Shown piece after piece: positions 1 through 64,000 of a stretch of 64,000 nucleotides of DNA; within the stretch, counting starts at the first letter, position 1; every line of letters starts with the position of its first letter. This DNA is from Scyliorhinus canicula. Its lineage: Eukaryota. Both the position numbers and the translations under genes were made by a program. The stretch lies in assembly GCF_902713615.1 (NCBI RefSeq), contig NW_024055720.1, forward strand, positions 186,001 to 250,000, written 5' to 3'. Below the pieces are notes generated by a model, which saw nothing but the letters and a program-made list of their open reading frames with translations, searched no databases and was not told the origin of the DNA.

Positions 1-466
1 CTGTGGATCTGAATCCGTGTTCACCCATTGCTCTGTTTCAGCTTTGCTCTCCCTGAACACATCTCTGCCATTGTTTAACTTCTTCCTCTAATAGTGGGTT
101 TATTTTAACCATGTTTGGTATTTTACTGTGATGTGGGTGGATATTGCTTGTGAACGTTGGTCTCTAGGCTCCAGGAGAGCTCCTTTTTCCACAGAATCAT
201 TTAAACATTACAGTACAGGTGAAGGCCATTCAGCCCATCATGCCCATGCTTTTTGCAAGAACTAATCAGCCCCTCCCGCTCCTCTGCTCTTTCCTCCTAT
301 CCCTGCAGCGTGTTTTCTTTCCAGGGTCTTGTACATAGAACATAGAACAGTACAGCACAGAACAGGCCCTTCGGCCCTCGATGTTGTGCCAAGCCATGAT
401 CACCCTACTCAAACCCATGTATCCACCCTATACCCGTAACCCAACAACCCCCCCTAACCTTACTTT

Positions 467-670
467 TTAGGACACTACGGGCAATTTAGCATGGCCAATC
501 CACCTAACCCGCACATCTTTGGACTGTGGGAGGAACCCAGAGCACCCGGAGGAAACCCACGCACACACGGGGAGGACGTGCAGACTCCGCACAGACAGTG
601 ACCCAAGCCGGGAATCAAACCTGGGACCCTGGAGCTGTGAAGCGATTGTGCTATCCACAATGCTACCGTG
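467..670 (-). mobile_element. HE1/V-SINE-like tRNA-derived SINE
   Basis: The reverse complement gives a tRNA-like head (cacggtagcattgtggatagc...gggtcccaggtttgattcc) and the core TTGGGTCACTGTCTGTGCGGAGTCTGCACGTCCTCCCCGTGTGTGCGTGGGTTTCCTCCGG. This core recurs more than 10 times in the window. Confidence 0.75.
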
Positions 671-1967
671 CATTTGTTTTGTTGTTTCAGTTTGGCTAGA
701 GTGGAGATGGAGGAGAAGCTTCTGGGTTTTACCCTGAGGAATTTGACCCCAGTTTGGAGCAATGATTTCAGATTTAAAATTGTCAAGGGAGTAGATTCCA
801 AGGGAGATTGGGTTGCTAAACTGACATTTAGAAACAAGTTTTTCTGGAGGTGATTTTGATCTATTTTTATGTACATATTTTGTCAAATTTATTCTTGGGA
901 TTTGGGTGTCACCAACAAGACCAGCAGCAAATATTGCCAATCCCCAGTTATCTGTGGAGAAGATGATGTTTTGCTTTCTTCAACCACCGCAGTCCGTGTT
1001 GTGAAAGGACTCAAACAATGTTATTAGATAAGGAGTTAGAGGATTTACACCCAGCCATAATGCAGCAATGCCAAAAATGCCCAAGTCAGTGTCAATGATT
1101 TGTAGTTATATACGTTTAACATATTAACATTTTCAAAGACATTTCACAGAAATGGCAGAAAGCAGCATTTGACACTGAGCCACATGACGGGATATTAGAG
1201 CCGGTGACCGAAAGCTTGGTCAAAGAAGATTTTCAGGATTTTCAATGAGGTTCCGAAATGGAGAGATTTAAGGAGGAAATTCCTGAGGCCCAGGGAACTG
1301 AAACAACAGCCAGCAGTGCTGGTGTGATTGAAATGTGGAATGCTCATGATGCTGCAATGAGATGTGCACAGATATCTCGCAGAGTTGTGTGACTGGAGGA
1401 GATTTCAGAGAGAGGGATGGTCACTCCCAGAGATTCATGGTCGGAAGCCCAGTTTGGGGTCAAAGATGGCAACCGTGTTGTGAAGCTGGTTCAGCTTCAG
1501 ACAGTTGCTGGAGAGAGGGATGGAGTCAGTGGTTTAGAGAGTGGAATTGGTATCAGGATCACTGTATATTATGTATATCTTCATGTATGAATCTCTCTCT
1601 ATATATCACTCTCTATCTCTCTTCACCCCTAGTGTCCAAACTCTTGTACAGTCTCTGCCCGGGTGGCAGGTTCCCTTCGCTGAGGACATCACTGAACCAG
1701 TTGGGTTTTTATGACAATCCAGCAGTTTTCATGGTCACTTTTTCCCAGTGCCGGACCCACAAATGACCAGATTGATTCAGCTCAATTTCACAACCTGCCT
1801 TTGTGTTCTTGTGGGTTCTCTCTCACTCCCTATTTAATGTTTTAAATCAATTTCACAGGCTGTTACAAGGGGAGAGTTTGCAGTCAGAAAACGAAAACCA
1901 AACATCACATCAGGATCAGACGGAGTTGCCTAATTTATCATAACCTGAATATGATCGGATTTTAAAC

Positions 1968-2753
1968 ATGGAAGAAAAAAGCACCGTTCACAGTGAAGAG
2001 AAACCGTACAAATGTTCTGTGTGTGGGCGAGGCTTCAGCCAATCATCAAGCCTCTCGAGACACAAGTGCAGTCACAACAAGGAGAAGTTGTCGAAATGTG
2101 GGGACTGTGGGAAAGGATTCACTCATTCATCCGCCCTACAGAATCACCAGCGAGTTCACACTGGGGAAAGACCGTTCATCTGCTCCAAGTGTGGAAAGGC
2201 ATTCACTCAGTCCAGCAGCCTGCGTTTACACAAACTCACTCACACTGGGGAGAGACCTTTCATCTGCTCAGAGTGTGGGAAGGGATTCACTCGATCATCA
2301 AACTTGCGAGTACACCAGCAGGGTCACACTGACGAGAGGCCTTTTAAATGCTCAGACTGCGGGAAGTGCTATAAAAGTTCTGGACAATTGATGTCCCATC
2401 AACGTGTTCACAGTGATGAGAGACCATTCCGGTGCTCTCGCTGTGGGACTGGGTTCAGACGATCAACAAACCTGACTGTACACCAACGTGTTCACACTGG
2501 GGAGAGACCATTCACCTGCTCCGTGTGTGGGAAGGGATTCATTGATTTATCCACCCTTTTGAAACACAAGCGCTTGCACACTGGAGAGAGGCCATTCACC
2601 TGCCCTGAGTGTGGGAAGGGATTCACTCAGTCAGCCAACCTGCTGAGGCACCAGCAGATTCACACTGGAGAGAGGTCATTCACCTGCTCTGATTGTGGGA
2701 AAGGATTCATTGAGTTACCCAATCTGCTGAGACACCAGCAGGTTCACAAGTAA
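1968..2753 (+). CDS. C2H2 zinc-finger protein, 261 aa, 9 tandem fingers, no KRAB domain visible
   Basis: Open ORF with nine CxxC-12-HxxxH units joined mostly by TGERPF linkers. A possible upstream splice acceptor (tttcacag) lies near 1858. Confidence 0.9.
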
Positions 2754-3394
2754 CTACTGTGATTTGATTTTGCTGTTACACAGATCCAGGACTGAACCAT
2801 GTTTACTGGGATCTGTTTTTGTTCTTCTTCCTCTTTCCCCCTCTCCTGTCAATCACACATTCCTCTCCCAATCCCCATGTATTTCTGTCTGAGTACGCCG
2901 CACCTTTCCATCTGATCTTCAACATTTCTCTTCTTCCTCCTGACAGTCCCATGTCCATCATTTGCCTCACATTTCCTCCACAGTAGATATCCAAACCATT
3001 TCAATCCCTTCTCGGCTACAGTCTTCAACCAGTTATTGTTCCTCTCTTCTTGATGTAGTCCAAGTTCCTGCATGATATAACAAGGCCAGTCTCACAGTTG
3101 TCTTATTGATTCTTCCTTTTCAGTTTCAATGACAATTTTCTGTCACATAACATTCCGTCGCACTTCTTCCAATTGCTCCAACCAGAGCTCATCTGATTCT
3201 TCATTTCCAAACTTCCATCTTCTCTCACATACTAGAAGCTACTCACTTTCTCCAAATCTTCACCCATAATCTTTACACCTTCACTCTGATCCCCTTCCCT
3301 AATCCCAGTGTCAGCTACACCTTCACTCTGATCCCCTTCCCAGTGTCAGCCCATAAATTGGGTCTTTGGTTCATTGCTGACTTTGAGGAGGGTT

Positions 3395-3690
3395 GCATGG
3401 TGGCACAGTAGTTAGCTCTGCTGCCTCACAGTGCCAGGACCTGATTCAATTCCGGTCTTGGATAAATGTCTGTGCGTAGTTTGCACGTTCTCCCTATGTC
3501 TGCGTGGGTTTCCTCCGGGTGCACTGGTTCCCTCCAACAGTCAAACCACGTGCAGGTTAGGTGGATTGGCCACGATCGGCGCGTGGGGTTATGGGGATAG
3601 GGTGGGTGAGTGGACCTCGGTAGTTTGCTCTTTCAGAGGGTGCTTGCAGACTCGATGGGCTGAATGGCCTCTTTTTGCACTGTAGTCATT
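3395..3690 (+). mobile_element. HE1/V-SINE-like SINE
   Basis: tRNA-like head followed by gcacgttctccctatgtctgcgtgggtttcctccgggtgc and ggttaggtggattggcca. Confidence 0.7.
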
Positions 3691-4832
3691 CTGTGATTCT
3701 AAATCTGTCATCCTTATCTGGTCTGTTCAACCATTTCTCTCTCCACAGATGCTGCCAAACCTGCTGGTTTTCTGTTTTCATTTCCGATTTCCAGCATCCG
3801 CAGTATTTTGCTTTTATTAAATACACTCGTTTTGTTACATTGCCGTTCCCGATATTTCTCTGTCATTTGTCTCAAAACGTACCTTTGGAATCTGTTTCTA
3901 TTGATGTTAATAAACTCGATCCCAATCATTGTGTTAATATTCTGGATAAAAATCAAATAAATCAGCTTTGTCTTGAATAGCCAGTGTCAATCATTTTAAT
4001 ATCTCTAATACAAGTTAGTTCCTTTATCCTCTCCTTCATCCTCAGCAGGTGTGAGGAGCTGATGGAGCTTCTTTGTCACTAAGATTGAGACAATCTGATC
4101 AGCTGTCTCTGCTGCTTCCCTCCCTTCCACTAGCCCAGCAGTTCAAAATTGCTCTGAAGATCTGCTCAGCCCTGGCCCTAAACTGTCGTCTTTCTTTTGT
4201 TTCTCTCCATGTCCCCCCCCAGACCTCATAGTGTCCCTGAGACCCACCGTCCATTCGATTCACTCTTTCCCACTAAACTGACAATCACCCAGAGAGTTCT
4301 GGCGGAGCGCAACTTAATGGAGAATGGAAGATGGGAATCAGTCAGGAGGGCATTGGAATAGCTGAACCTGGAAGTAACAAAGAGACGGGAATTTCAGCAG
4401 TAAATCGGCTGATGCAGGATGGAGCTAATTGTCTTACAGAGGTGAAAAGAGGTCATCTCAGTGATGGAGAGGACATGGAGTCAGTAGCTCAGCTCAAGGT
4501 TAAAGAAGAAATGAAGTTTGCAATTGGTCTGGTTCAGACTGCGGGCAGGGAGGAGAATGGTGTCAGTGAGACGAACAGATGTTTATGGAGTGGGGAGGTG
4601 CTGGGTGGAGCACGGGGGTGGAGTTCATGGGTCTGAGTAATAATCCACCTCCTGGGCCACACTTTACAGAACACAGAATTAATCCATCTCTGCATCACCG
4701 CATAAGAAGTAAGAGCAGGAGTAGGCAATTCAGCCCCTCGAGCCGACTACGCCATTCGATATGATCATGGCTGATCTCCTCTCGGACTCCACTCATCTTT
4801 CCTGCCCATTCTCCACAACCCTTTGACCCATA

Positions 4833-5008
4833 GGGGCTGGTTTAGCTCACAAGGCTAAATCGCTGGCTTTTAAAGCAGGCCAGCAGCCTGGTTCGATTCC
4901 CGTACCAGCCTCCCCGGACAGGTGCCGGAATGTGGCGACTAGGGGCTTTTCACAGTAACTTCATTGAAGCCTACTCGTGACAATAAGGGATTTTCATTTC
5001 ATTTCATT
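4833..5008 (+). mobile_element. SINE family B (ggggctggtttagc... head, catttcatt tail)
   Basis: Near-identical copies at about 29745-29925 (+), 32709-32890 (+) and 51785-51935 (-). Contains a B-box-like ggttcgattcc. Confidence 0.75.
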
Positions 5009-5708
5009 ACGTATTTAAAAACCTGTCTATTTTCTCTTTAAATTTACAGAAAGTCCCGGATCCACTTCACTCCTGGGTAGGGAATTCTGCAGATTCACGG
5101 CCCTTTGAGAGAAATAATATCTCCTCATCTTTGTTTTAAATCTGCTCCCCCTTATCCTCAAACTATGACCTCTAGTTCTAGATTGCCCCACAAGATTCTA
5201 CTTTGTCAATACATTTTTCATCTTATATACCTCAATTAGATCTCCTCTCGTTCTTCCAAACTGGACAGAGTATAGACCTAAGCTGCTCAATCTCTGGTCA
5301 TAAAACAAACTCATATCGGGAATCAATCTAGTGAACCTCCTCTGAACTTCCTCTAATGCAACTACATCCCTCCTCAAATAAGGGCACCAACCTGTACACA
5401 GGACTTCACGTGTGTCTCACCAATGCCTTGTACAGTTGCAGCAACACGTCCCTACTTTTATACTCTTTAGCTATAAAGGACAAAATTCCATTGGCCTTCC
5501 TTATTACCTGCTGTACCTGCATAGCTAGTTTTCTGAGATTAGGATTAGATCACAGAAACATTCAAACCAATCTCAGTGTATTGACAAAATTCTTGCTCGC
5601 TAATCAAGCTTTCAATGACAATGTTACAATCCATAATTTTCCACATGGATAGAATGTGTCCCATTAATGACCAGAGGAGCCCAGTGTGATTCCTTGGCAC
5701 GTTCAGTA

Positions 5709-6250
5709 CAATAGAACATAGAACACTACAGCGCAGTACGGGCCCTTCGGCCCTCGATGTTGCGCCGACCTGTGAAACCATCTGAAGCCTATCTGACCTA
5801 CACTATTCCATTTTCATCCATATGTCTATCCAGTGACCACTTAAATGCCCTTAAAGTTGGCGAGTCTACTACTATTGCAGGCAGGGCGTTCCACACCCCT
5901 ACTACTCTCTGAGTAAAGAAACTGCCTCTGACATCTGTCCTATATCTATCACCCCTCAATTTAAAGCTATGTCCCCTCGTGTTGGTCATCACCATCTGAG
6001 GAAAAAGACTCTCACTGTCCACCCTATCTAACCCTCTGACTATCTTATATGTCTCTATTAAGTCACCTCTCAGCCTTCTCCTCTCTAACTAAAACAACCT
6101 CAATTCCCTGAGCCTTTCCTCGTAAGACCTTCCCTCCATACCAGGCAACATCCTAGTAAATCTCCTCTGAACCCTTTCCAAAGCTTCCACATCCTTCCTA
6201 TAATGTGGTGACCAGAACTGCACGCAGTAGTCCAGGTGCGGCCGCACCAG
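5709..6250 (-). mobile_element. CR1-clade LINE 3' fragment
   Basis: Minus-strand translation LFP...TRGHSFKL...FFTQRVVGVWNALP is a typical CR1 ORF2 C-terminus, followed by the (ttctatg) tail. Confidence 0.85.
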
Positions 6251-6324
6251 AGTGGTGGATGGGGAACATGCTGATCAGGAGCTGGAAAGAGATTGCATTG
6301 AATTAAATAGAATTCCCCTTTGAG

Positions 6325-6490
6325 GAGGAGAGCTGACTGGTGGAGATTTAACCTGAGGATTGCCACATCTCAGGCAAGGAGTAAGGTTGAGAAGGCCTTT
6401 GTGAATATCCTCAGCTGATATGAGAATTGAAGCCATGCTGTTGGCCTTGCTCTGTATCATGAACCAGCCGTCTAACCAACTGAGCTAAAC
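6325..6490 (-). mobile_element. tRNA-derived SINE family C
   Basis: The minus strand starts TAGCTCAGTTGGTTAGACGGCTGGTTCATGAT (tRNA A-box/D-arm). Homologous copies lie at about 18200-18390 and 34283-34465. Confidence 0.7.
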
Positions 6491-7164
6491 AGAGAATATT
6501 GAGTCTAGAAATAGACCATTTGGTTTCACTAATCTGGACTGGTGATTATAGTTCTCAAATCTCTTTCCAATCCATCTCCCTCATCTCAGCCTTTCAACTT
6601 ACCTTTCTATTTTCTTTTCTCTCATGTAATCATCTAATTTCCTTTTGAAAACATTTAAATGATTTCACCTAAACCACTTCCTGTGGTGTTGAATTTCACA
6701 TTCTAACAGCTCTCTTGAGTAAAGGCATTTTTCCTTCTTTCCATCTTGGATTTATTACTTGCTAATTTGTCTATCTGGCACTAGTTTTTGATTTACCCCC
6801 AAGTGGAAATATTGGCTTCACAGCTACCCAATCCCATTAATAATTTTAAAAACCTCTATCAGATTCCCTCAAAGCCTCTTTTCCGAAGAAGGAATCCCAA
6901 ACCTGTTCAATCTTCCACAATAACTTCAAACCTCAGCTTTGCTATTATCCGTACAAATTTGATAGTTTTGCTTCTGGCAACAATTGCACTGATCCTTGTT
7001 TATCAGAATTTGTTTACCCTTTTCCAACCTGAAATTGGTGAGGGAGAGTGGGGGGGAATGACATAGAATTTGCATTGGGGGAGGACCCAGGTATTCGCCT
7101 TTGGACTCGATCTCTCCTAGGATGCTCAGACAATGATTGAAGCTCTCAATGGCGAGACACTTAC

Positions 7165-7460
7165 CCAGACCCCCCGCTCTGCGGAAAGTCCCCTATCAGT
7201 GAGTGTAGGAGACCAGTGCACAGGTGCAGTGTGGGTGTGTGCTCTGAGCGTGCTCAGTGTCAGTCATGGTGAGACAGGAGGAGCGGACGGTTCGAGAAGA
7301 GATTGTGAGCACAGGGTAGGAATGGAAACCGCGGCTGCACTGGGAACTTTATCAACTTCTGGGATAGTCCTGAGGCCCTGAATAAGAGGCCGCAGGCCCC
7401 GTGTTTACCGCGGTGACAGGCCCAGGGGGAGCGGGCTCACTGGCCACCATCTTGCAAGTG
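7165..7460 (-). promoter_or_regulatory. Putative CpG-richer first exon or promoter of an unidentified minus-strand transcript
   Basis: YY1-type CAAGATGGTGGC on the minus strand (7443-7454) and a consensus donor TGG|GTAAGT at 7164. Confidence 0.3.
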
Positions 7461-8164
7461 GCAGTCGGGCGGATCAGGGAAAGGGAATTGGTTATTCGAC
7501 CCCTCGAGCTTGCTGCACCATTCAGTAAGACCATGGCTGATCTGATTGTGGCCACAACACCACATTCCCACCTACCACAATTACATTTCACCCTCTTGCT
7601 CATCAAGAATCTATCCACCTCTTCCTTAAATATATTTAATATCTCTGCTCTCTGGGAAGAGAGTTCCAGAAATTCATGACCTTCTGAGACAAAAACATTC
7701 TCCTCATCTCCATTCCAAATGGGAGGCCCCTTATTATTAAACTCGGTCCTTTAGTTCTGGTCTCTCCCACAGGGAAACCATCCTTCAACATCCACTCCGT
7801 CAAGTCCTCTCAGGACCGTTACATATTCCGTCAGTTTACTAAACTCTGGTGGCTTCAGGCCCAGCCTGTCCCACTTTTCTAACACATTTCTATCTTTTCT
7901 TCAATATGGAGGCCAAATCTGTACATTACTGTAGATCTGGTTTTATCAACAGTTACAAAAATCATCCCACTTTTATTTTACCTTCGAAGTCATATACCTG
8001 CAGTGCAGAAGGAGGCCATTTGGCCCATCGAGTCTGCACCGACTCTGAAACAGCAACATACTTAGGCCCACTCTAGCCCTGAACCCCCCCAAACCTGCTA
8101 AGGGGCAATTTAGCTTGATCGATCCACGTAATTTGCCCATCTTTGGACTGTGGGAGGAAACCCG

Positions 8165-8450
8165 TGGGGCAGCACGGTGACACAGTAGTTAGCACTGTTG
8201 CTCCAGGGACTTGGGTCACTGTCTGTGTGGAGTCTGCACGTTCTCCCCGTGTCTGCGTGGGTTTCCTCCGACTCCTCTAGTTTCCTCCCACAAATCCTGA
8301 AAGATGTGCTTGTTTGGTGAATTGGACATTCTGAATTCTCCCTCAGTGTACCTGAACAGGTGCCGGAATGTGGCGACTAGGGGATTTTCACAGTGACTTC
8401 ATTGCAGTGTTAATGTAAGTCTACATGTGACACTAATAAAAATTATTATA
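8165..8450 (+). mobile_element. HE1/V-SINE-like SINE with aacaggtgccggaatgtggcgactagggg tail
   Basis: Head gggcagcacggtgacacagtagttagcactgttg and the same core as the other copies. Further copies at about 21285-21470 (-), 22357-22665 (+), 24690-24975 (+), 26690-26870 (-), 27400-27600 (-), 50390-50700 (+) and 60120-60310 (-). Confidence 0.75.
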
Positions 8451-8489
8451 TAGATTTGGTGTCATCTTGACAGGTGAAGAGAGGATGTT

Positions 8490-9355
8490 TCCCCTCTGGC
8501 AGGTGTCCAGTGGTGTACCACAGGAATCTGTGATGGGTCTGTCATGTATATAAATGACAGAGGTGACTATGTGGTGGGAGAGTTTAGGATCCGTACGTTT
8601 AGATGACACAAAGATTAGCCAGGTGGTTAACAGTGAGGTTGAGTGTGTTGGGTTATAGGAAGATATAGATGGGATGGTCAAAATGGTAAAAATTGGCAGA
8701 TGGAATTTAACCTGGAATACACATTGGAAGGAGTAATATGACAAGGAAGTATTCAGTGAATGGCCTGACACTGGGAAGTTCCGAGATACAAAGGGACTTT
8801 GACGTGTTTGTTTAGATATCACCGAAGGCTGAAGGGCAGGTTAATAGGCTGGTGATAATGGCAGATGGGACACTTGCTTTTATCAGTCGAGGCGTAGATT
8901 ACAAAAGCAGGGAGGCCATGTTGGAGTTGTATAGAACTTTGGTGAGGCCACAGCTGGAGTACTGTGTGCAATTCTGGTCGCCACATTATAGGAAGGATGT
9001 GATTGCATTGGAGGGGGTGCAGAGGTGATTCACAAGATGTTGCCTGGGATGGAACATGTGAGTTAGGAAGAGAGGTTGGATCGGCTTGGATTGTTTTCGC
9101 TGGAGCAGAGACGACTGAGAGGCAACCTGATCGAGTGCACAAGTTTATGAGGGGCATGGACAGAGTGGGTAGGGAATAGCTGTTCCCCTCAGTTGAAGGG
9201 TCAGTTACGAGAAGTCAGACGTTCAAGATGAGGGGCAGGAGGTTTAGGGTGTATTTGAGGAAAAGCTTTTTTTACCCAGAGGATGGTGACGGTCTGGAAT
9301 GCACTGCCTGGGAGGGTGGGAGAGGGGGGTTGTGTCACATCCTTTATAAAGTACC
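8490..9355 (+). mobile_element. CR1-clade LINE 3' fragment (degenerate RT C-terminus)
   Basis: Contains gtgaggccacagctggagtactgtgtgcaattctggtcgcc ([14 protein letters not shown]) and acccagaggatggtgacggtctggaatgcactgcctg. Confidence 0.8.
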
Positions 9356-9982
9356 CTGTAAATTAAATTGGCAAAATATGTAATTTGAACTATGGAAATC
9401 TAGAATAACTTGAGATTTAAAAAAAGTAAGGGATAAGACCCACAATGGGATAACAGCAGCAGCTTGTCTGAAATACAGAGAACTTCACAGGCATTAAAGA
9501 TCACAGCTAGGGACAACACATCCTGTTTTTCCAAGTTAAAAAGACATTCGATCAATTTAAATTCTTAAGTTATATAAAAAGGAACAGTAATTCACAATTC
9601 CTTAGAAGTGCATTATTTTACTGAACAGTTAAAAAAGGAACAGCCAGGATCTTAAGTTTAAATTAGGGAATAAATGTGAGGCATGAAACCTTGCTGACGC
9701 CAGTTAAAAATGAGACAACTGCTTTCCAGATAAAGAAACGCACAAGGTGGTACGTTTATACCATAACTTTCACATTTTTGACGTTAAAACTTTTTAGCAA
9801 ATAGCCAAGCCGGATAAGGTTAGAGTTACAGGGAGCAACCTGCCGCTGACACCAGCTGACCCTTAAAAGTGCAGAGGCGAACTGCTTCGATGAACACGAG
9901 TTCTTACCCAGTATTGAGACTGAAAAAACATCACTTGAGACAGACAAATTTAGCACCTGCCAAACAAATGCATTACACTTCC

Positions 9983-12900
9983 GGGGGCGGCCATGGAGGA
10001 GTAGGTCGTACATTTGATAGCTCCTGCCTGTAGTGGACGTTTGGACATTTTCTCCCATTATTTTCGGATTTTATGGGATAAATCAGTGAAGAGTGAGGCA
10101 GTAAGGAGAAACCCCCTACGGTGTATGGAGAATTGGACCAGAAGTGGCCGTGTGAGACGACAAGGACCCATAAGGGAGAAGCAAGCAGAGCTGGTAACAC
10201 GGGACAGCATGGCGGAGAGCAAGGGCCGTGGGGAGACGGCACAGTGGTCGACGGAGCAGCTGGTGACGTTTTTCGAAGATTGCTCCCGATTGCTCGAAGT
10301 TAAAGAAGGACATGCTGGACCCGATTAAGGCTTCGATTGATCAAGTGGTTCAGAATCAGGAAACCCATGAGGAGCGATCCAGGAGGTTGAAGAAACGTTG
10401 TCTGAGCACGATGAGTATATAACCGTGCTGGAAAGCAAGGTGGGGATGATGAACGACTGCCAGAAAAGAATGAAGGAGAAGCTGGAGGACCTGGAGAATA
10501 GGTCCAGGAGGCAGAATCTCAGAATTGTTGGCCTCCCTGAAGGCAGTGAGGGATCGGGTGCGAGGGTCTATGTGACGGACACGTTGGAGAAGTTGATAGG
10601 GGCTGGGGTGTTCCCTTGGCCCCTGGAACTGGACAAAGCACACAGAGCCCTCGCGAGGAAGCCCAGAGCAAACGAACCGTCGAGGGCCATGGTGGTACGT
10701 TTTCACTGTTTCATGGTCCAGGAACACGTTTTGTGATGGGCCAAGAAAGAACGGAGCAGCAACTGGCAGAACTGTGAGTTGCGCATCTGTCAGGACCTGG
10801 GAGCAGATTTGGCCAAGAGGCGAGCTGGGTTCAATTGGGCAAAAACGACCCTCTTTAAGAACGGGGTGAAGTTAGGGATGCTGTACCCAGCCCGTCTGTG
10901 GGTCACATATGAGGAACAGGACTTCTACTTTGAAACACAGACGAAGCATGGACCTTTATTAAAGAAATGAAGCTGGAGGCGAATTAAAAGACACTTAAGC
11001 CTTGGAGAAGAACTGTGGCAGCAATTTGTGGTGCTGGATTGTATAAATTTAAGTATCTCCATGTGAAATAATGGGCTGTGTGGATGGTTAAAGGTTGATC
11101 TGTCTTGCAGGGACCCTGTTGGAGTGGGGGTGATGGGCTTTCAATTTAGTTCTGCTTTTTGGGTGACTATTTTTCTAAAGTGACCGTTTTCTTCACTGAT
11201 TTCTCTGTTGCTTGTTTACTGGGGAACGTGATGCTTTTAAAATGTTTATTCATATGTGGGGGAGAGAGCAGAGTACAATAGGGAAACAGACTGCTTGGTG
11301 CCAGGGGCGGGAGCTATCGAGTCAGCATGAGTCAGCTGACTCTTGGAAGCGCAGTGGGGGGGGGGGTGAGCAGGTGTTAAGCAGAAGCTTGACTTGGGGG
11401 ATTGGGTTTCTAGTGTTGTTGCTGGGGAGGGGGGGGGGGGGGGGGGGGGAGGCGGGGAGCTGCTTTGCTGACGGGAGGAACTGTTACTAGAAGGCAAATG
11501 GGAGGTCGGGAACGCCGACAGCCCGAGTGGGGACTTGAGGAAGCGGAGGGCGTGAGCTCGAGGCTGGCCTAAAAAGGGTGATGGCTAGTCGGCAGGGTTG
11601 GGGGGGGGGGGGTGTTGGAAGACCCCCCCCCCCCATCCAGGCTGATTACATGGAACGTGAGAGGACTGAATGGGCAGGTGAAGAGGGCTCATGTGTTCAC
11701 GCATTTGGGGGGGGGGACTGAATGTGGACGTGGCAATGCTACAAGGAACACACTTGAAGGTTACAGACAAGACGAGATTGAGGAAGGAGTGGGTTAGCCA
11801 ATTGTTCCACTCAGGAGTGGACTCAAAGACCAGGGGGGTAGCGATCTAGATCAGCAAACGAATGGCATTCGAGGCAGGAAGAATCGTCAGACAAGAGGGG
11901 TAGGTACATAATGGTAAATGGGAAGCTGGGGGGGGGGGGGGGCGGGGGGGGGGGGGGGATGCGAGTGGTACTTGTGAACATATATGCTCCGAATTGGGAC
12001 GACGTGGAATTTATGAGGCGGGTGTTAGGTAAGATCCCAGAGTTAGTCACATAACCTGATCATGGAAGGGGACTTCAACACAGTCATTGATCCGGAATTG
12101 GAACAGTCAAAATCCAGGACAGGGAGGAGGTCGGCTGCGGCAAAGAAATTGAAGGATTTCATGGAACAGATGGAGAGAGTAGACCCCTGGAGGTTTGCAC
12201 GGCCGAGGATCAAGGAGTTTTCCTTTTTTTCACATGTCCACAAGGTATACTCTCACATCGATTTTTTTTGTTCTGAGCAGGGCGCTAATACCAAAGGATA
12301 TTGAGTATTCGGCAATTGCAGTGTCGGATCAGGCCCCACACTAGGTGGATCTATGGGTTAGTGTGGAGAGAGGGCAACACCCGCTATTGAGACTGGACGT
12401 GGGGTTGCTAGCGGACGAAGCGATCTGTGGGCGGCTTAACAAGTCCATCCAGAACTACCTGGAAACAAATGACACGGGGGAGATCTCTGCAGCGATGGTC
12501 TGGGAAGCTTTGAAGGCAGTAGTCAGAGGGAAATTAATCTCGATACGGGCCCACAGAGAAAAGGCAGGACGGGCTGAGAGGGATAGATTAGTGGAGGAGA
12601 TACTCCAGGTATACAGGGGATTCTCGGTGGCCCCGGACGGAGGGAGCGGCAGAGGTTACAGGTGGCGTTTGGGCTGTTGACCACAGGGAAAGCAGTGGAA
12701 CAGTTGAGGAAGGCAAGGGAGACGATTTATGAGTACGGGGAAAAGGCAAGCAGAATGTGGCGTACCAGCTCAGGAAAAGAGAGGCGGCTAAGGAGATAGG
12801 TAACGTAAAGAGGAGAGACTATAATACTGTCCTTGACCCAGCGGGGATGAACGAGGTGTTCCAGGACTTTTACAGTCAATTATATGAGTCGGAGCCCCCG

Positions 12901-15678
12901 GCTGGGGTGGAGGGGATGTGGCAATTTCTGGATCAGTTGAGGTTCCCGAGGGTGAAGGAGGACCTGGTGGAGGGGCTGGGAGCCCCAATTGAGATTGAGG
13001 AAATAATCAAGGGGCTGGAGGGCATGCAGTCGGGCAAGACCCCGGGGCCGGACGGCTACCCGGTGGATTTCTATAAGATATTTTCAGAGATATTGAGTCC
13101 ACTGCTGGTGAGGACATTTAACAAAGCAAGAGAGAAGGGTGTCCTCCCCCCCCCAACAATGTCGCAGGCCACGATTTCCCTGATCCTGAAATGGGAGAAG
13201 GAGCCGGACCAATGCGGATCATACAGGCTGATTTCTCTACTGAATGTGGATGCCAAACTGCTGGCTAAGATACTGGCCACAAGGATAGAGGAATGTGTCC
13301 CGGGGATGATAGGGGAAGACCAGACGGGATTTGTTAAGGGCAGGCAACGCAAGGCCAATGTTCACAGGCTTCTAAATGTTATTATGATGACCTCAGAAGG
13401 AGAGGAGGCGGAGGTGGTGGTAGCGATGAATGCGGAGAAGGCTTTTGATCGGGTGGAGTGGAATTACCTGTGGGAGGCGCTGGGAAGGTTTGGGGTCGGT
13501 GAGGGCTTTATTGACTGGGTGCAGCTGCTCTATCAGGCACCAGTAGCGAGAGTGCGTATGAACCGGCTGAGGTCGGGATATTTTGAACGACACTGAGGGA
13601 CGAGGCAAGGCTGCCCCCTCTCCCCGTTACTGTTTGCTCTGGCCACAGAGCCATTGGCCATGGCGTTAAGAGCCTCGAGGAACTGGAAAGGGCTGGTTCG
13701 GGGGGGGGGGGGTGGAGCATAGAGTCTTGCTCTGTACAGATGACCAGCTCTTGTATATTTTGGACCCGTTGGAGGGGATCGGGGGAAGTAATGCAAATTT
13801 TGGGGGAATTTAGCAATTTGTCGGAGCATAAAATTGAACATTTGGAAAAGCAAGTTGTTTGTAATCCAGGCAAGAGGATAGGGGACTGAGAGACCTGCTG
13901 CTTAGAATGGTAGGGAAGTGCTTTTGATATCTGGGAATCCAGGTGGCCTGGAAATGAGAGGTCCAACACAGGTTAAACCTATCCCGGTTGGTAGAACACA
14001 CAGAAGGGGACTTTAAGAGATGGGACATGCTCCCGCTATCATCGGGTGGGTACAGACCATGAAAATGATGGTCCTCCCCAGATTTCTGTTGTCTTTCAGT
14101 GCCTCCCCATCTTCATCCCTAAGGCCTTTTTCAAGCGGGTGAGTAAGATTATTTTGGGCTTTGTGTGGGCGGGTAAAACCCCGCGAGTGAAGAAAGTGTT
14201 GTTGGAACGCAGTCGGGGGGAGGGTGGGTTGGCGCTGCCGAGCCTCTGCAATTACTCCTGGGCGGCTAATTTACCCACAATTTGGAAATGGGTAGTGGGG
14301 AGGGGTCGGCATGGGAGAGGATGGAGGCGGCGTCATGTAAAGACATCAGTTTGGGAGCATTGGTAAGGGCATCTCTGCCGTTTTTGCCGTCCCGATACTC
14401 CACAAGTCCTGTGGTAGTGGCAGTTCTGAGGATCTGGTGACAATGGAGGAGATATAAGAGTGGAGGGAGCATCGATTTGGACCCCGATTTGTAATAACCA
14501 CAGATTTGTACTGGTTCGGCTCGATGGCGGGTTCCGGAGTTGGCAGAGGTTTGTACTGGTTCAGCTCGATGGCTGGTTCCGGAGTTGGCAGAGGTTTGTA
14601 CTGGTTCGGCTCGATGGCGGGTTCTGGAGTTGGCAGATGGCAGCAATTGGAAGGATGGGGGATCTATTTATAGACGGGAGCTTTCCCAGCTTGAAAGCTT
14701 TGGAGGATATTGCCAGCAGGGAACGGTTTTAGGTATTTGCAGGTGCGGGACTTCCTGAGAAAACAGGTTCTGGCCTTTCCGCTGCGGCCACCACAGAGAA
14801 TACAGGATAGAGTAGTTTCCAGTACCTGGGTGGGAGAGGGGAAGGTATCGGATATTTACCAGGAGCTTTCGGAGGCGGAGGAAACTCCGGTGGAGGAACG
14901 CAAGGGCAAGTGGGAGGATGAGGTAGGAGAAGAGATAGAGGCGGGGATATGGGCGGCTGCCCCAAGCAGGGTTAATACCTCCTCATCGTGCGCCAGGCTT
15001 TGCCTGATACAATTTAAGGTAGTCCACCGGGAGCACATGACAGCAGCTAAGATGAGTATGTTTTTCGAGGTAGAGGATAGGTGTGTGAGGTGCGCAGGAA
15101 GCCCAGCCAATCATGTTCACATGTTTTGGGCATGCCCGAAGCTTAGAGGGTTTTGGCAGGATTTTGCTGAGGCAATGTCCACGGTACTAAAAAGACAGGT
15201 GGTGCCCAGTCCGGAGGTAGCAATCTTTGGAGTGTCGGAAGATCCGGGAGTTCAGGGGGCATAAGAGGCCGACGTCTCGGCCTTTGCCTCCCTGGTAGCC
15301 CGGTGACGGATCTTGTTAATGTGGAGGGACTCGAAGCCCCCACATGTAGAGACCTGGGTTAGTGACATGGCTGGGTTTCTCAGTCTCGAGAAAATAAAGT
15401 TTACCTTAAGAGGATCAATGTTGGGGTTCTCCCGGCAGTGGCAGCCGTTCATTGACTTTCTCGGGGAAAATTTAAATGTCAGCAGATGCAGTATTCCAAG
15501 GGGGGGCGGGGACGGGACGGACGGAGGATTGTTGTTGTATGGTTGAGGTGCGTGAAGATTGGGCTGGGGAGGGGGGGGGGGGGGGATTGTTTATTTTGCC
15601 ATGTTAATGTCATTGTTTATGCTACTGTTTTAAACATTTTCAAATACCTTAATAAAATATTTTTAAAAACCAAAAAAC
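9983..15678 (+). mobile_element. Near full-length, decayed L1-clade (L1/Tx1-like) LINE
   Basis: ORF1 from ATG 10209 includes LEDLENRSRRQNLRIVGLPEG. ORF2 shows endonuclease LITWNVRGLNG (about 11641), RT motifs GKTPGPDG, SYRLISLLNVDAKLLAKIL, NAEKAFDRVEW and [13 protein letters not shown], and a C-terminal C-x2-C...H-x4-C (CVRC...NHVHMFWAC). The 3' end has AATAAA and an A-rich tail. Many stops and frameshifts. Confidence 0.92.
14504..14638 (+). repeat. In-frame triplication of a 45-bp unit inside L1 ORF2
   Basis: gtttgtactggttcggctcgatggcgggttccggagttggcagag x3, translating as FVLVRLDGGFRSWQR x3. Confidence 0.9.
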
Positions 15679-16169
15679 ACCTGTCAAGCAGAATAAGATG
15701 TTTCAAAGACTGGGAGCTCGCATTAGCTACAGTCGGCAAGGGACAGTTACATTTCAATAACGGTCATATAGAAACTAAGGCTGAGCAAAGGGCTATACAA
15801 ACCCTAATAATTCAGCAGCCAGTAGAGTCAGCTCTCATAGCTGCCCTCGGTACATGGGACGGATAGAACACAGAAACCGAGCAGAACAGCGAATCCATCA
15901 GGAGAAAACCAAAAGTTAAAGAAGAAAGATTGTCAAGGCAGACCTGAAGGTCTAACAACTGACCAGGAGGATCCAAAGAAAATATATTTTTTACCTTTAT
16001 GTAAAAACAGTGATTTTATCTTTTAAAAGAAAAAATAATAAAATAACTCAAAAGTTGTAACCTGAAACAGTGAATATTACAAAGTCTACTTTACTTACTT
16101 AGCAACGCGGGACCCAGGATCGAAGCTACTAAGTGGCAAGTAGATCAGGTTTTTTTGCCCACTCACTTA

Positions 16170-18140
16170 ACCTATTTGTAGTCCTTTGCAGAATCCTTAA
16201 TTCCACTTCAGAAATTACTGTCCTACCCGTCTTGAGGCATCAGAAAACTTAGCCGCCAGACATTCAATCCCATCATCCAACACATACAGATTGTAAATGG
16301 TTCCGAGCCCAGCACTGATCTGGGTGACATTCCACTTGTCACATCTTACCCACCCCGAAATGACCCATTTATTCCGACTGGCTGCTTCCTGTTCGCTAAC
16401 CAGTCCTCTATCCATGCTGATATGTTGATTCCACACCATGAGCTCATATTTTGTATATTAACCTTTGATGTGGCACCTTGGGAAATCCTTTCTGGAAATC
16501 CAGATAAAGCACATCTACAGGTTCCCCTTTATTGACATCCCTTGTTACCTCCTCAGAGAACCTTGATAAATTAGTCAATCACGATTGACTCCCTGAACCC
16601 CATTTTCAAACACTGTGTTAAAAGAAAAATCAAATCTCCTCTACCCCTCTGGCTCCTTTGCCAATTACCTTAGAGCAACTCACTTTCTGTTAAAGAGCCT
16701 GTCAACCTCTCACCCACTTTCCTGAAAGTGAACAAATTAATCAGGAAAAGTCCAACAAAGTCAAATATTTTCCTGTCACAAGTTTATTGATGAAATAGAA
16801 CATGGTTTAAAAAAACTAACAGATAATTACTTGAGGATCAAAGACAACCAGAGTAACAGGATGTTCACAATGTTCTGGGTCCCAAATGGTTTCCCCTCGG
16901 CTCCTCTGTACCCTGTTCCCGTGACTGCCCACCTTGGACACGGGGGGGGGGGCTCTGAACCCTAGGGGTCACATCACCATCAGCCCTGGTCACCCCCCTC
17001 GCCCCTGAACCCTGATTGGTTGGATGTCCAGTTCCCAGTCAGTCCTCCAGCACCTTCCTGTCTCTATTAGCGACGCCCATGGCAGTTTCCCAACTGGGGA
17101 CAGGCCGTTATTCTCAGCTAAATTCAGCCCTCAGCTCCATCACCTGGCTGTCAGTGACACGAGCAATAGAGACAGAAAGGTGCCCGAGGATCAAATAGGA
17201 AGTCAAAACTTGTGGATTAGGATCTCCATAAAGGTCAGCAATGTCTTCAAAAAAATCAAATTCCCAGTCAACAAATTAAAGGATCACACAGCGGGACTTC
17301 AAATCTTATGATTTTAATGCAACAAACAAACGAGAAGCTACTTTAACTCGGAAACCTACATATTAAACTATAAACTAGAACTTTGCCCTTTTGCACAATC
17401 TAAAGTCACACTCCACGATTAGAGTTACTCTGCCCTATAAGTCGAAACTTAATTGTCTCAGAACCTGTCCAAAGTGATGATTCATTCCCAAGGATTTATG
17501 TCCGTTCTTCGACCAAGACACCGAGGAAAAAAAGGGAGAATAGAATAGAATGTGAACGAGCAAAATACATAAAAATGGACTGCAAAAGTTTCTATGGCTA
17601 CGTAAAAAGGAAACGTTTGGCTCAGTCAAAAGTTTTGTCTGTTACAGATGGAGTCAGGAGAATTTAGAATGAGGAATAGAGATCTCTACAGCCACCTCGT
17701 TCAACACTCTGGGATGCAGATCACCAGCTTTTGGGGATTTATTCACTTCCAGCCCCATTAATGTCTCCAGTACTACTTTTTCACCAATACTAATCTCTGC
17801 CAGTTCCTTGGTTCTCTGGTGTTTTGGGGACAATTTCTGTATCTTCCTCCGTGAAAACAGACACACATTGTTTAGTTTCTCTGCCATTTCCTTACTCCCC
17901 ATTATAAACTCTCCTGTCTCTGCCTGGAATGGACCCACATTGGTCTTTGCTAATCTTTTCTTTTTCACATTCCTGTCAAAGCTTTTCCAGTCGGTTTTTA
18001 TGTTTCTCCCCAGTTTGCTCTCATCAGTTTCGGTCCTCCTTTGCTGAATTTTAATGGATGTCACGGAATCTTTTAACTTTTCTTGTTAGCCATGGTTACA
18101 TCATTTTTCCTGTTAGATTTTTGTTCCTTAAAGGAATCTA
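16170..18140 (-). mobile_element. CR1 LINE fragments (about 16170-16590 and 17430-18140) separated by an unclassified ~0.8-kb insert
   Basis: Minus-strand translations such as LDDGIECLAAKFSDA and WKSFDRNVKKKRLAKTNVGP...KEMAEKLN are CR1 ORF2-like. Confidence 0.7.
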
Positions 18141-18873
18141 TATTTGTTGTATATATGTGAAATAAAAGTTGCAAAAATCCCAGAGGACAATAGGCTGCTC
18201 TCCCCTTTGACAGAGAGAGAGCTGACTGGGGGTAATTTAACCCGAGGGTCAGCACACCTCAGGCGAGGGGCCTGGTTGAGAAGGGGGGGGGCCTTCGTGA
18301 ATAAACTCAGCCAGTACGGGAGTTGAATCCTCACTGTTGGCCTCGCTCTGCATCACGAACCAGCCGTCCAGCCAACTGAGCTAACTGACCCCCTGATAAA
18401 TATGTAATAATTCCTTAAATATTAGGTATTCCCTGTACCAATTATTTTCCCCTCATACACTGATAGTTTTCTTCTGTGAGGACATCCAGATAAATTAAAC
18501 AAAGGAACCATGTAACCACCAGGGCCCATCTCCATGGCAACGTGGCTGTGCGGGGGGGGGGGGGTTCCAAACAGAAATGGAAACAAAATATTTCCACAAT
18601 TCCAAACACCCTTTCACTCTGAGATCCTTGTGCAATTTGAAGCCAGGTATCAGCGACAAGGCTCAAAGAGAATCAGCCCACTGGAGGCAAAGTGGTGAGA
18701 CCGGCCAGTCCAGCAGAAAGAAACCCTTCGACCATCCCCACTGACCACCTGTCAGAATGAACAAAATGCAGTCCTGGCTGTAGAGCAGAAACAATAACAG
18801 CAGAATCCAACCCCTGTAATCAATTGTGAAATTGTTGGTGTCACAGCAGGTGTGGTGCAACATGCAATCCCGT

Positions 18874-19659
18874 CTAACATTGAGATGTGAACGGTCTCTC
18901 CCCAGTGTGAACTCGCTGATGTCTCCGCAGGGTGGATAACTGAGTAAATCCTTTCCCACACTGAGAGCAGGTGAATGGCCTCTCCCCAGTGTGAACTCGC
19001 TGGTGTGTCTGCAGGTGAGTTAACTGACTGAATCCCTTCCCACACTGAGAGCAGGTGAAAGGCCTCTCCCCAGAGTGAACTCGCTGGTGTGTCTGCAGGG
19101 TGGATAACTGAGTAAATCCTTTCCCACACTTGGAGCAGGTGAATGGCCTCTCCCCAGTGTGAACTCGCTGGTGGCTCCGCAGGTGGGAAATGTGAGTAAA
19201 TCCTTTCCCACACTGAGAGCAGGTGAATGGCCTCTCCCCAGTATGAACTCGCTGATGTGTCTGCAGGTTGAATAAATTACTGAATCCCTTCCCACATTGA
19301 GAGCAGGTGAACGGTCTCTCCCCAGTGTGAACTCGCTGGTGTGACTGCAGGTTGGATAACTGAGTGAACCCCTTCCCACACTGGGAGCAGGTGAACACCC
19401 TCTCCCCAGTGTGAACTCGCTGATGCTTCCACAGGCCGGATGAATCACCGAATCCCTTCCCACACTGAGAGCAGGTGAATGGCCTCTCCCCGGTGTGAAC
19501 TCGCTGGTGTGTCTGCAGGCTGGATAACTGAGTGAATCCCTTCCCACACCGAGAGCAGGTGAACGGCCTCTCGCCAGTGTGACTGCGTATATGAATCTCC
19601 ACCTGAGATGGGGCTTGGAATCCCTTCCCACAGTCCTCACATTTCCACGGTTTCTCCAT
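18874..19659 (-). CDS. C2H2 zinc-finger protein, 261 aa, 9 tandem fingers
   Basis: Open ORF with nine fingers and TGERPF linkers. Degenerate finger-like sequence lies upstream (19680-19900), with a candidate acceptor ttttacag near 20020. Confidence 0.9.
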
Positions 19660-20719
19660 GTTTTGGGCCTCCTCGTGTCTCTCTAGACTGGATGATCAGT
19701 TGAAGCCTCATCCACACACACAACACGAGTACGGTCTTTACACGCTGTGAATAGTGTGATGTTTTTTTAGGCTGTGTAACTGGTTAAAGCTCTTTCCACA
19801 GTCAGTTCATTGGAACACTCTCACTCGGGTGTGTGTTGTGTGGGTCTCGGTGCTTTTCCAGTCACACTGATGTTTGAAATCTTTAGCTGACAGTTCCGGT
19901 AAACATTTCATTTCTTGATTCAAAGGCCGATGATATTCAGGTTCTAAGGAATCGAGTGACTATCAGGTCGAGACGTGTCTTTTGAGATTTCTGTCTGTAA
20001 TTCCTCCTTGTCTAATATCCTGTAAAAACAATTTACAAAATTCAACACTGTCAGTACAGGGTAGAAACAGACAATTCTAGTTTCTATGTCACATTTTTTT
20101 CTCTCTCTTATTCCCCGAAAGCTGCAAATTTCCATCCCACACACTCTCCCTCCATTCTCACTCTGCTGTATCTAATATTCACCCTCCCAATTCTCCTGAA
20201 GGTGCTGATTAATGTTGATTGACAGATCCAAACTCACAGCTTCCTGTCCAGGAGATCAGAACAAATATGAGCTGCAGTCAGCCATTCGGCCCATCAAACC
20301 TGAACCATTCAATGAGATCATTAGCCGATCTACCTCATCACCATTTTCCCACGCTAGCTTCATGTCCCTTGACCTCTTGAATATCTAGAAACCTATCAGT
20401 CTGTGGCTTGAAAATACTCGATGACTGAAGCTCTAGAATCCTCGGAGGTAGAGAATTCCAAACCTTCACCACATCCTCGAATAAAGAAATCCCATCTCAT
20501 CTCAGCTTTCTCTCCATTTACCTGCCAGTTCCCCATAACCCTCCACAACCTCAATCAGAAATCTGTCTGTGGCTGTGGGGTGGGGGGGGGGGGGGGGTGT
20601 CAGGCATGTGATATGGGTGGGGGAGTAGCTGCCTTACCACAGGTTCTGGTGCCACTAAATTATAATCTGACAGTCATCCTGATTGCCTGGCACTCATCTA
20701 CCTAATCCTTGCATTAATA

Positions 20720-21760
20720 TTTGTTATCGTGTCCCTGGAAGACTCGGGGTTTGGTCTGGTAGGATTATGCTGGAAAAAGTGAAGAAATCTTCGATAAACA
20801 GCGCAGGTGGATTCAGCGGGGATGGAGCCGCCTTTTCAACATGGCTGCCTCACCCTCAGGAGGTCTCTCGACCCCCCGCTCTCCGGGGCTCTGGGAGGCG
20901 GCGAAAATGATGACTGCCGACATTATCCGTGGTTTTGACCAGAGGCTGAGTGTGCTGACTCAATATCTGTGAACTCATGCGGCCCAGTTGCAAAACACCA
21001 TGAAGAGGCTCGATGATCCGGTGGAGAGAATCCTGAACATTCAGCAAGATGCCTCCGTATTCAATCCTTTGAAAACCAGCCAAGGAGGTGCTGGAGGACT
21101 TGGAAGACCGAGGGTCGGAGAAAGAACATCCGAGCCATTGGCCTGTCGGATGGTCATCATAGAATTTACAGTGCAGGAGATCACTCGGCCCATTAAGTCT
21201 ACGCCTTGGAAACAGCACACCACCCAAGCCCATAACCCATCCCCGTATCACAGTGACCCCACCTAACCTTTTATTTGGGCACTAAGGGAAACTTATCATG
21301 GCCAATCTACCTAACCTGCACATCTTTGATCTCTGGGAGGAAACCGGGTAAATCTACGCAGACACGGGGAGAACGTGCAGATTCCAGAGAGACAGTGACC
21401 CAAGCCAGGAATCAAACCTGGGACCCTGGAGCATTGAAGCAACTGTGCTAACCACTGTGCTACCGTGCTGCCCATAAATAGTTTTCATCCCAGGCCTGTA
21501 ATAATTCGCTTCCACAACTTGAAAGTATGTCCTGGAGAGAGAACAGCGAGGTGGCACCTGGCTCCAGGAAGGAGTGAGGATTTACTTCTTCAAGGACTTT
21601 TCGGCAGCAACACAAACAAAACATCGAGGCTTCGATGAAGTTCAAAGCCTGTGTGGAGCGAATTACATCAGGCTTTATCCTGAGACCCGAAAAATGGTAT
21701 CCAACAACTCCGTCAAGTCTTTCAATAATCCAACTATTGCCTTGACCTTCATTCAATCCA
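20720..21760 (+). mobile_element. Degenerate L1-type ORF1 relic interrupted by a SINE
   Basis: ctggaggacttggaagaccgagggtcggagaaagaacatccg resembles LEDLEDR-RRKNIR. RIYFFKDFSAATQTKHRGFDEV...LYP resembles an L1 ORF1 C-terminus. Confidence 0.6.
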
Positions 21761-21869
21761 TGAAGGGCCAGGATCTGGAGGGATGGTTTACAGCTCTGAC
21801 TAACTCAGGTTCTAATCCAGACTCTTTCCCTGTCATGGTGTTGTCTGAATTTCAGAATCACAGAAATAT

Positions 21870-22300
21870 ACATAGGGACAGGAATAAGCCATTCAGCCCC
21901 TCGAGTCTGTCCTGTCATTTAGTGGGATCAGACTGATCTGTGACCTAACCCCATATCCATTAATACCTTTGCTCAACAAAACTCAGATTTAAACTTAACA
22001 ACTGTTCCAGCTTCACCTGCTGTTTGTGGGAGAGAGTTCCAACCCTCTCCCACCCTGTGTGTGAAGAAGTTCTTCCTAACATCTCTCCTGAACGGTCCAG
22101 CCCTGATTTTTAGACAATGATCCCTAGTTTTAGCATCTCCAACCAGTGGAAATAGGTGATCTTTATCGGCACTGTCTTTCCCTGTTAATATCTTAAATAC
22201 TTCAATTAGATCCCACCTTAAATATCCAAATTCTAGCAAAAACAGGCCTAATTTGTGGTTAAAACTTTGGGTCAGAGCCACTGCAATCTCTCCCTCACAT
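21870..22300 (-). mobile_element. CR1 LINE 3' fragment
   Basis: Translation DLIEVFKIL...LFPLVGDAKTRDHCLKIR...FFTHRVGEGWNSLP. Confidence 0.8.
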
Positions 22301-23039
22301 CCCACAGCATCCTGGGACACAATACATCCAGAGCTAGTAATCTAATAATCTTATGGGTGGCACGGTAGCACAGCGGGTAGCACTGTTGCTTCACAGCACC
22401 AGGGGCCTGGGTTCGATTTTGTGCTTGGTTCACTGTCTGTGGGGAGTCTGTATGTTCTCTCTGTGTCTGCGTGGGGTTTTTCCGGGTGCTCCGGTTTCCA
22501 CCCACAAGTCCCGAAAGATGAGCTTGTTAGGTGAATTGGACATTCTGAATTCTCACTCTGTGTACCCGAACAGGCGCCTGAGTGTGGCGACTGGAGGATT
22601 TTCATCGTAACGTCATTGCAGTGTTAATGTAAGCCTACTTGTGATACTAATAAAGATTATTATGAATGGGCCAAAGAGCCTCTATCCGTGCTGTAAAGAG
22701 GGGGAATGAATGAGAAGGACTTTACAGAGAAACTGCCAAAGCCACAACATTCACCAGCTCTAAAGACTCACCTTAGCTCCCTTTCCAATCTGAAAGCAGC
22801 CTGAGCTGGATTTACATTCCCCTTAATTCATCATTGCTGGGTGATAATCCTGTACTTCCTTACCTCACACCACTGTGACAGCACCTTCACTACACAGACT
22901 GCAGCAACTGACCAAACATCACCTTCCCAGTTATTCCTGAAGACACCGCCTTCCCAACCTGGCCCCTTGCCTGAGGTGTGGTGATCCTCAGGTCACATCA
23001 CCACCGGTCAGCTCTCTGACCCGGGACCAGGCCCTGCTT

Positions 23040-23110
23040 CACAGCCGCCATCCTGGGGAAGCAGAGCGCATGCGCTGGCGTCTTGGGACGCAACAACTGG
23101 TGGGCGGAAC
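23040..23110 (-). promoter_or_regulatory. Candidate promoter of the minus-strand ZNF gene
   Basis: Palindromic NRF1-type GCGCATGCGC (23066-23075) next to a YY1-like GGATGGCGGC (minus strand, 23044-23053) in a locally CpG-rich patch, about 3.4 kb upstream of the ZNF ORF. Confidence 0.45.
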
Positions 23111-23676
23111 CTGAAGGTTTCTGTTCCCAGCCGGGTCCTAGCGCCCCAAGATCGCATATATTGTAACAGGTTTTTTAAATGTTTCACCCACTCCCAGGCT
23201 GAAGCTGATGTTTGCAGCCTGGAGGTGTCTGTGGATCACGTATACATTTAGTGTGAGAGGCTGCAGCCTCTATATAGCTACCTGAAGGGGGTTATACAAC
23301 GGTTGATTACATTTCGTGGACCTTTCCTGTCCATTATCAGGATGTTTGTGTGATATTTCCTGACCCTCAGCGTGATATTTCTTTATTTAAAATACAGTTC
23401 AGCAGCAGGCTTACTGGTGATTTTTAAAGGAATAAAGGTTATTTATTTTTTACAATCTCCCCTGGATGTTTGAGCATCCCAGTCTCTCGGCTCTTTCACT
23501 CACTGACATAGACAGAAATTAGATACAGATCAAGTTGAAGCTGTGATGATGAAAATGGAATGTAGACTGCAATCTTTATATCGCTGCAGGTCTGACGTCT
23601 TCTTATTGAGCTGATCCTTTAGTTGGAGTGAAGCGTTTTTAAAAACAAATAATTCTCATGAGTCTCTGAATCTCCT

Positions 23677-24110
23677 TATAAGACCATAAGGCAGAGGAGC
23701 AGAATGAGGCCATTTGGCCCATCGAGTCTGCTCCGCCATTCAATCGTGGTTGATATTTTTTCATCCCCACTCCCCTGCCTTCTCCCCATAACCCGTGATC
23801 CCCTTATTAATAAAGAACCCACCTATCTCTGTCTTAAAGACACTCAGTGAATTGGCCTCCACAGCCATCTGCGGCAAAGTGTTCCACAGATTCACCATCC
23901 TCTGGCTGAAGAAATTCTTCCTCATCTCTGTTTTAAAGGATCGTCCCTTTAGTCTGAGATGGTGTCCTCTGGTTCTAGTTTTTGCTGCAAGTGGAAACAT
24001 CCTCTTCATGTCCACTCTATCCAGGCCTCGCAGTATCTTGTAAGTTTCAATAAGATCCCCTATCATTCTTCTAAATCCCAACGAGTACAGACCCAAAGTC
24101 CTCACACGTT
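23677..24110 (-). mobile_element. CR1 LINE 3' fragment
   Basis: Translation DLIETYKILRGLDRVD...TRGHHLRLKG...FFSQRMVNLWNTLP. Confidence 0.85.
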
Positions 24111-25269
24111 CTTGTAGATGAAGAGCCAGGAGGTTGGGTCTGAGGTGGGCTTGGAAGCTGGAATAAGTTCAGTCCTGTGGCTGCACTGGGAGACTTTCAG
24201 CTCTGCTGGTTCAGCTGGTTCCTGGTGCTTCTCACACACACATTTGCTTTGTTCAGAGCTTATTATACTGCATCCCTGACAATTAACTGCAGGGTTAAAA
24301 CTCTGGGGCCCAGAACACCCCGATACAATAGCAGTTTACGATGCTCACTCACGCTTATCTCTGTCCCAATTCAAGGTCATTCTCCTGTGTTCAATACGGC
24401 ACTTGGAGACCAACAGTCCCGAGATTTCATATTCCTCAAATGCTGGTTCATCCTGACACAACGACACATTTAAACTTCACAGGTGGCTGCAAAGTTTCCT
24501 TATTCAGGTCCGTGTTTAACTAAATATTGGTCACAGCATCGAATATTGCCCACAGTTTAATGTCCACAGTAACCTGTTAAGTTGCAGCCACTTTGGCAGA
24601 GTTTGTGGATCTGACAGTATACTATCTAATATTCTTGTGCTGAGCGTGAATCTACTTTGAGTCTGGTTAAAACAGTGCATTGTAGCTGGGTGGGGTAGGG
24701 TAGCACTGTTGCTTCACAGTTTCAGGGTCCCAGATTCGATGCCCAGCTTGGGTCACTGTCTGTGTGGAGTCTGCACGTTCTCCCCGTGGGTTTCCTCCGG
24801 GTGCTCCGGTTTGCTCCCACAAGTCCCGAAAGACGTGCTGTGAATTGAACATTCTGAATGCTCCCTCTGTAACCCAACCATGCGCCGGAGTGTGGTGACG
24901 AGGGGCTTTTCACAGTAACTTCATTGCATTGTTAATGTAAGCCTACTTGTGACAATAAAGATTATTATTATTATTATGGAGGGGGTGGGCGGTTACTCTG
25001 GCTGCCGACTTCTGTTCTGTGGTCTTGTCTATTCCCAGTGGTCTTGCAGAGGGAGCATGTGGCATCCACCGGAATGCGTGACACCTTCCACACCCAGTGG
25101 ATACCTCAGCGGACAGAGTGTTTCAGAGACACTGGGGACAATATTCTGGTTCAAAACTTCTTTTTCAGGCATTAGAACGGGAGATTTGGCAGCTGGGCAA
25201 CTCGAACCAAATATAACATTAAGATCTGACTCAATTCATTAGGACCTACATATCACAAACTGTCAATGT

Positions 25270-25415
25270 GTTTGTCTGTTCTGACTGTGGGAAGAGATTT
25301 CAAACATCAGTGTGACTGGAAAAGCCCCGAGACCCACACAAACCTGAGTGGGTGTTCCAGTGAACTGACTGTGGAAAGAGCTTTAACCAGTTACACAGCC
25401 TGAAAAATCATCTTG
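25270..25415 (+). pseudogene. Relic of a ZNF-gene exon 5' region
   Basis: agatttcaaacatcagtgtgactggaaaagc...tgactgtggaaagagctttaaccagttacacagc closely matches the reverse complement of 19771-19885, upstream of the second ZNF ORF. Confidence 0.65.
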
Positions 25416-26243
25416 TTTCCACTTGTGGGAGAGTCTGAGACCAGAGGGCTTAATCTCAGAGTAAGGGATCTCAAATTTAGGACCGAGGTGAGGAGACATT
25501 TCTTCCATCAGAGGGGAGTGAATCTGTGGAATTCTTCAGCTGTGCAATCATTCTGTCTCTGGAGTTTACCGGAAAAAGGCAAAGGTGAAGGTGTCGTAAC
25601 CCGGATGGGCCGCTTGGTGGCGCAGCGGCTCTTTAACTGAGGGGCCTTGAGTTCAGACACATCCCAGACAGGACTGGTGAGAAATATCTGTCTGGGAAAG
25701 GGGAGAAAACTGTGTAATCGGGGAAAAGGATCAGTGCCGATGGACCTTAGAGAAAGGAGTTCAGATTAGACTTGTTTTCTTCTTTTTTCATTCAATATTT
25801 ATTAAAATTTCAGAGACAATATTACACAAAAGCTTATTTTGATGTTTACAAAAGGGAACATAGCGATTGAGGGTGACACTGATAACAGAACACATGCCCT
25901 CTGAGCTGCCAAATGTATGTACAACTGTAACAGACACAAGAGAGAACAGGAGCTCAACATAAAGGGAAGGCAACTGTTGTAAATAAGGCACGAGATAAGT
26001 TACTTATTTAGACATGACATTGAGAGAAATTACTAGCTACAATTACATTACAGCCAAAATTATCTCGTACATTTTAAACTGAAAAGCAGAAATACTGTCC
26101 ATGATTGTCTCAGTTACCGATGCAGAATAATAAACTGAGATAATTTTACTGTGAGAGTCACCAAGAGGAGATATTGTATTTGTGTCACACACAGATCATA
26201 ATAAACAGCTGAGGGAAATCTACAGCGTCCGAACGTCAACCGA

Positions 26244-26252
26244 TCACTTGAT
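26244..26252 (-). CDS. IGHM: IgM membrane exon TM2 (coding IK*, giving a KIK cytoplasmic tail)
   Basis: Acceptor ttttctctctcttttacag|ATC AAG TGA, downstream of TM1. Candidate AATAAA at 25798-25803. Confidence 0.8.
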   Translation of the reverse strand: MK

Positions 26253-26390
26253 CTGTAAAAGAGAGAGAAAATGATGAAGCAGATGTTTATGATCTGGGAC
26301 ATTGATGTTAGAGTTTTTAATCAATCAAACATTTCGAGATGTTTTAAACGGCCTCTCAGTTTGAAGTGTGAGTGGATTGAATCTTCTCAC

Positions 26391-26518
26391 CTTCACCAGA
26401 GTGACTGCAGCGCTGTAGGAAATGCTCAGGAAGAACAGGGTGATGAATGTGGAAGCGGTTGTCCAGATGTTCCCGTTATCATCCTCATTTTCTTCAGTCC
26501 AGGTGTGGTCTGTGGTAT
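26391..26518 (-). CDS. IGHM: IgM membrane exon TM1
   Basis: ctcgtag|...|gtgag, encoding (D)TTDHTWTEENEDDNGNIWTTASTFITLFFLSISYSAAVTLVK, a canonical IgM CART transmembrane motif. Phase is compatible with the internal CH4 donor at 30106. Confidence 0.95.
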
Positions 26519-26879
26519 CTACGAGAATCGAGCCAAATATAATTAGTTTGTTTATTAATCCAGGATATGTTTTTTAATATTCTCGTTTCATTTTCTCCCG
26601 CTGCTAATTCATTCTTTAACATATTTGTCATTGCATATCTACTATTGAGTTCATGACACTCAGAAATCGATCTCTGTAACTTTTTTCTTCCAATTAAGGG
26701 GCAAGTTATCATGGCCAATCCACCTAGCCTACGCATCATTGGGTTATCGGGGTGAGACCCACGGGTCACTGGGAAAGTCCACTGGGACAGAGACCCAGGA
26801 GCGGGATCAACCCCAGGCCCATGGTGGCGTGAGGCAGCAGTGCTAACCACTATGCCACCGTGCCGCCCTTGCCTGACGT

Positions 26880-28210
26880 CTGTGTTTGTTCTTTAGCTTT
26901 TGTGTCTGTGTGGATGCGAAATTCGTATTTCTTTACTCTTCTTTTGTGTGTCCCGATGTCTTTATAAGTGTCATTGTGTGTGTTCATGTGTCAATGAGTA
27001 TTGATCTGTGTATTTGTGTGTCAGCGCCTGTGTGAACTTTGTTTATCTTCTGTTAATGTGTATATCTGAGTGTTTTATTGTGTGTGTTTGTGTGTTGAAG
27101 TCTATGTTTATATATTAATGCCTGTTCAATATAAGTTCATACTTCCCTGTCCAGTAATGAAAGTGTTAATGTGTCTTTATACGTTCAATATGCATGTCAG
27201 TGTCTTAATGTTTGTGTCTGGATAAGTGCGTTTGTGTGTGTCTGTGTTTGTTGATGCCTGTATTTCATCATAGAATCATCATTAAATATAATCCCTACTG
27301 TGCCGAACGAGGCCATTCGGCCCATTGTGTCTGCACCGACCCTCCGAAAGAGCACCCTACCTGGACGCATGCCCCTGCCCTGTCCCCAGAACCTCGTAAC
27401 CCCACCTAACGTTGTGGGCATTAAGCGGTAATATAGCCTGGCCAATCCACCGAACCTGCACATCTTTGGACTGTGGGAGGAAACTAGAGCACGCGGAGGA
27501 AACAGGAACAGACCCGGCAGAACGTGGGAACTCCACACAGACAATCACCCAAGGCTGGAATTGAACCCGGGATTATGGCGCTACGCGGCAGAGGTGCTAT
27601 TTATGCGCTGATGTTTGATTATAACTATCTATTGATGTGTATTGATGATTCTATGTATATTCATATGTGTTCGTGTTAGCGTGTGTATGAGTCAGCTAAT
27701 ATGTATCTACGTGTGTCCGTTAGTGTGGATTATTGTCTCTGTTTGAATGGAAATATTTCTGTCATCGTGAAATTCTGCTAATTTACATGTTATTGGTTAC
27801 ATTTCTGTTTCATATTCTTCTGTCAGCCTGCTTGTCTGGCTGTATATGTCTGTGTATCTGTGTCGACATGTGGTTGTATATGTCTGTGTACATACGTGTA
27901 CCCACTTATGCGTATGGAATTGTGTTTGTATGTGTGGATGCGCACGTGAGTCTGTGTGTTTCTAAACATGTGCTTTTTGTGTTTATGTGCATGCTTGTGA
28001 ATTTTTGTGCACATTTGCATGTGTTTTTGTGTCAAAATATGTGTGGTCCGTTGTGCCTGGGTGTATGTTTGTGCATGTGTTTCTATGTGTGTGTCCATGT
28101 GTGTGTTTGTGTCTACTTGTGAGCGTGTGTGTGTTTCTGGGTCTGTGTGCATATGTGTGTAGTGTCTGTGTCTGTTTATCTGTCTGTGTTTTTGTATCAG
28201 CTGCCTGTAG
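26880..28210. repeat. Degenerate (GT)n-rich microsatellite tracts flanking a SINE
   Basis: TG/GT dinucleotide-rich low-complexity sequence at about 26880-27260 and 27620-28210. Confidence 0.8.
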
Positions 28211-28689
28211 CTTTGCCAGTTGTGGGTATTATTGATACCGATGTAGAATATGTTGAACTTTCTGCATATAAATGTGTTTTCCGTGAGTTGCAAGTTGACA
28301 TCAGGTGACCTAATGCAAAAATACGAGGAGGCTCCTCGGGAGAGAACAGTGAAAACCCAGAGAGAATTCAATCACCAGTCTGGATTTGGATTATGGGGAA
28401 TCGGTTTCAGCATACGGATAAGAGGAACAAGGGTGCTAAAAAAAATTATGTTGCATAAATAGATATTTTAAGAACATCTTTATAATGTATCAGCCTGTAA
28501 ACTACATGGCGTCTTGTAATGTCAGTAACTGAGTTCTTAGTCCAGACAACCGTTTACTTCCAAACTCCCTGCTTGGGGACTGGGAAGATATTGAGTTAAT
28601 AATCTCCCTCTCTCTGGTCAGCTCAGCAAATTGCCTTTGGGTTCTCCCTGCTGGAGGTGGAGATACAGAGAGTTCACTCATCACCTTCC

Positions 28690-29400
28690 TCCTCTTTTGG
28701 TTGGGAAAGTGGAGGTACAATGGGTTAGTATTGCCCCTTTGCTCTCTTTGTTGGGGAAGTGGGGAGGCAGTGGATTAAATAATGTCCTTCCACTCATTTT
28801 TGGAAGCGGATGTCCAGTGGATTAACTAATGTACACCCCCCTCATTGTTGGAAGCGGATGTACAGTGGATTAACTCAGCCCACCACCGTCTCTTTGTTGG
28901 GGAAGTGGGGGCACAATGTGTTAACTAATGCTCCTCCCCTCGCTTTGCTGGGGAAGTGGGGGCACAATGTGTTAAGTAATGCCCCAACTGCTCTCTTTGT
29001 TGGGGACGTGGGGAGACAATGGATTAACTAATGCCCCTCTCTTTGTTGGTGAAGTGGGGGTACAGTGGATTAACTAAAGTCCCTCCCACTCTCTCTGTTG
29101 ATGAGGTGGGGTACAGTGGATTAACTAATGCCCCTCCCCCTCTCTTTGTTGGCGAAGTGGGGGTACAGTGGATTAACTAAAGCTCCTCCCACTCTCTCTG
29201 TTGGGGAAGTGGGGGTACAGTGAATTCACTAAAGACCCTCCCCCTCCCTCTATTGGGGAAGTGGGGGTTCAGTGGATTAACTAATGCCCTTCCCCCTCTC
29301 TCTGTGGGGGAGGTGGGTGGGTGGGGAGACAGTGGAATAACTAATACCCCTCCCGCTCTCTCTGTTGGGGAGGTGGGGGTACAGTGGATTAACAATTTCA
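28690..29400. repeat. ~50-bp minisatellite, about 14 diverged units
   Basis: Consensus approximately ctctctttgttggggaagtgggggtacagtggattaactaatgcccctccc. Confidence 0.85.
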
Positions 29401-30044
29401 CTTTCCCCTCTCTTTGACTGGAGATTGTTGGTCCATGTTTCTGTGTGACCCTCAAACCAGTTCCCAGTGGGTCTCATGCAGCAACTTAAAGCTGACATTA
29501 ATTTTAAAGGGATGGACAATGAGAGAAGCAGGAACACCGAGATCTAAATGTGATGGGTTTGTTTGTCTGAAATGGGAAATTGTCCGATTTCTCCTCAGCT
29601 GGAGGAAAGTCAATGAAGATATTTTGCTGAATCCTGGAATGAATGAGTTTTACTCTGTCTCTAATCCAGGGTGTATCTGAGCTGGGAGCTCTGGTTGTAT
29701 CAGACTTGGGGCCGAGACCTGTAGAAATCCGGGTCTCATTGACCAGGGACTGGTTTAGCACATGGCTAAATCGCTGGATTTTAAAGCAGACCAATACAGG
29801 CCAGCAGCACGGGTCAATCCCCGTACCAGCCTCCCCGAACAGGCGCCGGAATGTGGCGCTGAGGGGCTTTTCACAATAACTTGACTGAAGCCTACTTGCG
29901 ACAATAAGTGATTTTCATTTCATTTTCAGATCTAACATCAGTAAAGTGGAAACACCATTAATCAAGCGGCTGTATGTTTAAATCACAATTAGAGGAAACG
30001 TTTTTATTATTTTTATTTTAGTTCGAAATATAACCAATCGATTC

Positions 30045-30436
30045 TCATTGACATGAATTAACGGTGTCCATCAGAGCGAGGGAAATGTTCACAAAACTGG
30101 GTTTACCGCTGGATTTATCAACCGTTCTGTTGATGATCTTCAAGGGGATGGCTTCATGTCCCACCACACAGGAGTAAGAAGCGCCGCTGGCCCACTCCTC
30201 CGCTGCAATGGATAACAGGCTGTACATGAAGAAGGAGCTATTGCCGTTCTCCGCCATCACCTCGGTGTTCTTGTCGTTCCCGGGATTCACCGGCTTGTCA
30301 TTGACGGTCCACTTGACGAAGATCTCTCGGGGGGAGAAACCTCTCACTAAGCAGCTGAGGGAGACGAATCTCTGAGCGGAGACGTCTTCAGCCGAGGGCA
30401 GGAGGACAGAGACGGACGGTTCCCGCGGATTGGGAT
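30045..30436 (-). CDS. IGHM: IgM CH4 exon plus secretory tailpiece
   Basis: ttttctgcag| then (D)[42 protein letters not shown]...[43 protein letters not shown]. Penultimate Cys, tailpiece NIS glycosylation site, internal donor G|GTAAA at 30106, AATAAA at 30012-30017 and 30003-30008. Confidence 0.97.
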
Positions 30437-30719
30437 CTGCAGAAAATGTACAATAAATGTCAATAAAATGGGGAATTCCGGAGACAATGGAACCGCGGGT
30501 TAGATGTGGGAGAAATGTGTTTTGTGTTGGATTTTAAAGGTTTCCATTTTCCACTTTGGGGTCTGTCCGGGTTCCCAGCTCGGAGCAGAGGTGGACACAA
30601 TCCTTTTCCCTGAGAATTTACGGATATTGGATTCGAAAGTTTCAGAAAGTGAACAGCAGGGAAACAGGTCATTCGGCCCAACTGTTCTGTGCTGGTGTAT
30701 AAACTCCACACGAGGCTCC

Positions 30720-31750
30720 TCCCACCTTACCCCAAGAAGATTGGACAACTGCCAATGTAACATCCTTATTCAAAAGGGAAGGGAGTCAAACACAGGTAAC
30801 TATAGGCCAGGGACCTTAACATCTGTCAGTGGAAAACGGTTCGAGTCCATTATAACAGATCCAATAGCTGAGCATTTATAAATACTCAATATAATCAAAC
30901 AGAGTCAGTCCGGCTTCGGGAAGGGTAAATCATGCCTGACAAATTTAGTGCCCTTATTTGAGGTGATGACGAGAAGGCGAGAGAGGGAGGGGGAGGGGGT
31001 GGGGCAATAGATGTAATATACATGAATTTCAAAACGGTGTTTGATAAATGAATGTACTATTCCCATGTTTGCAGATGACAAAAAATAGGTAGAAAGGCAA
31101 GTGGTGAGGATTACAGAAAATCCACAGAGGGACAGAGAATGTGAGGTTAGACACTTTGGTAGGAGGAAGAACATAAAGAATTATTATTTAGATGGAGAAA
31201 GACTGAAGAAAGCTGAAGTAACGGGGGAATTGGGGGCCCTCGTGCAGAAACCACAAAAAGTAAGTTCTGCAGGTAATATGGAGACAAATTGAATGCTGAT
31301 CTTTATTTTAAAAGGAGTAGAATATAACAATGGGGAAGCCTAGCTAAAACTGGGGAATTAGTTAGACAACACCTGATATATTTTGAATAGCTTTGGTGCC
31401 CTTATCTAAAGAAGACAGATTGGTTTTGAAGGCAGTCCAGAGAAGGATCACAAGGTTGATCCCGGGTATGGAGGGATTTTCTTTCGGGGAGAGGTTAAGT
31501 CGGCTGGGCTGTACTGATTGGAGTTTAGAAGAATGAAGGCGACCTCAGATTCTGGGTCGGTCAGTACGTTCAAGGTTGAGGGACACATATTTTAAATCAG
31601 TAAAACCGTCAAGAGATATGGGGATAAGGTGGGAAAGAGGAGTTGAAGGTTATCACATCAGATCAGGCTTGAACTCACTGAAGGCTGGACCGGTGTTGAT
31701 GGGCCCAATGGGTTACATCTGCTCCTAAGTCTTGTGGTCTATGGTCTCGC
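30720..31750 (+). mobile_element. Degenerate CR1 LINE fragment in the CH3-CH4 intron
   Basis: GNYRPGTLTSVSGKRFESII, atttcaaaacggtgtttgataa (DFxKAFDK-like) and tttgcagatgacaaa (FADD). Confidence 0.75.
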
Positions 31751-31961
31751 TTGATCTACACCCAATATCACTGGGTTTAATTCATTGTTCATTCATCTAC
31801 ATATCAATTTCCCCCTGAAACTCTAAACGCCCAGAGTATTTAGTTAGTGGAATTACCAATCAGAATGGACCATAAATACACTGAATGCTAAATACTGACC
31901 GCTGCACTGACACTAGAAATAGACACAATGGCTCAATTATTGCTTCAGTCTCACCGCTCAC

Positions 31962-32270
31962 CTATTTTTTTGTGAATTGAAATTCTTAAAGGAGTTGGCA
32001 GGTCCTGATGGCTCGCCACACAGTCAAACACAGCCCCACTCAGCCAGGCTTGTGTCGAGATGTTTAATTTGCTGAGCACGCTCTCAGTATCTGCCCCAGG
32101 CTCGTCGGCGATCTCTGATTTCAGCAGCTTCTTAGCTTCACTCCAGGACACGTTGACTCCATAAGGAGCATTCGAAATGACACAGGTTAAGGTTACAGTC
32201 GCCTCCAGTAAGACCTGTTCTATTGGTGGTGGCACTATTGTTACTGAGGCATCAGTGCAAATGGAAGGAT
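31962..32270 (-). CDS. IGHM: IgM CH3 exon
   Basis: tcattcacag|...|gtgagc, 309 nt, (D)[32 protein letters not shown]...VSW...[24 protein letters not shown]1-set Ig domain. Confidence 0.97.
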
Positions 32271-33124
32271 CTGTGAATGAAAAAAGTGGAAATCAAGCCA
32301 AGTTTGATCTTCAGAATCAGGTCAGCAGGATTCAGCCTGAACTCTAAATGGGAATAAATCAACTTCGAAACATCAACCTCGAAATAATCAACTTCGAAGC
32401 ATCAACCCCTAAAGATCGCCTTTAATCCTCGATACGCATTGGAAGACCAGTTTGGTTTCTGAAAACTATTCTCATTGTGAAATACAGTCAGCCCCGATGC
32501 CATTCTAACGAATCAGTATTGCAGCATTCCCAATACAAATATTCAATTCCTGATCTCAGGGACGAAGTACTGGAGGCTGATCCATAAATAGGTTGGATGA
32601 ACTTTCCAACACTTCCCCCGGAGCTGTTATCAGTTAAAGGTTCCAGACACCCACTGACTCTCAAATATAATCAGCTGTCTGAGGATAAAGCTGATATCAA
32701 GTCCACCAGGGGCTGGTTTAGCACAGGGCTAAATAGCTGACTTTTAAAGTAGACCAAGTAAGGCCAGCAGCGCGGGATCAATTCCCATACCAGCCTCCCC
32801 GAACAGGCGCCGGAATGTGGCGACGAGGGGTTTTTCACAGTAACTTCATTTGAAGCCTACTTGTGACTATAAGCGATTTTCATTTCATTGATTCACCTCA
32901 CTCACTAAATTACTTCAAATTATAGGGATACATTTATTTCTATATTCATAAAATCGTGAATGGTCAGCAATCCTAATGCAGCTCTTACATCAGAATGAAA
33001 CACAAACTACATGGCAGCAAACTAGAAGTTATTCTGTGCTTTGTACTAACTTCAGTAAATTCCTGATTTGGATTAACATCAGAGTGCAGGATGATTTATT
33101 GTTTCCTCTGTTTGTGTCTCTTAC

Positions 33125-33433
33125 CAGACGCGGTGATGTTGTGAATTTGGGTGACCTCTTCATGAGTGACCTGGCAGGTATAGACCGCTTTGCTGAACCA
33201 TTCCCCAGCGGAGACTGTCAGCCGACTGCTCGCTGAGAAGTTCCTGCTAACTTCACAGGCGGGAGAGGTGACAATTCCTGAACCCATGGCTTGTCCATTC
33301 TTCAGCCACTTCACCGTCATTGACTTTGGATGGAAATCGTTGATCGAACAGACGATGGTTGCAAATTTCTGCCTTGTGATTTCTTCACTGGAACTCACGG
33401 TGAGGAGAACATTTGGAGCATAAATTCTGGGAC
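33125..33433 (-). CDS. IGHM: IgM CH2 exon
   Basis: ttcttgaag|...|gtaag, 309 nt, (C)[42 protein letters not shown]...[19 protein letters not shown]. Confidence 0.97.
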
Positions 33434-33641
33434 CTTCAAGAAACACAATGAGATATTTCTTGCAGAAGAAATTGATAAACAAAATGAGTTGATATACTTT
33501 AAAAATGTTTGTGGTCAATAGACACTAAGCTGGATTTTCCAGGGATCAGGAATATGCAGAGTATTACAAATGAGTTATATCCAAGACCCTATATAAGGTA
33601 ATCATAGGTTTTCTATTTCTCACAGGTTCCACAACACTTAC

Positions 33642-33941
33642 ATTCCATTCCAATGCTCTTGTCTGAGACGCTGTGTCGAACCTCACAGCTGATGTTGCTG
33701 CATCCCCCCTCTGACTCGGTGATGGTTAACTGGCTGCTCAGGGTGTAGGTTCCCTTCTTGTTTTTTACTGATGGGTATTTCTTAACTCCAGTGGTGATCA
33801 GCTGCCCATCGTTCTTCCAGGTGAGGCTGGTGATTTCTGGGGAGTAGTCCATCGCCAAACAGCCGTAGGTCACGGAGCCGTCGGTGTTGTGTTGCTGACA
33901 GGAGGAGACCAGACTGTAGAGAGTGGGCGGAGTCGGTGTCA
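33642..33941 (-). CDS. IGHM: IgM CH1 exon
   Basis: ttctcccccag|...|gtaagt, 300 nt, (V)[41 protein letters not shown]...[17 protein letters not shown]. Phase-1 junctions match the J donor. Confidence 0.97.
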
Positions 33942-34258
33942 CTGGGGGAGAATGGCCCATTCAACAAGTTAGACTCTGGTATTTGTGATTTATAAGTAAC
34001 CAAGCATTTCATAATTTGACTAGAACTATGATTTTATCCTAACATTTCCGATTAAATCACACATCCACATTGAATCTTCTATCGGTTCTATCGTTCGGAA
34101 TCACCTACTTTTTGTCACTTGTTCAGAAACTCACCTCTTTCTCCGTCTCTATAAAAAAAAAACATATTTTGATGTAATCTGAATGGTGTATCTTTCATTG
34201 GATTGAAAGAGAAGAGCAGAGCGTTTCCCCCATTATTTCAGCCACCATGTAATATAAA

Positions 34259-34266
34259 ATGCAAAT
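34259..34266 (-). promoter_or_regulatory. Perfect octamer (ATTTGCAT on the Ig sense strand), candidate intronic enhancer element
   Basis: ATGCAAAT on the plus strand, about 320 bp upstream of CH1. An 8-mer is expected roughly twice by chance in this window. Confidence 0.3.
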
Positions 34267-34282
34267 GAGGCCATAGTCCCGG

Positions 34283-34465
34283 AGACTGTTCTTTCCCTTT
34301 GAGAGCTGACTGTGGTGATTTAACCTGAGGGTCACCACACATCAGGCCAGGGGCAAGGTTGAGAATGGAGATCTTTATGAATAACCTCAGCCGGTGCAGC
34401 GATTGAACCCGCGCTGTTGGGATCGCTCTTCGTCACGAACCAGCCGTCCAGCTAACTGAGCTGTG
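34283..34465 (-). mobile_element. tRNA-derived SINE family C whose head runs into the 29-bp array
   Basis: Minus strand AGCTCAGTTAGCTGGACGGCTGGTTCGTGACG...GCGGGTTCAATC (A- and B-box-like). Homologous to 6325-6490 and 18200-18390. Confidence 0.75.
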
Positions 34466-35114
34466 TACGTCACAATCCAGCTAACTGAGCTGTGTACGTC
34501 ACAATCCAGCAAACTGAGCTGTGTACGTCACAATCGAGCTAACTGAGCTGTGTACGTCACAATCGAGCTAACTGAGCTGTGTACGTCACAATCCACCTAA
34601 CTGAGCTGTGTACGTCACAATCCAGCTAACTGAGCTGTGTACGTCACAATCGAGCTAACTGAGCTGTGTACGTCACAATCCACCTAACTGAGCTGTATAC
34701 GTCACAATCCAGCTAACTGAGCTGCGTACGTCACAATCCAGCTAACTGAGCTGTGTACGTCACAATCCAGCTAACTGAGCTGTGTACGTCACAATCCAGC
34801 TAACTGAGCTGTGTACGTCACAATCCAGCTAACTGAGCTGCGTACGTCACAATCCAGCTAACTGAGCTGTGTACGTCACAATCCAGCTAACTGATCTGTG
34901 TACGTCACAATCCAGCGAACTGAGCTGCGTACGTCACAAACCAGCTGACTGTGATGTCTACGTCACAATACAGCTCACTGAGCTGGGTATGTCACAATCC
35001 AGCTAACTGAGCTGTGTACGTCACAATCCAGCTAACTGAGCCGAGTAGGTCATAATCCAGCTAATTGAGCTGTGTACGTCACAATCCAGCTAACTGAGCT
35101 GTGTACGTCACAAT
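34448..35114. repeat. 29-bp tandem array, about 23 units, AGCT-rich
   Basis: Unit ccagctaactgagctgtgtacgtcacaat, with the 29-bp period checked at 34448 and 34477. High homogeneity, no spacers. Confidence 0.95.
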
Positions 35115-35499
35115 CAATTTGTCTTACAAAAGTTGTGTCTTCATTTGTATCTTTGCAGTTTTGGGAAATTCCCTTTGTTCAAACTGACTGATGCCCCCTC
35201 CTCCCTCCATCTCACTAACCCCACTCCCCAAACCAGAGAATTGTGGCTTTGCTTCAAAAACACCTTCTGAATGTACCTTTATATAATTACAATAAAACTC
35301 TACATTTGAGTAATTGCAACATTCACTAATTTTAGGACCATGCACATTGACAGCAGGAGGAGGCCATTCAATCCGTGGAGTCTCCTCCCCCATTCAGTAA
35401 GAGCCTGCCCTGTGCTGATTGTGGTGTTAACTCCATATTCCGCCTGTCACTGAGACCGGGCTGTCTGCGATCCACCCAACCCCCGCCCCGCGCTCTCTG

Positions 35500-36385
35500 A
35501 GCGTTCCCCCATCTCTCTGCGGTTCCCGCTGGATTGCTGCACCTTCCTCCTGGTCCCTTCACTATCGTTTAGCTCTCTGCTCTTTTCCACGGCTCTCTGC
35601 GCTTTCCTCCGCATCTCTGCACTTTCGGCACTGAATTTTCTTCCTGCTCTTTGTGCTTTGCCCATGTGTGCTGCACTTTCCCCAGTTCTTTCGACTTTTC
35701 CCGGTTCCTGGCACTTTCCCCGGTCTTTTTGAACATTTCGCCAGCACTGTGCGCTTTACCCCGATTCTTATGGCTTATCGCCCACTCTATGAACTTTCGT
35801 CCGGCTCTCCGCACTTGCGCCAGCTCTCTGCCCCTTCCCCCGGCTCTCTGCCCCTTCTCCAGGCTCTCTGCACTTTCCCCGGCTCTCTGCGCCTTCCCCC
35901 GGCTCTCCGCACTTTCCTCCGGCTCTCGGCTCCTTCCCCCGGCGCTCTGCTCCTTCCCCCGGCTCTCTGCTCCTTCCCCCGGCTCTCCGCACTTTCCTCC
36001 GGCTCTCTGGGCCTTCCCCCGGCGCTCTGCTCCTTCCCCCGGCTCTCTGCTCCTTCCTCCGGCTCTCTGCTCCTTCCCCCGGCTCTCTGCAGCCTTCCCC
36101 CGGCTCTCTATCTTTCCCCGACTCTCTGCTCCTTCTCCCGACTCTCTGCTCCTTCCCTCGGCTCTCTGCTCCTTCTCCCGGCTCTCCGCACTTTCCCCCG
36201 GCTCTCCGCACTTTCCGCCGGCTCTCTGCTCCTTCCCCCGGCTCTCTGCACTTTCACCCGGCTCTCCGCACTTTCCCCCGGCTCTCGGTTCCTTCCCCCG
36301 GCTCTCCGCACTTTCCCCGGCTCTCGGCTCCTTCCCCCGGCTCTCGGCTCCTTCCCCCGGCTCTCCGCTCCTTCCCCCGGCTCTC
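35500..36385. repeat. ~19-20-bp C/T-rich minisatellite (G/A-rich on the Ig sense strand)
   Basis: Core 35790-36385 is built from ccccggctctctgctcctt and ccccggctctccgcacttt variants. Confidence 0.9.
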
Positions 36386-36499
36386 GCCACCTCCGTGTTC
36401 TGAGCCACATTCGGGGGCCAATGGACATCAGTTTCGCTCCAGTTCTCTATTCCTCACTCGCTGCAGACGCTCCCTTGCCGATTTCCTGAGCATCAGTGA

Positions 36500-39190
36500 G
36501 AGAGGATGAGTGAGTAACTGAGTGAGGGTAGGAGAGTGAGTGTGGGTGAGTGAGTAACTGAGTGAGGGTAGGAGAGTGAGTGTGGGTGAGTGAGTAACTG
36601 AGTGAGGGTAGGAGAGTGAGTGTGTGTGAGTGAGTTGGCTGATTGAGGATGTATTAGTGTTGATGAGTGGTAGATCAGGGTGAATGACTGAGTGAGGGTA
36701 AATGGGCGAGGCTGTGTCACCGAGCACGAATGAGCCAGGGTAGGTGAGGGAGAGTGAGTGAGACGCAGGGAATGAGTGCCGCTGGGTGAGTGAGGTTGTG
36801 TAGTGAGAGTCAATGAAGATGAGTGAGCGAGGGTGGGTGAGTCAGGGGGTCGGTGAGTGAGTGAGCTTGGGTGAGTCGGGGGTCGACTGCTGGTGAGTGA
36901 ATGTAGGGGGTGAATGAATGAGGGGGAGTCAGTGACCGAGTGAGGGTGAATGAGTGAGGATGATTGAAGGAGGATGTATGAGTGAGTGCGGGTCAGTGAG
37001 TGAGGTGCGTCATTGAGAATTAGTGGGTGTGTGAAGGTGAGTGAGGATGTGTGAGTGGCAGAGAATGAGTGTGGGTGGTGGGCGAGGGTGGGTGTGTGAT
37101 GGTGGTTGAGTGAGTCAGGGTGAGTGAGGGGATGGGTGTGGGTAAATGAGGGTGTGTGAGGATGGGTGGGTGAGTGAGGGTGAGTGATAGTGGGTGACAG
37201 AGGGTAGGTGCGTCTGGTGAGGGTGGCTCATTAAGGGTATATGAGGGAATGTGAATGAGTGAGTGTGTGTGAGTGAGGAAGGGTAAGGATCTGAGAGTGA
37301 AGGTCTTAAAGAGGGTTGGTGCGAGTCTTTGTGAGGGTGAATGAGTGAGGCTGGATGAGTAAGTATGAATGAGTTAGGGTGGATGTGTAAGGGAACATTC
37401 GAGAGCGATGGTGGGTTGGAGGGTGAGTGAGTGAGTGAGTTAGGGTGGGTGGTGGTATTTGAGTGAGGGGGAGAGTGAATGTGTCAGTGAGGGTGGGTTA
37501 CTGATTGAGGGTGCGTGAGGGTGGGTGTGTGAGTGTGGGTGAGTGAATAAGCATGCGTGAGGGTGGGTGAGTGAGGGTGTGTGAGGGTGGGTGTGCGAGG
37601 ATGGGGGGTGAGTGTGGGGGGGTGACTGAGTGAGGGGGAGAGCCTGAAGGAGAGTGGGTGAGGATGAGTCAAAATGTGCGTTGGTTTGAGGATGTGTGGC
37701 TGAGAGTGTGTGAGTGAGGATGAACGAGTTAGGTTGGGTCTGAAAGGGGGAGTCAATCAGGGCGAGTGGTGGTGAATGAGGATGGGTGACTGTGTGTGAG
37801 GGTGAGGGAGTGAAAGTGTGTCAGGGTAGGTGAGTGAGAGTGTGTCAGGGAGGGTGGGTGAGTGTGTGTGTGTCAGGGTGGGTGAGTGAGAGCGTGTCAG
37901 GGAGGGTGGGTGAGTGAGGGTCTGTCAGGGAGGGTGGGTGAGTGAGGGTCTGTCAGGGAGAGTGCGTGAATGAGTGTGTCAGGGAGGGTGTGTGAGTGAG
38001 AGTGTGTCAGGGAGGGTGGGTGAGTGAGGGTCTGTCAGGGAGGGTGTGTGAGTGAGAGTGTGTCAGGGAGGGTGGGTGAGTGAGAGTGTGTCAGGGAGGG
38101 TGGGTGAGTGAGGGTCTGTCAGGGAGAGTGGGTGAGTGAGAGTGTGTCAGGGAGGGTGGGTGAGTGAGCGTGTGTGTGTCAGGGAGGGAGGGTCAGTGAG
38201 TGTGTGTCAGGGAGGGTGGGTCAGTGTGTGTGTGTCAGAGAGGGTGTGTGAGTGAGAATGTGTCAGTGAGGGTGGGTGAGTGAGAGTGTGTCAGGGAGGC
38301 TAGGTGAGTGTGTTAGGGAGGGTGGGTCAGTGAGAGTGTGTCAGGGAGTTTGCGTGAGTGTGTGTGTGTCAGGGAGGGTGGGTGAGTGAGAGTGTGTCAG
38401 GGAGGCTGGGTGAGTGAGAGTGTGTCAGGGAGGGTGGGTGAGTGAGAGTGTGTCAGGGAGGGTGGGTGAGAGAGTGTGTGTCAGGGAGAGTGGGCGAGTG
38501 AGAGTGTGTCAGGGAGGGTGGTGAGTGAGAATGTGCCAGGGAGGGTGGGTGAGTGAGTGTGTGTCAGGGAGGGTGGGTGAGAGTGTGTGTGTCAGGGAGT
38601 GTGGGTGAGAGTGTGTGTGTCAAGGAGGGGGTGGGTGTGTGAGAGTGTGTCACGGGGTGGGGGGGGGGGTGTGAGAGTGTGTCAGGGAGGTGGGTGAGTG
38701 AGAGTGTGTCAGGGAGGTTGGGTGTGAGAGTGTGTCAGGGAGAGTGGGTGTGTGAGAGTGTGTCAGGGAGGGTGGGTGAGTAACTGTCTGTCAGGGAGGG
38801 TGGGCGGTGAGTGTGTGTCAGGGAGGGCGGGTGAGTGAGAGTGTGCCAGGGAAGGTGGGTGAGTAACTGTCTGTCAGGGAGGGTGGGTGAGTGAGAGTGT
38901 GTCAGGGAGGGTGGGTGAGGGAGAGTGTGTCAGGGAGGATGGGGGGTGGTGAGAGTGTGTCTGGGAGGGTGGGTGGGTGAGAGTGTGTCAGGGAGGGTGG
39001 GTGAGCGTGTGTCAGGGAGGGTGGGTGAGTGAGAGTGTGTCAGAGAGGGTGGGTGAGAGAGTGTGTCAGGGTGGGTGTGTGAGAGTGCGTCAGGGAAGGT
39101 GGGTGAGTGAGTGTCAATGAGTGATGGTGAGTGAGTGAAGGTAAGTGAATGAGTGAAGACAGGTGAGAGTGAGTGAGTGAGTGAGTGACC
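36500..39190. repeat. G/T/A-rich low-complexity tract with a ~26-28-bp minisatellite core (37800-39110)
   Basis: Unit approximately gtgagtgagagtgtgtcagggagggtgg, with three GGG tracts per unit and very few C on the plus strand. Confidence 0.9.
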
Positions 39191-40127
39191 GTAGGTGAGT
39201 GATCATTCCCAGGTTCTCCCAGCCCATTAGGACGATGTTTCTCTGGATGAGTTTCCGCTCAGGCTCAGCTTTCCGATGCCTGTTGTCCACAGCCGAGCTG
39301 GGGGCTCCTCCATTCGGCTCCACCACCCCCACCTCTTCCTCTTCCTCTCCATCGATCCTGTCCTGATTCTCCACATTGATCAGCTTTCAGTAACACCGGC
39401 TGTGTGCAGTCAGACAGCAGTGTAGATCACTGGGCAGCTGCTTTAATACTGTCAGTAACACCGGCTGTGTAAAGTCAGACAGCAGTGTAGATCACTGGGC
39501 AGCTGCTTTAATGTCGATGTAATTTAATTTTCCACAAAACAATTTAGAACTGGGACAATAAACATTCCTGTAAATTTGCTGATTTTACTTTTGCAAATGG
39601 GATTTTTCTGCCCGTTAAATTCTTGTCATATTGTATACGGAGAGTGTGTTGTGTTTATTCATTATTGTGATGTAGGCGTCTGTGGCTGGGTCAGCATTTA
39701 TTTTCCATCCCTCATTGCCTTTGAGAAGGTGGTGAGCTTCCTTCTTTAACCAGTGCAGTCCATGTGGGGTTTCCCCGAGTCAGTTCCATGGTTTTGAACC
39801 AGCGGCAGTGAAGGAACGGGGATATATTTTATAGTCATGATGCTGAGTGACTTGGAGTTGAGCTTCCAGTTGGCGGTGTTCCCATGTGTCTGCTGTCCTT
39901 GTCCAGATGGCCGCTGTCATGGGTTTGGAAGGTGCTGCCTCAGGAGACATGATGATCTTCCACAGCGGATCTTTAGATGGTGGGCAGGCTTTGGGGTGTC
40001 AGGAGATGAGTTTTTCACCTTTGACCTGTTCTTCTGGCCTCAAATTTTATATGACTCGTCCAGATCACTTTCTAGTCCATGTGAACCCCCAGGAGGTTTC
40101 GAGTGGGGATTCAATGATGGTAATGCC

Positions 40128-41076
40128 TGTAGCCATGCTGGCCACGCAAAATGGACACTGAGCCAAACTAAAATAGAAGACTGCTGGGAAACAGACAGTT
40201 TAGCCAGAACAGCAGTCTGCAAAGAGCAGTTTGCATTCTGCAGCAGCAGAAACCAGTTTGGGCTCAGGTGAAAAGACCTTAGCTAGGTGCAAATGGCAAA
40301 ACACTTTGCATGCTAATGAGGCCATCAGACTTGAACACCCACACAATAGATACATTTGGTTCTGAATGGACACATTCTAATCAAGACCCAGACATCGAGG
40401 CACCAGAAACTTCCAAACAAAAGGACATAAGAAACGCCCCCTCCATCACGGAGACCCCCTCGCATTGGGGAATTAATCCAGTATCGATAAGAAATTGATC
40501 CAATAGGTAGAGCCCGCCCGAGAAGAGGGAAGGACAATGGAACCCCTATAAAAGATAGGGACCTCGTGTTGTCCGGTCTGTTAAACCCGTGCTCCGGCTC
40601 TGACTGACATCTTGCATCCTGACTCCAGCCGTTGAGCACCAGCCGCCGAAACCGTAAGTTCAAAGCTCGCTACACGATCCAAGCCCACTAGACTCCCAAG
40701 TACCAGAACGCTTGCTGAAGGCTGCAGTGCCAGACCAGGACGAAGGCCTCGTTCTCTGACCTTGCCTGTTCCTGTTAGATAAGTATTCTGTTTGCTTAAG
40801 TTTAGTTATAGCTTAGTCTCTTAGTGTGTGCATGAGTATTTATTATAACTGTATAATAAATATTGATCGTTTGAACTTTACTAATCGGTGTATCGTCTTT
40901 ATTACTTTGAACTTGACCTTGGAATACTTGTGACGTTGCCTATACGGCAACTGGCGACTCCAGAGCTAAATAATTACATAGAACAGAGCCTAGCAGTGTT
41001 AAGCACACGTCGAACTCGGAGGCGTGTTAATACACTCCAATAAACGCGTTTTACGCCCATAGTAAAACGTGCAACA
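40128..41076 (+). repeat. 5' LTR
   Basis: TG...CA termini, TATA-like cctataaaa at about 40545, AATAAA at 40855 and 41039. I found three substitutions versus the 3' LTR by eye (40411, 40664, 40674). Confidence 0.97.
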
Positions 41077-41081
41077 TTTAG

Positions 41082-41100
41082 TGGCGACATCCGCCGGGAC
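41082..41100 (+). other. Primer-binding-site-like sequence TGGCGACATCCGCCGGGAC
   Basis: Starts 5 nt after the 5' LTR with TGG, complementary to tRNA CCA. I could not assign the cognate tRNA with confidence. Confidence 0.6.
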
Positions 41101-41395
41101 CCTGTTGTAAGTGGAAACACCACAGTGTCCAGGACCCTGAAATTTGAATTAGAACTCCAAATTGCAGAGAAAGAAAGAGATCACAAGTATTCAAGGTGTT
41201 CAAAATAATAAGCGAAATTCGGAAGTGTGTTTAGTGCATGCGTACTAACAGGGCTGTAAGGTAAAACTGAAAGCTTTTTGTTGCGACAAACTTTCGGTAG
41301 TTTTGTGATCGGAAAATAGCGTAAGCCGTACCCTTTTTACGAAACACCACCCCAACAACCCCCTGTTCCAAATTATAAAAAGAGAGTCAGAGGAA

Positions 41396-43144
41396 ATGGC
41401 CATGCAGGCAATGGAACGTCTGATGGATCCAGCAAAGTTTGTGGTCGCAGCGACCAGCAGCAGTAGCAGGGTAGGCCAGTGTCCCACGTGGGAGCTGGAA
41501 CTCCGCAAATATTTACAAGGAAAGGGATGGCCCCTTTGGAAAGAGTTTTGTGCAAATGAGGAGACAGGTCCCGGGAGTATAGGTCATACTTGGTGGGAGA
41601 ACCTCTCTCAAATACACAAAAAGAGTTTAGGTAAAGCACGCAAGCCGATGGCAATTGTGTCCTGCTTGGCACAGTTGCGAGGCGCAGAGGAGGTCATCAG
41701 GACGCTCCGGGCAGATTTAGAGGAAAGGAACCGAATGAGTAAGGTCGATGTCAGGGACGTCGAGAAAGAAAACCTGGAATTAAAAGGGAAGTTGGCAGAG
41801 AAGGATAGAGAGGTGGATGATGCCAAGAGGGCTCACCAGTCTTGTCTAGCTCATCTGAGCAGTTCCCAGACCCAGTATGAGAAAGCCTATCAGGACGTGC
41901 AACGTGCCGTTCTGATAAGACAGGAATCGGAAAAGCAGGTGGAGGCATTGCAGAGGCAATGTTCCGATCTCAAAGCAGCTTTGAGAGCACTCCATGCTGC
42001 AACAACCGAACAAAGACAAAGCACAGTTGACCACGCGAAATGCAGGAAACAGATTGCGGAACTGCAATCTCTGCTTTCGGTGCAGAATGGCTTCCAAAGC
42101 ACCTTTGGAGCTCAGTTAGATGGGGAAAATGCCCCAGATTGGCAGGAATTAAGCGAGACAGCGCAGCGTTATGTTCAGGGAACATGTGCGCCCGCAGCTC
42201 AGCAGAAACGACAGGCACCCCAACCCCCCACAGCTCAGATCATAACCGCACCCATGAATCCCGTAACCACACAGAGGAAAGCCGAATCAGAAGGCGCCCC
42301 AGACATAACTTACACCACCCCTTTAACAGTAACCCAGCTAAGGGACGCTTGTGAAAAGATCACTCCGTTCCTCCCCACCGCAGACCCCCACCAGTTCTTC
42401 GCTAAAGTAAAACAGCAGGCTACCATGTACGGCCTGGATGAGAGAGAGCAGGTTAAGCTCACCGTGCTGAGCTTAGACCAGAGCGTAGTAGCAGCCCTCC
42501 CCGACCCACAAAACGTGGCAGGAGGCAGCCTAGAGGAGATACACACTGCCATTTTAGATGCCATCGGGTACAATAGAGGTGACCCCGTAGAAGGATTGAA
42601 TAAGTGCAGGCAGAAGAGATCCGAACACCCCACAGCATTCGCAGGAAGGCTGTGGATTCATTTCAGCGCAGTTTTCGGACAGCTAGATAGAGCGCATTTA
42701 ACCCGCGAAAACATGGTTAAGTGGACGCGCACAATTATCTCACACGCAACAGAAGCAGGACAGAGCGCTTGCAACAGTTACGACCCCTCAGAAGAGGCCC
42801 ATAACGAGAAATGGGTCCTGAAAAGATTGTCCCGCGCTTGGGAGCAATCGCTTCAGGCAAAAGGAAAGGTTAGATCCCCAGAAGAGGCTCAGGCTGCTGC
42901 AGATATCCAAGCAGTCAGAGAGCACCAGAAGCCCGCATGGGTAAATGACGGCAAGAGCAGCCCACAACAGAAAGGACAGGAATGCTATAACTGTGGACAG
43001 TTAGGGCATTGGGCTAAAGAGTGCCAAGCACCCCAGCGATCTCAGAGAGGCCAGCAGACAGGCACTCTGAACCGCAACAAAGCAAAACCCATCCACAATG
43101 TAGCAGTACAGTCAGGACCCACCAATGTGGACGAGACGAACTGA
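41396..43144 (+). CDS. gag: Gag, 582 aa, with a long coiled coil and one CCHC zinc knuckle
   Basis: Open ORF after the leader. CYNCGQLGHWAKEC at 42983-43024. No N-terminal Gly2. Ends in TGA. Confidence 0.9.
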   Translation: MAMQAMERLMDPAKFVVAATSSSSRVGQCPTWELELRKYLQGKGWPLWKEFCANEETGPGSIGHTWWENLSQIHKKSLGKARKPMAIVSCLAQLRGAEEVIRTLRADLEERNRMSKVDVRDVEKENLELKGKLAEKDREVDDAKRAHQSCLAHLSSSQTQYEKAYQDVQRAVLIRQESEKQVEALQRQCSDLKAALRALHAATTEQRQSTVDHAKCRKQIAELQSLLSVQNGFQSTFGAQLDGENAPDWQELSETAQRYVQGTCAPAAQQKRQAPQPPTAQIITAPMNPVTTQRKAESEGAPDITYTTPLTVTQLRDACEKITPFLPTADPHQFFAKVKQQATMYGLDEREQVKLTVLSLDQSVVAALPDPQNVAGGSLEEIHTAILDAIGYNRGDPVEGLNKCRQKRSEHPTAFAGRLWIHFSAVFGQLDRAHLTRENMVKWTRTIISHATEAGQSACNSYDPSEEAHNEKWVLKRLSRAWEQSLQAKGKVRSPEEAQAAADIQAVREHQKPAWVNDGKSSPQQKGQECYNCGQLGHWAKECQAPQRSQRGQQTGTLNRNKAKPIHNVAVQSGPTNVDETN

Positions 43145-46100
43145 CGGTGTTCGGGCTCCCCCACTTGGGTCTGTGACACACTATGGGACTCATCAGGGAG
43201 GCCCGTAGTCACGGCAAAAGTCAAAGGGAAGCCCATAGAGTTACTGTGGGACACAGGAGGATCCCGCACCACCATTAACTCCACAACCACGGCACACTCA
43301 GACACGTGGCCGACCACCTCCACCATCACACTTAGCGGGTTCACCGGACACTCGCAGCAGGGACATATCACAGCACCCGTAGCGATCCAGCTAGGGAACA
43401 TTAGCACAAGGCACCCCGTAGTTCTAGTAAATCTTCCCCGGACAGCAGAGCACATCCTGGGGATAGATTTTATGAACGCTCACAGCTTGTCGTTCGACCC
43501 AGTGAACCAGTGTGTCTGGCGAATGGCGAGATCAGACAGAGCCCCAGCCACCCTCACAGTAGGAGACTACGCTAATCGGATTAGCGCAGTGGGAGAGTAC
43601 TCATTCGACCTGACTACACTCCACACCGACAGACAAATTAAGGCCCTACTAAACAAACACAGGACAGCATTTGCAAGTCACCGTCATGACTGTGGCAGAA
43701 TGACTGGACAAGTTCATGTTACCGGACAGGACCCCCGACCGCAAAAGCAATATAGATTTCCCCTCGAGGCAGAGGTGGAAATAGAAAAAGTTATAGGTAG
43801 CTTGTTGGACCAAGGTGTACTGAGAACGGTAGCCTCCACCAACAATGCCCCTATTTGGCCAGTGAGGAAGCCCGATGGATCATGGCGTCTGACCATTGAT
43901 TATCGGGAACTCAATAAAGTAACCCCCGCAGTAGCCCCAACGGTAGCTACTAGTCCCGAGACCATGCTCAAGCAGGGTCTCAACGCCAAGTACTTCACGG
44001 TATTGGACATCAGTAATGGATTCTGGTCAATACCATTGGCAAAAGCGTGCCAATACAAATTCGCATTCACTTTTAAAACACAGCAGTACACGTGGACATG
44101 CCTCCCACAAGGATTCCACAATTCACCCTCCATTTTCCACCGACAGCTGGCAAGTGGATTAGAAAAATTTTCCCGACCCGAATGTCTGGTACAGTATGTA
44201 GACGACCTACTACTGCAGACAGACACAAAGGCAGAGCACATTTCGCTTCTGGCCGAACTCCTGGAACTCTTAACTGAAATTGGCTGTAAAGTTAACCCGA
44301 AAAAGGCCCAAATATTCGAAAGTAAAGTGATGTATTTGGGATCAGTCATCACGCACGGCAAACGCGAGATCGAATTCAAAAGAATTGATTCGATTGTCAA
44401 ATTGCCCCTTCCCCAGAATGTTTCAGCCCTCCGGTCGTTTTTAGGACTGGTTGGCTATTGTCGGAACCACATCGACGGATTCGCGACAAAAGCCGCCCCA
44501 CTTTCAGACCTCCTTAAGAAAGGAGCCCCCTGGGAATGGCTTCCGCAGCATACAGGCGCTGTGGAAGAGTTGAAACGAGCCCTTAGTGCAGCACCCGCGC
44601 TGCTAGTCCCCGACCAACTTTCACCGTACGCAATCGAGGTAGCTAGCACAGATCTAACCCTCTCGGCCGTGTTGCTTCAAGAACGGCACGAGCAGCTAAG
44701 ACCAGTGGCTTATGCCTCCCGACTGTTAGACCCGGTAGAACAAGGATTTTCAGCCTGTGAGAGGCACCTCCTTGCTGTCTTCTGGGCAGTGCAGTATTTC
44801 TCATACATCACCGGACTAAACCCCATCACCATTCTAACCGAACACACACCCACACAGCTACTACTAGACGGTCGACTGAAGGGCGGTTCAGTTAGCCAGA
44901 TTAGGGCAGCTAGGTGGACCCTACTTTTACAAGGACGGGACATTACTGTAAAACGGACACGCACCCACACATACTTAGCAGACAACCTCCAATACCCCGG
45001 ACAACCCCATGACTGTGAAATTGTAGCTCCCCTGCATAACACAGGACCCTTTTTAGCAAAAACACCCCCCAGGAAGATAGGGAACCCGAAACAAAGCCCC
45101 CAGCCCACAGACACGTGTGGACCCTTGAGGATTTATGTAGACGGTTCCTCCACAGTTTTAAATGGTGAGCGTATCACAGGATGCGGCATCTATGTAGAGG
45201 ACGCGCAGGGGCGCGCTCTCGAAGAGATAGCTCTTAAGTTACCAGGTCACTTAGGCGCGCAGGCAGCAGAGCTAGCAGCCATAGCGTACATAGTGGACCA
45301 CCCCGATTCTTTCCCCAGCCCAGCAGACATATATTCAGACAGCTTATATGTATGCAATAGCCTAACAGATTTTCTGCCCCTGTGGAGGACACGAGGTTTT
45401 GTCTCCGCAGACGGAAAACCCCTTCCATCAGCCCCCTTACTCCAGCATATCCTAGAGAAAGCGAAGGACAGGACCTTCGGCATAATAAAAGTAAGAAGCC
45501 ACCATAGGTCATCACCCCCTGGGAATGTAAAGGCCGACGCGTTGGCTAAGGCAGGTTCCAGGAGAGGACACTTATGGACCCCCCCTGCTAGCGCACCAGC
45601 TAGCGCCCCTGTGAGCGCAGTCCAAGTCTCACAGACTGATATTAAAGATCTCGTGGCAGCACAGAAACAGGACGGAGACCTCAGGGAGGTTTTCAAGGGA
45701 AACTTTGTGCCTGCTTACGAGCACTTTAAACACGCACTGACCACACATGAGGGTGTGATCATTAAGGACCAACTTTATGTGGTCCCACAGCAGGACAGGA
45801 ATCAGATGATTGCCTTGTTCCATGACGGACACGGGCATCAGGGAATTGATGCAACAACGAGGCACCTCAGGCAACTCTGTTGGTGGCCTAATCTCAGGAA
45901 TGATGTAACGCACTACATAGAGAATTGCCTGATTTGTGCTCAGAATAACCCGGAGAGGTATTCTAAGAAAGCACAACTTCGGCATACTCGCCCAGTTAAC
46001 GGCCCTTGGACAAACCTCCAGATCGACTTTATAGGTCCATTGCCCCCTTGTAGGAATGGCTATAAATACGTTCTGGTGGTGATAGATACCTTTACCAAGT

Positions 46101-47371
46101 GGGTAGAGGCATTTCCCTCACGAACAAATACAGCAAAGACAGCTGCAAAGATCCTGACCCACCACATCTTCACGAGATGGGGTTTACCCCGAAGTATCGA
46201 TTCGGACCAGGGATCTCACTTTACAGGACGGGTCATGAGGAACGTCCTGACAATATTCGGAATCAAACAGAACTTCCACATTGCGTATCATCCACAGTCC
46301 AGCGGGATTGTGGAGCGCATGAATCGGACCCTAAAAACTACCCTCAGGAAAATGGTCCAAGAGAATAATTCCACATGGGATTCAGTGCTCCCATTTGCAC
46401 TTATGTTCATAAGGAACACTGTCTCCACATCGACAGGATACACACCACACACACTCATGACCGGACGCCCTATGAAAGGTACAGAATTCCTTTTAGGACT
46501 GGACATGACAAGCCCCGAATTGACGGCCCTCACACATGAAAAGGCAGTTAAAGATCTAGTTGAGACTGTGAGGTCTGCACAGCTCGCAGCCGCAGTCCAG
46601 CTAGGGAAACGCCGACAGCAACGTACTGCCTGTTTCAATAAGACCGTACACACCACAGAATTCCAGGTTGGGCAACAGGTAATGTTATCTGTTTATAACC
46701 CCAGCAGTTTTTTGGCTCCAAAATATTCCGGTCCCTACTCAATTTCGGACAAAATTAGCCCCTCCGTTTACAGGATAAAGTATCCTAATGGGAAGACCGC
46801 GTGGTTCCATATAAACCAGTTAAAGGCATATGGAACACAGGCCAACCATGCTCACCATGTCCTGCTGGATGCAGCAGAACACTTCACCCCGCCCACCAGA
46901 GACACTTTTCCACCATCCCCCTCACAGACCAGTTCATCAACGGACTCGCCAACGACTCCGCCCACAGACCACTACAGACCACGCCCCGACACGCCCACAA
47001 GCTGCCACAGCAGAGACAGCAGGACTGACACTGACTCTGAAGACAGCGACACCACACAGCCATACAGCCCACACTGCACCAACTACGACCCCGACTCCAG
47101 TGACCCCATGGAAGTCACCTACCTCAAATATCCAGAACCACCACCCGACCCCGACTACCCCGACAACACACTCGACGCTACACAATGGCACAGGGACAAT
47201 TCCTACAGACTTGTCCGCAATGACGAGAGTGACCCCCGGTCACACAATTCCAAAATAGCATGCCTGATCCACACAAGGGTGTGGGATCCGGGAGAGCAGG
47301 ACGACACGGTGTCTGACTCCCGACACGGCAACCCCTTTGTGACCCTGTTCACAGAGGCAGAATCAAAGTGA
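43145..47371 (+). CDS. pol: Pol (protease, RT, degenerate RNase H tether, active RNase H, integrase, C-terminal extension), in frame with gag
   Basis: No stop from 43145 to 47368. Protease LLWDTGGS. RT LDISNGFW, LPQGFHNSP and YVDD (44195-44206). Tether PVAYASRLL. RNase H YVDGS/AELAA/YSDS/NVKADALAK. Integrase HHCC, D-D-E core and GPY. Confidence 0.95.
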   Translation, partial: RCSGSPTWVCDTLWDSSGRPVVTAKVKGKPIELLWDTGGSRTTINSTTTAHSDTWPTTSTITLSGFTGHSQQGHITAPVAIQLGNISTRHPVVLVNLPRTAEHILGIDFMNAHSLSFDPVNQCVWRMARSDRAPATLTVGDYANRISAVGEYSFDLTTLHTDRQIKALLNKHRTAFASHRHDCGRMTGQVHVTGQDPRPQKQYRFPLEAEVEIEKVIGSLLDQGVLRTVASTNNAPIWPVRKPDGSWRLTIDYRELNKVTPAVAPTVATSPETMLKQGLNAKYFTVLDISNGFWSIPLAKACQYKFAFTFKTQQYTWTCLPQGFHNSPSIFHRQLASGLEKFSRPECLVQYVDDLLLQTDTKAEHISLLAELLELLTEIGCKVNPKKAQIFESKVMYLGSVITHGKREIEFKRIDSIVKLPLPQNVSALRSFLGLVGYCRNHIDGFATKAAPLSDLLKKGAPWEWLPQHTGAVEELKRALSAAPALLVPDQLSPYAIEVASTDLTLSAVLLQERHEQLRPVAYASRLLDPVEQGFSACERHLLAVFWAVQYFSYITGLNPITILTEHTPTQLLLDGRLKGGSVSQIRAARWTLLLQGRDITVKRTRTHTYLADNLQYPGQPHDCEIVAPLHNTGPFLAKTPPRKIGNPKQSPQPTDTCGPLRIYVDGSSTVLNGERITGCGIYVEDAQGRALEEIALKLPGHLGAQAAELAAIAYIVDHPDSFPSPADIYSDSLYVCNSLTDFLPLWRTRGFVSADGKPLPSAPLLQHILEKAKDRTFGIIKVRSHHRSSPPGNVKADALAKAGSRRGHLWTPPASAPASAPVSAVQVSQTDIKDLVAAQKQDGDLREVFKGNFVPAYEHFKHALTTHEGVIIKDQLYVVPQQDRNQMIALFHDGHGHQGIDATTRHLRQLCWWPNLRNDVTHYIENCLICAQNNPERYSKKAQLRHTRPVNGPWTNLQIDFIGPLPPCRNGYKYVLVVIDTFTKWVEAFPSRTNTAKTAAKILTHHIFTRWGLPRSIDSDQGSHFTGRVMRNVLTIFGIKQNFHIAYHPQSSGIVERMNRTLKTTLRKMVQENNSTWDSVLPFALMFIRNTVSTSTGYTPHTLMTGRPMKGTEFLLGLDMTSPELTALTHEKAVKDLVETVRSAQLAAAVQLGKRRQQRTACFNKTVHTTEFQVGQQVMLSVYNPSSFLAPKYSGPYSISDKISPSVYRIKYPNGKTAWFHINQLKAYGTQANHAHHVLLDAAEHFTPPTRDTFPPSPSQTSSSTDSPTTPPTDHYRPRPDTPTSCHSRDSRTDTDSEDSDTTQPYSPHCTNYDPDSSDPMEVTYLKYPEPPPDPDYPDNTLDATQWHRDNSYRLVRNDESDPRSHNSKIACLIHTRVWDPGEQDDTVSDSRHGNPFVTLFTEAESK

Positions 47372-48307
47372 GGTGTCCAGATGATGTAAGATAGGAATCG
47401 TTTGAGGGAAACGATGTCCTTTCTGATGGAACCTGCACGTATGTTTGTCTTCGTTTCATGTTTGTTTGTTTTCAGGAATGTAAATTGTTCAGCTGGAGGA
47501 TGGACATCTTCTTTTCAGCTGAAAAGATTGTGACCACCTCACATACACGTTAGCTTGTCTGCCGAAACTTTTGAGAACTTCGGTTTGATTGGAGATCTTT
47601 TCCAAAGTTGTAAGGCCACACGCCAAATAGCTTGTCCGCAGATATCTCTGAGAACTTCAGTGATGTCCTCAGTTGGAGCATCTTGGCTCCCTTGGTTTTT
47701 TAGGTGCCCCTCTATTCGGCGAAATAGAGGCTGCAAGTCATGGTAAACACATTCGTACCCGTTTTTTCCAGGTTACTCAGGCAGTGGACAAACGGCACTG
47801 AGGACCCGCCCTGTCTGAGAACCAACCCTTGGTCAGCCAAGCTCGGGTATGGCACAGCACGCCCTACCCGGGGATCCCATCCAACTCATACCCGTCGCGG
47901 CCCATACGCAACTCATTCGGATGTTTGTTTCCAAGTTTGTTTTCATTTTACGTTAGGTAGCCCTTCGGCCACCATCCCACATGCTATTTACATCCGGGAA
48001 CATTCGGATGGTAAATCAGCAAAGCCTGCGAGACGGCTCGCAGAAGGAAGGATTGTTAGGTGTATGCTGGTCTTTAAATTCGCTTTTTGAAAAAAAAAAT
48101 GAGGGGAGTCACAGGGTGTGACTTAGCCAGTCATTTTAAAGGGTCAATTGGGATTTGAAAGACAGATGCACTAACAAGTAAAGGTCTTAAACTGTGTATT
48201 GACAGATACTGTGCTTGATCCCAAAGGTTTCAAAGGACGAGACAGAGGTCGAAGCCAGGATTGTCAATACCGGAGGAAGAAGGAAGAGAAAGAAGAAGAA
48301 CAGCAAA

Positions 48308-48661
48308 ATGATGGAAGCCCACTTATTACTGTTTAATGTCATATGTATATGTGTGGAAACAAGACACGTTTCCCCCACAACCCCCACCGTAAATGTTAGT
48401 ACAACAAACCCCCAGTGCTCAGCTCTGATCAGCGAGGTTCAGACCTGGTGTACTAAATTCATGACGTGGTACTCCATGTCCTACATAATCGAATCACTGT
48501 TGGTGATCGCGATCCTCATCGTCCTAGTGCAGACCCTCAGGTTGAGGAAATGGAAGAGGAGAGCCTCTCGTTCCAGCACCTCACCCATCTATAGAGTGCA
48601 ATCCCCCATCTTCGGATTCCACCAAACCCCTCAACCCCTCACTGATTACAACACTCTGTAA
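48308..48661 (+). CDS. Small predicted single-pass membrane protein (117 aa) at the env position
   Basis: ATG in good Kozak context, N-terminal hydrophobic stretch, NVS sequon, Cys37 and Cys48, TM YIIESLLVIAILIVLVQTL, then RLRKWKRR. Ends about 330 bp before the 3' LTR. Confidence 0.6.
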   Translation: MMEAHLLLFNVICICVETRHVSPTTPTVNVSTTNPQCSALISEVQTWCTKFMTWYSMSYIIESLLVIAILIVLVQTLRLRKWKRRASRSSTSPIYRVQSPIFGFHQTPQPLTDYNTL

Positions 48662-48990
48662 ATAAAATTCAGCCATGTATTATATTGTTCCATACTCGAC
48701 TGCCGAGTTGGGAAGTGTGATGTTGTGGTGTGAATGGTTAAGGTTTAGAGTGATTAAATGTTTAAGTTAAGGTTAAGGTTAATAGTGATAGGTAGAGGTT
48801 CCCAGTTGTAGTAATGCATGTCCTTTTGACATAGGGCCAAGTAGAAATGTTAGTTAAAATTTTTTTTCTCTTCTTCCCATAGTTTAGAACAGAGTAGAAC
48901 AGGAACTGGCAAGAGGTCAGAACACAAGGAAGGCAAAGTACATAGGTGATCCTTCACAATAGTATGATTGTGAGGATCACAAGGAGGGAA

Positions 48991-49939
48991 TGTAGCCATG
49001 CTGGCCACGCAAAATGGACACTGAGCCAAACTAAAATAGAAGACTGCTGGGAAACAGACAGTTTAGCCAGAACAGCAGTCTGCAAAGAGCAGTTTGCATT
49101 CTGCAGCAGCAGAAACCAGTTTGGGCTCAGGTGAAAAGACCTTAGCTAGGTGCAAATGGCAAAACACTTTGCATGCTAATGAGGCCATCAGACTTGAACA
49201 CCCACACAATAGATACATTTGGTTCTGAATGGACACATTCTAATCAAGACCCAGACATCGAGGCACCAGAAACCTCCAAACAAAAGGACATAAGAAACGC
49301 CCCCTCCATCACGGAGACCCCCTCGCATTGGGGAATTAATCCAGTATCGATAAGAAATTGATCCAATAGGTAGAGCCCGCCCGAGAAGAGGGAAGGACAA
49401 TGGAACCCCTATAAAAGATAGGGACCTCGTGTTGTCCGGTCTGTTAAACCCGTGCTCCGGCTCTGACTGACATCTTGCATCCTGACTCCAGCCGTTGAGC
49501 ACCAGCCGCCGAAACCGTAAGTTCAACGCTCGCTACGCGATCCAAGCCCACTAGACTCCCAAGTACCAGAACGCTTGCTGAAGGCTGCAGTGCCAGACCA
49601 GGACGAAGGCCTCGTTCTCTGACCTTGCCTGTTCCTGTTAGATAAGTATTCTGTTTGCTTAAGTTTAGTTATAGCTTAGTCTCTTAGTGTGTGCATGAGT
49701 ATTTATTATAACTGTATAATAAATATTGATCGTTTGAACTTTACTAATCGGTGTATCGTCTTTATTACTTTGAACTTGACCTTGGAATACTTGTGACGTT
49801 GCCTATACGGCAACTGGCGACTCCAGAGCTAAATAATTACATAGAACAGAGCCTAGCAGTGTTAAGCACACGTCGAACTCGGAGGCGTGTTAATACACTC
49901 CAATAAACGCGTTTTACGCCCATAGTAAAACGTGCAACA
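48991..49939 (+). repeat. 3' LTR, preceded by polypurine tract AAGGAGGGAA (48981-48990)
   Basis: 949 bp, nearly identical to the 5' LTR. Confidence 0.97.
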
Positions 49940-50744
49940 TGCCATTGAATGTCAAGGGGCGGTGGTTAGATCCGTTCTTACTGGAGATGGGCATTGCCTT
50001 CAATTGGGTGACTTGACTGTTACTTACCACTTGTCAGCCAGAACCTGATGTAGTCTCCATGTTGCTTTATTTACACATAGATTTATTCAGTGACTGCACA
50101 GTTGAAAATTGTGCTGAACTTGGTGCAATCATCTGAGAACAATCCCAGTTCAGACATTATGATGAAAAGGTCATTGATGAATAAGCTGAAGATGGTTTGT
50201 CCGAGGACACTGCCCTGAAGAAGTCTCGCAGTGATGTCCTGGAATTGAGATGATTAGCCTCCAGCAATGGAATCCATCTACCTTGGTGCTGGTTATGACT
50301 CCAACCAGCGGAGATTGTTCTCCTGATTCCCATCCATTCATTCTTTGGTTGGGCTCCTTAAGGTCACACGTTTAAATGATGCCGTGATTTGGCGGCACTG
50401 TAGCACAGTGGTTAGCACTGTCGCTTCACAGCACCAGGGATCCGGATTCCATTCCCACTTGGGTCATTGCCTGTGTGGAGTCTGCAGGTTCTCCCCGTGT
50501 CTACGTGGGTTTCCTCCAGGTGTTCCGGATTCCTCCCTCAAGTCCTGAAAAACGTCCTGTTAGGTGGTTTGGATATTCTGAATTATTCCTCTGTGTATCC
50601 GAACAGGCGCCAGAGTGTGGCGTGTAGGGGATTTTCACAGTACCTTCATTGCAGTGTTAATGTGAGCCCACTTGTGACAATAGTAAAGATTATTATGTTT
50701 ATTATTGATGTTAGATTCAGTCGCTCTCATCTGTGTTTCTGACA

Positions 50745-52570
50745 ATGTGTGTGTGTCTGCGTGTGCGTGTGTGTGAGAGGGAGAGTGTGGGTATGTGTCT
50801 GAGAGCGTGTGTCTGTGCATATGTATGTGTCTGCATTCGTGCGAGAGATGGATGAAGAGAGTGGGAGAGAGAGTATGCATGTGGGTGTGTGTGTGAGAGA
50901 GAGTATCTCTGTGTGTCAAAGAATATCTGTGTGTGAGAGCGTCATTGTGTGTATTTGTGCGAGCGAGAGGATGTGTGTGTGTGAGGGAGCAAAATAGTGT
51001 CCACAGGAGAGAGACTGTATGCGCAAAACTGTGTGAGAGAGCATGTATGCACCAAAGCATGCGAGTGAGACAGCATATGTGTGAGAGAGCATGTGTGCCA
51101 GACATCATGTTTGTGAGAGCATGTGGGTGAGAGAGTGTACGTGTGAGAGAACGTGAGCACAAGACAGTATGTGTGAAAGAGAACATGTGTGCAAGAGAGC
51201 ACACGTGCAAGAGAGCATGAGTATGAGAAAGCATGTGTGAGAGAGCATGTGTGTGAGAGAGCATGTTTGTGAGAGCACGAGACACCATGTGTACAAGAGA
51301 ACGTGTGTGAGAGCATATGTGCGAGAGAGCATGTGTGTGAGAGAGCGTGTGTGCAAGCGAGAATGAGAGAGCTTGAGTGTGAGTGAGTGTGCAAGAGAGA
51401 ATGAGAGAGCGTGTGTGTGAGAGAGCGTGTGTTGGTGAGAGCATGAGTGTGTGAGAGTGAGTGTACGAGAGAGCGTGTGAGTGAGAGGGCATGTGTGTGG
51501 GGGAGCGTGTGTGCAAGATAGCGTGAGTACGAGTGATATGTGTGTGAGAGAGCGTGTGTGTGAGAAAGCAGGTGTGGGAGAGTACATGTGTGTGAGAGAG
51601 CATGTATGCAACAGAGCAAGTGTGTGTGAAAGCATGTGCTCTAGAGAGCATGTGCATCAGCGAACATGAGTGTAAGCGAGTGAGAGATTGCGTGCGGAGA
51701 GAGTGAGTATCAGAGCGCATGTGCATAAGAGAGTATGTATGAAAGAGAGGATATATGTGTGTGAGAGAGCAGGAGTACAAGAGAAATTAAATGAAAATCG
51801 TTTATTGTCACGAGTAGACTTCAATGAAGTTACTGTGAAAAGCCCGTAGTAGCCACATTCCGGCGCCTGTCCGAGAATCGAACCGTGCTGCTGGCCTGCT
51901 TTAAAAGCCAGCGATTTAGCCTGGTGAGCTAAACCAGTCAGCATGTGTGTGAGAGAGGCCGTGTGTGTGAGAGAGCGTGTGTGTGAGAGGGTGTGTGTGT
52001 GAGAGCATGTGTGTGAGAGAGCATGAGAGAACGTGCGAGCGAGAGACGATGCATGTCAGAGAGAGTGTGAGAGAGAGCGTATGCATAAGAGAGTGTGTGT
52101 GTGAGAGAGCGGATGTGTGAGAGATGTCTGTGACAGAGCATGTGTGTGAACGAGTGTGTGCGCAAGAGATAACGTGTGCGAGAGTGCATGTGTGTGAGTG
52201 TGTGTCTGCGAATGATTGTGTATGTGAGTGAGATTGGTAAAACTTGTAAGAGAGAGTGTGTGAGAGAGTGTGAGAGGGAGATTGCCTGTGAAAGAGAGAG
52301 AGGAATAATGTGCCTGTGCCTGTGAGAGAGCGAGTGACAGTCTGTTGGTGTGTGAGGGAGATTTGGAGCGAGATAAAGTTGGAGACAGTGAGTATGTAAG
52401 AAACTGAGTGTGTGAGGCAGTGCGTGTGTGTGCCCGAGTGTGTGTGTGCGAGAGACTGTGTGTTTTTGAAGAGCTATTGTGTATGTGAGAGTGTCTGTGA
52501 GAGAGTGTCTGTGTGTTTGAGGAATAGTCTGGGTTTGTGGGAGAGAGGGAGTGTGTGAGGGAGAAACACT
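50745..52570. repeat. Degenerate (GT)/(GA) microsatellite field with an embedded SINE at 51785-51935
   Basis: gagagcatgtgtgtga-type low-complexity sequence. It is the source of several spurious His/Thr/Ser-rich ORFs. Confidence 0.9.
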
Positions 52571-55500
52571 GTGCGCATGAGAGAGTATTTAGTCTTTCAA
52601 ATTTCACTCTGAAACACAGGGGAACGAATCATTCAAACTGCTCGATTCTAATTGATAAATGGTCAACTTACGACAATAACAATTCAATAACCTTTTTGAA
52701 ATGAAACTGATATTAATTTCAAAACTCCCTTCGCCTTTCAGCTATTTCTCCTGTCTGTCTGAACTGGGCACAATGTATTATCACGGAGAATGATCACATT
52801 AAATATAACAGATTGAGGGGAGTTTAATGTCCGTGACAAAGATCCAGTGTTTGCTAAGAAATAAACAAACCAGGAAACATTCACATTGGAAACTGATGAC
52901 CTGATTTGATCCAATTTTCTAATTAAATATAATCAACAAAACAATCGAGGCGGGTCGACTCTTCAACCTGAGTAAATAAATGTATTGTTTTGTAAATTAT
53001 TTTCAGTACAATTAAACATTCTCTAATAGCTTTGATATCGCACGCCAGTGTACTACTCAATTGTAGGGTTAATTTATGTTGAATTAGTTAGTACTAATGT
53101 CACATTGCCAATTGTCAATTAGTTGACCTGTCAGCTGATTTGTACTCTATAATATAAATAATAAAACATGGTTCTCTGTAATTCAAAACCTGCTCCTGTC
53201 TGAAATTTGATAAATAGTTTGGATTTAATTAAATATTAAACTTCAAATTATCGGATGGAATAATTCAGACATGTGCAATATCTCATCAGTTTGTTAAAGC
53301 GGTACTCCCGAATTGATAAACTATTGTAACTCGAAACTATATCTCTAACAATAAAGTCCTTGGTAGTTTGTGACCAATAAAAGTGTTTCGAGATTTAATC
53401 ATTCAGCAATTCGATTAACTTTATTCTTGAAAATATTGCTTAAAGAAAGGAGATCCAAATTAATCAGTGCAACACTTAATGAAAACAACTCAGTCAGATC
53501 CTCTACAGCACTGAAACATAATCAGAAAATGATGCAGAAATGTTCTTGTTCAATTTATGATTTAATAAGAAATAAGCTTGAGGCTCAGATATAATCTATT
53601 CTTCTATTGTATAACTTGTTTTATTTCTATAATGTTATATTATGCACAGCACAGCTCTGCGAGACAGGATGTTATTATTTTTTGCAAAGCTAATATTCTC
53701 CTTTTGTAATTAAATTAATATCTTTGAATTTCAAGCTTTTACTGTGTCTCCAGCAATGAGCAGTATGAACATTCCTACAATTTAGATAAAATCATAAGAA
53801 CAATTCCTTCACTGTCAGCGACTTCCACCTCTGACAAAACTCTTTATGATTATATCAGAGACAACTACAAATGACGCTGAAGAGATAATATACGAGCTGC
53901 TGCACATAAGTAATATAATAACCGGATACATAAATTGCCAAACTGCAATATAAAACTCCTACTTAAGTAACTGCAAACGTAATCAGAGAAATAAAAAAAT
54001 AATTCAAATATATATTGTGCAACTGAACAGTGCTGTAGAATCAGTATATTATTATTAAAACAGTTTCATAAATAATCAGAAAATATTTCCAGTTTAGAAA
54101 CTTTTCTGGTCATGCTGATGGAGTGCAGAGCAGAGCAGAATTGTGAAAGGCGATTGATGATTAATGATATTAATATGAAAATATATTTGGATAATGTGGT
54201 TATAACACAGCATTATAATTGTTTAAGTTATATTAATTTTACTCACTAATTTGAAAACGTTTTAATTAAACAGTTTCAGATTGCAGTAACAAATTGCATT
54301 CTTAATGACGCCATGGTTTAGTTTAATCAGTAATCATCAGGTAAAATTTAAATATGTCTATCAAATCTTTAATTGCTTTCTTTATTTTCGAAACCTGCCG
54401 CGTTTACTCCCTACAATTGTGTTTCAAGGAGATTCAAACGCGCAAATCTTTCGACATTAAACCAGAAAACGTGTAACTGCTCAATGTCACCCAGTTTGAA
54501 CAATGCAGAAACAACGGAGAAACAGAAATCGCTTCACAAATTGTACTTATTCAAAGTCACCCAGACACACTATCTCCTCAGCAGGAAAACACCAAAACTC
54601 AACGTAAGGACTGAACTCGTTTCATTGAGAAACAGCTAAATTCTACATTCAACAGTGTGAAACGTAACATTTCAAAAACATCTGAATATCGAATCCAGCG
54701 AACCAGTTCGCCGTCAAATGTATGAATTATCAAACTAAATAGAAATACAGAATAACAGTAATATCGTTGTCAGGATGTGGGGTATGTCCAAAATATTTTA
54801 AAAACTTTACCACATTCTATACAGGTTGGACCGTATTTCAAACGCATTTAAACAGTTGGAAGGATTGATAAAAGCTGCATCCATCAATCCCACCAAGATG
54901 GAACATTGCAGAAAAGCCAGGATGTCATTGCAGTAACAAATTATGTTCGGAAAGAGCATTATAAACTGTGGCTTAATTTAATCTGCAATCATCACTTTTA
55001 AAAAACACTATAAAATCATGACTGTTTTCCACCCACAGTCGTGTACCAAGCAGTTTCAAATACGTTTCTTGTTTTCATTCAATTACAAAAATGGGACCGC
55101 TCAGTATCATCGAGTTTAAAGAATATAGAAACGCCAGAACCGTTTCACAAATTCTACTCATTCAAAATCAACCAGCCACAAACTCTTCAGCAGAAATACA
55201 GCAAATTACATCACCGAGGGGCTGAAATCGGTCTCATGGAGAACCAGCTCGATTCTACAAACACTTTCAACAGAATCAAACAGCATTTCAAGAAAATTCT
55301 ACCCACCAAATCCGCCTTTCAGCAAGTGAATGAACAATTAAAACACAGAAATATGGAAGAATATCATCAGCATTGTCAATAAGCGGGAAGTGTTCAATAA
55401 ATTGACACAGATACTTCAGCATATTTTGTGAGTATTGGGTTAGATTTCTAACACTTGTGCAGGAGATGGTAAAACCTGCTCAGATGTCGCCGAGATTAAA

Positions 55501-55802
55501 CATTGCAGAAATACCAAACTGTTTAACAGGCGTTAGGTATTTAAAGTACCCAGCCACACAGTATCCTCAGCAAATAAACACTAAATCATAACAACCCGGC
55601 ACTGAATCCCTCAGCAGAACCTTTTGTCAAGAGGCAGAATAATTCCTTTTTCAGCAGAATCACATGAAACATTACAACAAAATCTCAATACAGAATCCAG
55701 CAAACCCGCAATTCAGTGAACGGATGCATACTTAAAATAGAAAAAACTAAATAAAACAAAGACTGAAGTAAAACAGTTCATAAATAATGGAAAGGTTCTT
55801 AC

Positions 55803-55859
55803 CTGCAGTCACCGTCACCATGGTGCCTTGTCCCCAGTAGCCCAAGATGTACCAGGTAT
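55803..55859 (-). CDS. IGHJ: Joined D2-JH segment (TWYILGYWGQGTMVTVTA)
   Basis: ATACCTGGTACATCTTGGGCTACTGGGGACAAGGCACCATGGTGACGGTGACTGCAG|GTAAG. WGQG motif, donor at 55802, directly preceded by a 12-spacer RSS. Confidence 0.9.
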
Positions 55860-55887
55860 CACAGTGAGACACAGCGTGTCAAATACT
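55860..55887 (+). promoter_or_regulatory. 12-bp-spacer RSS 5' of the D2-J segment
   Basis: CACAGTG (55860-55866), then 12 nt agacacagcgtg, then TCAAATACT (6/9 consensus). No nonamer at spacer 22 or 23. Confidence 0.85.
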
Positions 55888-56182
55888 GCGGCAGACTGTT
55901 AACTGTAAAACACAGATTTAATTTCAGTGCGCTCTCAAAAAACTATGTTTCTTCCAAGAGCGAATGTGTGAGTTATTTCAGCTTGTCCTGATCACTACAT
56001 TAATAAAGAGGATCGGAACACTTTTAGACGCTCTGGGCAGGTTTAGCCTGTTGGTCAACAGAGATAAAGTGGAACATTTTTATACCTTTTTCCAAAATAA
56101 CATTTTGTTTTATTTAAACCTCATTAACATTGACGATCCTGCTGGGGTTCTGATCACCAATTTGAACAAGCTCTTTCTCTGA

Positions 56183-56263
56183 GGTTTTTGTATGAGGATG
56201 TCTCTGTGCACAGCACTGTGACCCACTGCTGTAGTCACAGTGACAGACACCCGCACACAAACT
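56183..56263 (-). other. IGHD: D1 segment (56221-56235, ACTACAGCAGTGGGT) with a 5' 12-RSS and a 3' 22-RSS
   Basis: Plus strand reads GGTTTTTGT-22nt-CACTGTG [D] CACAGTG-12nt-ACACAAACT. All three D reading frames are open. Confidence 0.95.
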
Positions 56264-56632
56264 GCACTCACTCTCTGTTCAGTTCTGCCGCTCAATATTC
56301 ACTTCAAATAGACGATTACCCCTAATCTAATTTACAATTTAGGCAACAGTTTATCAAACTCAATGTACATGGATTTTCCCAAGTATCACAATAATAAAGC
56401 GAGGATTATATCCACGTCTGTAATAGCTGAAAGTGTTAACAGTAAATGTAAACAGGCAAAGGCTCATCCTATTAGATCGATTGGTTTGTTCGGTTTTACT
56501 GTTTAATTTTCTCTGTGTGAGTTATGTAAGAAGCAGCTTGTGTTTAGATTCTGATCACTGGCATCAATATTACATTTGGATCAAGTGCTGACCTTCAGGT
56601 TAAGCTGCAAGTTGCTGAATTCCCTCTCGAGC

Positions 56633-56671
56633 TGTTCTTGTGCGGGTCCAGCCCTGGTTCCTCTCGCTGTG
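56633..56671 (-). promoter_or_regulatory. 23-bp-spacer RSS 3' of VH
   Basis: CACAGCG, 23 nt, ACAAGAACA immediately after TGT GCA AGA AAC. Confidence 0.93.
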
Positions 56672-56976
56672 GTTTCTTGCACAGTAATAGATGGCGGTGT
56701 CTTCGGTCTTCAGGTTCGTCATGGCCAAAGAGAAGCTGTTGGTTGAAGTGTCTTTGGACGCAGTGAATCGATCTTTAATTGCTGCGGCGTAGTTGTTGTT
56801 GGATGAACTATAGTAATATACCAACCACTCCAGCCCCTGCCCGGGAACTTGCCGGATCCAGAACATATTGTAGCTGCTAAGATCGAAGCCGCTGGTTTTA
56901 CAGGTCAGTGTCAGGGAGCCTCCGGGACGCCCGGTCTCTGCCTCCGGCTGAGTCAACACAACATCCGACTGGACAC
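56672..56976 (-). CDS. IGHV: VH exon (open, canonical Cys/Trp/YYC)
   Basis: tttttacag|GT GTC CAG TCG then [98 protein letters not shown]. Confidence 0.97.
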
Positions 56977-57104
56977 CTGTAAAAATATATCAAAAAGCCC
57001 GAGGATTAATGCTGGTGAAATGATTGGTGACTCTGGAACATTCCAGAGAGAGACTAACACTGAGACAGTAACAGTGAGAGACTTGGACAATAAAAACTAC
57101 TCAC

Positions 57105-57150
57105 GGGATAAGAAAGTCAGCAACAAACTGAGAGAAATGGCCCACCTCAT
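57105..57150 (-). CDS. IGHV: VH leader exon (MRWAISLSLLLTFLS-R)
   Basis: Hydrophobic signal peptide, phase-1 donor C|GTGAGT, 128-nt intron to the V exon. An in-frame upstream ATG lies at 57162. Confidence 0.95.
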
Positions 57151-57240
57151 CCTTCTGGTCATTTGGGGAAATGGTTGTGTCAGGAACTCAGTGAACAAAC
57201 CAGCTCCCGGACTGTTGGATTCGGGTCCCAGTGATCGGCA

Positions 57241-57313
57241 TTTAAATACCCGGCAGAAGGGGGCGGCTTTCCAGGCGCCGCCTGTTGATTCCCTGGTGGA
57301 GGCGGCGCCTGGA
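57241..57313 (-). promoter_or_regulatory. VH promoter region: TATA-like TATTTAAA plus a perfect 14-bp GC-rich inverted repeat
   Basis: TATTTAAA (57241-57248) about 90 nt upstream of the ATG. Arms tccaggcgccgcct (57270-57283) and aggcggcgcctgga (57300-57313). Confidence 0.6.
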
Positions 57314-60300
57314 TCCACGTCCCGCCTTCCACACCCCCAACAGAATGGACACAGAGATTTACTATAGAATATTATTAAAAGTGGATATTTATGTGTATCT
57401 GGATAGTGGTTTGTCTGACTAGATTCTTAGTGATGTCCTAATTGGTTCGATTGGCGAAATTACATTTGCGCATCTGTTAATAAAAAACGATTCCATTGTA
57501 AATCCAGTCCCTTTATTTCGACAGACAGCAGAAGGGAATAAGCATAAACAGATTGAATTCTATTGTCAGGGAATAAGTCGTCTATCAGTCTGATTTGCAA
57601 CACTCCAAGTCGCTATCCGATTTGCAAAAAAATATAATTTATCTGGGGAATTGTCAGCGATTAATTTAACTAAATGCGGGAATGATGATCACGATTCCAT
57701 TCCCAGTGTGGAACAATGTGGGTTTGGAGACAAGAAGAAACTCTCACATTACACAATGTCTCTCTTCACATTTCTGGAACTGTCCCTGAGCCTCAGACAG
57801 CCCTGTGAACATTAGCGGTAAAAGAAGCCGCTTGCCTGATAATTCAGCAGTCAGTTGACAGAGAAACATAAAATTCAGACCAGCTTTTGACGGAGAAGTT
57901 AATGAATCAGAACGGACGCGGCGATCAGCAAAGTTATCCTTCAGCATCCAAATCATTGCCGCTAATTTTATTGGTCACCGGTAGTCTCACATTCACTGGT
58001 ATTGGGAACACAGGATATCAGGACTTTGCTGCATATTACACAATATCACAAGAATAAATGTTTTATCTTCCACGGAAGCAGGTTATGAACTGGTAATTTC
58101 TCCACTCATTGGCAGCAATGAGGGAGATTGTTAAATAATAGAAATCAGCACAACTTAAACTGTACAGAACACGGTGTTAATCGGGTATAAGAGACGCCTC
58201 CGTTTGAATGAAATTAACAACTCGGAGAATAATCCAGGAATTCCGGCGGGTTGAAGGCAGTTTTAAGACTTTCTTTTAATTTAACTTATTTTTTTTTGCA
58301 ATTCTACTGATTTTATTGGGCTTGGGGATTGGATCCATCAACACCACTCACTCTCTCTTGATTAGGTTAAAAAAAACGGACTTTAACAACTAGTGACCTT
58401 TACTCGGAACGAAGATAAATTAAATAACCTCAGAGTGAACAGAGAATTCAGTGAATATATTTATTTAGATGAAATACCATCTAAAACTTTTACTTCATGT
58501 GCGACTGAAATATTTACTGTTTGAATGGATACATCCCATTTAATCCATTCATATTCAGGCTAATCTGCCCCACACAGTATTTGGCAGCAATCCAGCCGCC
58601 TGCAGTCAGGGAGGCTCGAATGTTCAATGTTGTTTACAGGAAGCATCTGGATTTTATTTTCAAAGATCTGTTTGCTCAGTACTGACCGCTTGGCTGCAAG
58701 CCAACTTCAAACTCGTAACATTGTCAATGAGGACTATTTATAAACAAATCTACCCAGCAACAGTACTGGAGATCATTTTACGTTTTAAATTGTGAACCTA
58801 TTTGAATTGTTCCCATGTCTAAGGAGAGTTATCCAGCTTCTCTTGCCACTCTTAGCAACATAGCCGGCTGAAGGATCTCTCCCACATCACATAACATTGT
58901 GATGATGGATAGAAATACAATTGGACTATCAGACAGGGGCCCATTTGTAACAAATCAACATGTATATTCTTGTCTTTTTTCCTATATGTTTCCATGGAAC
59001 GCGGGACTCACTGGCAAGATCGCCACGTGTTCCCTGTCCCTAATTGCTGTTGAACTGAGTGGTTTGCTGGGCCAGCTCAGAAGGAACTGAAGAGTCAGAC
59101 ATGTTGCTGTACGACTGAAGTCACATGTATGTGAGACCAGGGAAGGTTGTCAGATTTCCTTCATTGGTGAAGCAGAGAGGATTTCATGGTCACAGTTAGT
59201 CTGTATTCCAGATTTATTAATTTAACTCAAATTCCCCCACCGGCCATGGTGGGATTTGTTCCCGAGTTCCCACAGAATTAGCCCGGGCCTTTGGATTATT
59301 GGTTCAATGGCATTAATACTCCCCCGCCCGCCCACCCAAAAGATAAAGGGATTCCTGCTTTGATATCGGGATGGATGTTGGTTGGATGCCTGAATATTTT
59401 GATTGAGGAATCAGTGAATGGTGTTGATGGATGGATAGATGGTCTGAAAGATGTTGTTCTACATTCTCAGTATTGCGCTTGATAACTTCACAAATTAAAG
59501 CAGGTCCTCTATAGTTTGCGTCAGAATGGCACAATCGGTGGCTGAAGATTTTCTGGGTGAATTCCATCCCCAGACGATCGGGAACTGACGAGCTGGACGT
59601 CACTAAGAGGAAACTGGAGATATTCCTGCGGTTCTGGCGATTCTTCTCTGCTGATCGTGAATCTTTATCTCAAAGACAGAAAGCGGGAACATGATTACGT
59701 TGAGGAGGGACAGTTGTAATATTTGGAGCATGAGGTCATTGCATGTACAATACGTCAATCCAGATGTCCTCACCCAAATTAATGAAGACACCAGACTAAA
59801 AACATATTAAAGTGAAAATAGAAATACGGTGAAACTCAGTGGACAGCTGCAGACATTGAATTACTTTACAAAACAGTGTAATAATAAATCGGGATTTAAA
59901 GGTGCATTAACGTCATTAATACAGACATTAGATACAGACATTTTCATTTCCACCATCACTTTAAAAATCATCTCACTCTCCAGTCTGGAGATTCTGAGGT
60001 GATTACTGACCACTGCAGCGCAGAGGCTGCTGGGTAGCTGCACATAATCCTTGGTCTGGTTTTATTCCATTTCACTTTGAATTCTTTTCTTTTATAAATT
60101 TAGATTACCCAATTATTTTTTCCAATTAAGGGGCAATTTAGCATGGCCAATCCACCTACTCTGCACATTTTTGGGTTGTGGGGGCGAAATCCACGCAGAC
60201 ACGGTGAGAATGTGAAAACTACACACGGACAGTGACCCAGAGCCGGGATCGAACCTGAGACCTCAGCGCCGTGAGGCGGTTGTGCTAACCACTAGGCCAC

Positions 60301-60619
60301 CGTGCTGGCCTTTCACATTGAATTCTGATGCATATGTGACTTCTTGGTGACAGAATGGTCAATGCTATCTCAATTAAGTTTACTCTGAATAAATTATGTT
60401 AAACATACGAATATAGGAAAGAGGAGCGGAAGAAGGCAATTCAGATCTTCGAGCCTGCTCCGTCATTCGATCATCATGGCTGATCTCTTCCTGGTCTCAA
60501 ATCCACCTCTCTTAAATGAATTGCATTTACATTTTGTAAAAGAAAATGCGGATCATAATTGGTGAATATAACTTTTTATGTAGTGAGTTGATGATAATTG
60601 ATTAATATCATTATTTAAC

Positions 60620-61400
60620 TTTGTGAATTGTGACAATTGGTAATATTCGCCACGGAATTGCTGAACAATGACCATCTCCAGGAAAGTAGAATCTAACCAT
60701 CGCTCCTTGACATTCAGTGATATTGCCATCGCTGAATCCCCCACGATCAATACACTGGGGTTACCACTGACCAGAAACTGTACTAGACTAACCATATAAA
60801 TGCTGAGGCTTCAAGATACGGTCAGCGTCTAGGAAGCCTGCGGCGAGCAACTCACCTCCTGACTCCCAAAGCCTGTTCACCATCTGCAAGGCACAAGTCA
60901 GGACTGTAATTGAATACTCTCCAGTGGCCTGGCTGGGTGCAGCTCCAACAAAATTCAAAAAGCTCGACACCATCCAGGCCAAAGCAGCCCCGCTTGACTG
61001 CCACCCTCTTGCCACTCATTCCATCCACCACCGACGAACAATGACAATAATGTACCACCCACAAGATGCACTGCAGGAACGCAGCAAATCTTCTTTGGAA
61101 CACGTTCTAAACCCAGGACCATTACCTCCCAGAAGGAAAATATAGCTGACAAATGGGAAGATCACCACTTGGAAATTCCCCTCCAAATCTTCTAGTCCCT
61201 TCCCTGCTGACGATGTCGAATGTTTATTGAGATTGATGAAAGTATGGTGAAGAGGTCTACCTCCAAATCACTCACTATCCTGACTTGGAAATATATCACC
61301 GAATCTTCGCTGTCGCTGGTTCAAAAACCTACAGCTGCCTTCCTAACAGCATCATCGGTGTACCTACACCAGAGTGACTGTAGAGACTCAAACAGGCAGC
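60620..61400 (+). mobile_element. CR1/L2-superfamily LINE 3' relic
   Basis: TICKAQVRTVIEYSPVAWLGAAPTKFKKLDTIQAKAA is a post-RT ORF2 motif. Same family as the relic around the LTR element. Confidence 0.7.
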
Positions 61401-63379
61401 TCACCTCCTCTTTGTGAAAGGCAATTAGCGATGGACAATAAGTCATTGCTTAGCCTTCGACGGCCCCACCGTATAACTTAATTTAAAACTGTACTTTGTG
61501 GAACGATGGCAATTTGTGAATCTAACTACTTATATTCATAACTAAATGAAAATTGGTGAACATAATTGCTATGCTTCTGAACATTTATGACCTTCGCCTT
61601 CTCTGCTGGAAGATATAAGACATCCCAGAGGAGATTCATGATGCAAAATCATAACCAATACCGGAAAACAAAGTGGACAGAGGAGACTGCAGCAACTATC
61701 GACATATATCATTCACAGCAGCACTGGGAAGGCTTCTCCACTGGTCACACTTTAAACACTTCATTTGCTTGCAGGCTGAATGTTGCTGAGAGCAATGTGT
61801 TTGCGTCGCTAGATTTACTCTGGACATGATCTGCTCCCTCTGCCACATGTCTACCTCTTCACCTTACTTTCGTCAATCTCAATAAACATTAGACACTGTC
61901 AGCGGAGTAGGGAATATAAGATTTGGGAAAGTTGGCTGTGTCCTAAAGCTCCCCTGTCTCAATCACTTCTTCCATGGCAAAATGCACTGCATTGTACAGT
62001 TTGATGATTCCACTTAATCCAGATTCTAAGTGAATACTTGAGTGAAAGAGGACCATGTCCCACACCCAATTCTATTCTGCAGCTTCCTCTCCAAGCTGCT
62101 GATCTTCGCTTTCCCTGAATATATGGATGATTCCCCTTGCACACCAGGCCAGGCTGCAACCTCTACAACCTTTCAGTCATGAAAACGGAGATATAATCAC
62201 AATATATCCTTATCAAATAATTTCTCTACGCTGAAAATTCGGTCATCCAAAAAAAACATCATCTACAGAGACTCATGGACTCTCTCCCCAGTGCCTGTAA
62301 CTTGCTTCCTTCCTATTTACTGGCCGGACAAAATCAGTTCTCTCAAAGACAGAGCATTCAAGTCTCTCCAAGATAATTAAAAAGAGGAGGCTTGCACATT
62401 TCCAGTGTGGTCCCTAAATCGGCCATGGTCACACGACCAAGGAATTTCCACTTTGCGAAGTAGCCGGAGCCACGCACCCAGTGGGAAGGCCGATATTCCG
62501 CTTCAAGGATTCTTCCAAGTGTGACATAATGTCCTTAAACCTAAACATTGAACATCGCAACTGGGTGTCACCAGCTGCAAACTGAAAAACCAACTTAAGC
62601 TTAAGGTGGGCTGGAGTGAACCACCAGGACCAGCGGATTTAGCAAGTTTGAAATAGACACAAACCAAGAAAATGACAACCCAGAACGACAATTGGGAGCT
62701 TCATGTTCTACATTTGTGGAAATATTTGCGGTGTATCTATTGGAAATAGAAGGATGTCGTGGCCTTTGTGAAATTTAGTTGTACGCAACATATGGTTCAC
62801 ACAAACACAGACACACACACACACACAGTCTCTCACACACGCATTCTCTCTGACTTCCACGCACACCCACATTTCCCCATTAAAATTAAAATCCCATATT
62901 AACTTCCTGGGAAGCTTCGGAGACATTGATCCCAACCATTTTCCAGGTGGTATAATGAATCAATAACCTCTCCCCAACACTATGTTTGTTAGATGAATGT
63001 TACATTTCCCATGGACTCCATACAGCGCCCAGGTAAACATTCCTCTATTTAACAAAGATGAACAAAAATGCATGACCAGGAATTGAGCCGCTTTGCTCTG
63101 TTTCTGATCTCAATGTGGGAGAATCAGCCAGCGCCACCTACAATTAGTTACACCTTATATTTGGCATCTCCCGCAGAAGGCGATGTGGTATTACGTTTGT
63201 GGAAAAAGGATTAGTGATACATCATCATCATGGATCATACCTGACAATGACATTACACAGTAACTGCAATTGCACAGCTTGGCCAGCAGATGGTATTTAC
63301 ATCGAGATGCCTGACGATACATGAAGCGGACATTAACTCAATAATTAATGCAGTGATCCCCGTCTCTGTTAATTTTAAA

Positions 63380-64000
63380 TTGGACTCCATCTGTATTTTT
63401 GTTAGACTAGACTCTGTCTTTGTTTATAATACACGACACTCTGTGTCAATTAATACTGCACCAGTACACCTCAACGTGTATGCCACAAAATTGCTGTGAT
63501 CCCATTTTCAATGTTTCGGATCTGCCTTTGCAGTTTTGCCACATCCAGTCCTGAATAGTAATAAACAAATAAACAAAATGCTGGAATAGGAGCCTCAATA
63601 AAATTCCCCTCTTCAGTTATGGGGGAGCCCAGCACATCAGTGCAAAAGTTTCTGTCAGCCTTGCCGAGGATGATCCATCTCGGCCTCCTCCGGTGGTCTG
63701 CATCATCATGGATGTCAGTCTTCAGCAAATTTGATTCACTCCACACGGTATCAAGAAACGGCTGACGGTGATGCAAATGTTATTATTCCTGGCAGCATTC
63801 CAGCAACAAGGCTGAAGATTTGAGGTGCAGAACTGGCTGCGCCCCAGACAAGTTGCTCCCGTGCAGATACAGCACTGCCATGTACCCAACAATGTGTAAC
63901 ATTGCCAAACATGACCCGTCCACATAAGGCAGGAAAAATCCAACCCGGCCAATTATTTCCCTATCAGTCCGCACTCGGTCATCAGCAACTTCATGAAAAG
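63380..64000 (+). mobile_element. Degenerate LINE ORF2 relic (endonuclease-RT linker)
   Basis: gggggagcccagcacatcagtgcaaaag (GAQHISAK) and gatgatccatctcggcctcctcc (DDPSRPPP). Many stops. Confidence 0.5.

Follow-up and report, generated by a model that had tools for sequence, protein, structure and literature searches.

A small predicted membrane glycoprotein under purifying selection in the env position of an env-less retrovirus-like family of the catshark Scyliorhinus canicula

Introduction

Env-less endogenous retroviruses are regarded as purely intracellular, and genome screens often demand env before an element is called infectious (PMC10435555, PMC4422223). The window analysed in this study, 64,000 nucleotides of a Scyliorhinus canicula contig, contains a complete LTR element at 40128-49939 in which gag and pol are open and env is absent. 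An ORF of 117 aa lies where env would be expected. The locus therefore raises the question of whether this ORF is a gene and what its product does for an element of this kind. The initial annotation had likened it to the FAST fusogens of reoviruses and proposed direct cell-to-cell transfer or, alternatively, an accessory or immunomodulatory role.

Results

Structure of the element

The features of the element are collected in Table 1. It is flanked on both sides by the 4-nt target-site duplication TGCC. The primer binding site is complementary to a tRNA-Arg(TCT) gene of the shark genome (G000) at the gene's 3' end, with a perfect match in 2 of 16 other element copies; the primer of snakehead retrovirus (SnRV) is tRNA-Arg as well. 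A second TGGCGACTC motif, resembling the start of the primer binding site, was seen in U5 at 40950-40965 and at loci L193-L208, 65-130 nt 5' of the true site and in many subfamilies. The N-terminal half of Gag is, as judged by eye, coiled-coil-like. Pfam recognised in pol a protease, a reverse transcriptase (RT), an RNase-H-like tether, a second RNase H and an integrase, which is the retroviral layout. The integrase bears an extra tail of about 170 aa, rich in Pro, Thr, Ser and Asp and with a conserved block at its end (46850-47371), that is present in the oldest subfamily too. Since gag and pol are separated by an in-frame TGA (43142-43144), pro-pol is likely made via stop readthrough. This TGA is the lone one and is followed by CGG (43139-43150); TGA with CGG is a readthrough-type context, and most readthrough retroviruses use TAG.

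Upstream of the element, two minisatellite arrays with units of 29 nt (34331-35239) and 20 nt (35493-36470) are followed by long TG/AG-rich simple repeats. Two arrays of an 84-nt repeat, a period typical of C2H2 zinc-finger genes, lie in opposite orientation at 2061-2785 and 18803-19774.

Table 1. Position of the features of the element and of its small ORF in the window
Feature	Position	Strand	Remarks
5' LTR	40128..41076	+	949 nt, TG...CA; 3 differences vs 3' LTR
Candidate major splice donor GTAAGT, R region	40654..40659	+	motif
PBS for tRNA-Arg(TCT)	41082..41100	+	one extra base in window copy
gag	41396..43144	+	no Gly2; one CCHC knuckle; TGA end in frame with pol
pro-pol	43145..47371	+	protease, RT, tether, RNase H, integrase, Pro/Thr-rich tail; 1408 codons
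Candidate acceptor A1	47455..47475	+	T-rich tract + CAG
Candidate acceptor A2	47688..47703	+	pyrimidine tract + TAG
Branch-point-like TTGAC + AG (48204-5) + candidate acceptor A3 (48226)	48199..48226	+	
GAA-rich purine tract before ATG	48272..48300	+	candidate enhancer
Small predicted type I membrane glycoprotein ORF, 117 aa	48308..48661	+	
Predicted signal peptide, aa 1-18	48308..48361	+	hydropathy + motif pattern
N-glycosylation sequon N29-x-S	48392..48400	+	
Aromatic membrane-proximal segment W47-C48-x-x-F51-x-x-W54-Y55-S-x-S-Y59	48446..48484	+	
Predicted TM helix, aa 60-76 (about 59-76)	48485..48535	+	invariant Glu62
Juxtamembrane basic cluster RLRKWKRR, aa 78-85	48539..48562	+	
Cytoplasmic motif Y95...S-P-I-F-x-F-H-Q-x-P-x-P110	48590..48637	+	
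Polypurine tract	48981..48990	+	
3' LTR	48991..49939	+	949 nt

Placement of pol

The nearest relatives of pol were frog, coelacanth and turtle elements annotated as 'NYNRIN-like' (P0001-P0009), with RTs 46-58% identical to that of the window, and no homologue of the small ORF from these elements occurred among the protein matches. The nearest labelled RT was that of SnRV (48% over 263 aa), and the loki-like rows of carp and eel were 39-41% identical. The integrase is 38-41% identical to loki and 29% to SnRV, and the tether is closer to loki's than to SnRV's. An RT tree contains a 100/100 group of 16 rows with the window, SnRV and the loki-like rows, rooted at the midpoint with no outgroup. For the CGIN1-related feature of the integrase, the window grouped with the loki-like rows at 95/95 in a tree to which CGIN1 itself is external. 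Both trees were midpoint-rooted without an outgroup and drew on 36 and 17 of 120 listed matches; the SnRV row (P0012) was identified by a motif, and the carp and eel rows were labelled via RT motifs, given in the supplement of PMC7947760. A scan of IMG/VR with the integrase returned no relative. On these sequence comparisons, it is best described as an unplaced retrovirus allied to SnRV and lokiretroviruses.

Like SnRV and the SnRV-like (Huo) ERVs (PMC12193657, PMC2717909, PMC6001957), the element has a Gag without Gly2, one zinc knuckle, gag and pol in frame and several 3' acceptors, which are candidates here. SnRV differs in its full env and in a distant integrase with another C-terminal domain. 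Lokiretroviruses, unlike the shark copies examined, carry a paramyxovirus-F-like env, and the study that describes them found none in 6 chondrichthyan genomes (PMC7947760). For catsharks, an ERV consensus has been reported in which no Env domain was detected (PMC10699275).

The family lacks env and keeps the small ORF

Between the pol stop (47371) and the 3' LTR (48991), the longest ATG-initiated ORFs are of 117 and 116 aa, in agreement with the initial annotation that no env-sized ORF is found there. A protein search of the shark genome with the small ORF yielded at least 150 copies: of 5325 first-look candidates, 150 were scored, and all of these are 99-100% identical and free of stops. To select copies independently of the ORF, they were anchored on the integrase with a frog query, and 5 kb downstream were taken for 40 of 150 matches. 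An ORF homologue is present in 36 of these 40. In 34 of the 36, no sense frame between integrase and ORF exceeds 179 aa, and the longest ones are mostly pol tail; the two others have frames of 263 and 387 aa, both with insertions. Three of the four copies devoid of the ORF leave the element match before reaching it, and one is deleted there. No env-sized frame was found at the ORF site in any of the 40.

Additionally, 16 longer stretches (9.9 kb each), in which the ORF is present, were selected across subfamilies. Pol is retained in 15 of them, 56-94% identical to the pol of the window; LTR pairs are 93.7-100% alike in 11; and no further long sense frame was detected except one low-complexity repeat. 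The family has therefore long copied itself without env. A search of the genome for PF00523 (paramyxovirus-F-like env), at reduced sensitivity, gave no match. With a coelacanth RT as query, chosen to bring up sister families that carry env, at least 150 rows were obtained at 62-63% identity, with the frame lengths of this shark family.

Taken together, these data support an element that is env-less as a family, with a small ORF in the position of env. A full env in related copies, which would have made the ORF a deletion remnant, was seen neither in the 40 integrase-anchored copies nor in the 16 longer stretches. The one-off deletion remnant is ruled out by this layout, by the ORF being present across subfamilies and by the selection described below.

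The ORF evolves under purifying selection

Forty-one uninterrupted natural ORFs, in five similarity groups, were used to measure selection. The between-group dN/dS is 0.25 for the ORF overall, 0.13 for residues 46-111, 0.13 for the TM and 0.17 for the tail, and about 0.5 for the signal peptide and stalk (stalk 0.50), with between-group dS values of 1-1.7 that are close to saturation in places. For the whole ORF, 8 pairs gave dN/dS values of 0.12-0.34, all with bootstrap intervals below 0.6. Indel counts were left out of account as circular, the copies having been picked for an uninterrupted ORF. In a paired test against the window, nine loci were tried and one was dropped for a stop in the integrase; in the remaining eight the integrase has a dN/dS of 0.04-0.08 and the ORF 0.17-0.31, and the dS of the ORF is about that of the integrase in the same loci. 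The shifted frames of the ORF in these loci gave 0.67-1.05 and 1.3-3.8. Purifying selection thus acts on the ORF as it does on pol, and the check on sibling copies called for at the outset came out in favour of a selected gene.

The neighbouring 116-aa ORF (47740-48090) was rejected as a gene, since stops and frameshifts break it across subfamilies, and it serves as a built-in control for the 117-aa ORF. The non-coding DNA at 47700-48100 is about 75-83% conserved across subfamilies despite the broken frames and falls within the deepest part of the RNA coverage; it is a candidate for a structured RNA element acting in export or packaging.

Features of the predicted protein

Sixty-six loci had a match to the ORF, 63 of them with a readable core, and motif counts are given out of these 63 where possible. 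A further set of 26 ORFs was selected with a filter that demanded some of the motifs, so that its counts of 100% are partly circular; the 63-copy counts are less filtered.

The features first described for the ORF are all present in the window copy: a hydrophobic N-terminus, a Thr/Pro stretch, N29-V-S, Cys37 and Cys48, a single TM, RLRKWKRR and a terminal YNTL. Two more cysteines, Cys13 and Cys15, are found in the leader. Across 41 ORFs, the leader exhibits a hydrophobic core in 38 and a small-x-small cleavage-like motif in 39 (pattern-based). The predicted signal peptide, which had been pointed out as a difference from FAST proteins, is then a family trait. The sequon is kept in 56 of 63 copies, with N and S constant and V, D, F or A between them. 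The predicted mature ectodomain is variable in sequence and nearly fixed in length: of 39 ORFs, 34 have 41 aa and none falls outside 40-43 aa.

The aromatic segment shows the lowest pN of the protein (0.155) and is only modestly amphipathic (moment up to 0.45). In an alignment of 31 ORFs, the invariant residues are N29, W47, C48, F51, W54, E62, L65 and A68, followed on the cytoplasmic side by K81, W82, R84, R85, Y95, P100, F102, Q106, P108 and P110.

Other features proved private to certain lineages. Cys48 is found in 62 of 63 copies and Cys37 in 18, so the p10-like cystine loop proposed between them is not a family trait. An older subfamily has a second ectodomain Cys at another spacing in 16 of the 17 loci scored, out of 20, of which two did not fit the pattern and one had been taken from the opposite strand; the spacings of 10 and 14 residues belong to two separate lineages, and the remaining subfamilies have Cys48 alone. 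The YNTL terminus, read at first as a YxxL sorting motif, occurs in 2 of 26 ORFs, the other subfamilies ending about four codons sooner, and no conserved YxxPhi or classic sorting motif was found family-wide. Neither a Gly2 myristoylation site nor MGxxxS/T occurs in any of the 26 ORFs. A Cys close to the C-terminus of the TM is present in 21 of 26 and missing in the window copy.

From these features, the product is predicted to be a type I glycoprotein with a Pro/Thr stalk, one glycan site, an aromatic segment, a TM, a basic cluster and a cytoplasmic tail.

Splice signals and transcription

An acceptor had been proposed at the AG that ends at 48205. This AG exists and is kept in 34 of 38 copies, immediately 3' of a branch-point-like motif, but the better candidate is A3, 21 nt further 3', where [ACT]AG is found in 38 of 41 uninterrupted ORFs (TAG in 20, CAG in 16, AAG in the subfamily of the window). 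The stretch from A3 to the start codon is purine-rich, and free of ATG in 37 of 38 copies. The GAA-rich tract described as enhancer-like is present, and the purine run is conserved in 38 copies, the 40 nt preceding the ATG being 72-100% purine (mean 87%). Three RefSeq models pass from unrelated upstream exons into element sequence at A3; in two of them the upstream parts are LINE-like, and these models may be predictions without read support.

The donor first assigned to the leader at 41107 is a GTAAGT in the window but in just 1 of 11 copies overall. Splicing from 41107 to 48206, for which no RNA junction was listed either, is accordingly not supported. A GTAAGT in the R region lies 367-431 nt 5' of the primer binding site in 10 of 11 copies. 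This site is upstream of the poly(A) signal AATAAA (40857), and loose poly(A) ends were seen at 40878 in RNA run X23; a splice donor in R before the poly(A) signal is the layout of foamy viruses and HIV.

The RNA data consisted of two raw-read runs, chosen by species label, and two contig sets; run X24 is oligo-dT, and the reads derive from many element copies. Among indexed RNA runs, none was listed as carrying the element. The X24 reads are nearly all in the orientation that marks sense RNA, and 48 of them caught the internal-to-LTR junction. They cover gag-pol at a depth of 1-10 and the part from 47528 onward at 35-66; depth climbs from about 15 to 52 across acceptor A1, with a second step near acceptor A2 (47703) that is confounded by a variable repeat just 5' of it. 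No depth step was observed at 48226, and no donor-acceptor junction was listed in the two raw-read runs and two contig sets. The region at 47515-47680 is an imperfect tandem duplication with a unit of about 87-89 nt, whose copy number differs among element copies. The ORF region is thus transcribed in the sense direction, and from the splice signals we infer that an mRNA spliced from the R-region donor would encode the small protein.

Homologues, fold and possible origin

A single-sequence word search with the small ORF found no homologue, and a profile word search matched P0122 alone. phmmer against 1.84 billion representatives gave 4 matches, all Scyliorhinus RefSeq models (49-64% identical), which show that homologues exist in a second catshark species. 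One S. torazame RefSeq model (P0124) is a HEPACAM2-like isoform with its last exon from the element; its C-terminus corresponds to the TM and basic cluster of the small ORF, a possible exonisation by host genes. All matches in the ESM Atlas were below 0.9 and serve as leads only, and a PDB profile search gave a single match at E 1.3. AlphaFold modelled one long helix (residues 35-90, pTM 0.34), for which Foldseek returned nothing under E 2 in BFVD. A homotrimer prediction, in which the alignment was unused, scored 0.05 and is evidence neither way. Nothing in Pfam, PDB, Atlas or BFVD linked the protein to a fusogen by sequence, profile or fold, and as regards FAST proteins there was likewise no match in Pfam, PDB or BFVD. 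As far as these searches reach, the small protein seems to belong to no known family.

As to its origin, the ORF might be a captured piece of a host membrane gene, namely a TMEM156-like C-terminal module, rather than an env shrunken to its signal peptide, membrane-proximal region, TM and tail. Pfam TMEM156 (PF15106) is matched by 26 of 31 ORF members at E <= 0.1 (0.0006 in the best case), each time over the TM region, and the 6 matches of this profile in the genome are all copies of the small ORF. However, no score reaches the curated cut-off of 27 bits (the highest is 22.9, and the window protein gets 13.5), thousands of copies amount to many draws, and a TM with basic composition scores easily. 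Moreover, no host TMEM156 gene was found in G000, and TMEM156 is absent among the Atlas rows shown. Capture is an improbable origin in our estimate, and the resemblance is a weak lead on origin only. The env stump fits the position and the splicing but is likewise without sequence support.

Comparison with FAST proteins and sORF2

FAST proteins are of 95-198 aa, and their TM is a reverse signal anchor, with neither signal peptide nor glycosylation (PMC3952855). The shark ORF resembles them in size, single TM, N-out topology, an ectodomain near 40 aa and a polybasic motif (PMC3952855, PMC12945298). With predicted cleavage, its ectodomain of 40-43 aa is at the upper limit of the FAST range (about 20-40 aa). 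In two sub-lineages only, a two-Cys loop of 10 or 14 residues recalls p10 and p14. Unlike FAST proteins (PMC3952855), it has a predicted signal peptide and a sequon, two of the features most widely kept in the family, and it presents neither a Gly2 myristate site nor a family-wide cystine noose. Considering this leader, the sequon, the missing Gly2 and the patchy cystine loop, we do not regard the shark ORF as a member of the FAST family, to which the initial annotation had likened it.

That annotation had also mentioned FAST-like small ORFs in env-less insect LTR elements, and these are indeed published as sORF2 (10.1101/2025.03.14.642691). The sORF2 of env-less MDG1 elements sits in somatic protrusions that carry capsids to the oocyte, although the authors could not prove that it is needed for fusion; in Lepidoptera its gene follows pol in 7 of 22 cases, and the N-myristoylation motif is missing in 2 of 6 Drosophila cases (10.1101/2025.03.14.642691). 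The shark ORF has in common with sORF2 (Voichek et al.) an env-less LTR element, a short single-TM protein, a short ectodomain (about 30 aa in sORF2 and FAST proteins, 36 aa in p14; 10.1101/2025.03.14.642691, PMC3952855) and a juxtamembrane basic patch. sORF2 differs in belonging to arthropod Metaviridae, in its 63-107 aa, in being usually N-myristoylated and in its unspliced RNA, and the shark ORF in its retroviral pol (tether and RNase H), predicted signal peptide, sequon and splice-acceptor signals. With no MGxxxS/T and a pol that is retroviral and not of Metaviridae, it falls outside the definition of sORF2-like proteins. The survey behind that definition covered arthropod Metaviridae, nackednaviruses and avian picornaviruses with a myristoylation filter (10.1101/2025.03.14.642691), and so could not have found the shark protein.

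Discussion

The 117-aa ORF is real, selected and previously unannotated. Past selection and transcription, what it does for the element is inferred. Our leading but tentative reading, held at a little under even chances, is that the predicted surface glycoprotein of this env-less family acts much as sORF2 does, letting capsids pass out of one cell and into another in contact with it. An mRNA spliced from the R-region donor would yield the small protein, and cleavage of its signal peptide would leave about 41 glycosylated residues outside. The basic cluster would direct it to the plasma membrane, where the conserved cytoplasmic tail may bind either the actin machinery or Gag, itself devoid of a Gly2 myristoylation site. 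Perturbing the apposed membrane might then fall to the aromatic W-C-x-x-F-x-x-W-Y segment, in place of the myristate or cystine noose of FAST proteins. As the presumed benefit, the element would pass from somatic into germ cells.

Exit and entry at cell contacts may be the simplest reading of an ORF that occupies the env slot, with env-like expression signals, a fixed ectodomain length and an invariant aromatic segment, in a family that has no env. The persistence of this arrangement in 36 of the 40 integrase-anchored copies, none with an env-sized frame, and in the 16 longer stretches argues for it, as do the strong constraint on residues 46-111 and the agreement of ORF and integrase dS. The length of the ectodomain is held while its sequence varies, and the ectodomains of FAST proteins and sORF2 are also short and length-constrained. 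The second ectodomain Cys at two spacings in two lineages, the sense RNA, whose depth in X24 is several times higher 3' of pol than within gag-pol, and the precedent of sORF2 in MDG1 elements are consistent with the same reading. On the other hand, the signal peptide and the glycan site are missing from FAST proteins, and a glycosylated Pro/Thr stalk resembles a spacer or accessory glycoprotein more than a fusion peptide. Gly2 is absent, most lineages have no cystine loop, and the amphipathicity is modest. The RNA gave neither a splice junction nor a depth step at 48226, the protein has no sequence or fold link to fusogens, and the need of sORF2 itself for fusion is unproven. Finally, loss of env alone can reportedly explain a high copy number, a point attributed to Magiorkinis in 2012.

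A more far-reaching form of cell-to-cell transfer, which we consider rather doubtful, is that a vertebrate retrovirus lineage swapped env for a signal-peptide-bearing minimal fusogen of about 100 residues, a new class, and that its thousands of germ-line copies arose via direct cell-to-cell passage.

Alternatively, and at a similarly low probability, the protein would be an accessory glycoprotein that shields the element or the cell, for instance using its TM and tail to remove a host restriction or immune factor, while the element copies itself inside germ cells. Vpu and the E3 proteins of adenovirus remove host factors via TM helix and tail. The type I layout, the mucin-like stalk, the charge in the TM (invariant Glu62) and the Tyr-bearing tail would suit the rerouting of a membrane partner, and there is a weak Pfam likeness to KSHV K1 (E 0.08) and adenovirus E3A (E 0.25), with scores far below the cut-off in both cases. 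SnRV, the nearest labelled RT, has several small accessory ORFs on spliced RNAs (PMC12193657). Nevertheless, the ORF has no conserved YxxPhi or other classic sorting motif, the region-level dN/dS indicates strong purifying selection, with nothing in the conserved parts that suggests an arms race, and an element that never leaves its cell has less need of a surface protein.

Less probable still would be a capsid anchor without fusion, the tail recruiting a non-myristoylated Gag to the ER, endosome or plasma membrane for assembly or budding. In foamy viruses Env serves particle assembly and budding. A Gag without Gly2 and a cytoplasmic motif that is conserved like the TM, next to a relaxed stalk, are in line with such an anchor. 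It leaves unexplained, however, the invariant W/C/F/W segment, the sequon and the fixed length of the ectodomain, and SnRV Gag is not myristoylated either (PMC2717909), so the trait may predate the ORF. A neutral relic of a deleted env or a chance frame, which the commonness of short ORFs and the absence of an observed protein or splice junction might suggest, is refuted at the sequence level and has next to no probability left, given the low whole-ORF dN/dS with its bootstrap intervals in all 8 pairs, the lack of such a signal in the shifted frames and the broken 116-aa neighbour.

In the mostly open literature covered, we found no description of a comparable protein from a vertebrate retrovirus. 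An env-less family with a strongly selected predicted surface protein in the place of env challenges, for vertebrates, the rule that such elements are intracellular only. If capsids do move between cells, the strategy of sORF2 would extend from insect Metaviridae to Retroviridae, with a very small fusogen to dissect. Should the minimal fusogen be real, insect sORF2 would gain its first counterpart in Retroviridae, one that needs neither myristate nor cystine noose. If the protein is instead accessory, it would still found a new protein family, whose thousands of natural variants would point to a host partner in the shark.

Follow-up and report, generated by a model that had tools for sequence, protein, structure and literature searches.

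Does the last gene segment of this IgM heavy-chain cluster, in which a D2 runs into a J with no recombination signal between them, represent a native single-D layout, a rearrangement captured from a lymphocyte, or a D2-J joint made in the germ line? The window, which is the whole stretch of 64,000 nucleotides analysed here, carries one complete IgM minilocus on its minus strand in the order V-D1-D2J-Cmu, and exactly one VH-like and one JH-like element are present within the 64 kb. The elements from the promoter region to the first D segment are as follows.

~57248-57240, minus strand: TATA-like TATTTAAAT, upstream of the leader
57105-57162, minus strand: leader exon, with an ATG at 57162-57160 and a second in-frame ATG at 57150
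56977-57104, minus strand: leader intron of 128 nt, GT..AG, read from the sequence
56672-56976, minus strand: VH exon, open, ending YYCARN / TGTGCAAGAAAC (Pfam V-set, E=2.8e-19)
56633-56671, minus strand: V 23-RSS, CACAGCG, a 23-nt spacer and ACAAGAACA (sequence and RSS scan)
56236-56263, minus strand: D1 5´ 12-RSS, AGTTTGTGT-12-CACTGTG (sequence and RSS scan)
56221-56235, minus strand: D1 coding segment of 15 nt, ACTACAGCAGTGGGT, which aligns with the Chiloscyllium D1
56183-56220, minus strand: D1 3´ 22-RSS, CACAGTG-22-ACAAAAACC (consensus match 16/16)

The translation of the leader and V is open, and the VH shares 81–85% identity with V proteins of Scyliorhinus torazame, 82% with Chiloscyllium punctatum and 76% with Heterodontus HV01. 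An RNA contig (run X15) with a joint 56973->57102 (cut +3) skips exactly the 128 nt of the leader intron; its source is either the cluster in the window or a paralogous one at least 90% alike. A simple scan of the 64 kb for recombination signals, at a threshold of at least 13/16, returned 9 matches compared with 1.9 +/- 1.4 in block shuffles. Four of the nine fall exactly at the V, D1 5´, D1 3´ and D2J coding borders in the correct orientation. The distances are 436 bp from V to D1 and 361 bp from D1 to D2J. The original prediction, which described a V with a 23-RSS, a D1 with 12- and 22-RSSs, a last segment with one 12-RSS, and gaps of about 436 and 360 bp, is thus borne out on the minus strand.

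The D1-D2 interval and the last segment resolve into five parts.

55881-56179, minus strand: D1-D2 intersegment, unique (299-nt contig with 0 mismatches in the DNA runs X1 and X5)
55860-55887, minus strand: D2 5´ 12-RSS, AGTATTTGA-12-CACTGTG (sequence, RSS scan)
55852-55859, minus strand: D2 remnant ATACCTGG, identical to the first 8 of the 10 nt of a paralogue D2
55851, minus strand: a probable junctional T, assigned from the paralogue ends
55803-55850, minus strand: JH of 48 nt, complete and untrimmed, which aligns with the Chiloscyllium J and starts at the same base as the paralogue J

The D2 5´ 12-RSS directly abuts a 57-nt coding segment (55859-55803), which is followed by a GTAAGA donor, with the GT at 55802-55801. 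In the J frame the 57-nt D2J is open and in-frame and reads TWYILGYWGQGTMVTVTA. No heptamer or nonamer lies between ATACCTGG and J or anywhere inside the 57 nt. A free D2 with two flanking 12-RSSs and a J with its own 22/23-RSS are therefore missing here, and the D2 5´ 12-RSS is the only one of these signals left. Both the sequence and the RSS scan agree with the earlier claim that the D2 3´ RSS, the J RSS and the D2-J spacer are all absent. The "about 10 unassigned nt" of that account are indeed present as extra nucleotides ahead of J; they can now be assigned, as 8 nt of D2 and one junctional T.

To establish which signal the remaining 12-RSS is, the region from D1 to the J intron was aligned with an IgM cluster of Chiloscyllium punctatum (L001; BEZZ01001580.1). 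The two run collinear through D1, its 22-RSS and the D1-D2 intersegment, and conservation is particularly high in the D2 5´ RSS and the ~35 nt upstream of it. After the D2 5´ heptamer, each begins with ATA. Relative to L001, the window lacks ~195 columns before J; what is missing comprises the 3´ end of D2, the spacer and two RSSs. The J of L001 has its own 23-RSS and lies ~200 bp beyond the D2 5´ RSS. The alignment identifies the 12-RSS of the window as the D2 5´ signal. The use of L001 as a fully canonical reference has to be tempered: it keeps the D2 5´ RSS and the J 23-RSS, and its D2 3´ RSS is unrecognisable. The sequence after its D2 5´ 12-RSS (L001:7270-7330) aligns with the D2-J spacer of another Chiloscyllium cluster, L003, and L001 may itself have undergone another kind of germline rearrangement or a deletion at D2.

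Unjoined relatives are found in the same species. Logan contigs were set on 55300-57300 at 90% likeness, from two same-species DNA runs (X1 and X5), DNA of a related species (X11) and the RNA run X15. In X1 and X5, paralogue contigs match the window up to 55852 and then continue on the minus strand with GG and CACAGCA-12-ACAAAAAGC; from the loose end at 55852 in X1, a paralogue D2 in unjoined form can be read as ATACCTGGGG, bearing a 3´ 12-RSS of its own, CACAGCA-12-ACAAAAAGC. In further contigs the match covers J as far as 55850, where CACAGTG follows at once, so that the unjoined J begins ACATCTTGG. The two loose ends, at 55850 and 55852, occur in both X1 and X5 and represent unjoined family members of the same species, from which it follows that the arrangement in the window is derived. 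The same type of D2 3´ RSS, CACTGCA-12-ACAAAAAC-, is present in Chiloscyllium VDD-J clusters (L002-L004). The paralogue alignment that had been proposed as a check thus supplies a germline D2, ATACCTGGGG, and a germline J, ACATCTTGG, with no need for N nucleotides.

These data bear on the possibility that the D2 was never present and that J natively carries a TCR-like 12-RSS. Read in isolation, the cluster has the layout V(23)-(12)D(22)-(12)J, which is legal for a native single-D architecture. However, the 12-RSS and its ~35-nt flank are conserved with the D2 5´ RSS of Chiloscyllium, where J has a 23-RSS; the first 8 coding nucleotides are those with which a same-species unjoined D2 begins; and the remainder is a complete J that is unjoined and preceded by a heptamer in paralogues. 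The original prediction had listed this architecture as an alternative, and these data effectively refute it; we regard it as extremely improbable.

We then considered the structure of the junction. Compared with the paralogue ends, it consists of D2 nucleotides 1–8, one T and the full J, with D2 trimmed by 2–3 nt; these reference ends are those of paralogues, which stand in for the ancestor of the cluster itself. The T at 55851 is the complement of the first A of J and is read as a 1-nt P nucleotide; alternatively, with the G at 55852 included, GT would count as a 2-nt P of AC. No N nucleotides are required to account for the junction, both breakpoints lie 0–3 nt from heptamer borders, there is no target-site duplication, and no microhomology is found at the D2-J junction. 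Breakpoints at heptamer borders, trimming, a P-type base and the lack of a duplication mark the D2-J fusion as a well-supported RAG-type coding joint rather than a native single-D layout. Trimming and P nucleotides have likewise served as evidence of germline joining in the nurse shark NS4 light-chain genes (PMC2193153 on PMC2193156).

A germline deletion that did not involve RAG, through replication slippage or microhomology-mediated repair, could also fuse a D2 to a J. Small deletions are common in multicopy loci, and the D2 3´ RSS of Chiloscyllium L001 seems to have been lost through some other rearrangement. Such an event would not be expected to place its breakpoints 0–3 nt from the coding/heptamer borders, leave J complete and add a palindromic base at a site free of microhomology, and this explanation is very improbable. 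The D2 5´ RSS orthology, the unjoined paralogues and the heptamer-border breakpoints together uphold the proposed D2-J coding joint within a cluster that is unrearranged in all other respects.

The minilocus would have started out as V-D1-D2-J-Cmu, the cartilaginous-fish IgM heavy-chain layout. One RAG-type recombination, which paired the D2 3´ 12-RSS with the J 22/23-RSS, would have removed ~0.2 kb and left a D2-J coding joint in the resulting V-D1-D2J-Cmu. This single event most likely took place in the germ line, as in other germline-joined shark Ig clusters. A germline origin is favored because somatic junctions are polyclonal and are not expected to form an assembly consensus, and because the junction contains no N nucleotides.

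The cluster itself is represented in independent samples. The D1-D2 spacer (55881-56179) is recovered over all 299 nt with 0 mismatches and at single-copy depth in X1 and in X5, and X1 likewise matches across the V-D1 spacer and in parts of the J intron. The presence of this unique spacer in two independent samples indicates that the cluster is real and shared. For the joint, the contigs listed (8 for each of four runs, with 657 more) include none that crosses 55851, which counts as neither presence nor absence; the contigs are short unitigs, broken wherever sequence is common to paralogues. When 31-mers were sampled from a 131-nt junction region, 3 of 8 occurred in the same-species DNA runs, a share for which multi-copy J and RSS words would suffice; the related species yielded 4 of 8, and the RNA runs 2 of 8. 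We rejected bin depths and the 3/8 word share as a readout of presence or absence of the joint, as multi-copy J and RSS sequences dominate both. An exact search for the 29-nt junction in metagenome contigs gave no match. A protein search for other joint-bearing assemblies, with a 43-aa ORF that spans the RSS heptamer, D2J and the start of the intron, gave no candidate.

Just downstream of J, the sampled individuals differ from the window. In the J-proximal intron at 55697-55765, every contig of both individuals differs from the window, and the flanks match exactly. Over 139 nt, X1 has 8 substitutions and 1 gap, and one contig of X5 skips 55646-55750. This mismatch could stem from divergent alleles, from gene conversion among clusters or from an error in the local assembly.

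The original prediction had also raised a somatic origin, in which a V-D-DJ intermediate with one rearrangement ("1R") from a B cell or thymocyte, or some other assembly artefact, became the consensus. Shark lymphocyte junctions usually bear N nucleotides. N regions are shown in the nurse shark junction figures, and V-D-DJ intermediates do occur in DNA of nurse shark spleen and thymus (PMC2435157). In the independent runs no bridging contig is among those listed and few junction words are matched, and the window differs from both sampled individuals at 55723-55765. Against this, each polyclonal junction would contribute a tiny share of the reads and should not win the consensus, and the joint in the window has no N nucleotides. 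Misassembly between paralogues follows homology and is not expected to produce a deletion from one heptamer border to another with a palindromic base. We therefore consider a somatic or artefactual source quite unlikely.

Alternatively, RAG may have made the joint in the germ line recently enough for it to be polymorphic still, with the assembled haplotype joined and others lacking the joint or differing from it. This reading draws on the spacer found in both samples, the lack of a bridging contig among those listed or of a junction-specific word, and the difference just downstream of J; it is unlikely, and in nurse sharks no joined/unjoined polymorphism was found (PMC2193153).

The sequence between J and the constant region, and the constant exons themselves, are as follows.

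33942-55802, minus strand: J-Cmu1 intron of 21,861 nt, with an antisense LTR retroelement and long simple repeats
33642-33941, minus strand: Cmu1 exon (C1-set, E=1e-13), with an AG acceptor and a GT donor
30045-33420 (approximate boundaries), minus strand: Cmu2, Cmu3 and Cmu4, open (C1-set, E=9e-20, 1e-7 and 2e-15)

The phase of the Cmu1 acceptor fits the 1-nt overhang of J, and Cmu4 carries a secretory tail that ends NSCQ. The cluster is complete and every exon is intact; TM exons were not located. Long simple repeats and a 9.8-kb LTR retroelement inflate the intron; the element occupies 40128-49940 on the plus strand, antisense to the IgM gene. Its LTRs, 950 nt long, are 99.7% identical with 3 mismatches, a TGCC target duplication of 4 bp flanks it, and it contains gag (582 aa) and pol (1299 aa) ORFs. 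By appearance the insertion is young, and it may influence how the cluster is expressed. Simple-repeat tracts at 50635-52607 and ~36400-39400 of the J-Cmu intron give minus-strand ORFs of the THTHSLS type, and a 28-nt tandem array at 38504-39166 lies within a strongly GC-skewed stretch at 36–40 kb.

The joint could be germline and the cluster nevertheless a dead pseudogene, in which case the layout would have no functional consequence. The exact Ig octamer (ATGCAAAT) is absent from ~640 bp upstream of the leader (57240-57800, minus strand), where two near-matches at 7/8 (TTGCAAAT) lie at 57627 and 57600. The V heptamer is CACAGCG, nonamers are weak, and the young 9.8-kb antisense element sits in a ~22-kb intron between J and Cmu1. 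In addition, germline-joined H-chain genes of the horned shark were not found expressed (PMC2193156). In contrast, the leader, V, D2J and Cmu1-4 are all open with proper splice sites, D2J is in frame, and the weak D2 nonamer is also conserved in Chiloscyllium. On balance a pseudogene is less likely than not, and the cluster may be used.

If the cluster with its germline D2-J joint is used, the 12/23 rule would permit V(23) to join D1 5´ (12), D1 3´ (22) to join D2J (12), or V(23) to join D2J (12) directly. Since the remaining RSSs obey this rule, the predicted competence of the locus for V-D1-DJ or direct V-DJ joining stands. Lymphocytes would need two joins (V-D1 and D1-D2J) or one (V-D2J) instead of three. 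The D2-J junction would be lost as a source of CDR3 diversity, and D2 would be locked in a single frame, which would place T-W ahead of the J-encoded YILGYWGQG. The predicted "fixed WYILGY" half of CDR3 is overstated, because ILGY and the last two bases of the preceding codon are already encoded by J in unjoined paralogues, the joint contributes 9 nt only beyond germline J, and any further join would trim D2J at its 5´ end. A stop codon lies just upstream of D2J in the J frame with no ATG between, so that no D-mu-like product is expected.

In the RNA run X15, V-family transcripts and spliced J-Cmu transcripts are abundant; none is specific to this cluster. One RNA joint, 55852->56678, has an in-frame junction and retains G-TAC-ATC. 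We rejected it as an instance of D2J use: an unjoined J with somatic P nucleotides gives the same sequence, and the inserted letters outside G-TAC-ATC are unlike the D2 remnant. Use of the cluster would mean in-frame CDR3s that retain CCTGGTACATC together with the private substitutions of the V in the window.

Other joined members of the family appear among the contigs. A V-to-J joint, 55845->56678, whose 30-nt insert is identical throughout, occurs in X1 and X5 DNA contigs and, at higher depth, in the RNA of X15, which points to a probable fully germline-joined VDJ paralogue of the same species, also seen in the RNA library. Further joined VDJ forms are 55838->56681 in the related-species DNA (X11) and 55844->56676 in X5.

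Germline heavy-chain forms known from horned shark and from the little skate are VD-J, VDD-J, VD-DJ (VD1-D2J) and VDJ (PMC2193153, PMC5192425, PMC4279169, PMC8355894); V-D-DJ is not among the germline forms given in these four reviews. The cluster in the window resembles the joined clusters of these species in three respects: its minilocus content (one V, two D, one J and one Cmu); the precise loss of RSS-flanked DNA, with trimming and a P-type base and without duplication; and the presence of unjoined paralogues in the same genome. It differs from them in that D2-J is the sole joint, with V and D1 retaining all their RSSs, so that one or two somatic joins are still needed and junctional diversity is kept at V-D1 and D1-D2. 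As a germline D2-J joint is already known within VD-DJ, a cluster joined at D2-J only is a small extension of established germline joining.

The identical configuration is known as the somatic V-D-DJ intermediate with one rearrangement in nurse shark spleen and thymus, evidence that in a shark minilocus RAG can join D2 to J before, and without, any other join (PMC2435157). Those intermediates are polyclonal, restricted to lymphoid tissue and usually contain N regions, whereas the joint in the window is the assembly consensus and has no N.

Among the four Chiloscyllium clusters fetched, three (L002, L003 and L004) are germline-joined VDD-J, in which a fused V-D-D ends in a 3´ CACTGCA-12-nonamer that faces a J 23-RSS ~0.4 kb away, and a Rhincodon typus cluster (L005; NC_063338.1) is a fully joined VDJ. 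L002-L005 belong to the same gene family as the window, with V 70–72% identical, and are joined from the V side; they keep the D2 3´ 12-RSS and the J 23-RSS, the two signals that the window has lost. This small sample (L002-L005) shows germline joining to be apparently common in shark assemblies. The IgNAR type III locus reportedly carries a germline-fused D1-D2 (Diaz et al. 2002, Immunogenetics). Like the window, that locus has a partial germline join without V and still rearranges; unlike it, the isotype is different and the join is D-D, not D-J.

The classic case for RAG activity in germ cells, and for its reshaping of antigen-receptor loci, comes from shark Ig genes joined in the germ line. 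The D2-J-only cluster described here fills the missing single-step permutation in the series VD-J, VDD-J, VD-DJ and VDJ, and is compatible with germline events following no strict joining order, as in shark lymphocytes. As such the finding is expected and incremental; it would stand out only if individuals turned out to be polymorphic for the joint, in which case it would be direct evidence that RAG is still rearranging Ig genes in shark germ cells. As a natural pre-made DJ gene, the cluster also lets one ask whether reduced junctional diversity is used, for example in early life.
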